64,000 bases of DNA from an uncultured Clostridia bacterium (GTDB lineage Bacteria; Bacillota; Clostridia; TANB77; CAG-508), in assembly GCA_934162365.1 (NCBI GenBank), contig CAKPIK010000001.1, forward strand, positions 341,501-405,500, in the 5' to 3' direction. Positions 1-64,000 of the stretch are shown one piece after another. How positions within the stretch are numbered: position 1 is the first letter of the stretch; every line of letters starts with the position of its first letter. A program made the position numbers and the translations under genes. The notes under the pieces are model-generated. The model had not been told where the DNA came from. It saw only the letters and a program-made list of their open reading frames with translations, and did no database searches.

Positions 1-2783
1 ATAATAAAATAAATTTAAGAGAAATTTTAGATAGTGTTGAAACTTTAATAATGACAGGAGATGATTTTGAATATATATTTAAAGATGAAAGTATTGGTGA
101 TGAATTTATTCATATATATAATATGTACGCATCAGGAGATTTTAAATATGAGGTTATTGAAAGTTTTTTATTAGCTAATGAAGAATACATTAATAAAGAA
201 AATCTTATTTTAATATTAGCAAGAAATATACAAATTCAAATAAATACTATAAATGAGATGGAAGAAAACTTAAAGCTAGTTGGAACAATAGATAATAAAG
301 ATGCAAAAGAAAAAGCAATCACAGATGATGCAATAAAAAGAAGAAAAGCAATACTTGAAAAATCAATTAAATTAATATCATCAAAATGGAAAGGACTAAA
401 TACTATTTTTACTTTTTATAAATATGATGAAAAAAACAGACAATACTTTGTGGATGTTGTAGATTCTAGAGAAATAATAGATAGAAAAAAGATAAATGCA
501 AATAAAAATAAAAAAAGATTTAATGAAATAAATGCAACCTTTGTTGAAGAAGGCAAAGACGAAGAGAATATAGGAATTCAATACTTGTTACAAATATTAA
601 ATTTAAATGATTTTAAACAAGCTTTTATAAATGAAAGTTTTTATACTAATATCATAAGAGTGGCTTATAACAGAAAAATAGCAGATGTCAAAGGAATAAG
701 TAGTAAAGAAGCACAAATTTTTTCTCAAAATGATAAGGAAGAATGTTCAAAGCTTATTACAGAAATGAGATTTGATAATTATGCTCCATATATGGAAAAA
801 ATTTTGGAAGAATTAATAAAATATGTGGATTTTGATAAATTATTATTAATTACAGCATATAGACTTGAAACAGGATTGGAACAAATAGCATCTGAAAAGA
901 AGACAGAAGGATATAAAGCAATAGTAGAAGCTATAGCTGAGAATATTGAAGATAAAGAAAAAATAGTGACATATATTATAGAATGTGAAAATAAAGATAA
1001 ACAAATAGTTGAGGTTGAAAAAGAGTTATCTTATAAAAAATTGGAAAAATTTTTAGGGAGATTTGCAAATGATCAATATATATCTCAATCAACGGCAAAA
1101 GGATATAGAGAAGAAGTTGACAATAAAGAAAAAAATTTTTACGATTTACCAAATGAATATATAGATATAATTTTTTCCACTAGAGAAATAGAAGAAAGAA
1201 TAAGCTTAAGTGAAGAAAATTTCATGTTTGCAATTGAGAAATTTAATTGGGATAATATGAAAATAATTGAAAATCTGAATGAATATGGTATACCATCAAT
1301 TGAATTTATAAGTAGATTGATTGCTTTAGATAAAATAAATTCAACAGATGTTTGTAATCTATATTTTGAAGGTGTTTTAAATTTAGAAGATTTAAATAAA
1401 ATGGCTGCAGTGTTGGATTTATCTGATATTATTAATTCAAACATATTAAATGAACAATACAAAAAAACTATTCAAAGTAATTCAACAGAAGAAAATACTA
1501 AAACTTATAAGAAATATTTAAATTTATATAAAAGTATGTATGTTGATGGAAAAGATGAAGAAGAAAAAGAAGCTTTGTCTGAAGAGATAATAGAGTTAAT
1601 TATGGAAAATAATACAAATGATAATAAAAAATTATATTTAGCAGCCCTAGAAAACTATTTTGAAAATGGAATAATAACATTAAATTCGGTAATTCATTGG
1701 GGAGAAATGTTATTAGATTTAAATGAAGAACAAATAGTTATGATACTTTATAAAGATGGATTAATAAATGTAAAAGATGTACAAAATTTAATTGTCAATA
1801 AAGAATTAGACTTTGAATTTTTTTCTAGATTAGTTTTAAATGGACAAATAAATAAAGAAGAAATAATAAAAATTGCTTTTGAAGGATTAATTAGTGAACA
1901 AGATATTACAAAATTGTATAAAAAAGGAATATTATCAGACGAAATAATAAAACAATTAGAACAAAAAAATATAATAAGTAGTAAAAGAGCTAAAAAGATA
2001 TTAGATAAAGTATCTGAAAAAGAATTACAAGAAGCTGAATGGATTTTAGGTGGAGATTTTGAAAAAGTAAGTTCAAAAAATGGAATAAGTTCTAATATTT
2101 ATTATGGAGAAGGTAACGAAGGTTATAAACAAACCTTTAAATTTATTATACATCCAAATGAAAGAGAAAAATTATTTGAATTAATGGGAGCGTATAAAAA
2201 GACTAAGAATATCAATGTTAATGAATCAAATCCATTTTATAACTATGATTTTTATTTAATACCAGATGAAGAAGATGGAATAAAAGGAAAAAATAGTATA
2301 GTTATTGCTGAAAGAATATATGAGGATAAAAATACACAAGATAGATTTGCAGTAGATAATGCAACATATTTCTTTTACTATAAAGATATTCCACAAGTTA
2401 TTCGTGGAGCTTATAGAAACAAAGGAAAAGCTTTGGAAGAAATGGAATCACAGAAAATAATTAAACATAGAGTTAATCATTTTATATTAGATGAACAAAG
2501 AAATGGACATTGGGCGTTAGGTGTATTATTTAAAGCGGCATTAATGATGAGTGAAGATGATGAAATCTTTAGTAAAGAAAAAGCTGAACAAAAGACCGAA
2601 GCACTTAGAGTATTATTTGAAAAATACTCAGATGATGAGCTAAAGGAAATTTTTAAGCAACAAGAAAGAATAGATAATACTGATGAATGTTTATATGAAA
2701 TATTAGAGTGCTTAGGAAATGAAGAGCATAATAGTGATAATGATGACAAAGATGATAAATATACTGAAGATATTATATTATAG
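1..2783 (+). CDS. large hypothetical protein, 5'-truncated by window edge (about 926 codons visible)
   Basis: ORF track 51..2783. The same frame has no stop back to nt 3, so ATG 51 is probably internal. Glu/Lys/Asn-rich with recurring short Ile/Leu-rich segments. No family recognised. A hairpin terminator follows. Confidence 0.55.
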   Translation, partial: NKINLREILDSVETLIMTGDDFEYIFKDESIGDEFIHIYNMYASGDFKYEVIESFLLANEEYINKENLILILARNIQIQINTINEMEENLKLVGTIDNKDAKEKAITDDAIKRRKAILEKSIKLISSKWKGLNTIFTFYKYDEKNRQYFVDVVDSREIIDRKKINANKNKKRFNEINATFVEEGKDEENIGIQYLLQILNLNDFKQAFINESFYTNIIRVAYNRKIADVKGISSKEAQIFSQNDKEECSKLITEMRFDNYAPYMEKILEELIKYVDFDKLLLITAYRLETGLEQIASEKKTEGYKAIVEAIAENIEDKEKIVTYIIECENKDKQIVEVEKELSYKKLEKFLGRFANDQYISQSTAKGYREEVDNKEKNFYDLPNEYIDIIFSTREIEERISLSEENFMFAIEKFNWDNMKIIENLNEYGIPSIEFISRLIALDKINSTDVCNLYFEGVLNLEDLNKMAAVLDLSDIINSNILNEQYKKTIQSNSTEENTKTYKKYLNLYKSMYVDGKDEEEKEALSEEIIELIMENNTNDNKKLYLAALENYFENGIITLNSVIHWGEMLLDLNEEQIVMILYKDGLINVKDVQNLIVNKELDFEFFSRLVLNGQINKEEIIKIAFEGLISEQDITKLYKKGILSDEIIKQLEQKNIISSKRAKKILDKVSEKELQEAEWILGGDFEKVSSKNGISSNIYYGEGNEGYKQTFKFIIHPNEREKLFELMGAYKKTKNINVNESNPFYNYDFYLIPDEEDGIKGKNSIVIAERIYEDKNTQDRFAVDNATYFFYYKDIPQVIRGAYRNKGKALEEMESQKIIKHRVNHFILDEQRNGHWALGVLFKAALMMSEDDEIFSKEKAEQKTEALRVLFEKYSDDELKEIFKQQERIDNTDECLYEILECLGNEEHNSDNDDKDDKYTEDIIL

Positions 2784-2790
2784 AATAAAA

Positions 2791-2819
2791 AGATACATAT
2801 ATAAATATGTATCTTTTTT
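2791..2819 (+). terminator. rho-independent terminator
   Basis: AGATACATAT-ATAA-ATATGTATCT perfect 10-bp stem followed by a T5 run. Confidence 0.7.
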
Positions 2820-2889
2820 ATGCAAAAATTTGACTAATTAATTAAAAAGATATATTATATAAAACATATGAGCAAATTTGGAGGAGTAA

Positions 2890-3444
2890 ATGAAGGAAGA
2901 ATATTTAGAATTATTAAAAAGTATAAACAGAGAAGGAATAGATGATTTAATAAAGTTTATAGAAAGTACAGATTTTTTCAAAGCACCAGCTAGTACAAGA
3001 TTCCATGGAAATTTTGAAGGGGGACTTTTAGCACATAGCTTAAAAGTATATGAAATATTAAAAGAAAAATTAAAACATACACCTGTGGAAATGAATATAA
3101 ATGACGATACTGTAAAAATAGTAGCATTACTTCACGATATATGTAAGGTTAACTTTTACAAAGTTGATTATAGAAATGCAAAAAATGAATTAGGAGTGTG
3201 GGAAAAAGTTCCATATTATACAATAGAGGACACAATACCTTATGGCCATGGAGAAAAATCTGTAATGATGATTACAGAATATATGAAATTAACAGTAGAA
3301 GAGAAATATGCAATAAGATGGCATATGGGATTATCAGAACCCAAAGAAGTTTATGGAACAATTTCAGCAGCATTTGCCAAATATCCATTAGCTCTAATGC
3401 TATTTGAAGCTGACCTAGAATCTACATATTTATTTGATATATAG
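2890..3444 (+). CDS. HD-domain phosphohydrolase
   Basis: His...His-Asp signature: HGNFEGGLLAHS and ALLHDICK. GGAGG-like RBS (tttggaggagtaa) precedes the ATG. Confidence 0.75.
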   Translation: MKEEYLELLKSINREGIDDLIKFIESTDFFKAPASTRFHGNFEGGLLAHSLKVYEILKEKLKHTPVEMNINDDTVKIVALLHDICKVNFYKVDYRNAKNELGVWEKVPYYTIEDTIPYGHGEKSVMMITEYMKLTVEEKYAIRWHMGLSEPKEVYGTISAAFAKYPLALMLFEADLESTYLFDI

Positions 3445-3471
3445 TTTAAAATGTATAATGGAGGTTACAAA

Positions 3472-3867
3472 ATGAAAAAAGAAAAATCATGTGGATGTAT
3501 TATTTTAAATAATAAAAATCAAATATTACTTATTCTTCAAAATGCTGGACATTGGGGATTGCCTAAGGGACATGTAGAAGAAGGAGAAACAGAGGAACAA
3601 ACAGCAATAAGAGAAGTGAAAGAAGAAACCAATGTTGATGTAATAGTAAATACAAATTTGAAATACAGGATGGTATATAATCCAAAAGAAGATGTAGAAA
3701 AAGAAGTTATATATTTTATTGCAAAAAACACAAGTAACGACTGCAAGCCACAATTAGAGGAAGTTCAAGAAATGAAATGGCTAGACATCGATAATGCAAT
3801 AAATACAATAACATATGAAAATTCAAAAGATTTATTAAAAAAAGTAAAAAAAGATTTAAATTTATAA
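3472..3867 (+). CDS. NUDIX hydrolase
   Basis: Nudix box GHWGLPKGHVEEGETEEQTAIREVKEETN. GGAGG RBS upstream of ATG 3472 (the track ORF starts at 3451). Confidence 0.85.
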   Translation: MKKEKSCGCIILNNKNQILLILQNAGHWGLPKGHVEEGETEEQTAIREVKEETNVDVIVNTNLKYRMVYNPKEDVEKEVIYFIAKNTSNDCKPQLEEVQEMKWLDIDNAINTITYENSKDLLKKVKKDLNL

Positions 3868-3882
3868 TTGGAGGTAAAGATT

Positions 3883-4326
3883 ATGTTAAAAGAAAAATTA
3901 ATGGAAGATTTAAAAAACTCAATGAAAGAGAAAAACGTTGTAAGAAAAAATGTTATACAAATGGTAAGAGCAGCAATACTTCAAATAGAAAAAGATAAAG
4001 GAATAGAAGTAGATGATAATAAAATCCTAGAAATAATTGCAAAAGAAGTAAAGACTAGAAATGACTCTTTAGAAGACTTTCAAAAAGGTGGAAGAGAAGA
4101 TTTGGTAGAACAAGCAAAACAAGAAATTGCAATTCTTTCAGAATATTTACCAAAACAATTAACAAAAGAGGAATTAAAAGAAAAAATAATGAATATAATA
4201 AATGCAATAGGAGCCACTTCAATAAAAGATATGGGAGCAGTAATGAAAGAAGCAAAAGCACAAATAGGAACAGCAGCAGATGGAAAATCAATTAATGAAG
4301 TGGTTAGAGAGTTATTAAATTCTTAA
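3883..4326 (+). CDS. yqeY: GatB/YqeY domain protein
   Basis: N-terminus MLKEKLMEDLKNSMKEKNVVRKNVIQMVRAAILQIEKDK is typical of YqeY. GGAGG RBS before ATG 3883. Confidence 0.8.
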   Translation: MLKEKLMEDLKNSMKEKNVVRKNVIQMVRAAILQIEKDKGIEVDDNKILEIIAKEVKTRNDSLEDFQKGGREDLVEQAKQEIAILSEYLPKQLTKEELKEKIMNIINAIGATSIKDMGAVMKEAKAQIGTAADGKSINEVVRELLNS

Positions 4327-4421
4327 AATAAAGTTAAAGTTGTTATAAAATTTAAGTTGCAGAATATAATTAATAATGATATAATGACACTATTGTTAAA
4401 TTAGAAAGGATGATTAAACTT

Positions 4422-5003
4422 ATGAAAATATGCGTATATGGAGCAGCAAGCAGTGAGATAGATAAATGTTTTGTCGAAGTGGGAGAAGAACTTGGAAGAA
4501 AAATGGCAGATAGAAATATAGGACTTGTATTTGGTGGTGGACGTAATGGTATGATGGGAGCAGTTGCAAGAGGAGTTGCTCAAAATGGTGGAGATATATT
4601 AGGAATATCACCAAAATTTTTTGAAGAAAACAATGCAGAAATTTCTTTCCCAGAATGTAGTGAATTTATACATACAGATACTATGAGAGAGAGAAAAAGA
4701 TTATTAGATGAAAAATCAGATGCATTTATTATTACACCAGGTGGAATAGGAACATTTGATGAGTTCTTTGAAATATTAACTTTAAAACAATTAGGAAGAC
4801 ATAATAAAGCCATTGTAATATTTAATATAGATGGATATTTTGATAATATGTTAAAAATGATGCAAAAATCAATAGAAAGAAGATTTATAACAGAAGACTG
4901 TATAGAACTATATAAAGTAGTAACATCAGTAGAAGAAGCATTAGACTATATAGAAAAATATGATCCTACAGATATTGATATAAGCAAAGTTAAAATAAGA
5001 TAA
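4422..5003 (+). CDS. LOG family (TIGR00730) nucleotide phosphoribohydrolase-like protein
   Basis: GGGRNGMMG and PGGIGTFDEFFE motifs. Confidence 0.8.
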   Translation: MKICVYGAASSEIDKCFVEVGEELGRKMADRNIGLVFGGGRNGMMGAVARGVAQNGGDILGISPKFFEENNAEISFPECSEFIHTDTMRERKRLLDEKSDAFIITPGGIGTFDEFFEILTLKQLGRHNKAIVIFNIDGYFDNMLKMMQKSIERRFITEDCIELYKVVTSVEEALDYIEKYDPTDIDISKVKIR

Positions 5004-5046
5004 AAATTTAAGAAAGAATTTATAAAAAATTCTTTCTTTTTTATTA

Positions 5047-5105
5047 TTGACATTAAAAAAATTAAAGAATATAATAGAATATATGAACAAATATTCATAT
5101 ATTCT
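5047..5105 (+). promoter_or_regulatory. sigma-A promoter plus ArsR/SmtB-type operator
   Basis: TTGACA (5047-5052), 17-nt spacer, TATAAT (5070-5075). A perfect 12-6-12 inverted repeat follows directly: AGAATATATGAA-caaata-TTCATATATTCT (5076-5105). Confidence 0.6.
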
Positions 5106-5126
5106 ATTAATTTTTTGGGAGGAATT

Positions 5127-5477
5127 ATGGAAGATATATGTGAAATAAATACTATACACCAAGATATAGTAAACAATGTTAAAAATGTTATGCCACAAGA
5201 TGATTTAATATATGATTTGGCAGAATTTTATAAAGTCTTTGCAGATTCAACAAGAATGAAAATTATATATGCACTAATGGAAAACGAATTGTGTGTATGT
5301 GATATAGCAGCAATTGTTGGAACTACACAATCAGCAATATCGCATCAACTTAGAATATTAAAACAAGCTAAATTGGTAAAATATAAAAAAGATGGAAAAG
5401 TAGTATATTATAGTTTAGATGATGAGCATATTGCAGAAATAGTTAAGAAAGGTCGTGAACATATTGAAGAGTTATAA
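5127..5477 (+). CDS. ArsR/SmtB family metal-sensing repressor
   Basis: ELCVCDIAAIVGTTQSAISHQLRILKQAKLV winged-HTH with a CVC metal site. Overlaps the start of the downstream ATPase gene. Confidence 0.85.
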   Translation: MEDICEINTIHQDIVNNVKNVMPQDDLIYDLAEFYKVFADSTRMKIIYALMENELCVCDIAAIVGTTQSAISHQLRILKQAKLVKYKKDGKVVYYSLDDEHIAEIVKKGREHIEEL

Positions 5478-7530
5478 ATTTTTATTACAAAATTTAGATT
5501 GCGCAAACTGTGCAAAGAAAATTGAAGACAAAATTGCTTCAAAATCAGAATACAAAGAAGTAATAGTTAATTTTTCTACTTTAACTTTATCATTTAAAAC
5601 AGATAAAGAAAAATGTGTAGAAGAAGATATTAAAAAAATAATAAAAGAAATAGAACCAGATACAGTTGTTATATCAAAAGATAAAAAACAAATAGAGCAA
5701 GTTCAAAGGAATAACAAAGATATAATTAGATTATTTGTAGGTTTAGCAATATATGGATTAAGTGTATTATTAAAGCAACAAATAATAATAAGCTATATTC
5801 TATTGGTAATTTCAGCAATAACACTTTTATATAGAACAGCAATAAAAGCATACAAACAATTAAAAGGAAAAATATTAGATGAAAATACCTTAATAATTGT
5901 ATCTGTAATTGGTGCTTGCCTAGTTGGAAAAACTATGGAAGGAATCATGGTTATAACTTTATATGAAATAGGAAAAATTCTAGAAGCAAGAGCTGTAAAC
6001 AAAACAAGAAAATCAATTTCAAGTTTGATGGATATAAAACCTGAGTACGCAAACTTAAAAATAAGTGAAGAAATAAAACAAGTTAGTCCAGAAGAGGTAA
6101 AAATAGGAGATTTAATAGTTATTAAAACTGGAGAAAAAATCCCATTAGACGGAGAAATAATATCTGGAAATGCTAAGATAAATAATTCAGCTTTAACTGG
6201 TGAAAGTAGATTAATAGATTCAATGGTAGGAGATAAAGTATTATCAGGAGGAATTGTTTCAGAAGGATTAATAGAAATAAAAGTTGAGAAAACTTACGAA
6301 AATAGTACAGTAGCTCAAATTTTAAATTTAGTAGAAAATGCAACAGATAAAAAAGCAAAAACAGAAACAACAGTAAGTAAATTAGCTAAAATTTATACAC
6401 CAGTAGTATTCGTTTTAGCAATACTTGTAGCAGTATTTATGCCATTAGTTATACAAAATGTAACATATTCAGATAGTATATATAAAGCACTAACATTCTT
6501 GGTAATATCTTGCCCATGTTCAATAGCAATATCTGTACCACTTAGCTATTTTAGTGGAATTGGAAAAGCATCTAAAAGAGGAATATTAGTAAAAGGCAGT
6601 GACTATTTAGATGGATTTAAAGATATTGGAGAAGTGATATTTGATAAAACAGGAACAATTACAACAGGTAACTTTAATGTAAGTAAAATTCAAACTTTTG
6701 ATGATGAATATTCAGAAAATGATGTTTTAGAATTATTTGCAATTGGAGAAAGTTTTTCAAATCACCCAATAGCAAAATCTATAATAAATAAATTTGAAAA
6801 AGAAATAGATGCTAGTAAAGTTAAAGAATATAAAGAAATTTCTGGAAAAGGAATTGAGTACCAAATAGATGGTAAAAAAATAAAAATAGGAAATAAAAAT
6901 TTCGCAGGAGAACAAACAATAAAAGAAGACAAAACAGGTACAAACTTATACTTAAATGTAGACGGAAAAACAGTTGGTAGTATAATTCTATCAGACGAAA
7001 TAAAACCAGATGCAAAAGCAGCAATAGAAAGATTAAACAAATTAGGAATAATCACAAAAATGTTTACAGGTGATTCAAAAGAAATTGCTTTAGAAATTGC
7101 AAAACAAGTTGGAATATCAAAAGTAGAATATGAAATGCTTCCACAAGATAAATACTCAAAATTAGAAGAAGAAATAAATGGTAATAAAACAAACAAAAAA
7201 ATATCATTTGTTGGAGATGGAATAAATGACAGCCCAGTTTTAGCAAGAGCAGACATAGGAATATCAATGGGAGGAATAGGATCAAGTTCTGCAATAGAAG
7301 CATCAGATGTGGTAATAATGACAGATGAATTATTAAAAATAACAGAAGGAATACAAATTTCTAAAAAAACAAATAGAATAATAAAGCAAAACTTAATATT
7401 TGCAATTGGAGTAAAAATACTTGTTTTATTATTAAGCATTCTAGGAATAGCAACAATGTGGCAAGCAGTATTTGCAGACGTTGGTACAACATTAATCACA
7501 ATATTAAATACAATTAGAATATTAAAATAG
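5455..7530 (+). CDS. heavy-metal (Cd/Zn/Co-type) translocating P1B-type ATPase
   Basis: N-terminal metal-binding CANC, transmembrane CPC, DKTGT phosphorylation site and GDGINDSP hinge. Confidence 0.9.
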   Translation: MNILKSYKFLLQNLDCANCAKKIEDKIASKSEYKEVIVNFSTLTLSFKTDKEKCVEEDIKKIIKEIEPDTVVISKDKKQIEQVQRNNKDIIRLFVGLAIYGLSVLLKQQIIISYILLVISAITLLYRTAIKAYKQLKGKILDENTLIIVSVIGACLVGKTMEGIMVITLYEIGKILEARAVNKTRKSISSLMDIKPEYANLKISEEIKQVSPEEVKIGDLIVIKTGEKIPLDGEIISGNAKINNSALTGESRLIDSMVGDKVLSGGIVSEGLIEIKVEKTYENSTVAQILNLVENATDKKAKTETTVSKLAKIYTPVVFVLAILVAVFMPLVIQNVTYSDSIYKALTFLVISCPCSIAISVPLSYFSGIGKASKRGILVKGSDYLDGFKDIGEVIFDKTGTITTGNFNVSKIQTFDDEYSENDVLELFAIGESFSNHPIAKSIINKFEKEIDASKVKEYKEISGKGIEYQIDGKKIKIGNKNFAGEQTIKEDKTGTNLYLNVDGKTVGSIILSDEIKPDAKAAIERLNKLGIITKMFTGDSKEIALEIAKQVGISKVEYEMLPQDKYSKLEEEINGNKTNKKISFVGDGINDSPVLARADIGISMGGIGSSSAIEASDVVIMTDELLKITEGIQISKKTNRIIKQNLIFAIGVKILVLLLSILGIATMWQAVFADVGTTLITILNTIRILK

Positions 7531-7546
7531 AACTATGAAAAACTAT

Positions 7547-7583
7547 GGGGAACCAAAAAGGGTCAGACCACTTTTGGTTCCCC
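7547..7583. repeat. palindromic repeat copy 1 (also a bidirectional terminator-like hairpin)
   Basis: GGGGAACCAAAAAGGGTCAGACCACTTTTGGTTCCCC with a 12-bp stem GGGGAACCAAAA/TTTTGGTTCCCC. A related copy lies at 9016-9054. Confidence 0.7.
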
Positions 7584-7590
7584 ATATAAA

Positions 7591-8181
7591 TTATAAAATA
7601 TATCTTCGATTTTTTCTTATTACTTTGTCATTTTCTTTAAATTCCGGATATGCTTGTTTATATATGCTAAAGTAACCTCCATCCTCGCCTTTTAAATATA
7701 TTTTGTCATTCTCTATTTTATCAACTATATATTTACATCCTTCTTCCTGATTTAAGTTAAAATATAATTCCTCTAGCTTATTCATTGCTGTTTTGTTTTT
7801 TATGGTTATTTCTTTATTATATATTTCACAATTTTTACCCTTTAATATTACATTTGTTCCTAAATCTATATTATAAAATGATTTCTCAGATGTTCCATAT
7901 ATATTCTCAAATATTTTATTATTTTTTAAATACTCAAAATCTTTTTGAGATTTTGCAATAAATATATCAAATTCATCTCCATTTGATATATTTACTAAAG
8001 TAAGTCTTTCATTTTTTCTATCTTTTACAACACATATACTTTCATCTTTACCTATATTATTCCTTATTGGATTATTATTTTTTATAAATTCTTCTAATTG
8101 ATCTATAAAAGTTTCCATTTCTTTTTCTCTTGAAGGTTGGTTTTCTTTATTTAAATCATTTTGTAATTTTTCTAGTTCCAT
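7591..8181 (-). CDS. hypothetical cytoplasmic protein; possible inhibitor/immunity partner of the upstream nuclease
   Basis: 196-aa ORF lying 14 nt downstream of the nuclease gene on the same strand. No signal peptide and no recognised domain. Confidence 0.5.
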   Translation of the reverse strand: MELEKLQNDLNKENQPSREKEMETFIDQLEEFIKNNNPIRNNIGKDESICVVKDRKNERLTLVNISNGDEFDIFIAKSQKDFEYLKNNKIFENIYGTSEKSFYNIDLGTNVILKGKNCEIYNKEITIKNKTAMNKLEELYFNLNQEEGCKYIVDKIENDKIYLKGEDGGYFSIYKQAYPEFKENDKVIRKNRRYIL

Positions 8182-8195
8182 TAATTCTCCTTTTA

Positions 8196-8948
8196 TTAAT
8201 TATTCTTTAATGAACTTTCACCTGTTTTATAGTTTATTTCTATTCCTGGTTGAACATTATACACATATACGTTAAAACATATTCCATTGCCATTATCTTC
8301 TATAGATTTGGCTTCAATATTTACCCCACTTGCTACTAAATTTTCATCTTTAAATATCGGAGTTACTCTATAAAGCACATGATTTTTAGTTGTTCGGATA
8401 TAATCTGCTACTTGATTTTCAAATGGCAACATTCCTTCCACATTTAAGTATCTAGTGCCAGTTATTAAATTTTCTTTATTTGCATTTTCAGCTGTAAGTT
8501 GATAACCTATTAAATGACATCTGTTATATAGATACTTTCCATCTACAATATCATATTTTACACTTTTCCATCCACTTGGTTTTACATTGCTTATTGATTC
8601 TCTTTCTTTAGTCGGCATTGTATCTATGCCAACTTTAGCAAAGGCTTTTGTACATCTTCCTAAATAATCTAAATCTCCATATTGTTCAACTGGATTAATA
8701 TTTTCATCTTCTTTTGTAAAAAGAGGCTCATTATTATTTATAATAATATATGGTTTATTAGAATATTCAGGAATACTTGATAAATCAAATGAAACTTGTG
8801 ATATCTCATTATTGGAATTTGTTTGTTGTACTTGAGTGTTAGTAAAATAATAAGTAATAATACTAAATATTAATAAAATTAAGATATATATAATTCTTCT
8901 TTCAATATTTTTTATACTTTTCCTTCGTGCCATTTCTGCCTCTCTCAT
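8196..8948 (-). CDS. membrane-anchored DNA/RNA non-specific endonuclease (Endonuclea_NS_2-like)
   Basis: N-terminal TM helix IIYILILLIFSIITYYF, then a nuclease core with YNRCHLIGYQL...ENLITGTRYLN. The likely start is the second ATG (8933), behind a GAGAGG RBS. Confidence 0.7.
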   Translation of the reverse strand: MREAEMARRKSIKNIERRIIYILILLIFSIITYYFTNTQVQQTNSNNEISQVSFDLSSIPEYSNKPYIIINNNEPLFTKEDENINPVEQYGDLDYLGRCTKAFAKVGIDTMPTKERESISNVKPSGWKSVKYDIVDGKYLYNRCHLIGYQLTAENANKENLITGTRYLNVEGMLPFENQVADYIRTTKNHVLYRVTPIFKDENLVASGVNIEAKSIEDNGNGICFNVYVYNVQPGIEINYKTGESSLKNN

Positions 8949-8966
8949 ACATTTAATTTATAATTA

Positions 8967-8994
8967 TTATACAAATTTTATATTAATTGTCAAG
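8967..8994 (-). promoter_or_regulatory. sigma-A promoter of the nuclease operon
   Basis: On the minus strand: TTGACA, 16-nt spacer, TATAAT. Confidence 0.5.
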
Positions 8995-9015
8995 GTTTAT
9001 ATGTTTATAATTTTA

Positions 9016-9054
9016 GGGGGGACCCAAAGGGGGTCTGACCATTTTTGGTTCCCC
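9016..9054. repeat. palindromic repeat copy 2
   Basis: GGGGGGACCCAAAGGGGGTCTGACCATTTTTGGTTCCCC. Its 3' 23 nt match copy 1 at 21/23 positions. Confidence 0.65.
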
Positions 9055-9134
9055 TAACAATTTATTTAATCTTGACAAGAGAATTTATTTTGATATAATA
9101 ATGATGCTAAATAGAAAATATAGGAGGTAATATA

Positions 9135-9674
9135 ATGGAATTAAAAGGAACAAAAACAGAGAAAAATCTAATGGATGCTTTTGCAGGTGAATCTCAAGCT
9201 AGAAATAAATATACATATTTTGCAAGCAAAGCAAAAAAAGAAGGTTATGAACAAATTGCTGCAATTTTTCAAGAAACAGCAGACAATGAAAAAGAACATG
9301 CAAAAATGTGGTTTAAATTATTAAATGGAGGACAAGTTCCAAGCACAGTAGAAAATTTAAAAGCAGCAGCCGAAGGAGAAAACTTTGAATGGACAGATAT
9401 GTATGATAGAATGGCCAAAGAAGCTAAAGAAGAAGGATTTGATCATATAGCATATTTATTTACAGAAGTTGCAAAAATAGAAAAAGAACATGAAGCAAGA
9501 TATAAAAAATTATTAGAAAACGTTGAAGGAGACTTAGTATTTTCTAAAGACGGAGATAGAATTTGGAAATGTAGAAATTGTGGACATATAGTAATAGGAA
9601 AATCAGCTCCAGAAGTATGCCCAGTTTGTAACCACCCAAAAGCATATTTTGAAATAAAAGCAGAAAATTATTAA
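9135..9674 (+). CDS. rbr: rubrerythrin
   Basis: Ferritin-like ExxH repeats ([16 protein letters not shown]) plus a C-terminal rubredoxin CRNCGH...CPVCNHP. Confidence 0.9.
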
Positions 9675-9789
9675 AAAATAAAAACATACTAAAAAAGTGA
9701 AACTATGTTTCACTTTTTTATTTATTTTTTCATAAATAAAAAGTACAAGCATATTATTTATTATACTAAAAACAAAAGGAGAGTAAAAT

Positions 9790-12450
9790 ATGTGGAGTAC
9801 TTTAGATGTTAAAAATGTACAAAGAAAACTTAAGACAAGTATAAATGTTGGATTAACAGAGGAAGAAGCAGAAAATAGAAAGAAACAATATGGAGAAAAT
9901 AAACTAGATGAAGGAAAAAAAGAGAGTTTATTTATAAAATTTATAAAACAATTTAATGATTTTATGATTATTACTCTACTTATTGCTTCTGGAATTTCTG
10001 CAAGCATATCATATATTCAAAAAACAAATGATTACATAGATTCAATAATAATAGTGGCAATTGTTGTACTAAATGCAACTGTTGGAGTTATACAGGAAAG
10101 TAAAGCAGAAAAATCAATAGAAGCACTAAATAAACTTACTGCTCCTAAAGCCAAGGTTAAAAGAGATAATATATTAAAAACAATAGATAGCAAAGAATTG
10201 GTACCAGGAGATATTATTGTAATAGAAACAGGAGACTATATACCAGCAGATTGTAGATTAATTAATTCATATAATTTAAAAGTAGAAGAGTCTGCATTAA
10301 CAGGAGAAAATCTGCCAGTATTAAAAAAGGCTGATTGTATTGTAAGTGAAAAGGCAGCAGTAGGAGATATGCAAAACCTAGTTTTTGCAACAACAATGGT
10401 AGTAAATGGACATGCAGAAGCAATTGTAACAGAAACTGGTATGAATACAAAAGTTGGAAAAATTGCTGGAATGATAATAAAAGATGAGGCCCCAGAAACA
10501 CCACTTCAAAAAAGATTAGGTGATGTTGGTAAAAAACTTGGAATTGTAGCTTTATTAATTTGTGTATTGATATTTTTTATAGGGTTAATAAAGAAAATAC
10601 CAGTAATGGAAATATTTATGACTTCTGTTGGATTGGCCGTTGCAGCAATACCAGAAGGCTTACCAGCTGTTGTAACAATAATGCTATCTATAGGCGTTAC
10701 AAAAATGGCTAAAAAGAATAGCATAATTAGAAAATTACCAGCAGTTGAAACCTTGGGAAGTAGTAATGTTATATGCTCAGATAAAACAGGAACCTTAACT
10801 CAAAATAAAATGAAGGTAATGGAAATAATAGGTTTAGATCAAAATCCATTTAGAAAAAAAGAGATATTAGAAATGGCGTGTATGTGCACAGATTGTAATA
10901 TAAATTATTCTACTAAAGAGGTAGATGGAGAAGCAACAGAAAAATCAATTGTAGAAGCAGCTTTGGATGTTGGAATAGATAAAAATGAATTATATAGTAA
11001 AATGCAAAGAGTAAATGATATTCCATTTGATTCAGATAGAAAAATGATGTCAACAATACATCAAGTTGGGAATAAATATAGAGTTATAACTAAAGGTGCG
11101 CCAGAAATATTAATAAAAAAATGTAATAGATATTTAGAAAATACTAGAGAAGAACATTTAAATAGTGAAAATATAAGAAAAATAAATAAAATTAATGAAC
11201 AAATGGCAGATAAAGCATTAAGAGTTATAGCTGTTGGGTATAAGGATTTAGATGAATTACCATTAGATGTAAATACAAGTTTAGAAGAAAACTTAACATT
11301 TTGCGGTTTAATAGGAATGATAGATCCGCCGAGAGAAGGTGTAAAAGAGGCTATAAATATTTGCAAACATGCTGGCATAAAAACTGTTATGATAACAGGT
11401 GATCATATATTAACAGCAAAAGCAATTGCAAAAGATCTAGGAATATTAAGAGTTGGGGATTTAGCAATTACAGGTCAACAGCTTGATGAAATACCAAATG
11501 AAGACTTTGAAAAAAATATAATGAAATATTCTGTATTTGCAAGAGTATCACCAGAACATAAAGTGAAAATAGTAAAGGCATTTAGAAAAAATGGAAATGT
11601 TGTTGCAATGACTGGTGACGGAGTAAATGATGCACCTGCTCTAAAAAATGCCGATATAGGGATTGCAATGGGAAAAACAGGCACAGATGTTGCAAAAAAT
11701 GCATCAGATATGATTTTGTCAGATGATAACTTTGTAACAATAGTTGAAGCTGTAAAAGAGGGAAGACATATTTATGATAATATAAAGAAAGCTGTGCATT
11801 TTTTGCTTGCAACTAATATAGGAGAAATTGTTGCTATATTTGTTGGGTTACTTATAGGTTTAGATACACCACTTTTAGCAATACAACTATTATGGATAAA
11901 TTTAGTAACAGACTCTTTGCCAGCAATAGCTTTAGGACTAGAACCAATAGATAAAAATATAATGAATAAAAAACCTAAAAAATCAAATGAAAGTATTTTT
12001 GCAGGTGGACTATGGGGAAGCATTTTTGTAGAGGGAATGATGATAGGAATATTAACATTGTTTGCTTTTGCAATAGGAAATAATAAATATGGAATTGAAG
12101 TTGGAAGAACTATGGCATTCTTTACGCTAAGTGCATTAGAATTAGTTCATAGTATTAATGTTAGAAGTGAAGAATCAATTTTTAGAATAGGAATTTTTAG
12201 TAATATATATTTAGTAGGAGCATTTATTATAGGAATAATGTTACAGTTTTTAGTAATAGCAATACCAAGCCTAGCAAAAATTTTTGAATCAGTGCCATTA
12301 AATTTAACTCAATGGATATATGTAGCAGTAATTTCTATTTTACCATTGATATTAATTGAACTTCAAAAAAGAATAAATGAGTTTAAATTTGGAAAAGTAG
12401 TATATTCTCCGAAAGAAATAATAATAAAAAAGCAAAAGAGTGCAAATTAA
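9790..12450 (+). CDS. calcium-translocating P2-type ATPase
   Basis: CSDKTGTLTQNKM, MITGD and TGDGVNDAPALK motifs. 886 aa with N-terminal cation-ATPase domain LTEEEAENRKKQYGENKL. Confidence 0.85.
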   Translation: MWSTLDVKNVQRKLKTSINVGLTEEEAENRKKQYGENKLDEGKKESLFIKFIKQFNDFMIITLLIASGISASISYIQKTNDYIDSIIIVAIVVLNATVGVIQESKAEKSIEALNKLTAPKAKVKRDNILKTIDSKELVPGDIIVIETGDYIPADCRLINSYNLKVEESALTGENLPVLKKADCIVSEKAAVGDMQNLVFATTMVVNGHAEAIVTETGMNTKVGKIAGMIIKDEAPETPLQKRLGDVGKKLGIVALLICVLIFFIGLIKKIPVMEIFMTSVGLAVAAIPEGLPAVVTIMLSIGVTKMAKKNSIIRKLPAVETLGSSNVICSDKTGTLTQNKMKVMEIIGLDQNPFRKKEILEMACMCTDCNINYSTKEVDGEATEKSIVEAALDVGIDKNELYSKMQRVNDIPFDSDRKMMSTIHQVGNKYRVITKGAPEILIKKCNRYLENTREEHLNSENIRKINKINEQMADKALRVIAVGYKDLDELPLDVNTSLEENLTFCGLIGMIDPPREGVKEAINICKHAGIKTVMITGDHILTAKAIAKDLGILRVGDLAITGQQLDEIPNEDFEKNIMKYSVFARVSPEHKVKIVKAFRKNGNVVAMTGDGVNDAPALKNADIGIAMGKTGTDVAKNASDMILSDDNFVTIVEAVKEGRHIYDNIKKAVHFLLATNIGEIVAIFVGLLIGLDTPLLAIQLLWINLVTDSLPAIALGLEPIDKNIMNKKPKKSNESIFAGGLWGSIFVEGMMIGILTLFAFAIGNNKYGIEVGRTMAFFTLSALELVHSINVRSEESIFRIGIFSNIYLVGAFIIGIMLQFLVIAIPSLAKIFESVPLNLTQWIYVAVISILPLILIELQKRINEFKFGKVVYSPKEIIIKKQKSAN

Positions 12451-12509
12451 TGCACTCTTTTGTTGCATTTTTTCCATACAAATGATAATATATTTTTGAG
12501 GTGAAAAAA

Positions 12510-13598
12510 ATGTCAAATATTATAGATTATATAAAATGGAGAGGAGATTTAAGTTTTGATCAAGCTCCAATAAATGAAATAGATAATATTATACTTGCAA
12601 GATTCTCATATTTACCTTTTAAATATATTGAATTAAATAATATGGAAACAATAGAAAGTATTTCAAATAAAATGAAAGACTTTGATATAGAAAGATTTTT
12701 ATGGGATGATGATAAAGAATTTATAAAGCTTTTAGGTCAAGTGGATAGATATAAAAACTTAAAAACAACAAATTATATAGAAATATTTGATAAAGCAGCG
12801 GAAAAACAATTTGCAGCAATAACAATATTACTTTCAAATAAGACAAGCTATATATCTTTTCGAGGAACAGATTCATCACTAGTAGGATTGAAAGAAGATT
12901 TAAATATGAGCTTTATGGAAAATGTTCCATCTCAAAAAGAAGCAGTAAATTACTTAAATAATATAGCAAGAAAAAATAAAGATAAATTAATAATAGGTGG
13001 ACACTCAAAAGGGGGAAACCTAGCCGTATATTCTGCAATATTTTGTGAAGATAAAATAAAAAATAGAATTGAAAAGGTTATAAATGCAGATGGTCCAGGC
13101 TTTGATAAAAGTATAATTCAAACAGAAAATTATAGAAAAATCTTAAACAAAATAGAAACATACATTCCTCAATCTTCAATAGTTGGAAGATTACTTGAAC
13201 ATGAAGAAGAATATCAGGTAGTAAAAAGCATTCAAAAAGGAGTAATGCAACATGATATATATTCTTGGCAAGTAGAACCACTAATGCTAGTAAGAATACC
13301 AACATTAACAAATAATAGTGAAATGTTTAATGGAATAGTAAGAGACTGGGTAAAAAATACAACACCAGAACAAAGAAAGAATTTTATAAACTTAATATAT
13401 GACATAATAACAACAACAGATGCAAAAAGTCTAGGTGATTTTTCAAAAAATACTGCAAAAAAAATAGGAATAATATTGAATAGTTACAGGAGTGTAAACG
13501 AAGAAGACAGAAAAGAAATGGAAAGAATGGTAAAATTAATATTAGAGAGTGCAGTAAAGGTAATAAAAGAAAACATCACATCTACACAAGAAAAATAA
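12510..13598 (+). CDS. DUF2974 / Mbeg1-like alpha/beta-hydrolase fold protein
   Basis: IDYIKWRGDLSF N-terminus and lipase-like GGHSKGGNLA nucleophile elbow. GAGGTG RBS before ATG 12510. Confidence 0.6.
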   Translation: MSNIIDYIKWRGDLSFDQAPINEIDNIILARFSYLPFKYIELNNMETIESISNKMKDFDIERFLWDDDKEFIKLLGQVDRYKNLKTTNYIEIFDKAAEKQFAAITILLSNKTSYISFRGTDSSLVGLKEDLNMSFMENVPSQKEAVNYLNNIARKNKDKLIIGGHSKGGNLAVYSAIFCEDKIKNRIEKVINADGPGFDKSIIQTENYRKILNKIETYIPQSSIVGRLLEHEEEYQVVKSIQKGVMQHDIYSWQVEPLMLVRIPTLTNNSEMFNGIVRDWVKNTTPEQRKNFINLIYDIITTTDAKSLGDFSKNTAKKIGIILNSYRSVNEEDRKEMERMVKLILESAVKVIKENITSTQEK

Positions 13599-13600
13599 CT

Positions 13601-13629
13601 CATAATACAACCTTCATACGAATACAATT
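13601..13629 (+). promoter_or_regulatory. sigma-E-type promoter of spoIIID
   Basis: TCATAAT-N14-AATACAAT, compared with my recollection of the B. subtilis sigma-E consensus (kmATAww-N14-CATACAmT). It lies ~32 nt upstream of the GGAGG RBS and ATG. Confidence 0.45.
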
Positions 13630-13661
13630 AAACAAATGTAATCGTATGGAGGTTTTGCTTT

Positions 13662-13788
13662 ATGACCAAAGTTTCAATAGAAGAACGTGCAATAGAGCTT
13701 GCACAGTATATAATAGATTCAAAAGATACAGTAAGAGGAGCTGCCAAAAAATATGGAATAAGTAAAAGCACAGTACACACGGATGTAA
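13662..13788 (+). CDS. spoIIID: spoIIID 5' segment (HTH half); the reading frame then runs into the inserted element
   Basis: MTKVSIEERAIELAQYIIDSKDTVRGAAKKYGISKSTVHTDV aligns with B. subtilis SpoIIID ...KKTVRVIAKEFGVSKSTVHKDL. Similarity is lost after 13788. Track ORF 13662..13901 is the read-through product. Confidence 0.85.
13770..13788 (+). repeat. left junction (attL-like) repeat
   Basis: ACAGTACACACGGATGTAA, compared with ACAGTACATAAAGATGTAA at 25807-25825 (16/19 match). The identical core GATGTAA is at 13782-13788. Confidence 0.75.
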
Positions 13789-13916
13789 CACTAAAGAACG
13801 GTTTAAAAAATGGACAAGTTATTCCTGAAAGTATTGAAATAAAGAAGGTTTTCCTAGCAGAGAAAAATCCAGTTGTTAGATTAGGATTATTAATTAAATA
13901 AAATATAAAATTTGGT

Positions 13917-13942
13917 GTCTACTCTTTGAGTGGACATTTTTT
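13917..13942 (+). terminator. terminator just inside the element's left end
   Basis: GTCTACTC-ttt-GAGTGGAC stem (one G-U pair) followed by a T6 run. Confidence 0.5.
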
Positions 13943-14015
13943 GTGAAAAAGCATATATTGAAAATTTTGTCAAAATATGATATAAATAGTGTAAATAAAA
14001 GATTGGAGAATAAAA

Positions 14016-15074
14016 ATGGAAAATAATAAGTTACAAAATGAAATCGAAGAAAAAAGAAATAGTCTATCAACTGATAGATTGGATATGTCATATGGTGAAA
14101 TTATAAGCATGTATCAAAATGATGATTTAATTATAAATCCAGAATTTCAGAGATTATTTAGATGGAATAATTATCAAAAAACCAGATTTGTTGAATCTAT
14201 ATTATTAGGTATCCCTACTCCACCAATATTTGTTGCAGAAGATAAAGAAGGAAAATGGGAATTAGTTGACGGATTGCAAAGATTATCAACAATAATATCT
14301 TTTTTTGGTTTGCTAAAAGGACCATCAGAAGATAAAAATAAATGGACTTTAGAAAAAGCACCTTTAATTTCAACACTAGAGGGAATTAATATTGATACTT
14401 TACCATTGTTATTTCAAAGAAATATTAAAAGAGCTTATTGTAGAGTGGAAATAATAAAATGGGATAGTAATATTGATATGAGATATGAATTATTCAATAG
14501 ATTAAATACTGGAGGTTCAAGTCTAACGGAACAAGAAATAAGAAACTGCATTTTTAGAGGAAACGGAAATGAGTTTAATAATTTTATAAGAGAACTCGCA
14601 GATATGCCAAAATTTATTGAATTAGCTGATATTAGTAGTAAAAAGAAAGAAGAATTATATTTAGATGAATTGGTATTAAGATTTTTATCTTTAAAAGAAG
14701 AATATAATTCGATGAATGATAATTTATCTGAACATATGACAAGGTTTATGGAGGAAGAAACAAAATACCATAATTTATCTTATGAATTTGAGAAACAAAA
14801 CTTTATTAATATCGTTAGTCTTTTATATAAAATAGGACCGGATGTGTTTAAAGCAACGAATAAACAATTTTCAAGTGCAATATATGATGGAGTAATGGTT
14901 GCAACAAATATGTATTATGAAAAATACAAAGATGACGTAACATCTTTAAAAAATAAAATTAAATCATTAAAAGAGAATAAAGAATACAAATCTAATATGG
15001 GCTCAAATTCGGGAGGAAAAGGAAGGGTTCAAAATAGAATTTCTATAGCAATTGATATTTTGGGCAAGGAGTAA
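14016..15074 (+). CDS. DUF262 (ParB/GmrSD N-terminal-like) domain protein
   Basis: INPEFQRLFRWNNYQKTRFVESILLGIPTPPIFV...ELVDGLQRLSTI matches the DUF262 FQR...DGQQRLTT signature. No DUF1524/HNH half is present. Confidence 0.75.
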   Translation: MENNKLQNEIEEKRNSLSTDRLDMSYGEIISMYQNDDLIINPEFQRLFRWNNYQKTRFVESILLGIPTPPIFVAEDKEGKWELVDGLQRLSTIISFFGLLKGPSEDKNKWTLEKAPLISTLEGINIDTLPLLFQRNIKRAYCRVEIIKWDSNIDMRYELFNRLNTGGSSLTEQEIRNCIFRGNGNEFNNFIRELADMPKFIELADISSKKKEELYLDELVLRFLSLKEEYNSMNDNLSEHMTRFMEEETKYHNLSYEFEKQNFINIVSLLYKIGPDVFKATNKQFSSAIYDGVMVATNMYYEKYKDDVTSLKNKIKSLKENKEYKSNMGSNSGGKGRVQNRISIAIDILGKE

Positions 15075-15081
15075 TTTTATT

Positions 15082-15741
15082 ATGAATATAGAAGAAAGTT
15101 TAGAGAATGAATTACAGTGGCGTATAGAAATATTTTCATATCTAAAGACCATTCCAAAGAGGAGAGCTTTTAGTGATAAAGAACAAGAAATATATTATAA
15201 TAGTATTATTCCTATTATCTATAGTCATTTAGAAGGATTTATTAATAAGGCAATTAATATATATAGTACATATATTAATAAACTTGGAGTTAACTATTTA
15301 GATTATCATCCAAATATATTATTACATATTATTGAAAATAAATATAATAATGTCTTTGAAGATGCAATAAAAAATACAAATTCGAAAAATAAAATTATAA
15401 ATAAATTTTGTAACGATATAAAAAATGAAGATATGTCTATTCCAATAAAAGCAAGTAGGAATATGAATATGAATTGTAAGAGAATAAATATATTATTAAA
15501 TAGTTTTAATATAAAACCAATTAGAGAGGATAAATACGAAAGTAAATTAGATGCACTTCTAGGAAAACGAAATTGTATTGCTCATGGTGAAGCTAGTATA
15601 CAAGTTTCAGATACTGATATTACGGATTATATAAAATTAGTCAGTGATGTTATAGAAGATATAATAATTAATATAACTGAAGCATATAATAATAAAGATT
15701 ATTATAATGATGATATTAGAAACAATCTAAATGAAATATAA
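15082..15741 (+). CDS. HEPN-domain protein (MAE_28990/MAE_18760-like)
   Basis: C-terminal Rx4H motif LLGKRNCIAHGE plus IYSHLEGF. AAGGAG RBS. The start lies 7 nt after the DUF262 stop. Confidence 0.65.
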   Translation: MNIEESLENELQWRIEIFSYLKTIPKRRAFSDKEQEIYYNSIIPIIYSHLEGFINKAINIYSTYINKLGVNYLDYHPNILLHIIENKYNNVFEDAIKNTNSKNKIINKFCNDIKNEDMSIPIKASRNMNMNCKRINILLNSFNIKPIREDKYESKLDALLGKRNCIAHGEASIQVSDTDITDYIKLVSDVIEDIIINITEAYNNKDYYNDDIRNNLNEI

Positions 15742-15783
15742 AACGCTTTGAATTTAAGAAATTAAGTTCAAGGCGTTTCTTTA
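15741..15783 (+). terminator. rho-independent terminator
   Basis: AAACGCTTTGAA...TTCAAGGCGTTT stem followed by T-rich sequence. Confidence 0.6.
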
Positions 15784-15872
15784 TGCCTAAAAGATATTTT
15801 ATTAAATTTGATTTTAAAAGCCACAAAATCGAACGTGGTGCGAATAAAAGCTAAACGAAAGGAGAATATGAA

Positions 15873-16406
15873 ATGCAAAAATTAAAAGGATTATGGATTC
15901 CAGCAGAAATATTATTAAATGAAAATTTATCAGATAAAGAAAAGATAATACTATCAATAATTTTATATTTAAGTGAAGAAACTAAAAGTTGTTTTGCAAG
16001 TAATAAATATATTGCAAATATTGTAAATGTAACACCTGAAAGAGTATCTAAAATCATAAGTTCATTAAAAGATAAAGGATATATAAGTGTTAAATTAAAA
16101 TATAAAACAGATAGCAAAGAAATAGAAGAAAGACAAATTACACCTATAGTCGAAAACGTCAATAGGTATAGTCAAAAACTTCAAGAGGGTATAGACAATA
16201 ATAACTATTTAGATAGTGAAAAACGACCATACCCTATAGGTGAAAATAACAAAGATATAATAAATAATATAAAAAATAAAAATAATTATAATAAGGAATG
16301 CCAGACAAGTAAAAAGAAATATGTACCATATAGAAGCGACAGAAATTATGATAACTTAAATTGGGATAGCTTATATGCAAATTATAAAGAGATTACTGCT
16401 ACTTAA
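15873..16406 (+). CDS. winged-helix/HTH protein of plasmid or phage replication-initiator type
   Basis: WIPAEILLNENLSDKEKIILSIILYLSEE...ASNKYIANIVNVTPERVSKIISSLKDKGYI is HTH_36-like. The exact function is not established. Confidence 0.4.
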   Translation: MQKLKGLWIPAEILLNENLSDKEKIILSIILYLSEETKSCFASNKYIANIVNVTPERVSKIISSLKDKGYISVKLKYKTDSKEIEERQITPIVENVNRYSQKLQEGIDNNNYLDSEKRPYPIGENNKDIINNIKNKNNYNKECQTSKKKYVPYRSDRNYDNLNWDSLYANYKEITAT

Positions 16407-16459
16407 ATATTTAGCTAATCTCTTTTAATTTGCCTAAAAAACTATTTATATTTTTTTAG

Positions 16460-16575
16460 CACTCAAAAATAAAAATTAGCTTTTTATTTTTGAGTGGAAA
16501 GGGTGCAGGGACTCCTGCCACACTAACACTTTTTGAAGCAGTAGGCTAAAAAAGTGTTGTAGTGTGTTACAACAC
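16460..16575 (+). promoter_or_regulatory. oriT region (MobV-type) with overlapping inverted repeats
   Basis: Perfect 16-bp hairpin at 16460-16496. IR CACTAACACTTTTT/AAAAAGTGTTgtAGTG at 16521-16564. IR GTGTTGTA-GTGTGT-TACAACAC at 16554-16575. The loop carries TAGTGTGTTA, which resembles the pMV158 nick sequence TAGTGTG/TTA. Confidence 0.6.
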
Positions 16576-16646
16576 ATTAGAGAAAGCAGAAGATTTTAGC
16601 TTATCTCTGTGTTTACTCATTAGATTAAAAGAAGGAGGTATATGAG

Positions 16647-17834
16647 ATGAGTTATGCTATAATAAGAAATACAAAATACAAAAGAGAAAATTTAAAAGGA
16701 ATATATAGACACAATGAAAGAAGAAATAAGAATTATTCAAATGCAAATATAGATAAAGAAAAATCATATTTGAACTATTCAATAAAATCTCCACAATATA
16801 GTTATGAAAAAGAATTTGATTTAATGAGAGAAAAATACAAATTAAAAGGACAAATAAAAGTAGTTAGTAATATTGCTTGTGAATATATAATTACTTCTGA
16901 TAAGGAATTTTTTGAAACAATAGGGGAAGAAGAAACAAAAAGATATTTTGAAACTGCATATCAATTTGTAACTCAATACAAAGATTTAGGCGAACAATAT
17001 ATAATGTCTGCAAAAGTGCATATGGATGAAGAAACACCACATATGCACTTAATTTTTTTACCTGTAGTTCATACCAAAGATAAAAAAGGTAATGACATTG
17101 ACAAATTAGCTTGTAGCGAATTTTGGAAAGCTAAAGATAGTTATAGACAACTTCAAAATGCTTTTTACAATTATATGGTATCTAATAATTTTGAACTGGA
17201 AAGAGGTCTGCCAAAAGAAGAAACAGGAAGAGAACATATAGATTTGAAAGAATATAAAGAAATAACTAATTTTGATAAAACAAAAGAAAAATTACAAAAT
17301 ATAAAATTAGAATTGCCAGATGTTCCAAATTTAGAAGATATAAATGTAAATAGACTTTCAAAAAAGAGAGATGAAAAGATACTTGAAGAAATAATTAAAC
17401 CAAAAGATAATTTGATAAATGACTTGTATCAAGACAACCTAATTTTACAACAAGAATTATCAAGACAAGCAAGAATGGTAGAAAAAGCAGAAAAATATCA
17501 AAGAGAACGAGATAAAATAATGGAAGATAATGAAAATCTACACAATGAAGTGGAACAAATTAGGGCTGAATACAAGCAAAAAGAAAGTGATATTGAATGG
17601 AAATACAAGAGTAAAATTAAAGGTTTAGAAAAAGAAAATAATAAACTTCATAGAATTGTAGAGAAGTTCTACGAAACTATAGATAAATTTATTCATTGGA
17701 TTTGTAAGAAATTTGATATGGGTGCAGAAGATAATTTGATAAGAGATTTTCAAAAAGAAACAAATACCTTACTAAATGCTGAAAAACAAATTGAAAAAGA
17801 AGATAGAGAAAAAGAATTTGAAATGGAATTATAA
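16647..17834 (+). CDS. MobV-family relaxase (Mob/Pre plasmid recombination enzyme)
   Basis: MSYAIIRNTKYKRENLKGIYRHNERR N-terminus and HMDEETPHMHLIFLPV histidine triad, followed by a coiled-coil C-terminus. Confidence 0.85.
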   Translation: MSYAIIRNTKYKRENLKGIYRHNERRNKNYSNANIDKEKSYLNYSIKSPQYSYEKEFDLMREKYKLKGQIKVVSNIACEYIITSDKEFFETIGEEETKRYFETAYQFVTQYKDLGEQYIMSAKVHMDEETPHMHLIFLPVVHTKDKKGNDIDKLACSEFWKAKDSYRQLQNAFYNYMVSNNFELERGLPKEETGREHIDLKEYKEITNFDKTKEKLQNIKLELPDVPNLEDINVNRLSKKRDEKILEEIIKPKDNLINDLYQDNLILQQELSRQARMVEKAEKYQRERDKIMEDNENLHNEVEQIRAEYKQKESDIEWKYKSKIKGLEKENNKLHRIVEKFYETIDKFIHWICKKFDMGAEDNLIRDFQKETNTLLNAEKQIEKEDREKEFEMEL

Positions 17835-17907
17835 TCACTTTATTTTTTTGTATTATTATGATATATTAAGGAGGAAAAATAAAATAAATGATAAAAAAAG
17901 GAAAAAT

Positions 17908-19668
17908 ATGAAAAAAAGTTTTTTAAATAAGACACTAAAAGGTACAAAATTTTATATAGTTTTAATATTAATATTGAGTGCAATATATTCAAGATTATTG
18001 GTATATATACCTATGTTTATACAATATGCACTTGATGGTGTAATAATGGAAAATGAAAGTGTAATTCCAAATCTAATAAGAAACTTATTTTATTCAAATG
18101 ATAAGATATCAAAGATAATAGTTCTTGTTTTAGTATTGATAATGCTAAATATACTAGTTTTTATTGTAAATTATTTGAAGAGTAAGATTAATACAAAATT
18201 TAATTTGATAATAAATAGAAATGTTAAAGAATCAGTTTTAGAGCATATTCCAAAAATAAATTATATGCAATTTAGCAATATAGATAAGTCAAATGTAATT
18301 CAAAGAGTTAATAATGATGCTACTATATATTCTGAATTTTTTAATTCTCAAATAAATTTATTTTTTGATACAATTTTTATTATTATATTTGCAGTAGCAC
18401 AAACTTTACAATTAAATAGTACAGTTGGATTATTTATAGCTATAATTTGTGGATTGATAGTAGCATTATCTATATGGTATTTTAGAGCATCAAAACCATT
18501 AGTAGAAGATATTGTAGAAAGTAATAGAGAAGTAATAAACAAAACTACTATAGAAATAGAAGAATCTAAAATGTTAAAAATATTTAACAGAAGAGATAAA
18601 GAAATGGAAGACTTCTCAAAAATGAATAGTGAATATAAGAAAAAAGAAATAAAACTCGCAAAAATGAAAGTACTATATGGAATAGGTACACATACATTAA
18701 GAAATTTTAAAGAGCCATTTATATTACTATGGGGTGGGATATTAGTTGTACAAGGAGAAATGACACTTGCTACTATATCAATTTTACTAACATATTCAAC
18801 AAAAATATTAGAATATGTATATAAATCAGTAGACAAGCTAAAAGCAATAAATGAATTTATTGTAGCATATAAAAAGTTATCAAGTTTAATGAATTTAGAT
18901 GAAGATATAGAAAAAAATCCATATGTGGAATTAGATGGAGATATAGTTTTTGAAAATGTAAGTATAAAACTAAATAATAACACTATATTAGAAAATTTGA
19001 ATTTTACAATTAATAAAAATGAAAATGTAGCAATTATAGGAGATAATGGTTCAGGAAAAACAGTTATTTCAAAAACTTTAATTGGCTTTTATGATTATAC
19101 AGGAAATATATATATTGGAAAGCACAATATAAAAGATGTAAGTAAAAAGAGCTTAAGAGATTATATAGGAGTAGTTCTTCAATATACATATTTATTTACA
19201 GACACAATAAAAGACAATATAAATATTACTAATCGTCTTATAAAAAATGAAGAGATAATAGAGGCTTGTAAATTAGCAGATATATATGAAGATATAAAAG
19301 GATTTGATAAAAACATAGATTATATAATAGGAAAAGGTGGAAATAACATTTCTGGTGGGCAAAAACAAAGAATTGCAATAGCTAGAACTTTGATAAAACA
19401 AAACGAATTTATAGTTTTTGATGATTCATTATCAAAACTTGATACAAGAACAAAACTAAATATATTAAACAATATTATAAAAATGAAAATAGGAGCAATA
19501 ATAATTTCACATGATTCAGAAGTAGTAAAAAGATGTGATAAAGTATTATTCATAAATGATAAAACCATTGAAGTTGGAAAACATGAAGATTTGATGAACT
19601 CAAATAAATTATATAAAGAAATTATAGAGATTAGTAAAAATAAAATAATAGAAGATGAGGAATTTTAA
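17908..19668 (+). CDS. ABC exporter, fused permease/ATPase (subunit 1 of a pair)
   Basis: Six-TM N-terminal half, Walker A GDNGSGKT, signature ISGGQKQR and Walker B FIVFDD. ATG 17908 is in frame within track ORF 17776..19668. Confidence 0.85.
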   Translation: MKKSFLNKTLKGTKFYIVLILILSAIYSRLLVYIPMFIQYALDGVIMENESVIPNLIRNLFYSNDKISKIIVLVLVLIMLNILVFIVNYLKSKINTKFNLIINRNVKESVLEHIPKINYMQFSNIDKSNVIQRVNNDATIYSEFFNSQINLFFDTIFIIIFAVAQTLQLNSTVGLFIAIICGLIVALSIWYFRASKPLVEDIVESNREVINKTTIEIEESKMLKIFNRRDKEMEDFSKMNSEYKKKEIKLAKMKVLYGIGTHTLRNFKEPFILLWGGILVVQGEMTLATISILLTYSTKILEYVYKSVDKLKAINEFIVAYKKLSSLMNLDEDIEKNPYVELDGDIVFENVSIKLNNNTILENLNFTINKNENVAIIGDNGSGKTVISKTLIGFYDYTGNIYIGKHNIKDVSKKSLRDYIGVVLQYTYLFTDTIKDNINITNRLIKNEEIIEACKLADIYEDIKGFDKNIDYIIGKGGNNISGGQKQRIAIARTLIKQNEFIVFDDSLSKLDTRTKLNILNNIIKMKIGAIIISHDSEVVKRCDKVLFINDKTIEVGKHEDLMNSNKLYKEIIEISKNKIIEDEEF

Positions 19669-19671
19669 GTA

Positions 19672-21361
19672 ATGTTAAAAGAAATTATAAATAATTACAA
19701 AAAACAATCAATTAAAGTAGCACTTCGGTTGGTTTATAACAAGTATAATGGTAGTAGTTTTTATAGCTTTTACAATTGTTATGGTAGAATATGCAATACC
19801 AAGTAAGGATATTAAATTAATAATAGTATTAGGTATAAGCTATTTTGGAGTTAATATTTTGCGTTCTATTGTTACATTTTTTGAAGACTTTAATGATGAG
19901 GGATTTCAAAAAGAATTAGAAGCGGATTACAGAGAAAAAATTTATTTAAAGTTACAAAAAACAACGCAAAGTGAAATAGACAAAATAAGAGTTGGTGAAA
20001 TATTAGAAAATATAATAAATGATACAAAAGAATTTGCAAGATGGTATAATGCAGGAATTTGTAGGTCTTATTTTGGAGGAATAGTAAGATTAGTTGGAAC
20101 ATTGCTTGTGTTAATGTATTTAAATATACCAATAGTTACAATAACATTCTTGATATATATATTTGGATTTTTGGTAACACATATATTTAATAAAAAATCA
20201 ATTGAATACACAAAGTTAAAAAGAGAAGCAAATGCTAAAATATTAAACTGGTCAAATGAACAAGTACAAGGATATTCTACAATAAAATCATTAGAGATTG
20301 AACACGAAAGAATTTTGCAAGTAAAAGGGTTAATTTCACAATATGAAAAGTCTGTAAATAAATTAGAAAAAAATATTAGAATATATACTTGTTTATATGA
20401 TTTTATAGTTTCATTCGTTGGAGTATTAAATATATTAATTGGCTCAGTAGGAGTTGAACAAGGAATCATAACATATGGAGCTATGATAATTCTTGCAAGA
20501 TATTTATCTTCACCAGAGACATATGCAAAATGGGTAATAGAAGGATTTCAAATAAGAAATATTGGAAAGATATCATATGAAAGAATAAATAATATCTTGC
20601 AAAAAGAAGAGGAAGAAATAAATATAGGAATACAATTAGAAAAAGTAAATAGCATTCAATTTGAAAGTATTAGTTTTTCATATGATAATGAGAAAAATGT
20701 TTTAAACGATATATCTTTTAATGTAAATAAAAATGAAAGTGTTGCCTTAATAGGAAGAACAGGTAGTGGAAAGACAAGTTTAGTAAATTTAATTTGTAGA
20801 TTTTATGACTTAAAAGAGGGAACTATTAAAATAAACGGAAAAGACTATAAAGAATATAGTATAAAAAGTTTAAGAGATAAAATTGGATATATTATGCAAA
20901 AAGTCGTAATATTTGATGGAACAATTTTAGAAAATATAAATTATGCTAATAAAAATATTTCAAAAGATGAAATAGTTGAAATATGCAAGAAGTTAAATTT
21001 ACATGATAAAATAATGTCGTTAAAAGATGGATACGAAACAAAGATTTCTAGTGATACAGATATTTTTTCAGCAGGAGAAAAACAACTTTTAAATTTTACA
21101 AGAGTAATGGTTGAAAATCCAGAAATTATAATACTAGATGAAGCTACAGCATCACTTTCATATAGATCTGAAATGATGGTAAGAAAAGCAATAGAAGAGA
21201 TAACAAAAGGAAAAATAAGTTTCATTATAGCACATAGACTCTCAACTATTAAAAAATGTGACAAAATATTACTTATGAAAGATGGTAAAATAATAGAAGA
21301 AGGAAACCACAATGAACTGATGAGTAAACAGGGAGAATACTATCAATTAATTAATGTTTAA
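19672..21361 (+). pseudogene. ABC exporter permease/ATPase (subunit 2) with an apparent +1 frameshift near the 5' end
   Basis: ATG 19672 lies 3 nt after the upstream stop and opens MLKEIINNYKKQSIKVALRLV.... The main ORF (19748..21361: GRTGSGKT, SAGEKQ, IILDEAT) is in the next frame and is open from 19721. Deleting one T of TTT 19733-19735 joins them. Confidence 0.6.
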
Positions 21362-21372
21362 GTGAAAGAATA

Positions 21373-21400
21373 AAAGCTACCGTGTCAAATGGTAGCTTTT
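21373..21400. terminator. bidirectional terminator
   Basis: AAAGCTACC-gtgtcaaat-GGTAGCTTT between convergent genes. Confidence 0.65.
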
Positions 21401-21421
21401 ATGGACTATATATTATATATT

Positions 21422-22707
21422 TTAAGATTTCCAATAAATATCACTTAAATTCTTTAACTCTATTTTAAAGTCTTCTAATTGGTTATCTGAAAATTTATCT
21501 CTTAATTTTCTAGCTTTTTTTGACCATTCTTTAAATTTATTTTCAGTAAATTTCTTTTGATGATTATAATGTAATCCGTGCATTCTTTTATATTCTCTGT
21601 TATATTCTATTAAAATTGGACTATTTTGTACTTTTTCTTTTTGTTTATTTAAAGCACCTATCTCTTTACAAGTTTTTCCTGTATTTTCAAATAAACTATT
21701 ACAATATTTTTGGTCATTTCTTCCTTTTTGATTTGGATTATTACTACTAGTTATAGGTATAAATAGTTTACCACAATTTTCGCATTTAGTTATAACAAAA
21801 TTATTTTGAATTACTTTAAATAACTCAAATTTGATTTGTTCTTCACAATTATTTATCTCATAAACTTCTTCAACATATATATTTTTTGTATGCATTACAT
21901 CAATCAATTCTTCTACTGATAATTGTTTTTCTTTAAAAGTTATATCAGCATTGCAAATATATTTAGTTACAAATTTTGTGTCTAAAAACAATGCGTGGGC
22001 AGGATTGGTGTTCAAATAATGTAAATCAAACACATCTTTAGCTTCATATAAATATAATCTTTCTTCATTACTCAAATTTCGAACAAAAGAATTATTAGAA
22101 TATTCACTTATTAATTCTAATCTTTCTTTCAAGTCGCTTTTTTGATTTATAAGGTCTTTTATTAAGTAATCCTTTATTGTTTCAAAAAACTTTATATATT
22201 CATTATGTTTTTTTTTTCGAGATTTTATCTATTTCAGTAGTCCACTCATACATTATTGTTTGAAATACATAATGGTTTTCTTCTATTTCTTCAAATATTT
22301 CATTTGGAGTATATTCAGTATTATCAATATATACTCCAATATTATTCTTGAATAAGAGGTCACTTCTAAATACTCCTGAATTATATGTTTTTATGATTAT
22401 ATCTATTAAAGTTTGAGTGTAAAAATGCGTATATGGAGAAAAATTCAAACATTCTTGTACTTTATGAAACATTTCAAATAAAAAATTAACCTTTTTATCC
22501 ATACTATTACATTCTTTATTGCTACAAACAATGTTAATTAATTCTGTATATAGAATTTTTAGTTTATCAAATTCATCATATTCCATAATTGCAAAATCAT
22601 ATAATTTATCACCAATATTGTATTCAAAATCCAAAGTAGAACCAAAAAATTCCCCGTCCATTTTTTAAAATAATTTTATTGTTATTAAGTGTGAAATTAC
22701 TTGTCAT
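21422..22707 (-). pseudogene. hypothetical Cys-rich protein (~427 aa if corrected) broken into three frames by two homopolymer +1 shifts
   Basis: GGAGG RBS plus ATG at 22707. Frame changes occur at the A6 run (plus-strand T6, 22661-22666) and the A10 run (plus-strand T10, 22208-22217). Removing one A at each joins MTSNFTLNNNKIILK + track ORF 22203..22661 + track ORF 21422..22132. CENCGK...KYCNS...KTCKE cysteine motifs. Confidence 0.55.
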
Positions 22708-23060
22708 AACTGTGTTTCCTCCATTTTTAAATAGAATATAGCTATTTTAATTTTTAGTTTACCTATAGACTTTGTAAATTCTATTTACAACACTATTTTA
22801 GCATTTTATAATGTTTTTAGCAAGATAGAAAATAGCAACTCTAAATAAATATTTTCTATCAACTGCACATTGAAAATTGAATAGCAAACTGCAAGACATA
22901 TAATGATACTTCCGTCTGGCTAACGTGATGTAAAGGGGCGGTTCACTAAAGGTGAAATGAGGGCAAATCTCATATGTGTATATACCACTTGTAGTTTTAA
23001 AATAAAAGTAATATTTTTAAAACTTTAATAATAGTATTGAAATGGAAGAAGGTGAGAATT

Positions 23061-23243
23061 TTGAAAAAGAGTTTGAATATTACATTTATTAATCCTAATA
23101 CTGAAGAACAAATTGTACAAGCTATGGCTGGAGTTCTTGCTTATAATTTGGCTGAGAATGATGAAAATATAAAATTTGACTATAACAATTCAAATACTTA
23201 TCAAAATTCTCACAAAGAAATAGAAGATGAAATTGAATTATAA
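23061..23243 (+). CDS. small hypothetical protein (60 aa)
   Basis: AAGGTGAG RBS and TTG 23061 give MKKSLNITFINPNTEEQIVQAMAGVLAYNL.... It lies inside track ORF 23037..23243. Confidence 0.4.
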   Translation: MKKSLNITFINPNTEEQIVQAMAGVLAYNLAENDENIKFDYNNSNTYQNSHKEIEDEIEL

Positions 23244-23278
23244 TGACAAAAAATATAGAAAAATTTTTACAAAAAGTC

Positions 23279-23307
23279 TTGATATTTTAATAAAAAGTTT
23301 GTATAAT
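23279..23307 (+). promoter_or_regulatory. sigma-A promoter of the type III TA locus
   Basis: TTGATA, 17-nt spacer, TATAAT, with TG immediately upstream of the -10 box. Confidence 0.55.
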
Positions 23308-23346
23308 GAATATAATAGTAGTAGATATTTAATATCTGCTATAATT

Positions 23347-23454
23347 AAAAATGTGAATCGCAACGTCACTTGCGAGATATAAATTTGTGAATGAAAGAAT
23401 GTTAATCGCACCCCTACTTGCGGAATATAAATGAGTAGGTGAAAAAATGTTAAT
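23347..23454 (+). ncRNA. type III antitoxin RNA repeats (two full ~47-nt units plus a partial third)
   Basis: Unit 1 is AAAAATGTGAATCGCAACGTCACTTGCGAGATATAAATTTGTGAATG. Unit 2 is AAAGAATGTTAATCGCACCCCTACTTGCGGAATATAAATGAGTAGGTG. Then AAAAAATGTTAAT... follows. Internal stems covary: TCGCAA/TTGCGA versus CGCA/TGCG, and TCAC/GTGA versus CCTACT/AGTAGG. Confidence 0.7.
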
Positions 23455-23465
23455 TATAGGAAAAT

Positions 23466-23498
23466 GGGGGTCTAGAAATTATTTAGATCTCCTATTTT
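23466..23498 (+). terminator. weak attenuating terminator between antitoxin repeats and toxin gene
   Basis: GGGGGTCTAGAAATTATTTAGATCTCC imperfect hairpin followed by TATTTT. This position is typical of type III TA loci. Confidence 0.4.
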
Positions 23499-23522
23499 AA
23501 TAAAAGGAGAATTGCAATAAAA

Positions 23523-23993
23523 ATGATAATAGAAGATGGAAAATTTTATTTTATAAAAGATGAATTTTTTGATGTATTTAAAGATTATGGATTAATGCTA
23601 AACAAAGAAAATGGAAAAAAGAGACCATGTTATTTTTGTTTTAGAGATAAATATAATAAAGAAATTATTTGGTTTGTTCCAATTTCAACTAAATATGATA
23701 AATACCAGAAAATATATGAATATAAAAAACAAAGACAACATAGAGTATACAATTTTGTTTTTGGTGAAGTAGTTGGAAAGAAAGCTGTATTTTTAATTCA
23801 AAATATATTTCCAACAACTGAAGAATATATATTAGAGAAATATGTTGCAGAAAACAAAGATGTTGAAATAGCACTAAATGTAAGAAACAAAATTATAGCT
23901 TACTCAAGACAAGTAATAATGAAAGCAGAGCAAGGTATTAATATTCCATTTTATAATATTATAGAAATGGAAAAGATATTATTAAATAAATAA
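23523..23993 (+). CDS. type III toxin-antitoxin system toxin (ToxN/AbiQ/CptN-like endoribonuclease)
   Basis: KFYFIKDEFFDVFKDYGLMLNKENGKKRPCYFCF...WFVPISTKYDKY resembles the ToxN/AbiQ-type N-terminus. It is preceded by tandem RNA repeats and a terminator. Confidence 0.7.
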   Translation: MIIEDGKFYFIKDEFFDVFKDYGLMLNKENGKKRPCYFCFRDKYNKEIIWFVPISTKYDKYQKIYEYKKQRQHRVYNFVFGEVVGKKAVFLIQNIFPTTEEYILEKYVAENKDVEIALNVRNKIIAYSRQVIMKAEQGINIPFYNIIEMEKILLNK

Positions 23994-23996
23994 TTA

Positions 23997-24052
23997 TTAA
24001 AACTCAAATGTACTCGCCACCCTGTTGGCGACAAATAAATGCGTAGATGAAC
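23997..24052 (+). repeat. orphan antitoxin-like repeat downstream of the toxin gene
   Basis: AAACTCAAATGTACTCGCCACCCTGTTGGCGACAAATAAATGCGTAGATG keeps the AATGT..TCGC(stem)GCGA.A.ATAAAT..GT...TG layout, with compensating stem CGCCA/TGGCG. Confidence 0.55.
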
Positions 24053-24067
24053 AAATTATAAAAAGCT

Positions 24068-24097
24068 ATTCCTAAATGCAGGAGTAGTTTTTTTGTG
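24068..24097 (+). terminator. rho-independent terminator
   Basis: CTATTCCT-aaatgc-AGGAGTAG stem followed by a T7 run. Confidence 0.6.
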
Positions 24098-24185
24098 CTT
24101 TTATATTGAAAAAGTGAAACTGATATGCTAAAATGTAACAGAACGAAAACAACGAAACAGAGAAAATAAAGAAAGTAGTGATGTT

Positions 24186-25817
24186 ATGAAAATTGCAGCA
24201 TATTGTAGGGTATCAACTGAAAAAGAAGCACAAATAGACTCATTAGAAAAGCAAATAGAATTTTTTAATGAATTTACAAAAAAGAACGGTTATGAATTGT
24301 ACAAGCTATATGCAGATGAAGGAATATCAGGAAAACAAATAAAACACAGAAAACAATTCCAACAAATGATGATAGATGCCAAAGCAAAAAAATTTGATAA
24401 AGTAGTAGTAAAAGATGTAAGCCGTTTTGCAAGAAATACAGTAGACTTATTACAAAGTGTAAGAGAGTTAAAATCTTATGGTGTACAAGTTGATTTCTTA
24501 AACAATGGTGAAGTAATGGAAGGTGGCTCTGAATTTATATTAACAATTTTAGGAGCAATGGCACAGCAAGAAAGTGCAAATATGTCTAAAAGAGTTAAAT
24601 TCGGAAAAGACATCACAGCTAAAAAAGGAAGAGTGCCTAACCTGGTATTTGGATATGACAAAATTCCAGATGAAAGATATACTTTAAAAATAAATGAAGA
24701 AGAAGCAAAAATCGTAAAAGAAATATTTGAAAGTTACGTATATAAAGGAATAGGTACAACAAAAATAGCATGGAACTTAAATGACAGAGGAATACGTACT
24801 AAAAAGACAAAATCAAAATGGGTACAAACATCTATTGTAAGAATGCTTAAAAATCCAATATATACAGGAAGAGTAACAAATAAAAAATCAGAAGTAACAG
24901 ACTTTATAACAGGGACAAGAAAAGAATTGCCAGAAGAAGAAAGGATAATAGTGGAAAAACCAGAAATGAGAATAATATCAGACGAACTATTTAACAGAGC
25001 ACAGGAACTTTTAGAGCAAAGATCAAACGAATTTAAATTAAATAACAAAAGAGAAAAAACAGAATATGTATTTAGCACACTTATATATTGCAAACATTGT
25101 GGTTATTCATTTAGAAGAATAAAGAGAAAATATACAGCTGATGGACCAGAATATATAAGATGGGTATGTAGTGGAAGAAATTCAATGGGAGTAAACCATT
25201 GTCCAAATACAACTGTTATTGATGAAGAAGAACTTTTAAATGCAATAAAAATCTATTTAAAAAGTATAATAAAAAATAAAAAAGATTTTATGAAAGCTGT
25301 TGAAAAAGAATTTGAAAAGATTACAAAATTAAGAGAAAACAATGAAAGAAGCGAAGAAAGTCTTTTAAAAGAAATTGAAAAAGTAACAGTTAAAAAACAA
25401 AAATATATGGAAATGTTTCAAAATGAAATAATCAATATACAAGAATTAAAACAATACACAAATCCACTAAATGAAGATATTACAAGACTTGAAAGAGAAT
25501 TAAAACTAATTACATCAGAAATAAAAGAAAAAGATGTACTAGAAAAAGAACTTAATAAAACAATAAAAACAGTAGATGACATATTAAATAATCAAACAAT
25601 AACAAATGCAATGTTAAAAACAATAATAGATGTAATTGAAGTTGATTCAGATTCAAATGTAGAGGTAAGACTAAAATTACTAAATGAAATAGGAACAAAT
25701 GAGCCAGTAATAACGAAATTTGAAGACATTTACCAAAATGGAGAAGACGCAGAAAACAAAGATGCAAATAATAATGAAGAAAACTCTACCGCTCTGAAAA
25801 GTAACAACAGTACATAA
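24186..25817 (+). CDS. large serine recombinase
   Basis: MKIAAYCRVSTEKEAQIDSLEKQ catalytic N-terminus, then a recombinase domain, zinc ribbon CKHCGYSF...WVCSGR...CPN and coiled coil. The stop codon lies 1 nt before the right-hand GATGTAA core. Confidence 0.9.
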   Translation: MKIAAYCRVSTEKEAQIDSLEKQIEFFNEFTKKNGYELYKLYADEGISGKQIKHRKQFQQMMIDAKAKKFDKVVVKDVSRFARNTVDLLQSVRELKSYGVQVDFLNNGEVMEGGSEFILTILGAMAQQESANMSKRVKFGKDITAKKGRVPNLVFGYDKIPDERYTLKINEEEAKIVKEIFESYVYKGIGTTKIAWNLNDRGIRTKKTKSKWVQTSIVRMLKNPIYTGRVTNKKSEVTDFITGTRKELPEEERIIVEKPEMRIISDELFNRAQELLEQRSNEFKLNNKREKTEYVFSTLIYCKHCGYSFRRIKRKYTADGPEYIRWVCSGRNSMGVNHCPNTTVIDEEELLNAIKIYLKSIIKNKKDFMKAVEKEFEKITKLRENNERSEESLLKEIEKVTVKKQKYMEMFQNEIINIQELKQYTNPLNEDITRLERELKLITSEIKEKDVLEKELNKTIKTVDDILNNQTITNAMLKTIIDVIEVDSDSNVEVRLKLLNEIGTNEPVITKFEDIYQNGEDAENKDANNNEENSTALKSNNST

Positions 25818-25825
25818 AGATGTAA
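25807..25825 (+). repeat. right junction (attR-like) repeat
   Basis: ACAGTACATAAAGATGTAA, with the core GATGTAA at 25819-25825. Confidence 0.75.
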
Positions 25826-25968
25826 GTGAAAGATTACTAAAGATAAATCCTGCATTAGCACATGATGTTAGAATAGTACTAGATGAAAATAAAGCAGAAA
25901 GACATATAAGGGGAGGTATGGCTACAAAACTAAAATATGAACATGATAAAGCAATCAAGAGTGGATAA
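25819..25968 (+). CDS. spoIIID: spoIIID 3' segment
   Basis: No start codon of its own. It translates to DVSERLLKINPALAHDVRIVLDENKAERHIRGGMATKLKYEHDKAIKSG-stop. This matches B. subtilis SpoIIID DLTERLPEINPDLANEVKEILDYHKSIRGHLGGESTKLKYKK. Confidence 0.85.
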   Translation, partial: DVSERLLKINPALAHDVRIVLDENKAERHIRGGMATKLKYEHDKAIKSG

Positions 25969-25987
25969 TACTCTTGATTATTTTTTT
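25953..25987 (+). terminator. spoIIID terminator
   Basis: AATCAAGAGT-ggataat-ACTCTTGATT perfect stem followed by a T7 run. Confidence 0.75.
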
Positions 25988-26061
25988 GTCACTGTTTTGT
26001 CATATATAAGTGATACATTATAAATAGTGTGATATAATAGATCATAGGAAGGTTAATAAAA

Positions 26062-26727
26062 ATGATTAAAGTTTTGTTAGTAGAAGATAATAATGCAATA
26101 ATTTTAGGATTAGAGTATTTATTTAAAGAAGAAGGATTTGAGTATAGTATTGTAAAAAATAAAAGGGATACTTTAAATATTCTAGATAAAGAAACATTTG
26201 ATGTTGTTTTATTAGATGTGTCACTTCCAGATGGAAATGGGTTTGATATTTGCAAATATATAAAAAAGAAAAAGAATATACCAGTTATATTTTTGACAGC
26301 AAAGGACGAAGAAAAAGATGTAGTTATGGGATTTGACTTAGGTGCAGATGATTATATTATAAAACCGTTTAGAAATAGAGAATTGGTGTCAAGAATTAAA
26401 AATGTTTTAAGAAGGAAAAATAATTTAGATAATTGTTTGCAAATTAAAAATATAAAAATTAATACTGAAACTGGCAAAGTTTATAAAGACGAAGAAGAGA
26501 TAACTCTTACTAAACTTGAATATAAAATATTAGTTAATCTATTTTCAAATAGAAATAAGTTAATAACAAGAGAAGAAATATTAAATGATATATGGGACAT
26601 AGCGGGAAACTTTGTGGAAGATAATACACTTACAGTATATATAAAAAGAATAAGGGAAAAAATTGGAGACAAAGAAGGTAAAATAATAGAAACAGTTAGA
26701 GGAATAGGGTATAGAGTAATAGACTAA
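26062..26727 (+). CDS. OmpR-family response regulator
   Basis: Receiver domain (LLDVSLPDGNG) plus winged-helix C-terminus (TVYIKRIREKI...VRGIGYRV). Confidence 0.9.
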   Translation: MIKVLLVEDNNAIILGLEYLFKEEGFEYSIVKNKRDTLNILDKETFDVVLLDVSLPDGNGFDICKYIKKKKNIPVIFLTAKDEEKDVVMGFDLGADDYIIKPFRNRELVSRIKNVLRRKNNLDNCLQIKNIKINTETGKVYKDEEEITLTKLEYKILVNLFSNRNKLITREEILNDIWDIAGNFVEDNTLTVYIKRIREKIGDKEGKIIETVRGIGYRVID

Positions 26728-26739
26728 TAAGGAGAAAAA

Positions 26740-27957
26740 ATGAAAATATTTAAAAATAAAGGGATAAAGAATTTAATATTAACTAGTACATTAATAATTG
26801 TTTTGGCAATTATTTCGGTTGTTTGTATTAATGGTTATTATAATAATAAATATAAACAAACCATTAATTTATATATATCTAACATTTTAAATGTTGTAGT
26901 AAAAGAATATCCTAATGTTAGTGAGGAAGATTTAGTAAAAATATTAAATAGCAAGAAGCTTGAAGAAGAAAACTCTTTATTAGAAAAGTATGGGATATAC
27001 AATGAACCAGCAATAGAAATATTAAAACAAAAAGATAAAAATATTATAATGTATAACTTAATAATATTAATAGCAACAAGTGTAGCATTAACAGTTGTAT
27101 TTTATTTTTATTTAAAATATAGACAAAATGAAATTGATAAAATTACTAAATATGTAGAAAGAGTTTCGAATAAAAAATATATTTTAGATATAGATGAAAA
27201 TACAGAGGACGAGCTAAGTAGTTTGAAAAATGAATTATACAAAATAACTGTTATGCTAAAAGAAGAAGCAGATAATTCGGAAAAACAAAAAGAAGCATTA
27301 ACAACATCAATTTCTGATATATCACATCAATTAAAAACACCACTTACATCAATATTGATAATGTTAGATAACTTAAGTGAAAGCGATAATATGGATAAGC
27401 AAACTAGAGATAAATTTATAGCTGAAATATCAAGACAAATTGAAAATATGAATTGGCTAGTAATTTCACTTTTAAAATTATCAAGGCTAGATGCAGGTGT
27501 TGTTGAATTTGAAAGTCAAAGAATAAATGCTAATAAGCTAGTAAATGAAGTAATATCAAATTTAGAAATAATGACTGAACTAAAAAATGTAGGCTTTGAA
27601 ATAGAAGCAAATAAAGATTGCTATTTTATTGGAGACTATAACTGGAATAAAGAAGCAATTCAAAACATAGTAAAAAATGCGATTGAACACACAAAAATAA
27701 ATACAAAAGTAAAAATAAGAATTGAGGAAAATAGTGTATATACAAGTATAACGGTAAAAGATGAGGGAAGTGGAATAAATCCAAAAGATTTAAAACATAT
27801 ATTTGATAGATTTTATAAATCAGAAAATTCATCAGAAAATAGTTTTGGAATAGGCTTATCACTTTCTAAGAGTATAATAGAAAAGCAAAATGGATATATA
27901 CAAGTTGAAACAAAAGAGAATGAAGGAACAAAATTTATTATAAAATATATAAAATAA
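26740..27957 (+). CDS. sensor histidine kinase
   Basis: Two TM helices, H-box ISDISHQLKTPLTS, N box NAIEHT and G boxes DEGSGI and GIGLSL. Confidence 0.9.
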   Translation: MKIFKNKGIKNLILTSTLIIVLAIISVVCINGYYNNKYKQTINLYISNILNVVVKEYPNVSEEDLVKILNSKKLEEENSLLEKYGIYNEPAIEILKQKDKNIIMYNLIILIATSVALTVVFYFYLKYRQNEIDKITKYVERVSNKKYILDIDENTEDELSSLKNELYKITVMLKEEADNSEKQKEALTTSISDISHQLKTPLTSILIMLDNLSESDNMDKQTRDKFIAEISRQIENMNWLVISLLKLSRLDAGVVEFESQRINANKLVNEVISNLEIMTELKNVGFEIEANKDCYFIGDYNWNKEAIQNIVKNAIEHTKINTKVKIRIEENSVYTSITVKDEGSGINPKDLKHIFDRFYKSENSSENSFGIGLSLSKSIIEKQNGYIQVETKENEGTKFIIKYIK

Positions 27958-27982
27958 GGAGTTTATCTCCTTATTTTTTCAT

Positions 27983-27999
27983 AGTCATAAAAAAGTCAT
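27983..27999 (+). promoter_or_regulatory. possible response-regulator binding repeats
   Basis: AGTCAT direct repeats spaced 11 bp apart (27983-27988 and 27994-27999), just upstream of a TAAAAT -10-like box before the ABC genes. Confidence 0.3.
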
Positions 28000-28040
28000 T
28001 TTATATGTGTAAAATATAAACAAACAAGGAGGAAATTAAA

Positions 28041-28706
28041 ATGGAAATTTTAAAAGTTGAACATTTAACTAAAAAATATGGAAAAGGAGAAAATGAAGTT
28101 ATAGCTGTAAATGATATGTCTTTTTCAGTAAATAAAGGTGAATTTGTTGCAATAGTTGGTAGTTCTGGAAGCGGCAAATCAACTTTGTTACATTTACTAG
28201 GTGGCGTAGATAGACCAACTTCTGGAAAAGTATTTATAGAAGGAAAAAATATATATGAATTAAATGATGATAATTTGGCAATTTTTAGAAGAAGACAAGT
28301 AGGATTAATTTATCAGTTTTATAACTTAATCCCAATATTAAATGTAGAAGAAAATATAACTCTTCCATGTGATTTAGATGGAAAAAATGTAAATAAAGAG
28401 CAATTAAAAGAATTATTAAAAACATTAGGATTAGAAAATAGAGTAAAACATCTTCCAAATCAATTATCTGGAGGACAACAACAAAGAGTTTCAATAGGTA
28501 GAGCTTTAATTACAAATCCAGCAATAGTATTAGCAGATGAACCAACAGGAAATCTAGACTCAAAAGCAAGTGATGAAATAGTTGAACTATTAAAATTATC
28601 AAATAAAAAATATAATCAAACTGTTATAATGATAACTCATAACTTGGAAATTGCAAAAGAAGCAGATAGAATTATTAGAATTGAAGATGGCAGAATTTTA
28701 AATTAA
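28041..28706 (+). CDS. ABC transporter ATP-binding protein (MacB/BceA-type)
   Basis: GSSGSGKST, LSGGQQQRVSIGRAL and VLADEPTGNLD motifs. Confidence 0.9.
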   Translation: MEILKVEHLTKKYGKGENEVIAVNDMSFSVNKGEFVAIVGSSGSGKSTLLHLLGGVDRPTSGKVFIEGKNIYELNDDNLAIFRRRQVGLIYQFYNLIPILNVEENITLPCDLDGKNVNKEQLKELLKTLGLENRVKHLPNQLSGGQQQRVSIGRALITNPAIVLADEPTGNLDSKASDEIVELLKLSNKKYNQTVIMITHNLEIAKEADRIIRIEDGRILN

Positions 28707-28757
28707 ATATAAAAAATTTAATTTAAAATCTATAGATAAAAGAAAGGACGAACGAAG

Positions 28758-31376
28758 ATGAATTTGTTAAATAAATTAACTATTACAAATTTAAAATTAA
28801 ACAAAAAAAGAACAATAGTTACAATCATTGGAATTATTCTTGCAACAGCACTAATAACAGCAGTGGCAGGAATGGTTACAAGTTTTAGGCAAACTTTGAT
28901 TAATTGGACTATAAAAACAGATGGAAATTATCATTATAGCTTTAAGAACGTTCCAAGTGAAGAGCTAAAATATATTGAAAATAATAGAAGTATAGAAAAC
29001 TATTATTTGACACAAGGTATTGGCTATGCTAAATTAAATGAAAGTAAAAATGAATATAAACCTTATTTATATGTGATGTCATATAACAATGGGGCATTAA
29101 AAAATGCACCAATTGACCTAGTGGAGGGAAGATTACCACAAAATGAAAATGAACTTGTAATATCAGAACATATTATTACTAATGGAAAAGTAAATTATAA
29201 AATAGGACAAAAAATTTCTTTAGAAATGGGAGAAAGATTAAGTGAAAATTCAAAATTAGATCAGCAGAATCCATATAATAAAGATGAGGAAGAATTTAAT
29301 TTTAAATTTAATAAAACGTATGAAATAGTTGGAATAATGCAAAGACAAAAAAATAATGTTGAACCATATTCTGCACCTGGATATACTGTAATTACATATC
29401 TTGATGATAGTAATATTAAAGAAAATACAAATATATATGTGTTACTTAATAAAAATAAATTAAAAGACAGATATAAGGTATTTGCTGATATTTTAAATAT
29501 TCCAGAAGATTTAGCAGAAAAAAATGTAAAAGGTACAATAACCATAGAAAAATTTGATAAGCTAAATGAAACTGCTAAGTATAAATTTGAAATTAATAAA
29601 GATTTGCTAAGATTTCAAGCTTTAGAATTTGGAGATTCAATTTTAAGTACGTTATATGCATTAAGTATAATAATTATTTCGATAATTATTGTAACAAGTG
29701 TATTTTGTATACGAAATAGTTTTGCAATATCTATAACAGAAAAAATGAAGCAATATGGAATGCTTGCATCTGTTGGTGCAACATCAAAACAAATAAAGAA
29801 AAACGTATTTTATGAAGCATTAATATTATCTGTTATTGCTATACCAATAGGCGTACTTTGTGGAATGCTTGCTGTATTTATAGTATTAAAAGTAATAAGT
29901 GCAATATTGGCAGAATCATTAAACGGAATGATATTTGTGTACAGTATTCCATGGGCAGCAATAGGCATTTCAGTAATACTAGCGATGATTACAATATTCT
30001 TATCAGCTAGAAAATCTGCAAAAAGAGCAGCTAAAGTTTCTCCAATTGAAGCAATAAGATCAAATGAAGATATTAAAGTAAAATCTAAAAAACTTAGATC
30101 TCCAAAGATTATTAAGAAGATATTTGGAGTTGGTGGAGATATTGCATATAAAAATCTAAAAAGAAATAAGAAAAAATATAGAACAACGGTTATTTCAATA
30201 GTTGTAAGTGTTGCAATATTTATACCAACATCAACATTTATTAATTATGCATTTAAAACTTCATCAATGTATTATCAATATGGAGAAGCAAGGTATAATT
30301 TAGTGGTAAGAGTTCAAAAACAAAACCAAGCAGATAATGAAAGTATAAACAAAATAATTGAACTAGATGGTATAAAAGAGTATTCAATACAAAGATCAGT
30401 AATCGCTAGTGTAGATATTAAAGATGTAAAATATTCAAGTATGGGAAGAGAATATATAGGAAAATTTGAAGAAGAGGGAGGATCAACTACTACAAACTTT
30501 AGTATTTATTCAGTTGACAAAGAAGAATATAATAGATACATAAGTAAACTTGGATTAAAATATGATGATGTAAAAGACAAAGCAATATTAATAAATAGTG
30601 CAATAACCTATGTTGAAAATGATAAGGGAAAATATATAAATACAAAATTTGAACCATATGAATATAAAGTAGGAGATATAATAAAAGTAAAATTAGTAGG
30701 AGATGGCATAGAAGATAAAAATACTCAAATTGAAATAGCTAAAACAACAGACAAAGTTCCAATGGGATTTGAGGGTAGAACAAGTAATGGGTATCTTATA
30801 GTAAGCAATGAATGGATTGAGCAAAATAGTAATTATCTACTGAATGGAATCGAGCTTTATATAAATTGTAATAATTCAGATGTATTAGAAGAAAATATAA
30901 GAAAGATAGATAAAAATCTTAATATAATTAATATAGATTCATCTATAAGAGAACAAAAAGCAATGTGGATAGTAATTGCAATATTCCTTTATGGATTTAT
31001 AACAGTAATTTCATTAATTGGCGTTACAAATATATTTAATACAATAACAACAAATATGAACTTACGAAGTAAGGAATTTGCAAACTTAAAATCTATTGGA
31101 ATGACAACTAAAGAATTTAATAGAATGATAAGATTAGAAAGTATATTTTATGGAACTAAATCATTATTAATAGGAATACCAATTGGAACATTATTGTCTT
31201 ATTTAATGTTTAAAGCCTTTGGAGAAAGTGTAGACTTTGGATTTATATTCCCAGTAAGCGGAGTATCAATTTCAATAATAGCCGTATTTGTATTGATAAT
31301 AAGCATAATGAAATATTCATTAAATAAAATAAACAAACAAAATATAATTGAAACTATAAGAAAAGATAATATATAA
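28758..31376 (+). CDS. FtsX-family ABC permease (two FtsX domains)
   Basis: 872 aa with TM clusters around residues 300-420 and 740-860. MKQYGMLASVGAT and LKSIGMT FtsX signatures. Confidence 0.8.
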   Translation: MNLLNKLTITNLKLNKKRTIVTIIGIILATALITAVAGMVTSFRQTLINWTIKTDGNYHYSFKNVPSEELKYIENNRSIENYYLTQGIGYAKLNESKNEYKPYLYVMSYNNGALKNAPIDLVEGRLPQNENELVISEHIITNGKVNYKIGQKISLEMGERLSENSKLDQQNPYNKDEEEFNFKFNKTYEIVGIMQRQKNNVEPYSAPGYTVITYLDDSNIKENTNIYVLLNKNKLKDRYKVFADILNIPEDLAEKNVKGTITIEKFDKLNETAKYKFEINKDLLRFQALEFGDSILSTLYALSIIIISIIIVTSVFCIRNSFAISITEKMKQYGMLASVGATSKQIKKNVFYEALILSVIAIPIGVLCGMLAVFIVLKVISAILAESLNGMIFVYSIPWAAIGISVILAMITIFLSARKSAKRAAKVSPIEAIRSNEDIKVKSKKLRSPKIIKKIFGVGGDIAYKNLKRNKKKYRTTVISIVVSVAIFIPTSTFINYAFKTSSMYYQYGEARYNLVVRVQKQNQADNESINKIIELDGIKEYSIQRSVIASVDIKDVKYSSMGREYIGKFEEEGGSTTTNFSIYSVDKEEYNRYISKLGLKYDDVKDKAILINSAITYVENDKGKYINTKFEPYEYKVGDIIKVKLVGDGIEDKNTQIEIAKTTDKVPMGFEGRTSNGYLIVSNEWIEQNSNYLLNGIELYINCNNSDVLEENIRKIDKNLNIINIDSSIREQKAMWIVIAIFLYGFITVISLIGVTNIFNTITTNMNLRSKEFANLKSIGMTTKEFNRMIRLESIFYGTKSLLIGIPIGTLLSYLMFKAFGESVDFGFIFPVSGVSISIIAVFVLIISIMKYSLNKINKQNIIETIRKDNI

Positions 31377-31393
31377 AGATATGTGAATAGTAT

Positions 31394-31427
31394 AAAGGAT
31401 AGGCACAGCCTATCCTTTGTGTTTTTG
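31394..31427 (+). terminator. rho-independent terminator
   Basis: AAAGGATAGG-cacag-CCTATCCTTT followed by GTGTTTTT. Confidence 0.7.
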
Positions 31428-31500
31428 GTAGAGATTATTTGTCACAATAATATGTTTTTCGACATAGTATATATAAGCCTAGATTAATAGAGGTGGTACT

Positions 31501-32327
31501 ATGGAAAAAATAAAAAAACGGAGATATTGTTGCGAGAAAATCTCATGGATTTGATATATTATTCACAGTAGAAAAAATTATTAGAAGTACTAATGGTATG
31601 CAGATAGCTATTTTAAAAGGAATAACAGTTAGAATTGTAGCAGATGCATATTTAAATGATCTTGTTGTAATTGGTGAAGAAGAAGCTGATAATTGTTTAA
31701 GAAGTTTGGATACTCAAATTGAAAAAAGAGTAAATACTTTTCTAAAGCAATATAATCAAATAAAACATAAAGATAGAAAAATAGAGAGTGGGAAGGCAGG
31801 GCTTATTCTACATTTGGACGGAGATAAACTTTATTCTGAAAAAACAAGTAGATATTATAAAAAAATGGGACTTGATGCCATAGTTTTAAATATTCCAGAA
31901 GTAAAACAACCTATGCTTGTAAAAGGGTATTTAGAAAAATACAAACCTGATGTTTTAGTATTAACTCGGACATGATGGAATGATTAAAAGTGGTACTAAA
32001 TATGGAGATTTATCTAATTATAGAAATTCAAAATATTTTGTAAAAGCAGTTTTAGAAGCAAGAAAAATTAATCCGTCAAGTAATAAACTCGCCATATTTG
32101 CAGGAGCATGTCAAAGTTTTTTTGAAGCAATAATGGCAGCAGGAGCTAATTTTGCTTCATCTCCTGGAAGGATATTAATAGATTTTATGGATCCACTTAT
32201 TGTTGCGGAAAAAATAGCCATTACAGAAAGAAGTAAGTTTGTAACAATAAATGATATTGTGAAAGATTTACGAGATGGCAGAAAAAGCATAGATGGTAGC
32301 GGAGTGATGGGAAAAAAAGCCTTGTAA
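31501..32327 (+). pseudogene. yabG: sporulation-specific protease YabG, interrupted by two apparent +1 frameshifts
   Basis: GAGGTGG RBS plus ATG 31501 (MEKIK...). The YabG frame KNGDIVARKSHGFDILF... opens at 31514, after the A7 run (31512-31518). The frame shifts again at ...VLVLT/cGHDGMIKSG (extra base ~31967). Track ORFs 31598..31975 and 31980..32327 are the fragments. Confidence 0.7.
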
Positions 32328-32491
32328 TATAATTGTAATATTTCTGTAACACAAAAGTAAAATTAGATAATAAAAAGCTCGAAAAAGTATTGAAATACAG
32401 TATTACAGCGTTTTATGTAGAATAATGTTATTTTGACTTTTTATGTAGATAATGATATAATGTGACCATCTTAAAAAAGTAGGTGGTCAAA

Positions 32492-32785
32492 ATGATATTG
32501 CCAAATGATATCACAAATTTAAAAACTGATATTACGGACAAAATTGGACAAAAGATAATAGTTAAAGGAGCACTTGGAAGAAGCAAATTTTTTGAGAAAG
32601 AAGCCACAATAGAAAAAACATATCCTAACTTATTTATAGTGAAATATGATGACGAAGAAAGAAACGTTACATATAGCTATAAAGATGTTTTGACTAGAAC
32701 TGTTGAAGTTGAAGTTTATGACGGTGAGGGATATAGCCCTTTAATTCCACCACCTGTGGAAACAAAGAAAATAAAAAATTTTTAA
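32492..32785 (+). CDS. veg: Veg protein
   Basis: KIIVKGALGRSKFFEKEATIEKTYPNLFIV...VTYSYKDVLTRTVEVEV matches Veg. Strong TTGACT-17-TATAAT promoter upstream. Conserved yabG-veg order. Confidence 0.85.
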   Translation: MILPNDITNLKTDITDKIGQKIIVKGALGRSKFFEKEATIEKTYPNLFIVKYDDEERNVTYSYKDVLTRTVEVEVYDGEGYSPLIPPPVETKKIKNF

Positions 32786-32938
32786 CAGTATAAAATAATT
32801 TATAGGATGAAAGTAATAATAAATATACAAAAGAAAAGATTCTTTGAGAAAAGAACCCAAAATGTTTAATGTTTTTGGTTCTTTTTTTTTATTTATTTAA
32901 TATATTTTACTAAATATATTAAATATAAGGAGGTTATT

Positions 32939-34492
32939 ATGGAAGTAGAAGCAACAAGACAAACTATAACAGTAAATAAACTAATAAGTTCAAAAAAAGA
33001 ATTTATAACAATTGAAGGAGACACAATAGTTCCTGATGTAAAACCAGATATATTAAATACAATAGACACAGCTGGAAATGTATGTATATACAAAAAAGAA
33101 GTATTAGATGGAAAAGTAAGATTTGACGGTAGTATAAACTTAAATATAGTATATTTAGCTGATAGTGACAATGAATTTACAAGAGGATTGACTACCACTT
33201 TAGATTTTACTCAGATGATTGAAGTTGAAAATTGCAAAGCAGGAATGAGTGTAAGAAGCAATATATCTATAAAGGATATAGATTGCAAGGTTTTAAACGG
33301 AAGAAAGATTAATACTAAAGTAATGTTAGAAGTAGATGTAAAAATATATTCAAATGAAGAAGCTCAAATTTTAAAACAAATTGATAATATTGAGGAGATT
33401 CAAACGCTAAATTCAAGTATGCAAATAAATAATTTAGTAGGAGAAGCAACTTGTAAGGCAAGTGCAAAAGATAATATTTCATATGATGCGGATGATAATT
33501 TGGCTGAAATATTAAAAACAGAAGTAAAAGTTATAAATAGTGAAATGAAGGTAAGTTATAATAAAATATTATTAAAAGCTGATGCAAATGTGAAAATTAT
33601 GTATTTAACAGAGAATGGTGATATAAAAATTATTTCATCTAACATACCTATTATGGGATTTGCAGATATAAATGATGTTTCAGAAAACAATATATTAAGT
33701 TGTAATTATGAAATGAAAAACATGATTATAAAACCTAATTCTACAGACCAACATTCAATATATGTTGAAATTGAATTTGAAATTAGTTGCGATGCTGTTG
33801 ATACGATTGATATTAATTTAATACAAGATATGTATTGTCCTTGTATGAATTTGAAGTATAACCAAAAAGAAATTGCTACAATAACTAATAAACAAATAAG
33901 TAAGAATACTTTTAATATAAGAGAAAAAATATCAGTACCTGAGATTTCAAATAACAAAATATATGATGTTGAAATTATGCCAGATATAACTAATACTAAT
34001 ATACTAAATGGAAGAATTGTATATGAAGGCGAAGTAAAATTAAATTTTATATTTTCATCAGAAGCTAACACTAGAATTGACACCAAAAGATATGTTTTAC
34101 CATTTACATATAATTTAGACAACAATGATATTGAAGCTAATAAGATTGTTAATACAAAAGTAGATTGTACAAATAATGAATTTGTTATAACAACAGATGG
34201 AATGATAGAATGTAAAATAGATTTAATGTTTGAATTAGAAACGTATAATAATACAAATATCAATATAATGGATGAAATAAATGTAGAAGATGAAAATATT
34301 AATCCTGGACCTAGCATGATAATACATATAGTAAAACAAGGAGACACATTGTGGAAAATAGCAAAACAACATAATACAACAGTTCAAGATATTATAAGTG
34401 TAAATAAAATTGATGATCCTAATAATCTTAGTATAGGTCAAAAGTTATTTATACCGCGCTTTAGTAGAACTAAAATAGGAAATATTGCATAA
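32939..34492 (+). CDS. sipL: SipL-like spore coat morphogenetic protein (DUF3794 repeats + C-terminal LysM)
   Basis: 517 aa. C-terminal LysM HIVKQGDTLWKIAKQHNTTVQDIISVNKIDDPNNLSIGQKLFIP. Size, architecture and position near yabG match C. difficile SipL. Confidence 0.65.
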   Translation: MEVEATRQTITVNKLISSKKEFITIEGDTIVPDVKPDILNTIDTAGNVCIYKKEVLDGKVRFDGSINLNIVYLADSDNEFTRGLTTTLDFTQMIEVENCKAGMSVRSNISIKDIDCKVLNGRKINTKVMLEVDVKIYSNEEAQILKQIDNIEEIQTLNSSMQINNLVGEATCKASAKDNISYDADDNLAEILKTEVKVINSEMKVSYNKILLKADANVKIMYLTENGDIKIISSNIPIMGFADINDVSENNILSCNYEMKNMIIKPNSTDQHSIYVEIEFEISCDAVDTIDINLIQDMYCPCMNLKYNQKEIATITNKQISKNTFNIREKISVPEISNNKIYDVEIMPDITNTNILNGRIVYEGEVKLNFIFSSEANTRIDTKRYVLPFTYNLDNNDIEANKIVNTKVDCTNNEFVITTDGMIECKIDLMFELETYNNTNINIMDEINVEDENINPGPSMIIHIVKQGDTLWKIAKQHNTTVQDIISVNKIDDPNNLSIGQKLFIPRFSRTKIGNIA

Positions 34493-34559
34493 CATGTAAA
34501 GAGCAAACAATTAAGTTTGCTCTTTTAAATAATATAAAATTTCTCATTAGGAGGAAAAT

Positions 34560-35273
34560 ATGTCGTTAATATACTCAAGACCAAGGCTAAAATTGCCGCG
34601 ATTATATATATATAATTCTAATAGAAATAACAGTAATAATAAAAATAAAAAAGCTGTTATTATAACTATATTAATAATGATATTAATTTCATACATAGTA
34701 TTAAAGTCTGTAACCCCAATATTTAACGACGTGTGTATAGATAAAGCTAAAAGTGTAGCTACAATTGTTACTAATGAAGAAATAGGTAAAGCAATAGAAG
34801 GGTATAAATATTCGGATTTTATAATTATTCATAAAGATGATAATGGTAATGTAATCATGTTAGAATCTAATATGGTAAATATTAATACTGTAATATCAAA
34901 TGCTGCTACTAATATTCAATTACACTTTGATAATATAAAAAATGAAGATATAACAATTAGCTTAGGTAGTTTTACTGGAATTAGTATATTGGCAGGAAGA
35001 GGATACCCTGTACCAATAAGAATATCAACGGTTGGAAATGTAAAAACAGAAGTTAAAAGTGAATTTATAGAAAAAGGAATTAATCAAACATTACATAGAC
35101 TGTATTTAGATATAGAATGTGAGGTAAGTATATTAACACCATTTAATACAATAAAAAAGAAAGTTAATAATCAATTAATTATAGCTGAAAATGTTATTGT
35201 TGGAAAGATACCAAGTGCATATTATAATTTAAGTGGAATAAGCCAAAGTGAAGCAATGGAAGTTATTGAATAA
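34560..35273 (+). CDS. yunB: sporulation protein YunB
   Basis: N-terminal TM anchor, then ...GSFTGISILAGRGYPVPIRISTVGNVKTEVKSEF...NQTLHRLYLDIECEVSILTP, typical of YunB. Confidence 0.6.
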   Translation: MSLIYSRPRLKLPRLYIYNSNRNNSNNKNKKAVIITILIMILISYIVLKSVTPIFNDVCIDKAKSVATIVTNEEIGKAIEGYKYSDFIIIHKDDNGNVIMLESNMVNINTVISNAATNIQLHFDNIKNEDITISLGSFTGISILAGRGYPVPIRISTVGNVKTEVKSEFIEKGINQTLHRLYLDIECEVSILTPFNTIKKKVNNQLIIAENVIVGKIPSAYYNLSGISQSEAMEVIE

Positions 35274-35409
35274 AAAATTGTCAAAAAATAAAAATATTTC
35301 AATAAAAAGTATTGACATTTTGGAAAATATATATTAAACTGGGTTCATAAAAAATAGGGAAAAGAAAAAATATGGGGAGCTAAAATCTTTAAGAAAGGAG
35401 GTTCCCAGT

Positions 35410-36111
35410 ATGAATGATTTAGAACAAAAAGTTGATAAAATTCTTGAGAAGCAAGACATAATACAAAAAAGTATGCTTAATATTCAGAATAACGAAATTG
35501 GCATAATAGCAACTCAAAAAGATATGTTGACTACGCAATTTGAAATGCAACAAGATATAAATAAAATGCATCAAAATGTAAAACAAATGCAAGAAAACAT
35601 ATCTGGAATTCAAGAAAATATTGTTAAAATGAAACAAGACATAAACAGATTAGACAATAAGATTGATACAAAATATGAAGAATTAAACAATAAGATGGAT
35701 GCACAATATGAAGAATTAAACAATAAGATGGATGCACAATATGAAGAATTAAACAACAAAATGGATGCACAATATGAAGAATTAAACAATAAAATGGATG
35801 CACAATATGAAGAATTAAACAACAAAATGGATGCACAATATGAAAAATTAAACAACAAAATGGATGCACAATATGAAGAATTAAATAACAAGATAGATGA
35901 ACAATATGCAAAACTAGATAATAAAATAGATACTCAGTATGAAAAATTAAACAACAAAATTGATACTCAATATAATAGAATTGATAAAAAGTTAGATGCC
36001 AACATATACGATATTTCTGAGATGTTTCAAGACTTATATAAACATATTGGCGTACATAATAGTAAAAGTAGCAATAATAAAACTAATTTTAAGCTACTAA
36101 AAAGAAATTAA
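35410..36111 (+). CDS. coiled-coil protein with 11-residue tandem repeats
   Basis: 233 aa. Ten consecutive 11-aa units, with six near-identical MDAQYEELNNK copies. No family recognised. Confidence 0.6.
   Translation: MNDLEQKVDKILEKQDIIQKSMLNIQNNEIGIIATQKDMLTTQFEMQQDINKMHQNVKQMQENISGIQENIVKMKQDINRLDNKIDTKYEELNNKMDAQYEELNNKMDAQYEELNNKMDAQYEELNNKMDAQYEELNNKMDAQYEKLNNKMDAQYEELNNKIDEQYAKLDNKIDTQYEKLNNKIDTQYNRIDKKLDANIYDISEMFQDLYKHIGVHNSKSSNNKTNFKLLKRN
35662..35991 (+). repeat. 33-bp in-frame tandem repeat, 10 units
   Basis: Unit is ATGGATGCACAATATGAAGAATTAAACAA(T/C)AA(G/A). The six central units (about 35695-35892) differ only at a few mostly synonymous positions. Confidence 0.9.
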
Positions 36112-36272
36112 AATTGGAAGTATACTTCAAGGTATGTTTTACTACCTAAATTATATAACCCTAAAAATACTTATTAAGCGCTTAATAAGTATTTTTTAAA
36201 TTAACAATTATTGACACATATTTACATTATGGTATAATTAAACAGTAAAAATTAAATAAATGGTGAAAATAA

Positions 36273-37224
36273 ATGGAAGAACAAAAGAAAGAAAAGTCTA
36301 AAACGCGGAATAAAAGTATTTTCAGTAATAATTGTATTAGTTGGTTTTATATTAATAATGGCATACTTGCTTATAGATCAAAAAAATAATATCGAATTTA
36401 AATTATTAGGTAATAGTAATATAGTTATAGAAGCTGGAAATGAATATATAGATGCAGGGTTTATTGCTAAAACTAAAAATAGAAGTTTAAATAATAAAGT
36501 TAATATATTAACAAATGTTAATACAAATGTGCTTGGAAATTATGTTATTAAATATAACTTGAATATTAATTATTTGGGAGTTAATCAAACCTTATATAGA
36601 AATGTAAAAGTTGTAGATACAACGGCACCTATTTTAAAAATAGATAGTGAAGAACAAGTTGAAATATATGCAGATGATAACTATTCACTACCAACATATA
36701 CGGCAATGGATAATTATGATGGAGATATAACTAATAAAGTACAGATTGAATCTAATCTGAATACAAAAGAAGCAGGAACATATGAAATTAATTATTCTGT
36801 AAGTGACACAAGTGGAAATACAACAAAAGATACAATTACAGTAAAGGTAAAAAAGAAGAAAAATCCATATATTATTGTTTCTATTTCTAAACAAACATTA
36901 GAGTATTATGAATATGATAAATTAGTGCTATTTTCAAATATTGTAACAGGAATAGATGGAAAAACACCAACTGGAACATTTAAAGTTTTAAACAAAGCAA
37001 CAGATATAATATTGAGAGGAGCAGATTATGCAAGCTTTGTAAATTACTGGATAGCATTTAAAGGACATTCTTTTGGATTTCATGATGCATCATGGAGAAG
37101 TAAATTTGGAGAAACAATATATAAAACAAATGGAAGTCATGGATGCATAAATATGCCATACAGCAAGGTAAAACAATTATATAATATAGTTTCAATTGGG
37201 ACTCCCGTATATATAAAAAAATAA
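36273..37224 (+). pseudogene. L,D-transpeptidase (Ig-like domain + YkuD) with an apparent +1 frameshift in the signal-anchor region
   Basis: ATG 36273 gives MEEQKKEKSKT. The next frame gives KRGIKVFSVIIVLVGFILIMAYLL (TM anchor) and continues into track ORF 36358..37224. Deleting one A of AAAA 36300-36303 joins them. YkuD catalytic motif GSHGCINM. Confidence 0.6.
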
Positions 37225-37279
37225 AAATAAGCTTAGATTAAAAGGTAAGAAAAAGAAAATCTTACCTTTTTTAGATTTT

Positions 37280-37306
37280 TTAGCAAAAGAACTTGACAAG
37301 TGCTAA
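37280..37306 (+). promoter_or_regulatory. CIRCE-like operator 1, overlapping the -35 box
   Basis: TTAGCAAAA-N9-AAGTGCTAA. Consensus is TTAGCACTC-N9-GAGTGCTAA. Confidence 0.5.
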
Positions 37307-37320
37307 AAATGATGTATAAT
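37293..37320 (+). promoter_or_regulatory. hrcA operon sigma-A promoter
   Basis: TTGACA, 16-nt spacer, TATAAT, with TG one base upstream of the -10 box (TGTTATAAT). Confidence 0.65.
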
Positions 37321-37330
37321 AATATATGTG

Positions 37331-37357
37331 TTAGCAAATAATACTAAAGAGTGCTAA
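37331..37357 (+). promoter_or_regulatory. CIRCE operator 2
   Basis: TTAGCAAAT-aatactaaa-GAGTGCTAA, with a 9-nt spacer and a perfect right arm. Confidence 0.7.
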
Positions 37358-37410
37358 CAAGGTTTGAAAAATCCAAACTTATAAAATCAACATTGAGAGA
37401 GGAATAAAAA

Positions 37411-38445
37411 ATGTTGAATGATAGAAAAAAAGAAATATTACAAGCTATTATAGAAGAGTATATTCAAACAGCTGAACCCGTAAGCTCAAATGCAATTGTA
37501 CAAAAATATAATTTGGATTATAGTAGTGCAACTGTAAGAAACGAAATGGCGGATTTAGAAAAATTAGGTTTTTTAGATAAACCTCATACTTCAGCTGGTA
37601 GAGTACCATCAGCAAAAGGATATAGGTTCTACGTTGATGAATTATTAAAAGATGATGATATTAGTTTAGAGGAAGTTATATATATACAATCTAAACTTCA
37701 AACTAAAGTTAATCAAATGGAAGATTTAACTAAGATTACTACTAACACATTATCTGAAATAACTCATTATCCAACAGTAAGTATTGGACCTAATAAACAC
37801 AATCAAATAATAGAAGATATTAAATTTGTACTTCTTGGAACAAGAACAATGATGGCAATTATACTTACAGACTCAGGAATAATTAAAGAAACAATAATTA
37901 AGTTTGATGAAGATGTAACAGAAGAACAAATATCCACATTATCATATATGTTTAATAATAAATTAAAAGGAAAAACATTAGACGATATAGATGCACCAAT
38001 AGAGAACTATATAATTTCTGAAATGAGTAGTAGTATAAATGTAATTAGACCAATATTAAATGAAATGAAAAAAGCAATAGATGAGCAAGGAACACTATAT
38101 TATGAAGGAACAAACAAAGCATTTGAACTCCCAGAGTTTAAAAGTATGGAACTTGCTAAAAACTTTGTAAATGTACTTGATGCAAAAGATATGGTAATAG
38201 ATACCTTAAATTCAGGAATTGCAGATGATATTAATGTATATATTGGCGATGAGAATGAAAATGAAGAATTAAAAGATTTTAGTATAATAACATTTAATCA
38301 TAAAGTACATGGAAAGTCATTAGGAACAATTGGAATAATAGGACCTAAAAGAATGGATTATTCAAAAGTTATATCTGTCTTGAAATATATAAATAGAAAG
38401 ATGAATCAAGGCGGATTACTAGGTGAAGGAAAGAAGGAGGAGTGA
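37411..38445 (+). CDS. hrcA: heat-inducible transcription repressor HrcA
   Basis: MLNDRKKEILQAIIEEYIQTAEPVSSNAI...ATVRNEMADLEKLGFLDKPHTSAGRVPS. Confidence 0.95.
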   Translation: MLNDRKKEILQAIIEEYIQTAEPVSSNAIVQKYNLDYSSATVRNEMADLEKLGFLDKPHTSAGRVPSAKGYRFYVDELLKDDDISLEEVIYIQSKLQTKVNQMEDLTKITTNTLSEITHYPTVSIGPNKHNQIIEDIKFVLLGTRTMMAIILTDSGIIKETIIKFDEDVTEEQISTLSYMFNNKLKGKTLDDIDAPIENYIISEMSSSINVIRPILNEMKKAIDEQGTLYYEGTNKAFELPEFKSMELAKNFVNVLDAKDMVIDTLNSGIADDINVYIGDENENEELKDFSIITFNHKVHGKSLGTIGIIGPKRMDYSKVISVLKYINRKMNQGGLLGEGKKEE

Positions 38446-38447
38446 AA

Positions 38448-38966
38448 TTGGAAGAAAATAATGAAGAGTTGAAAAAAACAGAAACTTCAGAAGAAGTAAA
38501 GGAAGAAAATATAAACTGCAAAGAAGATACAGAGCTTAATAAAATAAAAACAGATTTAGAAGAAACAACTGATAGATTAAAAAGACTTATGGCTGAATTT
38601 GATAATTTCAAAAAAAGAAGTGCAAAAGAAAGAGAAGGATTATATAACTCTTTACTTGCAGATATAATATCAAGTTTCTTACCAGTAGTTGATAACTTAG
38701 AAAAAGCAGTAAATAGCCAAACAGAAGATGAAGGATATAAACAAGGAGTAGAGTTAGTATTAAAACAATTCACAGATGTTCTTTCATCACTAGGAGTAAA
38801 AGAAATAGAAACTAATGGTACTACATTTAATCCTGAATATCATGAAGCAGTAAGTTCTGTACAAGATGAAAACTTAGGAGAAAAGGAAATAAAAGAAACT
38901 TATAGAAAAGGATATAGAATAGGCGATAGAGTAATACGCCATGCTATGGTTGTAGTAGCAAATTAA
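38448..38966 (+). CDS. grpE: nucleotide exchange factor GrpE
   Basis: RLKRLMAEFDNFKKRSAKE...YHEAV...GYRIGDRVIRHAMVVV. TTG 38448 lies 7 nt after GGAGG (the track starts at GTG 38442). Confidence 0.9.
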   Translation: MEENNEELKKTETSEEVKEENINCKEDTELNKIKTDLEETTDRLKRLMAEFDNFKKRSAKEREGLYNSLLADIISSFLPVVDNLEKAVNSQTEDEGYKQGVELVLKQFTDVLSSLGVKEIETNGTTFNPEYHEAVSSVQDENLGEKEIKETYRKGYRIGDRVIRHAMVVVAN

Positions 38967-39070
38967 TTATGTTATTAATTTTAAATTTTATAAATTGCAC
39001 AAAAGAAAATAAAACAATAAGTATTATAAAGAAGTAAAAAGTTCATGTTTACTAAGTTAATAAATGGTGA

Positions 39071-40978
<1,908 letters not shown>

Positions 40979-40990
40979 TAAAAGGTAGAG

Positions 40991-41011
40991 GGGCGGATCT
41001 TGTGTCCGCCC
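40991..41011 (+). other. GC-rich stem-loop between dnaK and dnaJ
   Basis: GGGCGGA-tcttgtg-TCCGCCC with no T-run after it. It could be a partial terminator or an mRNA stability element. Confidence 0.4.
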
Positions 41012-41032
41012 ACATACATATTGGAGGAAAAG

Positions 41033-42187
41033 ATGGCTGAAAAAAGAGATTATTACGAAGTCCTAGGTGTAAATAAAAATGCAACAGAAGACGAACTAAA
41101 AAAAGCATATAGAAAACTTGCAAAAAAATATCACCCAGATGCAAATCCAGATAATAAAAAAGAAGCAGAAGCTAAATTCAAAGAGGTAAATGAAGCATAT
41201 GAAAATTTATCAGATCCTCAAAAAAGGCAAATGTATGATAGATTTGGACATGATGGTCCTCAAGGCTTTGGAGGAAATGGAGGAGGATTCTATTCTTCAC
41301 AAGGTTTTGATGGCTTTAGCGGAATGGGAGATTTTGGAGACTTAGGAGATATATTTTCTTCATTTTTTGGTGGAGGCTTTGGAGGCAGTTCAAGAACTTC
41401 AAGAGCAAAAACAGGGCCAACAAAAGGTGCAAGTTTAAGATATGATATTGAGATAACCTACGAAGAAGCATTTTCAGGAGTTGAAAAAGAAATAAGTTTT
41501 AGTAGACAAGAAACTTGTGATACATGCCATGGAACTGGTGCAAAACCAGGTACAAGTAGTACAACATGCTCAATGTGCGGTGGAACAGGCCAAATAACTC
41601 AAATGCAAACAACTATACTAGGTCAAATGCAAACAACTAGAACTTGCCCAAATTGCCATGGAGAAGGAAAAATTATAAAAGAACCATGTGAAACATGTCG
41701 TGGCAAGGGTCAAGTTAAAAAACCAGTAAGAATAAAAGTAAAAATTCCAGAAGGAATAGACGATAATCAAACAGTAGTACTTAGAGGTCAAGGAGCTGCA
41801 GGACAAAAAGGTGGACCACAAGGAGATTTATTTATAACAGTGCATTTGAAAAATCATAAAATATATACAAGAAAAGGAAGCAATGTATATTGTGATGTAC
41901 CAGTTACAATAACACAAGCAACTCTTGGAGCAGAAATAGAAGTTCCTATGCTAAATGGAAAAATAGAAAAATTTAAAATACCAGAAGGAACACAAACAGA
42001 TACAAAATTTAGGATAAGAGGAAAAGGATTTAAAAATGGAAATACAAGTACATATGGAGATTTTATCTTCAATGTAATTGTAAAAACACCAAAAAGATTG
42101 ACTAAAGAACAAAGAGATTTGTTAGAAAAATTAGCATTAACAATGAATGAACAGCCACCAATTAAGAGAAAAGGAATATTTGGATAA
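41033..42187 (+). CDS. dnaJ: molecular chaperone DnaJ
   Basis: J domain (DYYEVLGV...HPD), G/F region and four CxxCxGxG zinc-finger repeats. Confidence 0.97.
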
Positions 42188-42363
42188 ATAAAAACTCACC
42201 AGTTTAAATTTGGTGAGTTTTTTGTGTATTGCATGTGAAAGCACTTGACATGTTAGTGGATTAAATGTAAAATATAATAGGTAGGTTTTAATTATATAAA
42301 TTAATAATGAGATTAAATATATATTAGAACATTGAAAATTTAATAGAAAAGAGGGATATAATT

Positions 42364-43905
42364 ATGAATACAATAATTATTATCGCCACTGTTCTAATCT
42401 CAGGAGCTGTTTTTATACCAGCAGGTATTGTTATAAGAAAAAAATCAGCTGAATCAAAAATATTAAGTGCTGAAAATGAAGCAAAAAGATTACTTGAAGA
42501 TGCTAAGAAAGATGCAGCAAGCATAAAAAAAGAAGAAATATTAAAAGCAAAAGAAGAAATTATGAAGTCTAGAGATGAACTAGATAAAGAGATTAGAGAA
42601 AGAAGAGGCGAAGTACAAAGTCAAGAAAGAAGACTAATACAAAAAGAGGAAAACTTAGATAAACGTATTGAAACATACGATAAAAGAGAAAGAGAATTAG
42701 ATAAAGAGTTTCAAGAAGTTGAAAAACAAAAAGAAGATGTTAAAGAAATATTTAATAGACAAATGCAAGAATTACAAAGAATTTCTGGTTTATCTTCTGA
42801 AGATGCAAAAAAACAATTGTTATCAGAATTAGAAAAACAATTAAATACTGAAAAAGCTTTACTTATAAAAGAAGTTGAGGGAAAAGCTAAAGAAGAAGCA
42901 AACAAAAATGCTAAAGAAATCTTAAGCTATGCAATTCAAAAATGTGCAGCGGATCATACATCTGAAACTACAGTATCTATAGTTAATTTACCAAATGATG
43001 ATATGAAAGGTAGAATAATTGGTAGAGAAGGTAGAAATATTAAAACATTAGAAACATTAACAGGAATTGATTTAATAATTGATGATACTCCAGATGCTGT
43101 TGTAATATCAGGATTCGACCCATTAAGAAGAGAAGTTGCTAAAATTGCTCTAGAAAAATTAATTGATGATGGTAGAATTCATCCAGCTAAAATTGAAGAA
43201 ATGGTAGAAAAGGCAAAAGAAGAAATTGAAGCTACAATTAAAGCTGAAGGCGAAAGAGCAACATTAGAAACAGGAGTTATGGGATTAAATCCAGAAATAA
43301 TTAAATTAATAGGAAAATTAAAATATAGAACAAGTTATGGACAAAATGTTTTAAATCACTCTATAGAGGTTTCAAATTTAGCAAGAATAATGGCAGAAGA
43401 ATTAGGCTTAGACTCAACTAGAGCAAGGCGTGCAGGTTTATTACATGACATTGGAAAAGCACTAGACCATGATATGGAAGGAACACATGTTGAGCTTGGT
43501 GTTGATGTTTTAAGAAAATTTAAAGAAAATGAATTAATAATAAATGCTGTTGAAGCACATCATGGTGATGTTGAACCTAAAACTCTAGAAGCTGTACTTG
43601 TACAAGCAGCAGATGCAATTTCTGCATCAAGACCTGGAGCAAGAAGAGAAACTTTAGAAGCGTATATTAAGAGACTACAAGAATTAGAGGAAATTGCAAA
43701 TTCATTTGAAGGAGTAGATAAGTCATTTGCAATACAAGCAGGACGTGAAATAAGAATTATAGTAAAACCAGAAAAGATATCAGACGCAGATATGACAGTT
43801 TTAGCAAGAGATGTTGCTAAAAAAGTAGAAAATGAAATGGAATATCCAGGACAAATAAAAGTAAATGTAATAAGAGAAACAAGAACAATAGATTATGCTA
43901 AATAA
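42364..43905 (+). CDS. rny: ribonuclease Y
   Basis: N-terminal TM helix, coiled coil, KH domain ([11 protein letters not shown]) and HD domain (LLHDIGKA). Confidence 0.95.
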
Positions 43906-43909
43906 ATGA

Positions 43910-43937
43910 AATAGACCACTTTTAAAAGTGGTCTATT
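43910..43937. terminator. bidirectional terminator
   Basis: AATAGACCACTTTT/AAAAGTGGTCTATT palindrome between convergent genes. Confidence 0.7.
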
Positions 43938-43940
43938 ATT

Positions 43941-44237
43941 TTATCGAAAGAAAATTGCAGGCTTAGGAGTCTTGTAAAATAGAATTACAGACTCAGAAGA
44001 TATCATTACATTTATATCATCTTCTTTAAAAGAAGAGTCAATATTGTATAAGAATCTTTGAAGTCTCATAAGACTATCAGGATTGTTAGCAAAAAGTTTT
44101 TTGGGAAAATGTATACTTTTTGCGGAATAGATTCTGGAATCATTTTCATCAAAAAGAATTAATTCTTTTTTTGCTAAATTCCTAAAATTATTAGGATCTA
44201 ATCCTGCCCATTCGATAAATATTGCAAACTTAATCAA
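43941..44237 (-). CDS. hypothetical protein
   Basis: ORF with GGAGG RBS. In-frame TTG 44237 has better spacing than GTG 44246. No family recognised. Confidence 0.45.
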   Translation of the reverse strand: MIKFAIFIEWAGLDPNNFRNLAKKELILFDENDSRIYSAKSIHFPKKLFANNPDSLMRLQRFLYNIDSSFKEDDINVMISSESVILFYKTPKPAIFFR

Positions 44238-44421
44238 AGTTTGCACCTCCCCTATGTAAATTTACCATTTTCTGGGGTAATGCAATGGTATAAAATTATT
44301 ATAGCATAAATAAGGTTAAAAATCAAATTATGTAAATTTCATTAATACATATTTTAATTTGCATTAATAATAAAAATATAGTATTATATAATAAGTAAAG
44401 AACGAAAGGAAAATGTATAAT

Positions 44422-45192
44422 ATGAAGATTTTAGCAGTTGGTGATATTGTTGGAGAAAGCGGATTAAACAAGTTAAAAGAAATATTACCACATTTAAAAC
44501 AAAGAGAAAAAATAGATTTTGCAATTGTAAATGGAGAAAATGTTGCAGGAGGAATGGGAATTACAGAAAAATTATTTAAACAAATCTTATTTGCTGGGGC
44601 AGATGTTGTAACCCTTGGAAATCATACTTGGGCTAAAAAAGACGTATTTAATATTATTGATGACGACCAGTTAATAAGACCAGCAAATTACCCTAAAGGA
44701 GTATGTGGTAAAGGCTATAATATATATAACTGCAAAAATAAAAAAATATGTGTAATTAACGCACTTGGTAGAACCAATATGGGAATACTAACTGAAAATC
44801 CATTTTTAATAGTAGAAGATATTATTAATAATATCAAAGATAAAGTAGATTATATAATTGTAGATTTTCATGCAGAAGCAACAGCAGAAAAAATTGCATT
44901 TGCAAATTATTTAGACGGAAAAGCAAATATAATATTTGGAACACATACACATGTTCAAACATCAGATGAAACGATACTTCCAAATGGCACAGCATACATA
45001 ACAGATATAGGCATGACTGGACCAATAAATTCAGTTATAGGTATGGATAAAAAGGCATCAATAAAAAGATTTGTTACTACTTTACCAGAGAAATATAAAA
45101 TTGCAGATGGAGATTGTAGACTTAATAGTTGTTTGTTTTGTATTAATGACGAAAACGGTCGAATAGAAAGAATTACAAGAATAAATATGTAG
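44422..45192 (+). CDS. ymdB: YmdB-type metallophosphoesterase (2',3'-cyclic-nucleotide phosphodiesterase)
   Basis: MKILAVGDIVG...VNGEN...GNHTW...DFHAEATAEK...GTHTHVQT. Conserved rny-ymdB-spoVS order. Confidence 0.9.
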   Translation: MKILAVGDIVGESGLNKLKEILPHLKQREKIDFAIVNGENVAGGMGITEKLFKQILFAGADVVTLGNHTWAKKDVFNIIDDDQLIRPANYPKGVCGKGYNIYNCKNKKICVINALGRTNMGILTENPFLIVEDIINNIKDKVDYIIVDFHAEATAEKIAFANYLDGKANIIFGTHTHVQTSDETILPNGTAYITDIGMTGPINSVIGMDKKASIKRFVTTLPEKYKIADGDCRLNSCLFCINDENGRIERITRINM

Positions 45193-45309
45193 AAAAAGAA
45201 AATACGAAATTACCAATAATTTCCAAAAAATACTAGACAAAGTTACATCCATATAATATAAATATAGTTGTTCACAAATGAAACAAAATTTATATTTAGG
45301 AGGAAAAAA

Positions 45310-45573
45310 ATGGAAGTTTTAAAAATTTCAGCAAAATCAAATCCAAATTCAGTTGCAGGAGCAATAGCAGGACTAGTTAAGGAGTCTAACAAAGCAGAAA
45401 TGCAAGCAATAGGAGCAGGAGCACTAAATCAAGCAATTAAAGCTGTAGCTATTGCAAGAGGATTTGTGGCTCCATCAGGAGTTGACTTAGTATGTGTACC
45501 AGCATTTGCCGAAGTGGAGGTAGAAGGTGAAGACAGAACAGGAATAAAAATAATTGTGGAATCTAGATTATAA
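45310..45573 (+). CDS. spoVS: stage V sporulation protein S
   Basis: MEVLKISAKSNPNSVAGAIAGLVKE...GAGALNQAIKAVAIARGF. AGGAGG RBS. Confidence 0.95.
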   Translation: MEVLKISAKSNPNSVAGAIAGLVKESNKAEMQAIGAGALNQAIKAVAIARGFVAPSGVDLVCVPAFAEVEVEGEDRTGIKIIVESRL

Positions 45574-45710
45574 AAATAAGGAAATAATTAATTTTCCATA
45601 TAAAATAAAAAAGTGGCTATGCCACTTTTTTTGTTGAATAGAAAAATTCTTATTGAAAACAATAAAAAAATAATATATAGTATATATAGATTAATAGGTA
45701 GGAGAAGAAC

Positions 45711-47327
45711 ATGAAAACCTCATATTTAAAAATAATATTTATAATATTAATAATAGTTTTAGTTGTATCAGCAATATATATAAATTTGTTTTGGGGAAAT
45801 AAAAGAAATAGAAATTCTAATATATCAACAACTACTTCAAATGAAAAAGAAACATTAATTTCAAATAATCTAAGAATAGGAATAATTGAATTTGATAATA
45901 TAAATCCAATATTAAGTAACAACAAAAATGTTCAAGATGTATCAAGACTAATATTTGATCCATTATTTATGCTTACGGAAGATTATAAACTTACAGATGT
46001 ATTAGCTAAAGAATTTTCAAAAATTGATGATAAAACATATGTAATAAAATTAAAAGAAAATATAAAATGGCAAGATGGAAATAAATTTGATTCATCTGAC
46101 GTATTTTTTACCATAGATATTTTAAAAGAATTAGGAGATAGTTCTGTATATTATTATAATGTAAGAGATATAGAAGAAGTTGAAAAAATAGATGAATATA
46201 CGGTAAAAATAAAGTTGAATAGAGAAATTCCATATTTTGAATATAATCTTATTTTCCCAATAGTCTCAAGCAAATATTTTGACAAAGATAATCTTAGATT
46301 AGAAAATAAAAATATAAAACCTGTTGGAACAGGCATGTTTTATATATCAGAAACAGAAAATAATAGTATATTGCTTAAGAAAAGTATAAAAGAAAATACT
46401 ACAGAAAGTTTGAAATTAGATACAATAACATTAAAATTATATGATTCACTAACTAGTGCAATAAATGCATTTAAAACTGGAGAAATAGACTTTTTCACAA
46501 CCTCTAATAGAAATATTGAAGACTATTTAAAAAATATAAATTATAATAAAATTGAATATATAAATAGAAGTTATTCATATATTTCATTAAATTGTGATAA
46601 TAATATACTTTCTAATAAAGAAGTAAGACAAGCGATAAATTCAACAATAGATAAGAATTCAATTATAAAGGATATATACAATGACAAAAATACACTTTCT
46701 AATTTTCCATTAGATTTTGGTAGTTATGCTTATGATAAAAATAATCCTAGTATGACTTGTGATTCAAATACTGCTAAAAATTTGCTTGTAGATAATGGAT
46801 GGAAATATACTTCTAAAAAATGGAGAAAGACTGTAAAAAATAAATATTTAAAGATTGAATTAGACCTAGTTGTAAATAAAGATGATGGATATATGGTTAA
46901 AGTGGCAAAAAAAGTGAAAGAACAACTAGAAAATATAGGAATGATAATAAATGTTAAGGAAACTAATAATAAGCAATATGAGACTTATTTAAAAAATAAA
47001 AATTATGACATGATATTAATTAGTTCAAGTTATAGCTATAGTCCATCTTTAAATAAATATTTTGGAGATTCCAATATAGCTAATTATAAAAATGAAGAAA
47101 TCACCAAATTGATAGAAGAAATGCAAAGTAGTGTGGATGAAAATGAGATAAAACAAAAGTGCTCAAGAATAGTAGAAATTTATAATGATGAAGTGCCATA
47201 TATAAGCTTATTTTTTAATCAAAATACAATGATATATTCTCCTAATCTAAAAGGTAATGTATCACCAAATTCATACAATTTATTTTATAAAATTGAAAGT
47301 TGGTATAGAGAATACAAAAAAGAATAA
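45711..47327 (+). CDS. family-5 ABC substrate-binding protein (peptide/nickel type), membrane-anchored
   Basis: N-terminal TM helix and SBP_bac_5-like length and sequence (LRIGI..FDNINPIL...). No adjacent permease genes. Confidence 0.55.
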   Translation: MKTSYLKIIFIILIIVLVVSAIYINLFWGNKRNRNSNISTTTSNEKETLISNNLRIGIIEFDNINPILSNNKNVQDVSRLIFDPLFMLTEDYKLTDVLAKEFSKIDDKTYVIKLKENIKWQDGNKFDSSDVFFTIDILKELGDSSVYYYNVRDIEEVEKIDEYTVKIKLNREIPYFEYNLIFPIVSSKYFDKDNLRLENKNIKPVGTGMFYISETENNSILLKKSIKENTTESLKLDTITLKLYDSLTSAINAFKTGEIDFFTTSNRNIEDYLKNINYNKIEYINRSYSYISLNCDNNILSNKEVRQAINSTIDKNSIIKDIYNDKNTLSNFPLDFGSYAYDKNNPSMTCDSNTAKNLLVDNGWKYTSKKWRKTVKNKYLKIELDLVVNKDDGYMVKVAKKVKEQLENIGMIINVKETNNKQYETYLKNKNYDMILISSSYSYSPSLNKYFGDSNIANYKNEEITKLIEEMQSSVDENEIKQKCSRIVEIYNDEVPYISLFFNQNTMIYSPNLKGNVSPNSYNLFYKIESWYREYKKE

Positions 47328-47343
47328 TTTTTTCAAAAAAGTG

Positions 47344-47393
47344 TTGACAAAAAAATTTTTTAATATATAATACAAATATACAAACAAATGTTT
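47344..47393 (+). promoter_or_regulatory. recA promoter with a possible LexA (Cheo-like) box
   Basis: TTGACA, 16-nt spacer, TATAAT, then AAAC-AAAT-GTTT (47382-47393). This is a degenerate form of GAAC-N4-GTTC. Confidence 0.4.
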
Positions 47394-47442
47394 AAGTTTG
47401 AAAAAATTATTACATATAGAAAAGGAAGGAATGGTAATTTTA

Positions 47443-48486
47443 ATGGGAAATGAAAATCCAGAAAAGAAAAGAGCTTTAGAAGCAGCAATGGGGCAAATTG
47501 AAAAACAATTTGGAAAGGGATCAGTTATGAAACTTGGAGAATTCCAAGCAATGAATATAGAAGCTATACCTACGGGGGCATTAGGTTTAGATATAGCATT
47601 AGGTATAGGAGGAGTTCCTAGAGGAAGAATTGTAGAGATATATGGACCAGAGTCATCTGGTAAAACTACATTAGCATTACACATAATAGCAGAAGCACAA
47701 AAAATGAATGGAGAAGCAGCATTTATAGATGCAGAACATGCGTTAGATCCAGTTTATGCAAAACATTTAGGGGTAGATATAGATAACTTAATAGTGTCTC
47801 AACCAGATACTGGTGAACAAGCATTAGAAATAACAGAAGCTTTAATAAGAAGTGGAGCTCTAGATGTTATAGTTGTGGACTCTGTTGCAGCATTAGTGCC
47901 AAAAGCTGAAATAGACGGAGACATGGGAGATTCTCATATAGGACTTCAAGCAAGACTTATGTCACAAGCTTTAAGAAAATTAGCTGGTGCAATAAATAAA
48001 TCAAAGACAGTTCTTATATTTATAAACCAATTAAGAGAAAAAGTTGGAGTAATGTTTGGTAACCCAGAAACAACAACAGGTGGTAGGGCACTAAAATATT
48101 ATGCATCCGTAAGATTAGATATTAGAAAAATAGAAAATATAAAACAAGATGGTGATGTAGTAGGAAATAGAGCAAGAGTTAAAGTAGTTAAAAATAAAGT
48201 TGCTCCACCATTTAGAGAAGCAGAATTTGATATAGTATATGGAAAAGGAATATCAAAAGAAGGAAATATACTAGATATAGGAGTTAACCTTGATATTGTT
48301 GAAAAAAGTGGTTCTTGGTTTAGTTACAATGGAGAAAGAATTGGACAAGGAAGAGAAAATGTAAAACAATATTTAAAAGAACATCCAGAAATGATGAAAG
48401 ACATCGAAGAAAAAATAAGAGCTAAATTTTCAGAGGCATTTGAAAAGAGTTTAGGAGAAGAAGAGGCTGATGACTCAGAAGAATAA
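47443..48486 (+). CDS. recA: recombinase RecA
   Basis: [21 protein letters not shown]...GPESSGKTT. The start choice (47443 versus upstream in-frame ATGs) is uncertain. Confidence 0.97.
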
Positions 48487-48487
48487 A

Positions 48488-48925
48488 ATGGATTATTCAA
48501 TAGAAGAATTTGATAAAGCAAAAACAAAAGTTATGAATTATATAATGTATAAGAAAAGAACTGAATATGAAGTTAAAAATAAATTCTCAAAAACACTTGA
48601 AGAAAATCTATTAAATGATATAATAGAATACGTTAAAGATGCTGGATATCTAAGTGATGTGCAATATGTTGAAAGAGCTATAAATGAATTTATGGCATTA
48701 AACAATTTATCAAGAAAAGAGATAAAATATAAATTGTTTTCTAAAGGTGTTCCGAATAATTTAATTGAAGATTATTTTAGTGAACATAGAGAAGAACTTT
48801 ATGAATATGAATTAAAATCAGCAAGGAAAATAATTTCAAAAAAATCTCAAACAATGGATAGAAATGAAATAAATAATTACTTAAGAAAAAAAGGATATGC
48901 AGAGGAGATTATTAAAGAAGAATAA
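48488..48925 (+). CDS. recX: RecX-like regulatory protein
   Basis: Starts 1 nt after the recA stop. Helical-repeat protein KVMNYIMYKKRTEYEVKNKF..., consistent with RecX. Confidence 0.65.
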   Translation: MDYSIEEFDKAKTKVMNYIMYKKRTEYEVKNKFSKTLEENLLNDIIEYVKDAGYLSDVQYVERAINEFMALNNLSRKEIKYKLFSKGVPNNLIEDYFSEHREELYEYELKSARKIISKKSQTMDRNEINNYLRKKGYAEEIIKEE

Positions 48926-48941
48926 AAATTGGAGAATTAAA

Positions 48942-49727
48942 ATGCAAAACGTATTAACATTAGAATCAAATAAATATGCAATAAAAATTGATAACTTTGA
49001 AGGCCCACTAGATTTATTATGCCATCTTATTGATAAAAATAAAATGAACATATACGACATAAAAATAAGCGAAATTGCAGACCAATATATAGAATATATA
49101 AATGCAATGGAAGAAGCTAATCTAGAAGTTACAAGTGAATTTATAATAATGGCATCAACATTATTATTTATAAAATCAAAAGGATTGCTTCCAAACCAAG
49201 TAGAAAACGAGGAAGAGCTTACTGAAGAACAATTAATAGAAAGAATTATTGAATATAAAAAATATAAAGAAATAACTGCAAAATTTAAAGAGTGCTGTGC
49301 AAAATTCTCAAAAAGATATTTTAAATTAGCAGAAGTAATAGAACTTCCAAAACAGAAATTAGAAGTTGAATATACCCCAGACATATTGCCTGAGATATAT
49401 AAGAATATAGTACAAAGAAACAATGAAAAAGTAAATCAAAATGCTAAAAATATTGAAAAAATTGCAATAACAGAAACATACACTGTGGCAAGTAAAGTAA
49501 AAGAAATGTTTAAAGAACTTATAAAAAAACCTAAATTTGTGTTCAATAAATTATATTCAATATCAAAATGTAATAAACAAGAAGTTGTAACAGCATTTAA
49601 TGGATTGCTAGAACTTTCTAGAAGAAATAAAGTAAAAACAACTCAAGAAGAATTATTTGCAGATATAACAGTAGAAAGAGCTAAAAATAGCTTACCTAGT
49701 GATGAAGTAAAAGCAGGTATTCTTTAA
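48942..49727 (+). CDS. scpA: segregation and condensation protein A
   Basis: NFEGPLDLLCHLIDKNKMNIYDIKISEIADQYIEYI. Confidence 0.85.
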   Translation: MQNVLTLESNKYAIKIDNFEGPLDLLCHLIDKNKMNIYDIKISEIADQYIEYINAMEEANLEVTSEFIIMASTLLFIKSKGLLPNQVENEEELTEEQLIERIIEYKKYKEITAKFKECCAKFSKRYFKLAEVIELPKQKLEVEYTPDILPEIYKNIVQRNNEKVNQNAKNIEKIAITETYTVASKVKEMFKELIKKPKFVFNKLYSISKCNKQEVVTAFNGLLELSRRNKVKTTQEELFADITVERAKNSLPSDEVKAGIL

Positions 49728-49790
49728 AGTCTGAGTAAAAGTGTTTAAATTAAAATAAAATTGTTAAAACTAGTATTAAGGAGAAATCTT

Positions 49791-50405
49791 ATGATACTAG
49801 TTTTTATTTTTCTTGTAATGCTAATATTAATAAGTTTTGCAATGTTACTTTTAGCATTATCAAATATTCAAATCGAATTAAAACAATTACATATATCAAA
49901 TAACAAAGGTAAATTAAAGCTTAAGGTAATATTGAATTTATCAATATTATTATTTAATAGACTTAAGCTTATAAAGATAAGCATAGACAATAAAAAGATA
50001 ATAAAGGTTTTAAAATCTGGAAAAATTAATTTTACTAATGTCAATATAAGCAAAGAATCAAAGAAAATAATAAAAAACTTCTTGAAAAGTGATGCTGTAA
50101 TAATTGAAAATATAAATATAAGTGGATATTTTTCAACATTTAATAATGTTTTAAGTGGAATTATTTTTAGTATCTCAAATGCTCTAATTCCAATATTAAT
50201 TTCAAAGAAGATTAACGGTAAGTATAATAATGATGTATCTTTTTTAAACCAAAATCAAAATATTATTAATATTTCTATAAATTGTATAATTAGTATAAAA
50301 ACTGTAAATATTATAAATACATTATATTTGTTAAAAAAGAAAGGTGGAAGTGATAAATATGGAAAATCATCCGATAGAAGGTCTTATGCTTACAGCAATG
50401 AATAG
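49791..50405 (+). CDS. ytfI: YtfI-like (DUF2953) sporulation membrane protein
   Basis: N-terminal TM helix, Asn/Ile/Lys-rich, directly upstream of and overlapping ytfJ. AAGGAG RBS before ATG 49791. Confidence 0.5.
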   Translation: MILVFIFLVMLILISFAMLLLALSNIQIELKQLHISNNKGKLKLKVILNLSILLFNRLKLIKISIDNKKIIKVLKSGKINFTNVNISKESKKIIKNFLKSDAVIIENINISGYFSTFNNVLSGIIFSISNALIPILISKKINGKYNNDVSFLNQNQNIINISINCIISIKTVNIINTLYLLKKKGGSDKYGKSSDRRSYAYSNE

Positions 50406-50967
50406 TATAGAAAATATGATTGATGTTAATACAATTATTGGAGAACCAATAGAAACATCAAATAATATTGTAATAATTCCAATATCTAAAGTATGTTTTG
50501 GATTTGCTGCAGGTGGAAGTGAATTTAAAGGAGAAACAATTGACGAATATACTAAAAAAGATAAAGACGAAAAAGTTCAATATAGATTGCCATTCGGTGG
50601 AGGAAGTGGAGCAACTGTAAGTATAAATCCAATAGCATTTTTAATTGTGGAAGAAGGAAAAGTAAGATTACTTCCAGTTAACCATAGTTCATGTATAGAT
50701 AAAATTTTAGATTATGTTCCAGACTTGTTTGAAAGACTTAATAAAAATCCTAAAATAGTAGAGGTAAAAAAAGAAATAGAAAAAGAAAGAGATAATTTTG
50801 AAACTAAAAAAGAAGAAGCAAAAAAAGCACATATAAATAAAGTACCAAAAACAACAGAAGAAAGATTAGAGTATTCACCTAAAAGGAAAAAACAAGAAGA
50901 AAATAAAGAAATAGCAGAAGAATTAGAAGATTTATTTGAAGACGAATATGAGTATGACGATGACTAA
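50359..50967 (+). CDS. ytfJ: GerW/YtfJ family sporulation protein with an acidic C-terminal extension
   Basis: IEGLMLTAMNSIENMIDVNTIIGEPIE...IPISKVCFGFAAGGSEF...PFGGGSGATVSINPIAFLIV. Confidence 0.8.
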   Translation: MENHPIEGLMLTAMNSIENMIDVNTIIGEPIETSNNIVIIPISKVCFGFAAGGSEFKGETIDEYTKKDKDEKVQYRLPFGGGSGATVSINPIAFLIVEEGKVRLLPVNHSSCIDKILDYVPDLFERLNKNPKIVEVKKEIEKERDNFETKKEEAKKAHINKVPKTTEERLEYSPKRKKQEENKEIAEELEDLFEDEYEYDDD

Positions 50968-50970
50968 ATC

Positions 50971-50999
50971 TTGCTAAATTTTACCAAATATGTTATAAT
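50971..50999 (+). promoter_or_regulatory. sigma-A promoter of the large non-coding RNA
   Basis: TTGCTA, 17-nt spacer, TATAAT. Confidence 0.5.
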
Positions 51000-51005
51000 A
51001 AAAAG

Positions 51006-51590
51006 TGATGGTGCATTATTCTAGTAATCTTGTCTATTATGAGGGTGGGGCTAAAAATCCACTAAAAGGCACATCTATGAAGCTTGTTATAAATGCGCGA
51101 AACGCCCAGTTTTGTGTGTTTATAGGGAGAAAGAATATAGGAAGGTATATAATGGCATATATATTAATTCCTATATTCGTTGAGACTTGAAAAAATATTT
51201 TTAAGTGTAACCTATGCAAAGTGCCAAGACACAATGCATAGAGTAGCCTGTCTTGAGTGATGACTTCGGGATTAGTGAAAAAAATATAAAATTTAGTGGC
51301 CATAAATCTTATATTTGTTGCTATGAAATTATTATTGCAAAAGAGACTAATGATAGTAAACAAGATTTCAAGGAAAACTTCTAGAATGTTTGTTTTATTA
51401 CAAGGAAGTTTAGAGATTGTGGTACGGATTTGAGTGGCGATCTAGTTTTCAAAAAATATTTTGAGTATTTTCTTTAAATGGAAACGGCCAAACAGTAATG
51501 TAAGGTAGAAAATAGAGAAATTCTACTAGACCTAAACCGTAAAATTTATCTAAACTTTTACCATCTATATAATATTTTAATTAATAAATG
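51006..51590 (+). ncRNA. large structured RNA, probably OLE RNA
   Basis: ~590 nt with no credible ORF or RBS. G+C looks higher than in the flanks. Stable loop motifs: C(UUCG)G at 51264-51269 and GCG-CGAAA-CGC at 51095-51105. It sits immediately upstream of a 4-TM OapA-like gene. The family call rests on size and context, not on a consensus match. Confidence 0.55.
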
Positions 51591-51599
51591 AGGTAAAAA

Positions 51600-52130
51600 T
51601 TGAAAAGAGATAAAAGAGAAAAATGGAAATATTCATGGGCTGTTCAAGTATTAGGAATTACATTTGGACTATCCTTGTTATTTTCATTTTTATCAACTAA
51701 TGCGATAAATAAATTAGGATTAATACCAGCATTGATAATTCTTTTACTGGTTATATTACTTGGAGTAATTACAGATATTATAGGTGTAGCTGTAACAGTT
51801 GGAAGTGAAGAAGATTTCCACGCAAAAGCAAGTAAAAAAATTAAAGGCGCCAAATCTTCAATAAAACTAATTAGAAATTCTGCTAAAGTTGCAAATATCT
51901 GTTGTGATGTTATAGGAGATATTTGTGGAGTACTAAGTGGAGCAATTAGTGCAATGATTGCAGTAAAAATAACCAATATGTTGAATGTACAAGTAAACAC
52001 AGACTTTTTAATAAGTGCTGTGGTTGCGGCTGTAACAGTTGGATCAAAAGCTGCGGGAAAAGTAATAGCACAAGAACATTCAACAAATATTGTACATATA
52101 GTTGGAAGAATTTTAAATTTTAAACAGTAA
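51600..52130 (+). CDS. oapA: OapA-like (OLE-associated) small membrane protein
   Basis: 176 aa with basic N-terminus MKRDKREKWKY, four predicted TM helices and an intramembrane DVIGD (DxxxD). TTG start behind a GAGG RBS. Confidence 0.5.
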   Translation: MKRDKREKWKYSWAVQVLGITFGLSLLFSFLSTNAINKLGLIPALIILLLVILLGVITDIIGVAVTVGSEEDFHAKASKKIKGAKSSIKLIRNSAKVANICCDVIGDICGVLSGAISAMIAVKITNMLNVQVNTDFLISAVVAAVTVGSKAAGKVIAQEHSTNIVHIVGRILNFKQ

Positions 52131-52163
52131 ATTAATAATAATATAAAAAGGAGAAAAAATATT

Positions 52164-53312
52164 ATGCAAGAACTTAGATATCCGGATTATAATAATAGCA
52201 TTTTAAATCTTATTACATCAATACTAAAATACTATAATGTTGAAACTAAACACGATTCACTAAAAGTACTAGATGAAAAACTGGAAAAGAAGTATAGAAA
52301 TATTGTATTTATTGTGTTAGATGGAATGGGAGAACATATATTAAAATCAATATCTCCAAATGGGTATTTTATGAAAAATAATATAAAATGTATAACGTCA
52401 GTTTTCCCATCTACAACAACAGCAGCACTTACTACATATTATTCAGGAAAACCGCCATTTGAAAGTGGATGGATTGCTTGGTCACAATATTTTAAAGAAT
52501 ATGGAAGAGCAATTGATATGCTTTCTCATAAAGAATCATATTTAAAAGAAGATATATCAAAAGCTAAGATTAATGTATTTGAAAGCGTTGTGAATTATGA
52601 ACCTATATTTAACCGCATAGAAAATGCTTCTAAAGAAACAAAAGCATATGAAATTACACCTGAATATTCTGATAGGAGATCAAAGAGAAGTTTAAGAGCC
52701 AACAACTTAACAGAAATTTGTGACAACATAAAATTAATATGTAAAAATAAAGATGAAAATAATTTTATATTTGCATATTCAGATAATCCTGATGGACTTT
52801 TACATAAATATGGGTGTGCATCTCAAGAAGCTAAAGAAATGGTAATAGATGCAGAAAAACAAATAGAAAAATTAAGGGAAGAACTTCCAGAAGACACCTT
52901 AATAATTATTTCTGCTGATCATGGACATAAAGATATAACTAAGGTATACGATTTGTTAGAATATCCACAGATTCAGGACTGTTTAATAATGCCGGCATCC
53001 TTAGAATCTAGAGCTATTGCATTTTGGGTAAAAGAAGATAAAAAACAAGAATTTGAGAAACTGTTTAATAAGGAATTTTCTGAAGACTTTTTATTACTTT
53101 CAAAAGAAGAAGTATTAAAAAAACATATACTTGGATATGGAGACAAGCACAAAAAAATAGATGATTTTATAGGGGATTATTTGGCGATTTCAATTTCAAA
53201 TTCAATAATTAGATTACAAACATATTTAGCAGATGGAAAACCTGTAAAAAAATCAACACATTGTGGTTTAACCAAAGAAGAAATGGAAGTTCCATTAATA
53301 GTAATTGAATAG
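52164..53312 (+). CDS. alkaline-phosphatase-superfamily phosphodiesterase/pyrophosphatase-like protein
   Basis: VFIVLDGMGEH...FPSTTTAALTT...SADHGH metal and nucleophile motifs. Confidence 0.55.
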   Translation: MQELRYPDYNNSILNLITSILKYYNVETKHDSLKVLDEKLEKKYRNIVFIVLDGMGEHILKSISPNGYFMKNNIKCITSVFPSTTTAALTTYYSGKPPFESGWIAWSQYFKEYGRAIDMLSHKESYLKEDISKAKINVFESVVNYEPIFNRIENASKETKAYEITPEYSDRRSKRSLRANNLTEICDNIKLICKNKDENNFIFAYSDNPDGLLHKYGCASQEAKEMVIDAEKQIEKLREELPEDTLIIISADHGHKDITKVYDLLEYPQIQDCLIMPASLESRAIAFWVKEDKKQEFEKLFNKEFSEDFLLLSKEEVLKKHILGYGDKHKKIDDFIGDYLAISISNSIIRLQTYLADGKPVKKSTHCGLTKEEMEVPLIVIE

Positions 53313-53592
53313 ATTATATAAAAGATAAAGAGTTCAATAATTTTAATTATTGAACTTTTTATTTATTATATTTTCAATATAATTTTTGTCATCCATATGC
53401 ATAAAAATTATATCTATGCCATTTTGTTTTAAATCACATAAAACATCTACTATATAAATTTTAGACTTGCAATAAATTGTTACATTAATAAGAGACTTAT
53501 GCTTAAAATGATATCAAATTGACATAAAACACAAAAAATGATATAATAAAATTATTCAAACAGTTGAATTCATTACTTAAGGAGGAAAAATT

Positions 53593-54642
53593 ATGAAACA
53601 GACTAGAAAAATATTTCTGTTACATGGAGAGGAAAGTGAGGTACGGAAAGTTTTAGATTTTATTAATCATTACGAAGCGGTTATTGCTTTGAATGATGGT
53701 TCTGAAGTCGATAATGTCCTTAGCTACAATAAAAATGTAGCAATAAGAAGCATTGTTACTCCAGAGGAAAATTTGGAAAGAGGATTTATTCCAATCTTTG
53801 TTGGGGACAATATTGATGAATCCAATATTATAATCCCAAATGAAGAAATTGGACCTCAATTCGAAGAAATTGCAATGAAGTACGATATTGACATTGGAGA
53901 TTTTATTCCGGATGGAAAAATCAAACAACCAACCAAAAGAGATTGCATACTTTGCAAGATCTATGATGGACGGAAGAATCAAAACAAAAAACCAATGGAT
54001 ATGGTTATATATGAAAGTGAAAACTTTTATGTATGCCCTGCAAAAGGAGCTATGGTTAAAGGATATTTAATGATATGCCCCAAAGATCACATTCTTTCTT
54101 GTGCTGCATTGTCTAAAGAACATCAAAAAGAATTAAAAATGGTAATACTTGATATTCATTTTATTTTAACTGAAATATATCATGAAAACATTATGATGTT
54201 CGAACATGGCTCAGGAGAAGAAGGAAAATGCAAACATGAGAAATCGATAGTTCATGCACATTTGCACATTCTTCCCACCAATATCAGAATCTCTGAAGAA
54301 CAAAGAAATATGATATCCATGAATGAGATTACTTTTGATGAACTTCATCAGTACGAAAGAGATCCATATTTCTTATACTTCGAAAAAGAATTTATGTATA
54401 TTACAGCAGATCCTGAAATATACATTCCTAGACAGTATGCAAGACAAATTATTGCAGAAGAACTGGGAATAAAAGGAGAATTATGGAATTGGCGCAAAAA
54501 TGATTTTAAATCTAAAATCAACGATACTCTTATGGATATTGCAGAATATCTGAAAATGAATAACTTCCGCCTTCCTATTCAGATAAGAAATAGAACGGCA
54601 GACTTCTTGACTGAAATGTCAAAAAGAAATGATGTTTTGTAA
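53593..54642 (+). CDS. HIT-superfamily protein with unique N- and C-terminal extensions
   Basis: Histidine triad SIVHAHLHILP preceded by CILCKI...FYVCPAKGAMVKGYLMICPKDH. About 110 aa of unrecognised N-terminal sequence. Own TTGACA-17-TATAAT promoter and terminator. Confidence 0.6.
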   Translation: MKQTRKIFLLHGEESEVRKVLDFINHYEAVIALNDGSEVDNVLSYNKNVAIRSIVTPEENLERGFIPIFVGDNIDESNIIIPNEEIGPQFEEIAMKYDIDIGDFIPDGKIKQPTKRDCILCKIYDGRKNQNKKPMDMVIYESENFYVCPAKGAMVKGYLMICPKDHILSCAALSKEHQKELKMVILDIHFILTEIYHENIMMFEHGSGEEGKCKHEKSIVHAHLHILPTNIRISEEQRNMISMNEITFDELHQYERDPYFLYFEKEFMYITADPEIYIPRQYARQIIAEELGIKGELWNWRKNDFKSKINDTLMDIAEYLKMNNFRLPIQIRNRTADFLTEMSKRNDVL

Positions 54643-54767
54643 TTGACACAAGGAAAAGAAACCAATAAAATCTAATTAGATTTATTGGTTTCTTTTTTTA
54701 ATAAATTTTATGCAAATATAATCAATAAAAAATAAAAAAATGGTAAAAATAATATCCAGAGGAGAAA

Positions 54768-55415
54768 ATGATGAAAAAAATCTTATGGATATTATTTTTT
54801 ATTTTGATAATTGGAGCTGTGACATTTGCAATTTATAAAAATAGTAATAAACAAATTGCTACTGAGAATAAAAATGAATATGTTGCTCAAAGAGTTGATA
54901 CAACAATAAAAAACGAAAATATACCAAATAATTTAAATGAACAAACAAAAGAAGAAAAAAATGAAGAAGAATTATCAGAGTTCTCAACTAAATTACCCAA
55001 AGACACAAAAGAAAGATATTCTAACATAGAATTGGCATGTGATACATTAAATGGAACAATAATAAAAGCTGGAGATACGTTTTCTTTATGGAATGAATTA
55101 GGGTGTCCAACAGAAGAAAAAGGATATAGAAAAGCAAAGGCTTTTACACCAGATGGTGGAGTTAAAAAAAGTTATGGTGGAGGAATATGTCAAGTTAGTA
55201 CAACAATATATAATGCTGTATTAGAAGTAGAAGGGTTAGAAGTAAAAGAAAGACATGAACATAGTAGAGATGTTGTATATATAAAAGATGGTAAAGATGC
55301 AGCAGTATCATATAAATCTGCAGATTTAAAATTTAAGAATACTTTAGATTATGATGTTAAGTTAGAAGCAAAAGTTGAAAACAACAAAGTTAAAATAAAA
55401 TTAATAAGAATATAG
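54768..55415 (+). CDS. VanW family protein
   Basis: N-terminal TM helix. GGGICQVSTTIYNAVLEVEGLEVKERHEHS... Confidence 0.8.
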   Translation: MMKKILWILFFILIIGAVTFAIYKNSNKQIATENKNEYVAQRVDTTIKNENIPNNLNEQTKEEKNEEELSEFSTKLPKDTKERYSNIELACDTLNGTIIKAGDTFSLWNELGCPTEEKGYRKAKAFTPDGGVKKSYGGGICQVSTTIYNAVLEVEGLEVKERHEHSRDVVYIKDGKDAAVSYKSADLKFKNTLDYDVKLEAKVENNKVKIKLIRI

Positions 55416-55510
55416 TACTAAATAAAGAATATAATTGTTATAAATCAGTATTTTGAGTTTATATTTAAAATAAAAAAATTAAATATAAATTTGTAAATTG
55501 GAGGAGATTT

Positions 55511-56740
55511 ATGAAAAGTAGAGCAATTATATTCTTTATTATTTTTTTAATGTTAATATCTTCTATATGCTTTGCAACTGATGCAATATTTACATGGTCT
55601 AACAACACTACTAAAGTAAATACAAATAACAATGTTTTGCAAACAGTAGCTGATGCAAAAGAAGAAAACTCACTTAAGCTAGAATCAGGAGCTGCTATAT
55701 TAATAGAACAAACAACAGGTAAAATTCTTTATGCACATAATATTCATGAACAACTAAGACCAGCAAGTGTAACTAAAGTTATGAGTATCTTATTAATTAT
55801 GGAAGCAATAGACAGTGGAAAAATTACATATGAAGATACAATTCCATGTAGTGAAAATGCACATTCTATGGGAGGTTCGCAAATTTGGCTAGATACAACA
55901 GAAAACTTAACAGTAAGAGATATGCTAAAATCAATATGCGTTGTGTCTGCAAATGATTGTACAGTCGCAATGGCGGAATATTTAGCAGGCTCAGAAGAAT
56001 CTTTTGTACAAATGATGAATGCGAAAGCAAAACAATTAGGGATGAATGATACATGTTTTAAGAATTGTCATGGAATAGATGAAGATGGTCATGTGACTTC
56101 AGCATACGACATTGCAGTAATGTCTAGAGAATTATTAAACAATCATCCAAGCATAACAGAATTTACAACAATATGGATGGATTCAATAAGAGATGGAAAA
56201 TCAAGTTTAGTAAATACAAATAAATTAATACGAAACTATAAAGGTGCAACAGGATTAAAAACAGGTTCAACCTCAGTAGCTTTATATAATTTATCTGCAT
56301 CAGCAACAAGAGATGGCTTAAGTTTAATAGGAGTAATAATGAAAGCACCAACTACTAAAATAAGATTTGCAGAAGCAACAAAACTATTAGATTATGGATT
56401 CGCAAATTATACAAGTAAAAGCTTTGGAAATAAAGGTGATGTAATAATCACTGCAAATGTAAATAAAGGAATTGAACCACAGGTAAATTTACTTTTAGAA
56501 AAAGATGCAGCGGTATTGATAAAAAAAGGCGATACAGGTAATATAACACAAGAAATTACAACGAATGAAAATATAACAGCACCAATCTGCAAAGGTGATG
56601 TATTAGGAAAAATTACTTATAAATCAGGAGACGATACAATATTAGAAATCAATTTAGTAGCAGAATCAGATATTGCTAAAAGTAACATGTGGAATATAAC
56701 AACAAACTTATATTTAAAGTGGTTTAATTTATGTAGATAA
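55511..56740 (+). CDS. D-alanyl-D-alanine carboxypeptidase (PBP5-type)
   Basis: Signal peptide, SxxK (PASVTKVMS), SAN (VSANDC) and KTGS motifs, plus the C-terminal PBP5 domain. Confidence 0.9.
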   Translation: MKSRAIIFFIIFLMLISSICFATDAIFTWSNNTTKVNTNNNVLQTVADAKEENSLKLESGAAILIEQTTGKILYAHNIHEQLRPASVTKVMSILLIMEAIDSGKITYEDTIPCSENAHSMGGSQIWLDTTENLTVRDMLKSICVVSANDCTVAMAEYLAGSEESFVQMMNAKAKQLGMNDTCFKNCHGIDEDGHVTSAYDIAVMSRELLNNHPSITEFTTIWMDSIRDGKSSLVNTNKLIRNYKGATGLKTGSTSVALYNLSASATRDGLSLIGVIMKAPTTKIRFAEATKLLDYGFANYTSKSFGNKGDVIITANVNKGIEPQVNLLLEKDAAVLIKKGDTGNITQEITTNENITAPICKGDVLGKITYKSGDDTILEINLVAESDIAKSNMWNITTNLYLKWFNLCR

Positions 56741-56812
56741 TACCTTTTTCTTGACAAAAATTAAAAATGTAGTATAATTAAATAGTAATTTATTTCAAAT
56801 TAGGAGTAAAAT

Positions 56813-56959
56813 ATGATAGCGAAATATTGGAAAAAAATTGGACTAATTATATTAATAATAGCTTGTTTATTTAATATTGTTTCTAAAATTGTAAAAAGAA
56901 CAACATTAAAAGAACAACTAATTGATACAGTAAAATATGTAATGAATCAAGAAAAATAA
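56813..56959 (+). CDS. small membrane protein (48 aa), not in the ORF track
   Basis: AGGAG RBS 6 nt before the ATG. MIAKYWKKIGLIILIIACLFNIVSKIVKRTTLKEQLIDTVKYVMNQEK, with one TM helix. Confidence 0.45.
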   Translation: MIAKYWKKIGLIILIIACLFNIVSKIVKRTTLKEQLIDTVKYVMNQEK

Positions 56960-57065
56960 GAAAAAAATTATTTATAATAATGAAAAAAGCTTGAAAAAAA
57001 TAATAATATATGATAAAATATAAAACGATATTTTTTAATACGATTAAGAAAGAGGTGAATACATA

Positions 57066-57266
57066 ATGAAAGCAGAATTACACCCAGAATTTAAAGAAGC
57101 AACAATTACATGTGCTTGCGGAAATGTAATAAAAACAAAATCAACAAAAAGTGATATAAAGGTTGACGTTTGTTCAAAATGTCACCCATTTTGGACAGGA
57201 AGCTTAAAACAAAATACAACAGGTGGTAGAGCAGATAAGTTTAAGAAAAAATATGGAATACAATAA
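57066..57266 (+). CDS. rpmE: 50S ribosomal protein L31 (Zn-ribbon type A)
   Basis: [20 protein letters not shown]...[10 protein letters not shown]. Confidence 0.95.
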
Positions 57267-57330
57267 TAAAAAAGCTACAAAAGTAGCTTTTTTTATTATT
57301 TATTAACTGTACTTTAACTTTCAAATAAAG

Positions 57331-57585
57331 TTGACAGATTCTAAAATATGTTGTATAATATTAAACAGTGATTACCAATAAGTGGTAAAGAAGAGATTTA
57401 GTTTAAATAAAAACATATTAGATGAATAAAAGAGATAAGCGGAAACATTTGAAGATAAAGTATAGAAAAAGATATGTATTGTTCGAATTATAAATATATA
57501 TCTTACTATATTGTTATAAATAAATATATAATTTTTCTTTTGTAAAAGTAGTTTAATATGTTTAAACTACTTTTTATTATTTTTA
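57331..57585 (+). promoter_or_regulatory. promoter + ~200-nt leader + intrinsic terminator upstream of rnj
   Basis: TTGACA (57331-57336), 17-nt spacer, TATAAT (57354-57359). Terminator AAAGTAGTTTAA-tatg-TTTAAACTACTTT (57545-57573) followed by T-rich sequence, ~20 nt before the rnj RBS. Confidence 0.5.
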
Positions 57586-57606
57586 ACTTTAAGGAAAGGA
57601 AGAAAA

Positions 57607-59454
57607 ATGGAAGATTTAAAAAATAATACTGAAAACGTAGAAGAAAAATCTACAACAAATCAAAAAAGAAGAGCACCATATAGAAAAAACTATAGAAAAG
57701 ATGGTGTAAAAAAAGAAAATAAAGTAACAGAAAGAAAAGAGAATACAAAGAAGGGAAAACAAAATAAAGCATCTAATCAAGATTTAGAGGTTAAGTTTAA
57801 AAAAAGCCCAGTAAAAATAATACCTTTAGGGGGATTATTAGAAATAGGAAAAAATATTACAGTCTTTGAATATGAAAATGAAATGATTATTGTTGACTGT
57901 GGTTTGGCATTTCCAGAAGATGATATGCTTGGGGTTGATTTAGTTATACCAGATATTTCATATTTGGAAAGAAACAAAGAAAAAATTAAAGGAATGGTTA
58001 TAACTCATGGACATGAAGATCATATAGGAGCAATACCATATTTCTTAAAACAAATAAATGTACCAATTTATGCAACTAAATTAACAGCAGGATTAATAAG
58101 AAATAAATTAGAAGAGCATAAATTATTAAGAAGTACAAAGCTAAAAATAGTAAATCAAGGCGATAAAATTAATCTTGGAAAAATGAAAGTGGAATTTATA
58201 AGAAGTTGCCATAGTATACCAGATTCTGTTGCCCTTGCTATTCATACACCAGCAGGTGTAATTGTTCATACAGGAGACTTTAAAATTGATTATACTCCAA
58301 TAGACAATGAAAGAATGGATTTTGGTAGACTTGCTGAACTTGGAAATAAAGGTGTTTTAGCTTTACTTTCAGATAGCACAAACTCAGAAAGAAAAGGCTA
58401 CACAATGTCTGAAAGTACAGTTGGAGAAGTATTTGATAAATTATTCTTAAATTGTTCTAAAAGAATTGTTGTTGCAACATTTGCATCTAATATTCACAGA
58501 ATCCAACAAATTGTAAATTCAGCTGTTAAATATAATAGAAAAGTTTCCGTTTGTGGAAGAAGTATGATAAATGTAATAAAAACAGCAATGGAATTAGGCT
58601 ATATAGATGTACCAGATAATACTTTTATAGATATAGACATGATAAAAGACTATACAGATGAACAATTAGTAATCTTAACAACAGGAAGTCAAGGAGAAGC
58701 AATGTCTGCTTTAACAAGAATGGCATCTGGTGAACACAGAAAGGTTGAAATTACACCAAACGACTTAATTATAATATCTGCAAATCCAATACCAGGAAAT
58801 GAAAAATATGTATCTAAAGTAATAGACGACTTAATGCAAATAGGAGCAGAAGTTGTATATAGTTCTTTAGCTGATATACATGTATCAGGACATGCATGTC
58901 AAGAAGAACAAAAATTAATGCTATCATTAATTAGACCAAAATATTTCTTACCAGTACATGGCGAATATAGACAACTTATGGCACACGCAAAAACTGCAGT
59001 AAGTGTTGGAATTCCACCAGAAAATATATTTATAATGAACAATGGTAGAGTAATGGAAATTAGTGAAAATAGTGCTAAAATGGTTGGAACAGTACAATCA
59101 GGAAGAGTACTAGTAGACGGGCTAGGAGTTGGTGATGTTGGAAGCATTGTTTTAAGAGATAGACAACATTTATCACAAGATGGTTTGATTATTGTAGTTA
59201 TAACAATGGACCAAAATGGAGAAGTTGTTTCAGGACCAGAAATAATATCAAGAGGATTTGTATATGTACGTGAATCTGAAAACTTAATGGATGATGTAAA
59301 GAAAACAGTTCAAAGAGAATTAGATAAATGTGCAAATAAAGGAATTAAAGATTGGTCTGGAATCAAATCAAATTTAAAAGACGGTTTAAGAGACTATATA
59401 TTTGCAAAAACAAAAAGAAACCCAATGATATTGCCTATTATTACAGAGGTATAG
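57607..59454 (+). CDS. rnj: ribonuclease J
   Basis: Metallo-beta-lactamase HGHEDHIG, beta-CASP and C-terminal domains. Lys/Arg-rich ~60-aa N-terminal extension. Confidence 0.95.
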   Translation: MEDLKNNTENVEEKSTTNQKRRAPYRKNYRKDGVKKENKVTERKENTKKGKQNKASNQDLEVKFKKSPVKIIPLGGLLEIGKNITVFEYENEMIIVDCGLAFPEDDMLGVDLVIPDISYLERNKEKIKGMVITHGHEDHIGAIPYFLKQINVPIYATKLTAGLIRNKLEEHKLLRSTKLKIVNQGDKINLGKMKVEFIRSCHSIPDSVALAIHTPAGVIVHTGDFKIDYTPIDNERMDFGRLAELGNKGVLALLSDSTNSERKGYTMSESTVGEVFDKLFLNCSKRIVVATFASNIHRIQQIVNSAVKYNRKVSVCGRSMINVIKTAMELGYIDVPDNTFIDIDMIKDYTDEQLVILTTGSQGEAMSALTRMASGEHRKVEITPNDLIIISANPIPGNEKYVSKVIDDLMQIGAEVVYSSLADIHVSGHACQEEQKLMLSLIRPKYFLPVHGEYRQLMAHAKTAVSVGIPPENIFIMNNGRVMEISENSAKMVGTVQSGRVLVDGLGVGDVGSIVLRDRQHLSQDGLIIVVITMDQNGEVVSGPEIISRGFVYVRESENLMDDVKKTVQRELDKCANKGIKDWSGIKSNLKDGLRDYIFAKTKRNPMILPIITEV

Positions 59455-59538
59455 AACTAGTAATTTACAAAGCAAATTACTGGTGAATATTTAATCTTAA
59501 TAGCTAATTATTAAATGATTATAAAGGAGAGAAATAAA

Positions 59539-61188
59539 ATGGATTACAAAGATTTAGCAAATTTAATATTTCCAAATGCAAAGGATATTTCATATTATGA
59601 AGAAAAATATCCAGTAAGAGATTTACCAGAAGGAGCAATTGTTACAAGAGTTGCACCAAGTCCAACTGGATTTACACATATAGGAACTTTATATCAAGGT
59701 CTAGTTGCTAAAACAGCAGCTTTAAGTACAAATGGAGTGTTTTTTTTAAGAATAGAAGACACAGACCAAAAAAGAGAAGTAGAAAATGCAATAACAAATA
59801 TAATTTCATCATTTAATGATTTTAATATTATACCAGATGAAGGTATGATTTCAGAAAATGAAAGCAAAGGAGAATATGGACCATATAAGCAAAGCCAAAG
59901 AAAAGAAATATATGAAGCATATGCTAAGTATATGATTTCAATAGGTAAAGCATATCCTTGCTTTGCAACAGCAGAAGAATTAGACGAAATGAGAAAAACT
60001 CAAGAAGCTGCTAAAGTTAGACCAGGATATTATGGAGTATGGGCTAAATATAGAAATTTATCAGTAGAAGAAGCGGCAGAAAAAATAAAAGAGGGTAATC
60101 CATATATTATAAGATTTAAATCACCAGGAAGAGAAGATAGAAAAATAAAACATAAAGATGTTATAAAAGGAAATGTAGAATTTCCAGAAAACGACCAAGA
60201 TATAGTAATAATAAAAGCAGATGGACTTCCAACTTATCATTTTGCCCATGCGGTTGATGATCACTTAATGCATACAACACATGTAATAAGAGGAGATGAG
60301 TGGCTATCATCTGTACCACTTCATTTACAATTATTCCAAGAGATGGGATTTAAACCACCAAAGTATGCGCATATATCTCCAATAATGAAAAACGATAATG
60401 GGAATAAACGTAAATTAAGTAAAAGAAAAGACCCAGAAGCAGCAGTTTCATATTATTCTGAACTGGGAATACCAAGTTTAGCAGTAAAAGAATATTTATT
60501 AAATATTGCAAATTCAAATTTTGAAAACTGGAGAAAGCAAAACAAAAATGCAGATATTTCTGAATTTAAGTTTGAATTGAATAAAATGAGTGTAAGTGGA
60601 GCTTTGTTTGATATGGTAAAACTTTTAGATGTATCAAAAATTGTAATATCAAAATACTCAGCAGAAGAAGTATACGAAAAAGCTTTAGAATGGGCAAATA
60701 AATTTGATAAAGAATTAGCCGAATTGCTACAAAAAAATAAAGAATATTCACTTAAAGTATTAGGAATAGAAAGAGGAAATGAAAAGCCAAGAAAAGATAT
60801 TGCAAAATGGTCTGATTTAAAAGAAAACATAGGATATATGTATGATGAAGAATTTGAAAAAATAAAATCAAACTATGAACTACAAAAAATAACAGATAAA
60901 GAAAAGATTAAACAAATTTTAAATACCTATGCAGATAAATATTTTGATATAAATGACGATAAACAAACATGGTTTGATAAATTAAAAGACCTAGCAGAAG
61001 AATTTGGTTATGCAAGAGAAGTAAAAGAATTTAAAGCAAATCCAGAAAAATATGAAGCTCATGTTGGAGATGTAAGTACACTAATAAGAATAGCACTTAC
61101 ATCAAAAACAAATACACCAGACTTATATGAAATAATAAAAGTGTTAGGAAAAGACACAGTAATAAAAAGATTAAAAGAATTTATCTAA
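59539..61188 (+). CDS. gltX: glutamate--tRNA ligase
   Basis: PSPTGFTHIGT (HIGH) and KLSKRK (KMSKS). AAAGGAG RBS before ATG 59539. Confidence 0.9.
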   Translation: MDYKDLANLIFPNAKDISYYEEKYPVRDLPEGAIVTRVAPSPTGFTHIGTLYQGLVAKTAALSTNGVFFLRIEDTDQKREVENAITNIISSFNDFNIIPDEGMISENESKGEYGPYKQSQRKEIYEAYAKYMISIGKAYPCFATAEELDEMRKTQEAAKVRPGYYGVWAKYRNLSVEEAAEKIKEGNPYIIRFKSPGREDRKIKHKDVIKGNVEFPENDQDIVIIKADGLPTYHFAHAVDDHLMHTTHVIRGDEWLSSVPLHLQLFQEMGFKPPKYAHISPIMKNDNGNKRKLSKRKDPEAAVSYYSELGIPSLAVKEYLLNIANSNFENWRKQNKNADISEFKFELNKMSVSGALFDMVKLLDVSKIVISKYSAEEVYEKALEWANKFDKELAELLQKNKEYSLKVLGIERGNEKPRKDIAKWSDLKENIGYMYDEEFEKIKSNYELQKITDKEKIKQILNTYADKYFDINDDKQTWFDKLKDLAEEFGYAREVKEFKANPEKYEAHVGDVSTLIRIALTSKTNTPDLYEIIKVLGKDTVIKRLKEFI

Positions 61189-61200
61189 GAGGTTTTAATT

Positions 61201-61392
61201 ATGGAATATAATGTAGGAGATATTGTAAGAACCAAAAAAGTACACCCATGCGGAAGCAAGTTATGGAAAATTACAAGAGTTGGTGTAGATTTTAAATTAG
61301 AATGCCAAGGTTGTGGGCATGTAATAATGGTAGAGAGACCAAAGGCACTAAAAATGATTACTAAAATAGAAAAAAAATGCGAAGAAAATTAA
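61201..61392 (+). CDS. DUF951 family protein
   Basis: YNVGDIVRTKKVHPCGSKLWKITRVGVDFKLECQGCGHVIMVER. Confidence 0.8.
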   Translation: MEYNVGDIVRTKKVHPCGSKLWKITRVGVDFKLECQGCGHVIMVERPKALKMITKIEKKCEEN

Positions 61393-61411
61393 ATCTTCGC
61401 ATCTTTTTTTG

Positions 61412-61591
61412 TCATTCGTGTAATGAAGAATGACGATGTTTCGAAAGTGCACGACCCTTGAGAATAAAATTAACTTCAGAGTTCTTTAATTCAAGAAATT
61501 TATGAAGTTCTTTTAATTCTTCTGAATTAAGAGATTGTAACTGATTCCAGTTTGAATTGGCTAAAATCTCAATAATCCGTTCGTTTGTCAT
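61412..61591 (-). CDS. small hypothetical protein (59 aa), not in the ORF track
   Basis: GGAGG RBS 7 nt before the ATG on the minus strand. MTNERIIEILANSNWNQLQSLNSEELKELHKFLELKNSEVNFILKGRALSKHRHSSLHE. Confidence 0.5.
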   Translation of the reverse strand: MTNERIIEILANSNWNQLQSLNSEELKELHKFLELKNSEVNFILKGRALSKHRHSSLHE

Positions 61592-61732
61592 GTTTATACC
61601 TCCAATATTCTAGACTTGTCTAGTTATTTGTGATAATTATTATACAATATTTTTAATAAAAAATCAAATATTGATAATTAATCATTTAAATGATATAATC
61701 ACAATATAATGAACATTAAGGGAGTGATTTTT

Positions 61733-63169
61733 ATGAACAAGTATGACATTATAGTTGTAGGAGCAGGACCTAGTGCAGCTTTTTTAGCATATGAAGCTAT
61801 ACAATTAAATAAAAATAAAAAAATATTATTAATTGAGCAAGGGAAAAAAGTTGAAAATAGAAACTGCCCTATTGAAAAACTAGGAAAATGTATTCATTGT
61901 AAACCAATGTGTAATATTACTTGTGGCTTTTCTGGCGCAGGTGCATTTTCAGATGGAAAGTTATCTTTATATAATAAAGAAGATGACGATATATACATAG
62001 GTGGAGTACTACATGAATATGTTGGAGTAGAAGAAACCAAAGCATTAATAGATTATACAGATAAAATATACTTGGAATTTGGAGCTGATACTAAGTTAGA
62101 AGGTGTAGATTACAAAGACGAAGTTAAAAAAATATATGATAAGGCTAAAAAAGAAGATATAAATTTAGTAAATATTCCAATAAGACATTTAGGAACAGAA
62201 AAAAGTCACGAACTTTATGGAAGAATTGAAAAGTATTTATTAGATAATGGAATTGACATATTATTTGAAACTACAGTAAGTGATTTAGTAGTTGAAAGTG
62301 ATAAAATAAAAGGCGTAAAAATTCGACCAGCGAAATATGCAGAAGCTGAAGATTATGACAAAGATGAAGAAATAGATGCGGAAAATGTAGTTTTAGCAGT
62401 TGGAAGAAAAGGCGCAAACTGGCTTGTGAAAATGTGTGATGAGCATAATATAAAAACTACAGCAGGAACAGTTGATATAGGAATAAGATATGAATTGCCA
62501 GATAAAGTAATGAAAGATGTAAACAAATATATGTATGAGGGGAAATTTATATCAAGACCATATCCATTTAGAGATAAAGTAAGAACATTTTGCCAGAATC
62601 CTAGTGGATTTGTTTCAACAGAGGTATATGATAATAATATAACATTAGTAAATGGGCATTCATACAAAGAAAGAAAAAGCACAAATACAAATTTAGCAAT
62701 ACTTGTATCCCATAATTTTAATTATCCATTTAATAGACCAATTGAATATGGAAGAAATGTAGCAAAAAATTTAAATGCATTAGGAAATGGAAATATAGTT
62801 GTACAAAGATTGGGTGATATTTATAGAGGAAAGAGAACTTGGGAAAATGAATTAGAAAATAATTCTGTTGTTCCAACATTAAAATCTGCAGTTGCAGGGG
62901 ATATAACATTTGCCCTAGGATATAGAACAATGACAGATATACTTCAATTTATATCTTCATTAGATAAAGTTGTAGAAGGATTTGCAAATCCAGACAATTT
63001 GTTGTATGGACCAGAAATTAAGTTTTATAGTAATAAAATAGCAATAGATAATAAATTCGAAACAAGTATAAAAGGATTGTATTCAATAGGAGATGGCGGA
63101 GGATTAACTAGAGGATTAATGATGGCTTCAGCATCAGGAGTACAAACAGCAAGAAATATATTGAAATAA
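61733..63169 (+). CDS. FAD-dependent oxidoreductase-like protein (COG2509-type)
   Basis: YDIIVVGAGPSAAF dinucleotide-binding motif and C-terminal GDGGGLTRG. Confidence 0.65.
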   Translation: MNKYDIIVVGAGPSAAFLAYEAIQLNKNKKILLIEQGKKVENRNCPIEKLGKCIHCKPMCNITCGFSGAGAFSDGKLSLYNKEDDDIYIGGVLHEYVGVEETKALIDYTDKIYLEFGADTKLEGVDYKDEVKKIYDKAKKEDINLVNIPIRHLGTEKSHELYGRIEKYLLDNGIDILFETTVSDLVVESDKIKGVKIRPAKYAEAEDYDKDEEIDAENVVLAVGRKGANWLVKMCDEHNIKTTAGTVDIGIRYELPDKVMKDVNKYMYEGKFISRPYPFRDKVRTFCQNPSGFVSTEVYDNNITLVNGHSYKERKSTNTNLAILVSHNFNYPFNRPIEYGRNVAKNLNALGNGNIVVQRLGDIYRGKRTWENELENNSVVPTLKSAVAGDITFALGYRTMTDILQFISSLDKVVEGFANPDNLLYGPEIKFYSNKIAIDNKFETSIKGLYSIGDGGGLTRGLMMASASGVQTARNILK

Positions 63170-63188
63170 AATAATATGAGGAAACAAA

Positions 63189-64000
63189 ATGAGCAATGTT
63201 AAATGGACTAAAGAACAATTACAAGCAATAGAAAAAAGTGGAAATAACATACTAGTTGCAGCTGCTGCCGGAAGTGGTAAGACAGCTGTTTTAGTTGAGC
63301 GTATTATTAATAAAATTATAAATGAAAAAATTGATATAGATAAATTATTAATAGTAACTTTTACAAATGCTGCAGCTTCTGAAATGAGAGAAAAAATATT
63401 AGAAGCCTTATATGAAAAAATTGAAGAAGAACCACAAAACGTTCATTTACAAAAACAAATAAATTTAATAGGCAGAGCAAGTATTTGTACAATAGACTCA
63501 TTTTGTTTGGATGTTGTAAAAAATAATTTTTATGAAATAGATATTTCGCCAAATTTTAGAATTGCAGATACAGCAGAATTAGAACTTATAAAACAAGAAA
63601 CTATTGAAGAATTATTTGAAGAAAAATATGAAACGGAAGATAAAGAATTCTTGAATTTACTTGAAACATATACTACATATATTGGAGATGAACCATTAAA
63701 AGAATTAATCTTAAATATATACAATTTTATTCAAAGCACTCCATTTCCGATAGAATGGCTAGAAAAACAAACTTTAAAATATAATCTAAATAATGAGATT
63801 GACAATGATTTTGCACAAAGTGTATGGGGTAAAATTATTATTAATAGTGTAAAAGAAGAGATATTAGATGCAAAAGTTAAAACACAAAAAGTAAGGGATA
63901 ATATAATAAGATTTGATGAATTAAAAAAATATGTATTAGTCTTGAATGAAGATATAAATGTTTTAGATAATTTCTTGAAGTTAGAAAAATGGGACGACAT
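63189..64000 (+). CDS. addA: helicase-exonuclease AddAB subunit A, 3'-truncated by the window edge (not in the ORF track)
   Basis: AGGAAA RBS. MSNVKWTKEQLQAIEKSGNNILVAAAAGSGKTAVLVERII...LIVTFTNAAASEMREKI is the UvrD-like AddA N-terminus. The frame is open to nt 64000. Confidence 0.85.
   Translation, partial: MSNVKWTKEQLQAIEKSGNNILVAAAAGSGKTAVLVERIINKIINEKIDIDKLLIVTFTNAAASEMREKILEALYEKIEEEPQNVHLQKQINLIGRASICTIDSFCLDVVKNNFYEIDISPNFRIADTAELELIKQETIEELFEEKYETEDKEFLNLLETYTTYIGDEPLKELILNIYNFIQSTPFPIEWLEKQTLKYNLNNEIDNDFAQSVWGKIIINSVKEEILDAKVKTQKVRDNIIRFDELKKYVLVLNEDINVLDNFLKLEKWDD

Follow-up and report, generated by a model that had tools for sequence, protein, structure and literature searches.

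Does the element that interrupts spoIIID in an uncultured gut Clostridia genome cut itself out during sporulation, or has it simply knocked out the gene? These are the right alternatives, as posed by a sequence-only reading of this 64-kb window (the whole stretch of DNA analysed). The anatomy of the locus favours developmental excision over plain knock-out, short of proof of either. If this is true, an element of gut Clostridia cuts itself out during sporulation and repairs the gene of a key regulator.

Results

spoIIID is split by an inserted element

In the window, spoIIID lies in two segments separated by the ~12-kb recombinase-bearing insert that the sequence-only reading had proposed (Table 1). 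The 5′ part (13662-13787) translates as MTKVSIEERAIELAQYIIDSKDTVRGAAKKYGISKSTVHTDV, its frame continuing to a stop at 13899-13901, and 25819-25968 encodes DVSERLLKINPALAHDVRIVLDENKAERHIRGGMATKLKYEHDKAIKSG followed by a stop codon. The 5′ segment aligns with B. subtilis SpoIIID (PDB 2L0K) over residues 4-44. In profile searches the joined protein passes the TIGR02844 equivalog cut-off of 111.5 with 120.5 bits and matches PF12116 at 1.5e-37; the 5′ ORF alone reaches 56 bits. Judged by these matches, the two segments are, as had been claimed, halves of one SpoIIID.

The split is not a chance arrangement, because in same-species contigs (L001, L002 and L004-L008) spoIIID is an uninterrupted gene of 89 codons, flanked by the same neighbours. 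These empty sites, which the sequence-only reading had proposed to look for in relatives, bear out its claim that precise excision restores an 89-codon gene. The element is absent from these contigs and present in L003, L204 and about 5 others; it is rare in the species, with the chimeric ORF described below in ~8 collection blocks compared to 161 for intact SpoIIID (occupancy roughly 4-5%). A second spoIIID, which would have spoken against a developmental role, was not found within the 64-kb window.

Table 1. Features of the split spoIIID locus (window coordinates)
Feature	Position	Strand	Evidence or remark
spoIIID promoter, sigma-E-type	13600..13628	+	TCATAAT-N14-AATACAAT; pattern scan
spoIIID 5′ segment	13662..13777	+	codons 1-38 + 2 nt; three HTH helices
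attL crossover core GTACA	13773..13777	.	empty-site comparison; 25-element junction intersection
Inserted element, 12,037 bp	13778..25814	+	absent from empty same-species contigs
P′ att arm and element-encoded tail	13778..13901	+	arm CACGGATGTAACACTAAAGAACGG; in frame with spoIIID
Intrinsic terminator	13914..13938	+	3′ of chimeric ORF
GmrSD_N/DUF262, NsnA / PD-T4-2_A-like defence gene (cargo)	14016..15074	+	PF03235 1.7e-24; PADLOC NsnA 7.9e-62
HEPN (MAE_28990 / RiboL-PSP), defence-gene partner (cargo)	15082..15741	+	PF18737 3.8e-29; L204 gene call
HTH_36 / DnaD-like replication-initiation-type protein	15873..16406	+	PF13730 3.4e-11; PHROG replication initiation families 5e-14
Mob_Pre (MobV-type) relaxase	16647..17834	+	PF01076 1.1e-43
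Two ABC exporter genes (cargo)	17908..21361	+	each membrane domain + ATPase; PF00664, PF00005; L204 gene calls
DUF6076 gene and 152-aa gene	21422..22661	-	PF19553 5.6e-18; no assigned function
Sigma-A-like promoter and structured leader, towards orf60	22877..22977	+	TTGAAT-16-TATAAT; leader like pemK RNA motif
orf60 promoter, conserved, sigma-E-like	23009..23037	+	TAATATT-N14-AATAGTAT; pattern scan, alignment
orf60, candidate recombination directionality factor	23052..23243	+	conserved acidic protein, 60-63 aa, pI 4.3
CptIN type III toxin-antitoxin (cargo)	23343..23993	+	NF047359 154 bits (cut-off 90)
Recombinase promoter, sigma-A type	24106..24145	+	TTGAAA-17-TGCTAAAAT; extended -10, then conserved TGTAACAGAACG
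Large serine recombinase, 543 aa	24186..25817	+	PF00239, PF07508, PF13408
attR crossover core GTACA	25810..25814	.	P arm to left, ...TACCGCTCTGAAAAGTAACAACA
spoIIID 3′ segment	25815..25968	+	codon 39 last nt to stop
spoIIID terminator	25953..25979	+	terminator-like hairpin

The crossover core is GTACA

The heptamer GATGTAA, in which the sequence-only reading placed the crossover, does occur at both junctions (13782-13788 and 25819-25825) within a 16/19 direct repeat (13770-13788 / 25807-25825). The empty site, however, reads ...AGCACAGTACATAAAGATGTAAGTG (STVHKDVSE); the left-junction DNA to the right of ACAGTACA (CACGGATGTAACACT) is therefore element DNA. Across 25 complete elements, the identity common to left and right junctions narrows to GTACA, 5-9 bp left of the heptamer, and the attP symmetry centre falls between its C and A. 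Joining at GTACA gives exact wild-type spoIIID, joining at the heptamer a K40T change. We thus reject GATGTAA, which is mimicry in the att arm, as the crossover. The site lies within the recognition helix of the HTH (codons 38-39).

The data are metagenome-derived and some members of the family lie on short contigs in implausible taxon bins (e.g. a Melainabacteria genome bin), as might be expected had assembly or binning fused an element to a broken gene in a chimeric contig. Such an artefact is vanishingly improbable and is refuted by independent replication: the same junctions recur in 7 independent same-species contigs from different studies and in attR junctions of many species, where two closed HiFi chromosomes (L065, L083) are among the sources, and both junctions and the empty site match a single reciprocal recombination exactly.

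A mobilizable element with a conserved core

The resemblance to skin seen in the sequence-only reading did not hold: domain and PHROG searches found no phage genes in the element, and a Mob_Pre relaxase is present. We therefore rejected a prophage or skin-like identity; this is an integrative mobilizable element. The relaxase, found in 16/25 complete elements, implies excision in vegetative donor cells, an observation that goes against timed excision. Other genes come and go: the HTH_36 / DnaD-like gene is found in 6/25 elements, DUF6076 in 13/25 and CptIN (antitoxin RNA of 2.3 x 48-nt tandem repeats at 23343-23454, toxin gene at 23523-23993) in 14/25. Complete elements share nothing beyond the recombinase, orf60 and tail, and relaxase-less ones of 4.7-4.9 kb still keep all three.

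The recombinase, correctly recognised in the sequence-only reading, adjoins the right junction, and the TAA that ends it (25815-25817) belongs to the host. It has all three large-serine-recombinase domains and the Ser10 motif YCRVST, and matches a PHROG integrase at 2.4e-117; its alignment to SPbeta YokA/SprA (PDB 9dxh) covers residues 11-493. Because its sigma-A-type promoter is conserved, in almost all of 79 aligned loci, the recombinase is probably always present. Some clostridial serine recombinases (TnpX, TndX) excise without an accessory factor, which also counts against timed excision.

The family is widespread and site specific

The case first noticed belongs to a family with members in 80 examined species-representative genomes. 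In 77 of the 80, the 3′ half of spoIIID begins at the recombinase 3′ end, with the 5′ half 4.7-12 kb upstream where flank sequence allows. Together with loci from a metagenome scan, these loci gave 181 attR junctions, nearly all at the same spoIIID position. Relatives number 156 among one-genome-per-species representatives, and the recombinase cluster at 90% identity has 1017 members. The family spreads horizontally, since recombinase genes are 95-97% identical in nucleotide sequence across species with diverged flanks. By these genomic counts, it is large and horizontally spread among uncultured low-GC gut Clostridia, organisms known from metagenome assemblies alone.

About 97% of scorable 3′ halves are intact (5/176 frameshifted); the insertions look recent, so the intact halves prove little. 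Junctions of attP type occur in metagenome assemblies L218 and L219, a point in favour of excision: the elements do come out of the chromosome, or else are at least arranged in tandem. A pattern scan of the metagenome collection returned 110 attR junctions and 0 attP.

The sequence-only reading also took spoIIID for a new target gene. It is not wholly new: the survey of Galperin et al. (bioRxiv 10.1101/2022.02.25.481979) lists, without further study, spoIIID of Ruminiclostridium cellulolyticum H10 as split, its fragments (126 and 144 nt) lying ~64.7 kb apart. The spoIIID-inserting element family itself is undescribed.

The integrated element encodes a SpoIIID chimera

Beyond residue 42 the frame had been called unrelated sequence; it is instead a conserved, selected coding tail. 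An in-frame fusion joins SpoIIID(1-40) to ~38 element-encoded residues, giving a 79-aa chimera with at least 120 clusters in the protein database. The tail is kept in 24/24 scorable elements with a conserved stop, all indels being multiples of 3; entropy at third codon positions is 0.75 compared to 0.31 and 0.35, and pN/pS is 0.30-0.34. By these measures the tail is coding and under purifying selection. No usable upstream ORF for it was found in the circular form, so it is translatable only as a spoIIID fusion. A hairpin and T-run follow at the same post-chimera position in many other elements (alignment). With the spoIIID promoter, ribosome-binding site and 40 codons fused to the tail, a mother cell carrying the integrated element would first make the chimera.

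The tail might thus replace the C-terminal half of SpoIIID to give an altered regulator, acting as a working substitute or as a dominant modifier of mother-cell expression; sporulation would then not need excision, and carriage would reprogramme it. Selection on an in-frame tail, frame-preserving indels, translation confined to the fusion and the retention of all three HTH helices, recognition helix included, agree with this idea. Nonetheless, we consider it improbable: hhalign gives no similarity between the tail and the C-half of SpoIIID (E = 0.28), structure prediction makes the tail disordered (pLDDT 31-37), and the RHIRGGMATKLKY basic region invariant in hosts is missing from it. Structural work on B. 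subtilis SpoIIID reportedly found this region to be required for high-affinity DNA binding. The idea also leaves unexplained the intact recombinase and orf60 in every element and the intact host 3′ half.

orf60 is a candidate directionality factor

orf60 occurs in 25/25 complete elements and 65/80 loci, the remaining 15 being loci whose sequence extends <3.9 kb upstream from the recombinase. Its homologues form 1128 clusters, none named; searches of Pfam, NCBIfam and PDB returned no match. It matches no known directionality factor and its fold prediction is poor (pLDDT 57), which weighs against the excision reading. By analogy with the skin system described below, orf60 may be a recombination directionality factor.

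The orf60 promoter opens a ~60-nt block kept in 24/24 aligned elements, with variable sequence upstream, and its -10 ends 15-24 nt before the start codon. The block has no good sigma-A match and resembles the host spoIIID promoter. Assignment to sigma-E is weak, as the -10 begins with A, not C; the scan pattern was loosened after the sequences had been viewed and still has 11 matches in the window. Against sigma-E control, a good sigma-A-like promoter (22877-22904) with its leader (28.4 bits against RF02913, under the gathering score of 34.8) also faces orf60 in 11/24 aligned elements.

For spoIIID itself, the promoter and terminator proposed in the sequence-only reading are present, and a block of TTCTAAT or TCATAAT, N14 and AATACAAT is kept upstream of the gene in 20+ host species. 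Orthologues in B. subtilis and C. difficile suggest that spoIIID depends on sigma-E; the C. perfringens gene is reported as not under sigma-E (PMC3789822).

Excision or knock-out

Based on this anatomy, we lean slightly towards excision in the mother cell that rebuilds spoIIID during sporulation. The recombinase integrates the element at the GTACA core (codons 38-39). When the mother cell sporulates, orf60, made from its sigma-E-like promoter, would trigger excision; recombination of attL with attR would yield wild-type spoIIID, expressed from the gene's own sigma-E promoter, and restored SpoIIID would let the later sigma-K programme go on. The forespore chromosome would retain the element.

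Plain knock-out is the less probable alternative. spoIIID would then be a conserved landing site silent in growing cells, with low-frequency excision for mobilization. Carriers would be sporulation-defective, oligosporogenous like spoIIID mutants, and would persist because spores matter little to them or because the cargo (defence, efflux, toxin-antitoxin) makes up for the loss. Knock-out would fit the presence of a relaxase, the cargo (defence genes, ABC exporters, an abortive-infection toxin-antitoxin) and the all-attR pattern scan. Low occupancy, recent horizontal spread and the few frameshifted 3′ halves also suit it and count against excision, as does a frameshift in the sporulation-signature gene yabG, which is fixed in the window's species and may indicate relaxed selection on sporulation there. 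Nevertheless, an irreversible disruption is hard to square with the abundance of the family, because knock-out of spoIIID in C. difficile leaves ~3000-fold fewer heat-resistant spores (PMC3789822). Dead insertions would also not be expected to keep the recombinase, orf60 and tail intact in relaxase-less mini-elements, and the conserved orf60 promoter block and the mostly intact 3′ halves likewise speak against knock-out.

Comparison with known systems

The proposed excision follows the same logic as SPbeta (SprA/SprB), to whose SprA the recombinase aligns, the gin element of B. cereus (GirC/GirX) and C. difficile skin (CD1231/CD1234). Skin elements also have only the recombinase in common; here it is the recombinase, orf60 and the tail. 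In C. difficile skin, sigma-A drives constitutive expression of the recombinase CD1231; CD1234, a 72-aa acidic protein that lacks homologues, is controlled by sigma-E, and its transcription starts 14 bp from the start codon (PMC5025042). The regulatory layout here is alike: a sigma-A-type recombinase promoter and a small acidic ORF with a sigma-E-like promoter.

The spoIIID gene is split by a 12-kb element that recombines at GTACA

The window has a G+C content of ~25%. One of its open reading frames opens with the helix-turn-helix of SpoIIID (MTKVSIEERAIELAQYIIDSKDTVRGAAKKYGISKSTVH...), and a distant downstream segment reads, in frame, DVSERLLKINPALAHDVRIVLDENKAERHIRGGMATKLKYEHDKAIKSG*. Joined, the two give an 89-aa protein that scores 120.5 bits on TIGR02844 (cut-off 111.5) and matches PF12116 at 1.5e-37, while the 5′ open reading frame by itself reaches 56.1 bits against the same equivalog cut-off. 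Based on these profile matches, the interrupted coding region is spoIIID, as the sequence-only reading had proposed. Its other landmarks were also confirmed: a 543-aa recombinase gene stops one base short of the 3′ segment, the heptamer GATGTAA and a 16/19 repeat are present, and a terminator and a sigma-E-like promoter motif are in place (see table). No second SpoIIID-like sequence was found elsewhere in the 64-kb window. Mother-cell, sigma-E-dependent expression of spoIIID is known from B. subtilis and C. difficile (PMC3789822). We also observed that, across species, the spoIIID 5′ leader (TAAACAAAAGTATTC...ATGGGGGTT) matches the promoter in conservation, which suggests a regulatory site or structure there.

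We sought the empty site through the response-regulator gene just downstream, which occurs on numerous metagenome contigs from this species. Most of these contigs (L001, L002 and L004-L008) carry an intact 89-codon spoIIID between the same neighbours; the element is present in L003. The empty site reads ...AAAAGCACAGTACATAAAGATGTAAGTGAAAG, the left junction of the window AGCACAGTACA followed by CACGGATGTAACACT, and the right junction AACAACAGTACA followed by TAAAGATGTAAGTG. Based on these sequences, the DNA to the right of ACAGTACA at the left junction belongs to the element, which is 12,037 bp long. Across 25 complete family members the identity between left and right junctions narrows to GTACA. 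Crossover within GATGTAA, as first proposed, is ruled out by the empty-site sequence, and joining there would give a K40T substitution. Joining at GTACA yields wild-type spoIIID, identical to the natural empty allele. Thus, precise excision would restore the frame as proposed, but with the crossover at GTACA and not in the heptamer. GATGTAA itself reads as part of the element arm P′, imitating the host arm B′.

The four att sites match the arrangements B-O-P′ and P-O-B′ exactly (O being the core), with attL and attR as hybrids of attB, the empty site, and attP, the circular-form junction. In the reconstructed attP the best dyad centre falls between C and A of GTACA, with 14/24 symmetric positions, and the outer arms form the inverted repeat TACCGTT/AACGGTA. 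The stop codon of the recombinase (TAA, 25815-25817) is host DNA (CAT AAA gives ...ACA TAA), and the C-terminus therefore varies with the host His codon and with excision. Among the 80 family loci examined (L009-L088), hosts with CAC for His39 have a recombinase longer by at least 5 residues; in the circular form the P′ arm codes for a further 8-25 residues of the enzyme.

Features of the split spoIIID locus and its element (window coordinates)
Feature	Position	Strand	Remarks
sigma-E-like promoter motif of spoIIID	13600-13628		
spoIIID 5′ leader	13630-13661		
SpoIIID 5′ open reading frame	from 13662		stop at 13899-13901
Element	13778-25814		
GmrSD_N/NsnA-like protein and HEPN protein (defence pair)	14016-15741		
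HTH_36/DnaD-like protein	15873-16406		
Mob_Pre relaxase	16647-17834		Mob_Pre 1.1e-43
Two ABC exporters	17908-21361		
DUF6076 gene and gene of unknown function	21422-22661	minus	
sigma-A-like promoter and structured stretch	22877-22977		between DUF6076 and orf60
orf60, small open reading frame	23052-23243		
CptIN type III toxin-antitoxin	23343-23993		includes 48-nt RNA repeats
CptIN antitoxin repeats	23343-23454		2.3 x 48 nt
CptIN toxin	23523-23993		
Related CptIN repeat copy	24005-24050		just ahead of terminator
Conserved motif TGTAACAGAACG	24134-24145		immediately after recombinase -10
Recombinase	24186-25817		
SpoIIID 3′ segment	25819-25968		
Terminator of spoIIID	25953-25979		
yabG	31598-32327		frameshift near 31964-31970

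The element is mobilizable and carries no phage genes

The recombinase contains PF00239 (1.3e-34), PF07508 (6.4e-24) and PF13408 (4.7e-11) together with the catalytic serine motif YCRVS(10)T (Ser10), and its residues 11-493 align, distantly, to the structure of the SPbeta integrase SprA/YokA (PDB 9dxh, E = 5e-14). With all three domains and the nucleophile, we classify the enzyme as a large serine recombinase of the integrase type. It falls far under the cut-offs of the CcrB, CcrC and XisF equivalogs (XisF, 141 bits vs 375).

A prophage origin was rejected, because phage genes are absent. The element has no phage structural or lysis genes, its PHROG matches being an integrase and a replication-initiator-like protein only, and the phage and plasmid collections contain no recombinase relative above 45% identity. 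The match at that level, MT838016.1, is by eye a chromosomal fragment of another, higher-GC organism, with no spoIIID open reading frame after the recombinase. The other element open reading frames scanned gave no match to conjugation or secretion-system families. By its gene content, with its own integrase and relaxase and no conjugation genes among the scanned frames, we assign the insert to the integrative mobilizable elements.

The cargo includes a CptIN toxin (NF047359, 154 bits, cut-off 90) with its antitoxin repeats upstream. A related repeat copy is also found downstream of the toxin, which is unusual among type III systems. At the left end of the element, the DUF262/GmrSD_N protein matches PADLOC NsnA and PD-T4-2_A (7.9e-62) and its gene overlaps that of a HEPN protein (MAE_28990/RiboL-PSP). 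This pair is probably a two-gene anti-phage system.

A mobile family inserts at one codon of spoIIID

With the recombinase as query against one genome per species, we found 156 relatives and examined the best 80. All of these, at 86-99% identity, are from uncultured gut Clostridia (human, pig, rabbit, mouse, chicken and ruminant guts). The 3′ half of SpoIIID (residues 36 onward) begins at the 3′ end of the recombinase in 77/80, and wherever the flank reaches far enough the 5′ half is found 4.7-12 kb upstream. The exceptions are L046, whose contig ends at the core, L081, which has a tandem junction, L056 and L085. In L056 (5380-5640) the gene hit, at the equivalent position, is a divergent SpoIIID-like paralogue (49% identity), and in L085 (11560-11800) the junction is with unrelated G+C-rich DNA, as a result of off-target insertion or of chimeric assembly. 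Counting spoIIID and spoIIID-like genes together, 78 of the 80 loci have the insertion at the same codon, which argues against low target specificity of the Tn4451 type. Scanning the metagenome collection with a sequence pattern added 110 attR junctions. Over all fetched loci there are 181, with a frameshift in 5 of the 176 scorable 3′ halves. Clustered at 90% identity, the recombinase falls in a group of 1017 members.

The recombinase gene of the window shares 95-97% nucleotide identity with species whose flanks have diverged and align, at 75-90% identity, over the ~130-nt spoIIID remnant only. Wherever two loci have recombinases at least 97% identical (15 pairs), their hosts and flanks have diverged. 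Vertical inheritance or ancient domestication was rejected, as recombinase identity does not follow that of the host flanks (Spearman rank correlation 0.13). For the species of the window, the index lists intact SpoIIID in 161 collection blocks, compared with ~8 for the chimeric protein described below. We are virtually certain that the window carries a horizontally mobile family member, a site-specific serine-recombinase element with a GTACA core whose insertion is reversible in principle. Two family members (L044 and L045) lie on 3-4-kb contigs binned as Melainabacteria and 'Bacilli incertae sedis'; contamination of these bins by a mobile element is the most likely explanation, not true hosts.

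Each element extends the spoIIID frame with a selected tail

The most unexpected feature of the locus is a coding tail. In every element, the spoIIID frame continues past the core for 38-45 codons, in the window ending ...DVTLKNGLKNGQVIPESIEIKKVFLAEKNPVVRLGLLIK* and followed by a terminator. The resulting chimera, SpoIIID(1-40)::tail, has 79 aa, and the protein database holds at least 120 clusters of such 79-80-aa chimeras. Across elements, third codon positions of the tail are 2.3 times more variable than the others (entropy 0.75 vs 0.31 and 0.35), with a pN/pS of 0.30-0.34. Each of the six insertions measures 21 or 24 nt and hence keeps the frame, and the stop codon is conserved. Judged by this comparison between elements, the tail is a coding sequence under selection.

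An antisense gene could in principle impose such a pattern, and a co-periodic antisense frame is open in 24/25 elements. This openness reflects the composition of the tail, which has no Tyr and few His or Gln codons; the first antisense start codon lies at the att end in 17/25, leaving the tail uncovered, and antisense pN/pS is the higher of the two (0.43 vs 0.34). We therefore rejected an antisense frame as the cause of the conservation. We also rejected the tail as a diverged copy of the SpoIIID C-terminal half (hhalign E = 0.28). The likeness of the chimera to the solved B. subtilis SpoIIID ends at residue 45, and AlphaFold predicts three helix-turn-helix helices at moderate confidence and a disordered tail (pLDDT 31-37).

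Expression of the tail from the circular form was likewise rejected. There its frame is open upstream for 5-33 unconserved codons only, and 12/25 elements lack a start codon. A complementary case is L081. Inside this locus, a complete recombinase gene is followed by an attP-like junction (P arm, core, P′ arm; 11540-11720), a sign that spoIIID here contains two tandem elements or remnants. The unfused internal tail of L081 carries two in-frame stops. Together, the circular-form frame and these stops argue that the tail is produced solely as a fusion with spoIIID.

Recombinase and orf60 form the conserved core

By clustering the open reading frames of 25 complete elements, we found that only two genes, the recombinase and the small acidic orf60, are present in all 25. 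The cargo is highly variable (relaxase 16/25, CptIN 14/25, DUF6076 13/25). Among the 80 loci, orf60 is found in 65; the other 15 have less than 3.9 kb upstream of the recombinase. It encodes 60-63 aa with a pI of 4.3, and its homologues form 1128 clusters, all unnamed. Pfam, NCBIfam and PDB searches gave no match, and its predicted structure is of low confidence (pLDDT 57).

A block of ~60 nt upstream of orf60 is kept in 24/24 aligned elements, while the DNA preceding it comes from at least three unrelated contexts. The block starts TAATATT-N14-AATAGTAT, extends into the ribosome-binding site, contains no sigma-A-type match and resembles the host spoIIID promoters (TTCTAAT or TCATAAT, N14, AATACAAT). 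Mother-cell promoters of the described type have ATA at -35 and xATAxxxT at -10 (PMC3789822), and the block would fit this type. In the window, a sigma-A-like promoter (TTGAAT-16-TATAAT) followed by a G+C-richer structured stretch is found further upstream; this distal promoter and structured leader directed at orf60 are conserved in 11/24 aligned elements. Rfam gave only a pemK-like RNA match of 28.4 bits (gathering score 34.8), and seven related loci gave nothing at the gathering score.

The recombinase promoter is near-consensus sigma-A with an extended -10 and is conserved across 79 loci. The conserved TGTAACAGAACG that follows its -10 resembles a P′ att half-site (ATGTAACACTnnAGAACGG) and agrees at 8/9 positions with the C. 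difficile SpoIIID box KRTAACARK. This motif could be a site for recombinase autoregulation or for control by SpoIIID or the chimera.

Excision and the mother cell

In the metagenome collection, a specific pattern found no attP junction and a broader one found 110 attR and no attP. Searching at the protein level for the attP-specific C-terminus of the recombinase, we found three contigs. L218 shows the order recombinase end, core, P′ arm, intact tail, terminator and relaxase; L219 has the identical layout, and L220 is a remnant. The P-O-P′ junctions of L218 and L219 could represent circles or, as in L081, tandem copies. The integrated form is overwhelmingly dominant, which fits both rare transfer-linked excision and excision restricted to dying mother cells.

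Excision of the element in the mother cell during sporulation is the reading towards which we lean slightly. In its favour are the identity of the target gene, a promoter layout like that of C. difficile skin, and the retention of recombinase, orf60 and tail even in relaxase-less 4.7-kb elements. The abundance of the family also points this way, given the cost of a spoIIID-null allele (~3000-fold fewer spores in C. difficile). Against it count the low occupancy in the species of the window, the recent spread of the family and the weak promoter call for orf60, and the relaxase implies vegetative excision, which speaks against mother-cell timing. A further argument against it is the state of a second sporulation gene in this species. 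The sporulation-signature protease gene yabG is split into 125-aa and 115-aa open reading frames by one extra C within the catalytic LTGHDG motif (ACTCGGACATGATGG), and this frameshift is present in 8/8 same-species contigs checked, while LTGHDG is intact in related species. Either yabG is a fixed pseudogene here or its frameshift is programmed; the fixed frameshift weighs against mother-cell excision.

If excision is developmental, the chimera, alone or with orf60, might be its trigger, although we consider this unlikely. By integrating in frame just past the recognition helix, the element would borrow the sigma-E-dependent spoIIID promoter, ribosome-binding site and N-terminal domain. The 38-aa peptide would then be made in the mother cell only, and only when the element is integrated. 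The chimera would permit attL x attR recombination by binding the recombinase or, alternatively, by bringing its SpoIIID helix-turn-helix to the GTAACA motifs, which occur in the recombinase promoter as well as in the att arms. One excision step would both erase the chimera gene and create spoIIID. Directionality control by gene fusion at attL would thus act as a self-erasing timer before SpoIIID and sigma-K.

Relation to known elements

SpoIIID switches the mother cell from its early (sigma-E) to its late (sigma-K) programme, and in B. subtilis it also helps activate excision of the skin element. If the role of the spoIIID-splitting family is confirmed, DNA rearrangement would gate the mother-cell cascade one step before any experimentally studied case. 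The phenomenon would be widespread among those uncultured gut Clostridia that are dominant in host-to-host transmission by spores, and its carriers would include, beyond decaying prophages, small mobilizable elements that cross species with defence and efflux cargo. The selected in-frame tail raises the idea that an integrating element uses the promoter and N-terminus of its target for a fusion protein of its own. The recombinase, a compact and strictly site-specific integrase with well-defined 50-60-bp attP and attB, is of practical interest for genome engineering.

The genes already known as targets of such rearrangement are sigK, spsM, spoVFB, spoVR, gerE and yabG (PMC4191935, PMC5595907, PMC10747680). 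The expectation that spoIIID was an undescribed target held only in part. Galperin et al. 2022 list a split spoIIID once, along with cotJC, in Ruminiclostridium cellulolyticum H10 (Ccel_3110/Ccel_3179), in one sentence and one table row and without analysis. It is the same gene and, judging by the published fragment sizes (126 nt and 144 nt), the break falls near the same codons; that element, termed 'skin-like', is ~64.7 kb and comes from a single genome, of an organism that can be cultured and forms spores. In full-text searches of the literature we found no description of the family, its site, orf60 or the chimeric tail. With a mother-cell gene interrupted and its frame restorable at the sequence level, the element resembles the intervening-element class (skin, SPbeta, vfbin, vrin, gin, yin). 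It has no prophage or prophage-remnant content, which belonged to the original definition of that class, already widened by gin.

The closest parallel in layout is C. difficile skin, which splits sigK (CD1231 with CD1234). In both, a large serine recombinase adjoins the 3′ fragment of a mother-cell regulator gene and has a sigma-A-type promoter; excision rebuilds the gene in skin and would do so here. For skin, a constitutive recombinase has been demonstrated together with a small acidic orphan protein, whose very short leader follows a promoter of the sigma-E type (PMC5025042); orf60 is a candidate for this role, without sequence similarity to CD1234-type factors. The target here, spoIIID, is one step earlier in the cascade than sigK, and in C. 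difficile SpoIIID itself helps activate CD1234. Also unlike skin, the element is mobilizable and not prophage-like, moves between species and extends the 5′ fragment by a coding tail under selection.

Like the element described here, gin (in gerE of Bacillus cereus ATCC 10987) is a non-phage insert in a very small mother-cell regulator gene, with a serine recombinase (GirC), a tiny accessory factor (the 42-aa GirX; a candidate only in our case), defence-type cargo and suspected horizontal spread (PMC5595907). By contrast, gin is 28.6 kb long, has three recombinases, no relaxase and a 9-bp core, and is limited to a few Bacillus strains; its sporulation-specific excision is experimental, whereas the present family is known from sequence. 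SPbeta in spsM of Bacillus subtilis (SprA/SprB) also pairs a constitutive recombinase with an acidic directionality factor, governed by mother-cell sigma factors, for which orf60 is the candidate counterpart. SPbeta is, however, a functional 134-kb phage, and its target is a late spore-surface gene. In the fdxN element of Anabaena (XisF with XisH/XisI), a large serine recombinase performs developmentally timed excision, of the kind proposed here, from a gene that a terminally differentiated cell requires, with accessory proteins conferring cell-type specificity; that element is cyanobacterial and not mobile.

Clostridial mobilizable transposons of the Tn4451/Tn4453 type carry the serine recombinase TnpX and the Mob/Pre relaxase TnpZ, and a circular intermediate is expected for them as for the present element. 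As small clostridial elements with a large serine recombinase, a Mob/Pre relaxase and cargo, they match the present element in composition. TnpX accepts many loosely defined targets containing a GA dinucleotide and works without an accessory factor, whereas the family described here is strictly site-specific for its GTACA core and keeps both orf60 and the tail.

Follow-up and report, generated by a model that had tools for sequence, protein, structure and literature searches.

Two genes of the same orientation adjoin each other in the window (the whole stretch of DNA analysed, 64,000 nucleotides), one encoding a 352-aa DUF262 protein and the other, after an intergenic gap of 7 nt (15075-15081), a 219-aa HEPN protein. 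We refer to these genes and their products as A and B. The pair is carried by a mobilizable element, and the features of the locus are the following:

13770-25814, forward strand: integrated mobilizable element of 12,037 bp, splitting the sporulation gene spoIIID
13914-13938, forward strand: terminator-like hairpin with T-run (11-bp stem, then TTTTGTGAAA), after the truncated spoIIID frame
13931-13959, forward strand: alternative candidate promoter, TGGACA-17-TATATT, from a consensus scan
13958-13986, forward strand: candidate sigma-70-type promoter, TTGAAA-17-TATAAA, with TG at -14/-15 (TGnTATAAA), from the sequence and the scan
14005-14008, forward strand: ribosome-binding site of A, GGAG, 7 nt 5' of the ATG of A, read from the sequence
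14016-15074, forward strand: gene A, 352 aa, ATG start
Residues about 28-180 of A: N-terminal ParB/Srx-fold DUF262 domain, from Pfam PF03235 and motifs
Residues about 185-350 of A: C-terminal helical domain, NsnA-C/ParBDB-like
15066-15071, forward strand: ribosome-binding site of B, AAGGAG, inside the last codons of A and directly before its stop (15072-15074)
15082-15741, forward strand: gene B, 219 aa, ATG start, stop at 15741
15742-15777, forward strand: intrinsic-terminator-like hairpin (16-bp stem, GAAA loop, then U-rich UCUUUAU), closing the A-B unit

The 8-bp core ACAGTACA is present at both ends of the element, at 13770-13777 (the left junction) and at 25807-25814. When the flanks were joined without the element, we recovered an intact 88-aa SpoIIID, and the Pfam SpoIIID profile matched the 5' half of the gene at residues 5-50. 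The position of the left junction puts the pair at the left end of the element, as the first of its cargo, in agreement with the earlier note. The spoIIID junction lies 5' of A, and B is followed by a gene for an HTH_36/DnaD_N-like protein and then by that for a Mob_Pre relaxase; two ABC transporters and a large serine recombinase are also encoded by the element. Because the carrier splits spoIIID, the presence of the pair could, with low probability, be linked to developmental excision of the element in the mother cell.

The coordinates, motifs and Pfam matches were all in line with the two-gene arrangement described in the earlier note. An alternative ORF call placed the start of B at a TTG (15052). 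We rejected it and retained the ATG at 15082, because the 219-aa homologues open with MNIEE. The pair had also been credited with its own promoter and terminator. The terminator-like hairpin was recovered by RNA folding at 15742-15777 (dG -19.9 kcal/mol, z = -5.54; no shuffled sequence out of 200 reached this stability), and the consensus scan found 3 terminator-like sites in the region against 0.4 expected; the hairpin at 13914-13938 could shield the pair from upstream transcription. A promoter specific to the pair is plausible from the sequence but lacks statistical support, since promoter-like matches are equally frequent in shuffled sequence (23 observed versus 24.8 expected, that is, no excess in this AT-rich DNA). 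No RNA antitoxin of the AbiF/ToxI type was detected near the pair, either as an Rfam match (E <= 1) or as a meaningful tandem repeat.

Domain composition of A and B

The Pfam profile PF03235 (GmrSD_N/DUF262) matched A at 1.7e-24 over residues 28-180, a region that includes an FQRxxRW motif at residues 44-50 (FQRLFRW) and DGLQR at residues 85-89 (VDGLQRLST). F44, Q45, R46, R49, W50, D85, G86, L87, Q88 and R89 were invariant among 3743 homologues of A. The DUF262 assignment of the earlier note thus held, but its statement that A consists only of this domain did not: the AF2 model of A (pLDDT 86.3) comprises a second, helical domain at residues about 185-350, which is also covered by two PADLOC models. 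The best PADLOC match was NsnA (7.9e-62, 207.7 bits), nearly full length at residues 9-349, and PD-T4-2_A matched residues 27-349 (9.5e-54, 180.8 bits; profile positions 41-361 of 363). The region of NsnA corresponding to the C-terminus of A is named ParBDB, a DNA-binding domain, in the Menshen paper (PMC12065111). In Foldseek, the top matches of the A model were ParB in CTP/CDP-bound form, BrxU (7p9k) and SspE (7drs), with probabilities of 0.89-0.98, and the only match of A in a profile search of PDB sequences, 9jfl, was at the motif level. Neither A nor B matched NCBIfam, and a DUF1524/HNH domain was absent from both in profile searches (E <= 1). A is predicted to be a DNA/NTP sensor-regulator. 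A reading of the pair as a ParB partition system was considered and rejected.

The sequence of B includes IYSHLEGF and LLGKRNCIAHGE. PF18737 (HEPN_MAE_28990) matched B over its full length at 3.2e-29, with 103.1 bits for a gathering cut-off of 26.8, and PF18735 (HEPN_RiboL-PSP) matched it at 1.1e-22, so that the profile searches place the second protein inside HEPN, as had been proposed. Its catalytic motif is R163-N-C-I-A-H168-G-E (Rx4H), of the invariant form RNxIAHGE. W13, R14, Y47, E51, G52, N129, R163, N164, H168 and G169 were invariant in 131 diverse homologues, and in the representative library the family falls into 1744 clusters at 50% identity. The AF2 model of B (pLDDT 89.9) is all-helical. 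Foldseek found no significant match to it in the PDB: HEPN toxins and Csm6' were retrieved only at E > 2, and HEPN-MNT structures only among the non-significant matches. Profile searches of PDB sequences likewise recovered no relative of B. Judging from its profile matches and motif, B can be firmly assigned as a stand-alone HEPN protein of the MAE_28990/RiboL-PSP clade. Invariance of the Rx4H site is expected for a catalytic effector, and B is a predicted RNase effector. The HEPN partners already bear the NCBI product name 'MAE_28990/MAE_18760 family HEPN-like nuclease'.

Linkage and distribution of the pair

An A-family gene was located directly upstream of B, on the same strand, in 79 of the 80 genomes with a B relative; the remaining locus is truncated where its contig stops and still retains a C-terminal remnant of A. 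In the reverse sampling, a PF18737 gene was directly downstream in all four A homologues sampled. The two genes often overlap by 4 nt in the 80 B-encoding loci, and no third gene was universal across them. The pairwise-identity matrices of A and B were correlated (r = 0.89, a value reached in 0 of 999 Mantel permutations), a correlated divergence that could stem from shared descent alone. The A-B pairing is real and tightly linked, not a product of chance. These loci span Bacillota, Bacteroidota, Pseudomonadota, Cyanobacteria and Actinomycetota, together with one archaeon.

About 20 of the 80 loci have DNA methylase or restriction-modification (R-M) genes within 4 kb, and one related pair is directly 3' of hsdM-hsdS. 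Related pairs were also found on plasmids, in temperate phages and in a P2-like prophage, where cI and int flank the pair; 76 of the 112 plasmid records with such pairs were conjugative or mobilizable. The earlier note had proposed a candidate defence module, in which DUF262 provides the sensing part and a separate HEPN protein takes the place of DUF1524. The HEPN assignment, the co-occurrence in both sampling directions and the mobile and R-M contexts agree with this proposal.

Comparison with known systems

The gene neighbourhood DUF262 + HEPN was already described in 2013, computationally only, by Anantharaman et al. (PMC3710099), who termed the partner 'ParB nuclease' and reported DNA methylase genes in the operon. 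The locus of the window resembles their ParB(DUF262) + MAE_28990 operons in encoding a HEPN protein of the MAE_28990 family next to a co-oriented DUF262 gene, but it has no methylase gene. The methylase is an optional feature, since methylase or R-M genes accompany only about 20 of the 80 related loci.

The closest tested system is PD-T4-2 of E. coli ECOR65, listed as 'DUF262, HEPN' (Vassallo et al., 2022, PMC9519451). It blocks T4, as established both by cloning in MG1655 and by deletion in native ECOR65 (PMC9519451). The earlier note was unsure whether the pairing had been tested experimentally; it has, in this relative of the same architecture. In both systems two co-oriented genes follow each other in the order A then B, and DUF1524 is present in neither. 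Window A resembles the A protein of PD-T4-2 in combining PF03235 DUF262 with a C-terminal region, in agreement with its match to the PD-T4-2_A model. Window B resembles PD-T4-2B in being a stand-alone HEPN protein of the RiboL-PSP/MAE_28990 clade, with an Rx4-6H motif, encoded directly 3' of the DUF262 gene; HHpred of PD-T4-2B gave 97.8% for PF18735 and 96.9% for PF18737 (Table S3, PMC9519451). The best Pfam family differs, being MAE_28990 for window B and RiboL-PSP for PD-T4-2B, as do carrier and host: the window pair resides in an element splitting spoIIID in a gut Clostridia-type bacterium, PD-T4-2 in E. coli.

PD-T4-2 was compared with the window pair through profiles and through E. coli pairs that served as proxies for that of ECOR65. 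Queried by blastn with a pair from Buttiauxella, the E. coli genomes yielded no match; a pair from an E. coli plasmid retrieved only related pairs of P2 prophages and plasmids, and these were the proxies. With the PD-T4-2_A model, window A scored comparably, with 180.8 bits versus 186.5 for the A protein of an E. coli P2 prophage whose partner matches PD-T4-2_B. The PADLOC model PD-T4-2_B (168 positions) did not match window B (E <= 1) or any of 81 B-family members (E <= 0.01). The model itself works, as an E. coli prophage HEPN protein was matched at 1.3e-8. In the other direction, the HMM of the window B family missed the RiboL-PSP-type E. coli partners that match PD-T4-2_B, and hhalign of one such E. 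coli HEPN protein with the B-family alignment extended over the RNxxAHG motif only (probability 6.6%). Of the checks suggested in the earlier note, the comparison with PADLOC models was positive for A, with both NsnA and PD-T4-2_A, and negative for B, which matched no model. Because B misses PD-T4-2_B, the link of the window pair to PD-T4-2 rests on A and on the Pfam-level HEPN class, and we place the pair in a sister branch of the MAE_28990 type. We found no mechanistic paper on PD-T4-2 in the literature, and its mechanism is called uncharacterised in PMC12065111.

In Menshen (Millman et al., 2022; Li et al., 2025, PMC12065111), NsnA has the same build as A, a ParB-DUF262 domain with a C-terminal ParBDB-type domain, and the logic proposed here, in which a DUF262 protein senses DNA and acts through an RNase effector, is similar to that of Menshen. 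Unlike Menshen, the locus has neither the ABC-ATPase transducer NsnB nor the inPIN nuclease NsnC, its effector being the adjacent HEPN protein, and B had no match to the PADLOC models of NsnB or NsnC. GmrSD, BrxU and SspE share with A the N-terminal DUF262 domain of ParB/Srx fold and the DGxQR NTPase motif. In these enzymes, however, one polypeptide of about 580-770 aa includes the effector, a DNA nuclease or nickase of the DUF1524 His-Me type. A has only 352 aa, and the effector role would fall to a HEPN protein with its own gene, a predicted RNase. The label 'split GmrSD' used in the earlier note is a loose one: nothing in the pair is derived from GmrD, and A is of the NsnA/PD-T4-2_A type, not a truncated GmrSD. 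PD-lambda-5, a validated E. coli defence system with ParB-like and HEPN-like regions and a methylase (Vassallo et al., 2022), belongs to a different family, with a ParB of the ParBc type and weak DUF4145-type HEPN similarity within the same polypeptide. In HEPN-MNT toxin-antitoxin systems, the MNT partner AMPylates the HEPN toxin; the partner in the window is DUF262, not MNT.

Proposed function and alternative readings

We consider it probable that the A-B pair is a PD-T4-2-like module directed against phages or mobile elements, carried as cargo by the 12-kb mobilizable element. It adds one more case to a widespread, known kind of pair and is not a new system. The roles of sensor and effector, the trigger, the RNA target and the mode of action (abortive infection or direct immunity) are inferred. 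A would be the sensor or regulator, with its DUF262 NTP-binding domain, in which FQR...W and DGLQR are intact, and its helical domain of DNA-binding type; B, a HEPN ribonuclease whose Rx4H site is intact, would be the effector. In the uninfected cell, A would keep B inactive or unengaged. Upon encountering a DNA feature specific to the invader, possibly modified or otherwise foreign, A would release or activate B, and NTP binding or hydrolysis by A may serve as the switch. Active B would then cleave cellular or phage RNA (tRNA, rRNA or mRNA), and this cleavage would halt translation and abort the infection. A more tentative suggestion, which we hold with low confidence, is that the DUF262-HEPN branch of the MAE_28990 type forms a functionally distinct candidate defence family, which may respond to another trigger or cut another RNA than PD-T4-2 does.

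Alternatively, the pair could be a toxin-antitoxin addiction module, with B as an RNase toxin and A as its neutraliser, selected for maintenance of the element rather than for phage defence. The location next to one end of a mobile element and the frequency of relatives on plasmids, most of them conjugative or mobilizable, fit this reading, as does a 3.9-kb E. coli plasmid with four annotated genes, on which a pair of this kind is accompanied only by one gene for replication and one for an antitoxin of the VbhA family. Tight translational coupling, with the frequent overlap of 4 nt, is typical of toxin-antitoxin operons, and HEPN toxins such as HEPN-MNT, present as weak hits among the fold matches of B, are known components of such systems. 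Typical antitoxins, however, are small and labile, whereas A is a protein of 350 aa with conserved NTPase-type motifs, and A has diverged less than B (identity to the nearest outgroup of about 52% and 30%, respectively), the opposite of what is typical of antitoxins. Furthermore, many pairs are chromosomal and adjoin R-M genes, and the homologous architecture was selected and validated as phage defence (PMC9519451). We therefore regard a purely addictive function as unlikely, bearing in mind that addiction and abortive infection are not mutually exclusive.

The 'ParB nuclease' label and the operonic methylase genes of Anantharaman et al. would rather suggest restriction-like DNA targeting, in which A, as a ParB-type enzyme, cuts or nicks foreign DNA and B is an accessory protein instead of the effector; self DNA would be shielded by methylation encoded elsewhere in the genome, or modified DNA would be the target. 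The methylase or R-M genes near about a quarter of the loci would fit, and the DUF262 relatives GmrSD, BrxU and SspE do act on DNA, with BrxU and SspE near the top of the Foldseek list for A. In these three proteins, however, the DNA cutter is DUF1524, not DUF262, and A has no DUF1524/HNH or other nuclease domain. Most loci, including that of the window, have no adjoining methylase, and the invariant Rx4H site in the 131 homologues of B fits a catalytic effector, which makes DNA targeting by A quite improbable. Still less credible, to the point of being nearly negligible, is a degenerate or partial Menshen (NsnABC), in which A is NsnA and the ATPase and effector have been lost or are encoded elsewhere. 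NsnA is indeed the top PADLOC match of A, but the A proteins of E. coli pairs whose partners match PD-T4-2_B also score higher with NsnA than with PD-T4-2_A, so that the NsnA model is simply the broader one. The HEPN partner is kept in 79 of 80 loci, and neither an NsnB-like ABC ATPase/DUF3696 gene nor an NsnC-like gene is present downstream; membership in Menshen is refuted because NsnB and NsnC are missing. A protein with an A region 82% identical to A and fused to an ABC_tran fragment (P0041) was examined as a Menshen-like partner swap and discarded, as it is encoded on a short chimeric metagenome contig without HEPN, NsnB or NsnC.

The reading of the pair as a PD-T4-2-like defence module bears mainly on annotation. 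The PADLOC 2.0 models would not call the pair, since A alone is matched and its HEPN partner matches nothing there. Defence censuses that rely on these models may thus miss some PD-T4-2-like systems, above all those of Bacillota, Bacteroidota and archaea. The practical value of the finding lies in the annotation of a very common pair, and it reveals no new principle. With its compactness, strict pairing and clear catalytic motifs, the MAE_28990 branch would be a reasonable model for studying sensing by a ParB-like NTPase and the RNase target.

Gene pair and its element

An element of 12,037 bp has inserted in, and thereby split, the sporulation regulator gene spoIIID, and the left end of the element carries the pair: gene A (encoding a DUF262 protein) followed by gene B (encoding a HEPN protein). 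The earlier note had already described the pair as the first cargo inside an element and had placed both reading frames correctly. The features of the region are:

13662-13901: truncated spoIIID ORF, with a SpoIIID match limited to residues 5-50
13770-25814: the element
13914-13938: terminator-like hairpin, 3' of the truncated spoIIID frame and upstream of A
7 nt 5' of the ATG of A, + strand: ribosome-binding GGAG
14016-15074, + strand: gene A, 352 aa, ATG start
inside the last codons of A, just 5' of its stop, + strand: AAGGAG
15082-15741, + strand: gene B, 219 aa, 7 nt 3' of the A stop codon
15742-15777: 16-bp hairpin with a U-rich tail, immediately 3' of B
16647-17834: Mob_Pre relaxase ORF, overlapping the longest frame of the first ABC transporter gene
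17776-19668 and 19748-21361: ABC transporter genes (element cargo), each with a membrane and an ATPase domain
24186-25817: large serine recombinase, right end of the element
~25815-25960: remainder of spoIIID (25807-25960 with the core)

The mechanical ORF listing gave an alternative, longer B frame from a TTG at 15052, but the start is probably at 15082 since the 219-aa homologues begin at the same MNIEE. The pair had also been credited with its own promoter and terminator. The hairpin 3' of B is indeed strong (RNA folding, dG -19.9 kcal/mol, z = -5.5, with 0/200 shuffles equally stable), whereas promoter-like matches, two of which lie between the 13914-13938 hairpin and A, were no commoner than in shuffles (consensus scan, 23 vs 24.8 expected, in DNA of 25% G+C). 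From the sequence, an own promoter for the pair is plausible.

Both element junctions carry the 8-bp core ACAGTACA, and the flanks, once joined, encode an intact SpoIIID of 88 aa. The TAA stop of the recombinase (25815-25817, in the region 25782-25817) is located directly 3' of the right-hand core; its reading frame therefore spans the core and excision would thus alter its C-terminal end. The other element genes encode an HTH_36/DnaD_N-like protein, the MobV (Mob_Pre) relaxase, the two ABC transporters and a DUF6076 protein. The element resembles skin, SPbeta and gin-type gene-intervening elements; in a limited check of the literature on such elements, spoIIID was not listed as a target.

We compared window positions 13603-17834 with two related loci, L001:4522-8769 from a goat-colon Clostridia MAG and L002:4825-7384 from another MAG. 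L001 exhibits the same left junction, pair and relaxase (96.7% identity across 13603-16294, 84% within the relaxase), and its downstream cargo is different, the ABC-transporter cargo being replaced. L002 shares only 13939-16503 (85%), corresponding to the pair and the HTH gene, which thus move as a block. The element is modular.

Domain content of the two proteins

Protein A matched Pfam GmrSD_N/DUF262 over aa 28-180 (1.7e-24) and, near end to end, the PADLOC models NsnA of the Menshen system (7.9e-62) and PD-T4-2_A (9.5e-54). Since these two models match almost its whole length, A is more than the DUF262 domain alone, as had been initially read, and has a C-terminal half (~185-350) modelled as helical by AlphaFold (confident model, pLDDT 86.3). 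This half corresponds to the ParBDB region of Li et al. (PMC12065111), who gave this name to a DNA-binding domain also present in SspE-M; DNA binding by a domain of this type has been reported for SspE and proposed for NsnA. The canonical DUF262 motifs, F44-Q-R46, R49-W50 and D85-G-L-Q-R89, are intact in A and invariant across 118 homologues (a word-indexed search gave 3743 matches for the family). A carries conserved NTP-binding-type motifs together with a ParB/Srx fold, the best fold matches being nucleotide-bound ParB (6sdk, 7bnr), BrxU (7p9k) and SspE (7drs), with probabilities of 0.89-0.98 and modest E-values.

The assignment of the second protein to HEPN was confirmed, B matching PF18737 (MAE_28990/MAE_18760-type HEPN) over its full length (3.2e-29) and the sister family PF18735 (RiboL-PSP-HEPN) at 1.1e-22. 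Its Rx4H motif reads R163-N-C-I-A-H168-G-E, and W13, R14, Y47, E51, G52, N129, R163, N164, H168 and G169 are invariant among 131 diverse homologues; the HEPN catalytic dyad is intact. AlphaFold gave a confident model of B (pLDDT 89.9) composed of helices throughout. This model had no significant fold match in the PDB, with HEPN toxins and Csm6' only at E > 2, so that the HEPN assignment rests on the profiles and the motif. The B family comprises 1744 clusters at 50% identity (E <= 1e-3), nearly all of them stand-alone proteins of 200-220 aa. No sequence relative of A or of B was found among solved structures.

Linkage of A and B across genomes

Patterns derived from the B alignment, run against a single genome for each GTDB species, yielded 80 B-encoding loci from Bacillota, Bacteroidota, Alpha-, Beta- and Gammaproteobacteria, Cyanobacteria, Actinomycetota, Bdellovibrionota, Planctomycetota and one Methanobacteriota archaeon. 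In 79 of the 80, the A-family HMM detected an A-type ORF immediately 5' of B and co-oriented with it, with gaps of -106 to +45 nt and very frequently a 4-nt overlap; in the lone exception the contig stops 362 nt 5' of B and an A-like C-terminal remnant is still present. All B proteins (81/81) matched both PF18737 and PF18735. When sampling from the A side (Methanobacterium, Paenibacillus, a Chloroflexi MAG and one further genome), a PF18737 gene was directly 3' in 4/4 A homologues. The conserved co-occurrence expected of the pair was thus recovered from both sides; synteny of A and B is obligatory and the two genes are translationally coupled.

Within L001-L080, identity to the nearest outgroup was ~52% for A vs ~30% for B, and mean pairwise identity 37% vs 28%: the putative sensor A evolves slower than the putative effector B. 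The correlation between their pairwise-identity matrices (r = 0.89, 0/999 Mantel permutations as high) is compatible with co-inheritance and possibly co-adaptation, although shared phylogeny alone could suffice. A metagenome contig (L081:314-1633) encodes P0041, a 439-aa protein 82% identical to A with additional ABC_tran/SMC_N matches; the next gene 3' codes for a signal peptidase and not for a HEPN protein. A chimeric or rearranged copy is the probable explanation for P0041.

No universal third gene was found beside the pair among the 80 loci. A DNA methylase or R-M gene occurs within 4 kb (<=4 kb) in ~20 of them: in the flanks of L003-L080 (L090:1-2984 was also examined), 8 loci have a co-oriented N6_N4_Mtase gene immediately 5' of the pair, 7 have Eco57I-type genes and 5 have C5 methylase genes. 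One separately sampled pair is directly 3' of hsdM-hsdS. The window has no methylase or R-M gene.

Putative role and relation to known systems

Profiles, motifs and synteny support the reading of a DUF262 module coupled to a separate HEPN RNase as a candidate defence system. A would act as sensor and switch: it would recognize a feature of invader DNA, and binding or hydrolysis of NTP would trigger a conformational change, as it does in ParB, BrxU and SspE; B would be the RNase effector that, once activated, arrests translation. Pairs are carried on mobile elements and beside R-M genes. It seems improbable that A is itself the nuclease of a restriction-like system directed at DNA. The label "split GmrSD-like" is a loose one: DUF1524, present in GmrSD, BrxU and SspE, is missing from both A and B, and membership in these systems therefore fails. 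Menshen membership fails as well, because neither NsnB nor NsnC accompanies A, and we give very little credence to a Menshen remnant despite the NsnA match.

The pairing itself is already known. The DUF262 + HEPN association was described by Anantharaman et al. (PMC3710099), and PD-T4-2, annotated 'DUF262, HEPN', was recovered from E. coli ECOR65 by functional selection and protected against T4 when cloned in MG1655 (Vassallo et al., 2022, PMC9519451). HHpred assigned PD-T4-2A to PF03235 and PD-T4-2B to PF18735 (97.8%) and PF18737 (96.9%) (PMC9519451). Reviews describe PD-T4-2, Menshen and Dazbog, DUF262 systems without DUF1524, as largely uncharacterised, and our literature search found no mechanistic study of PD-T4-2. 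In architecture the window pair equals PD-T4-2, but its B and all relatives of B fail the 168-position PADLOC PD-T4-2_B model; a PADLOC-callable PD-T4-2 was thus rejected.

Both HEPN partner types occur in E. coli. The pair of an IncF plasmid (L083) has a MAE_28990-type HEPN. That of the TW11681 chromosome (L084:3916-5686), between the cI repressor and integrase (int) genes of a P2-like prophage, has a HEPN matching RiboL-PSP only and PD-T4-2_B at 1.3e-8; its DUF262 gene is present in ten E. coli chromosomes. The HEPN of plasmid pLR-27_3 (L082, 3948 bp) is also RiboL-PSP only (PD-T4-2_B, 4.4e-4). All three A proteins are clear homologues of window A (1e-36 to 1e-58), and the window B-family HMM detects only the MAE-type partner among them. 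DUF262 + MAE_28990 pairs are also found beside methylase genes in the temperate phages Terrisporobacter phage TVCOM_ph1 and Peduovirus P24B2.

Plasmid pLR-27_3 has four annotated genes: besides the pair, one for replication initiation and one for an antitoxin of the VbhA family. Near-identical copies exist in three other E. coli assemblies. From this it seems that such pairs may stabilise their carrier or act selfishly. A pure addiction module, which would be compatible with a defence role, is an unlikely reading of the window pair. Searches near the pair gave neither an Rfam family nor a repeat of the RNA-antitoxin kind.

The window pair is a PD-T4-2-like two-gene module combining ParB/DUF262 with a MAE_28990/RiboL-PSP HEPN. 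In our reading, a single superfamily unites DUF262 proteins of the NsnA/PD-T4-2_A type with an adjacent fast-evolving HEPN effector of the RiboL-PSP/MAE_28990 clade, PD-T4-2 being the validated representative of one branch and the window pair belonging to the other, larger one. This MAE_28990-type branch is abundant, yet it is missed by the PADLOC B-component model.
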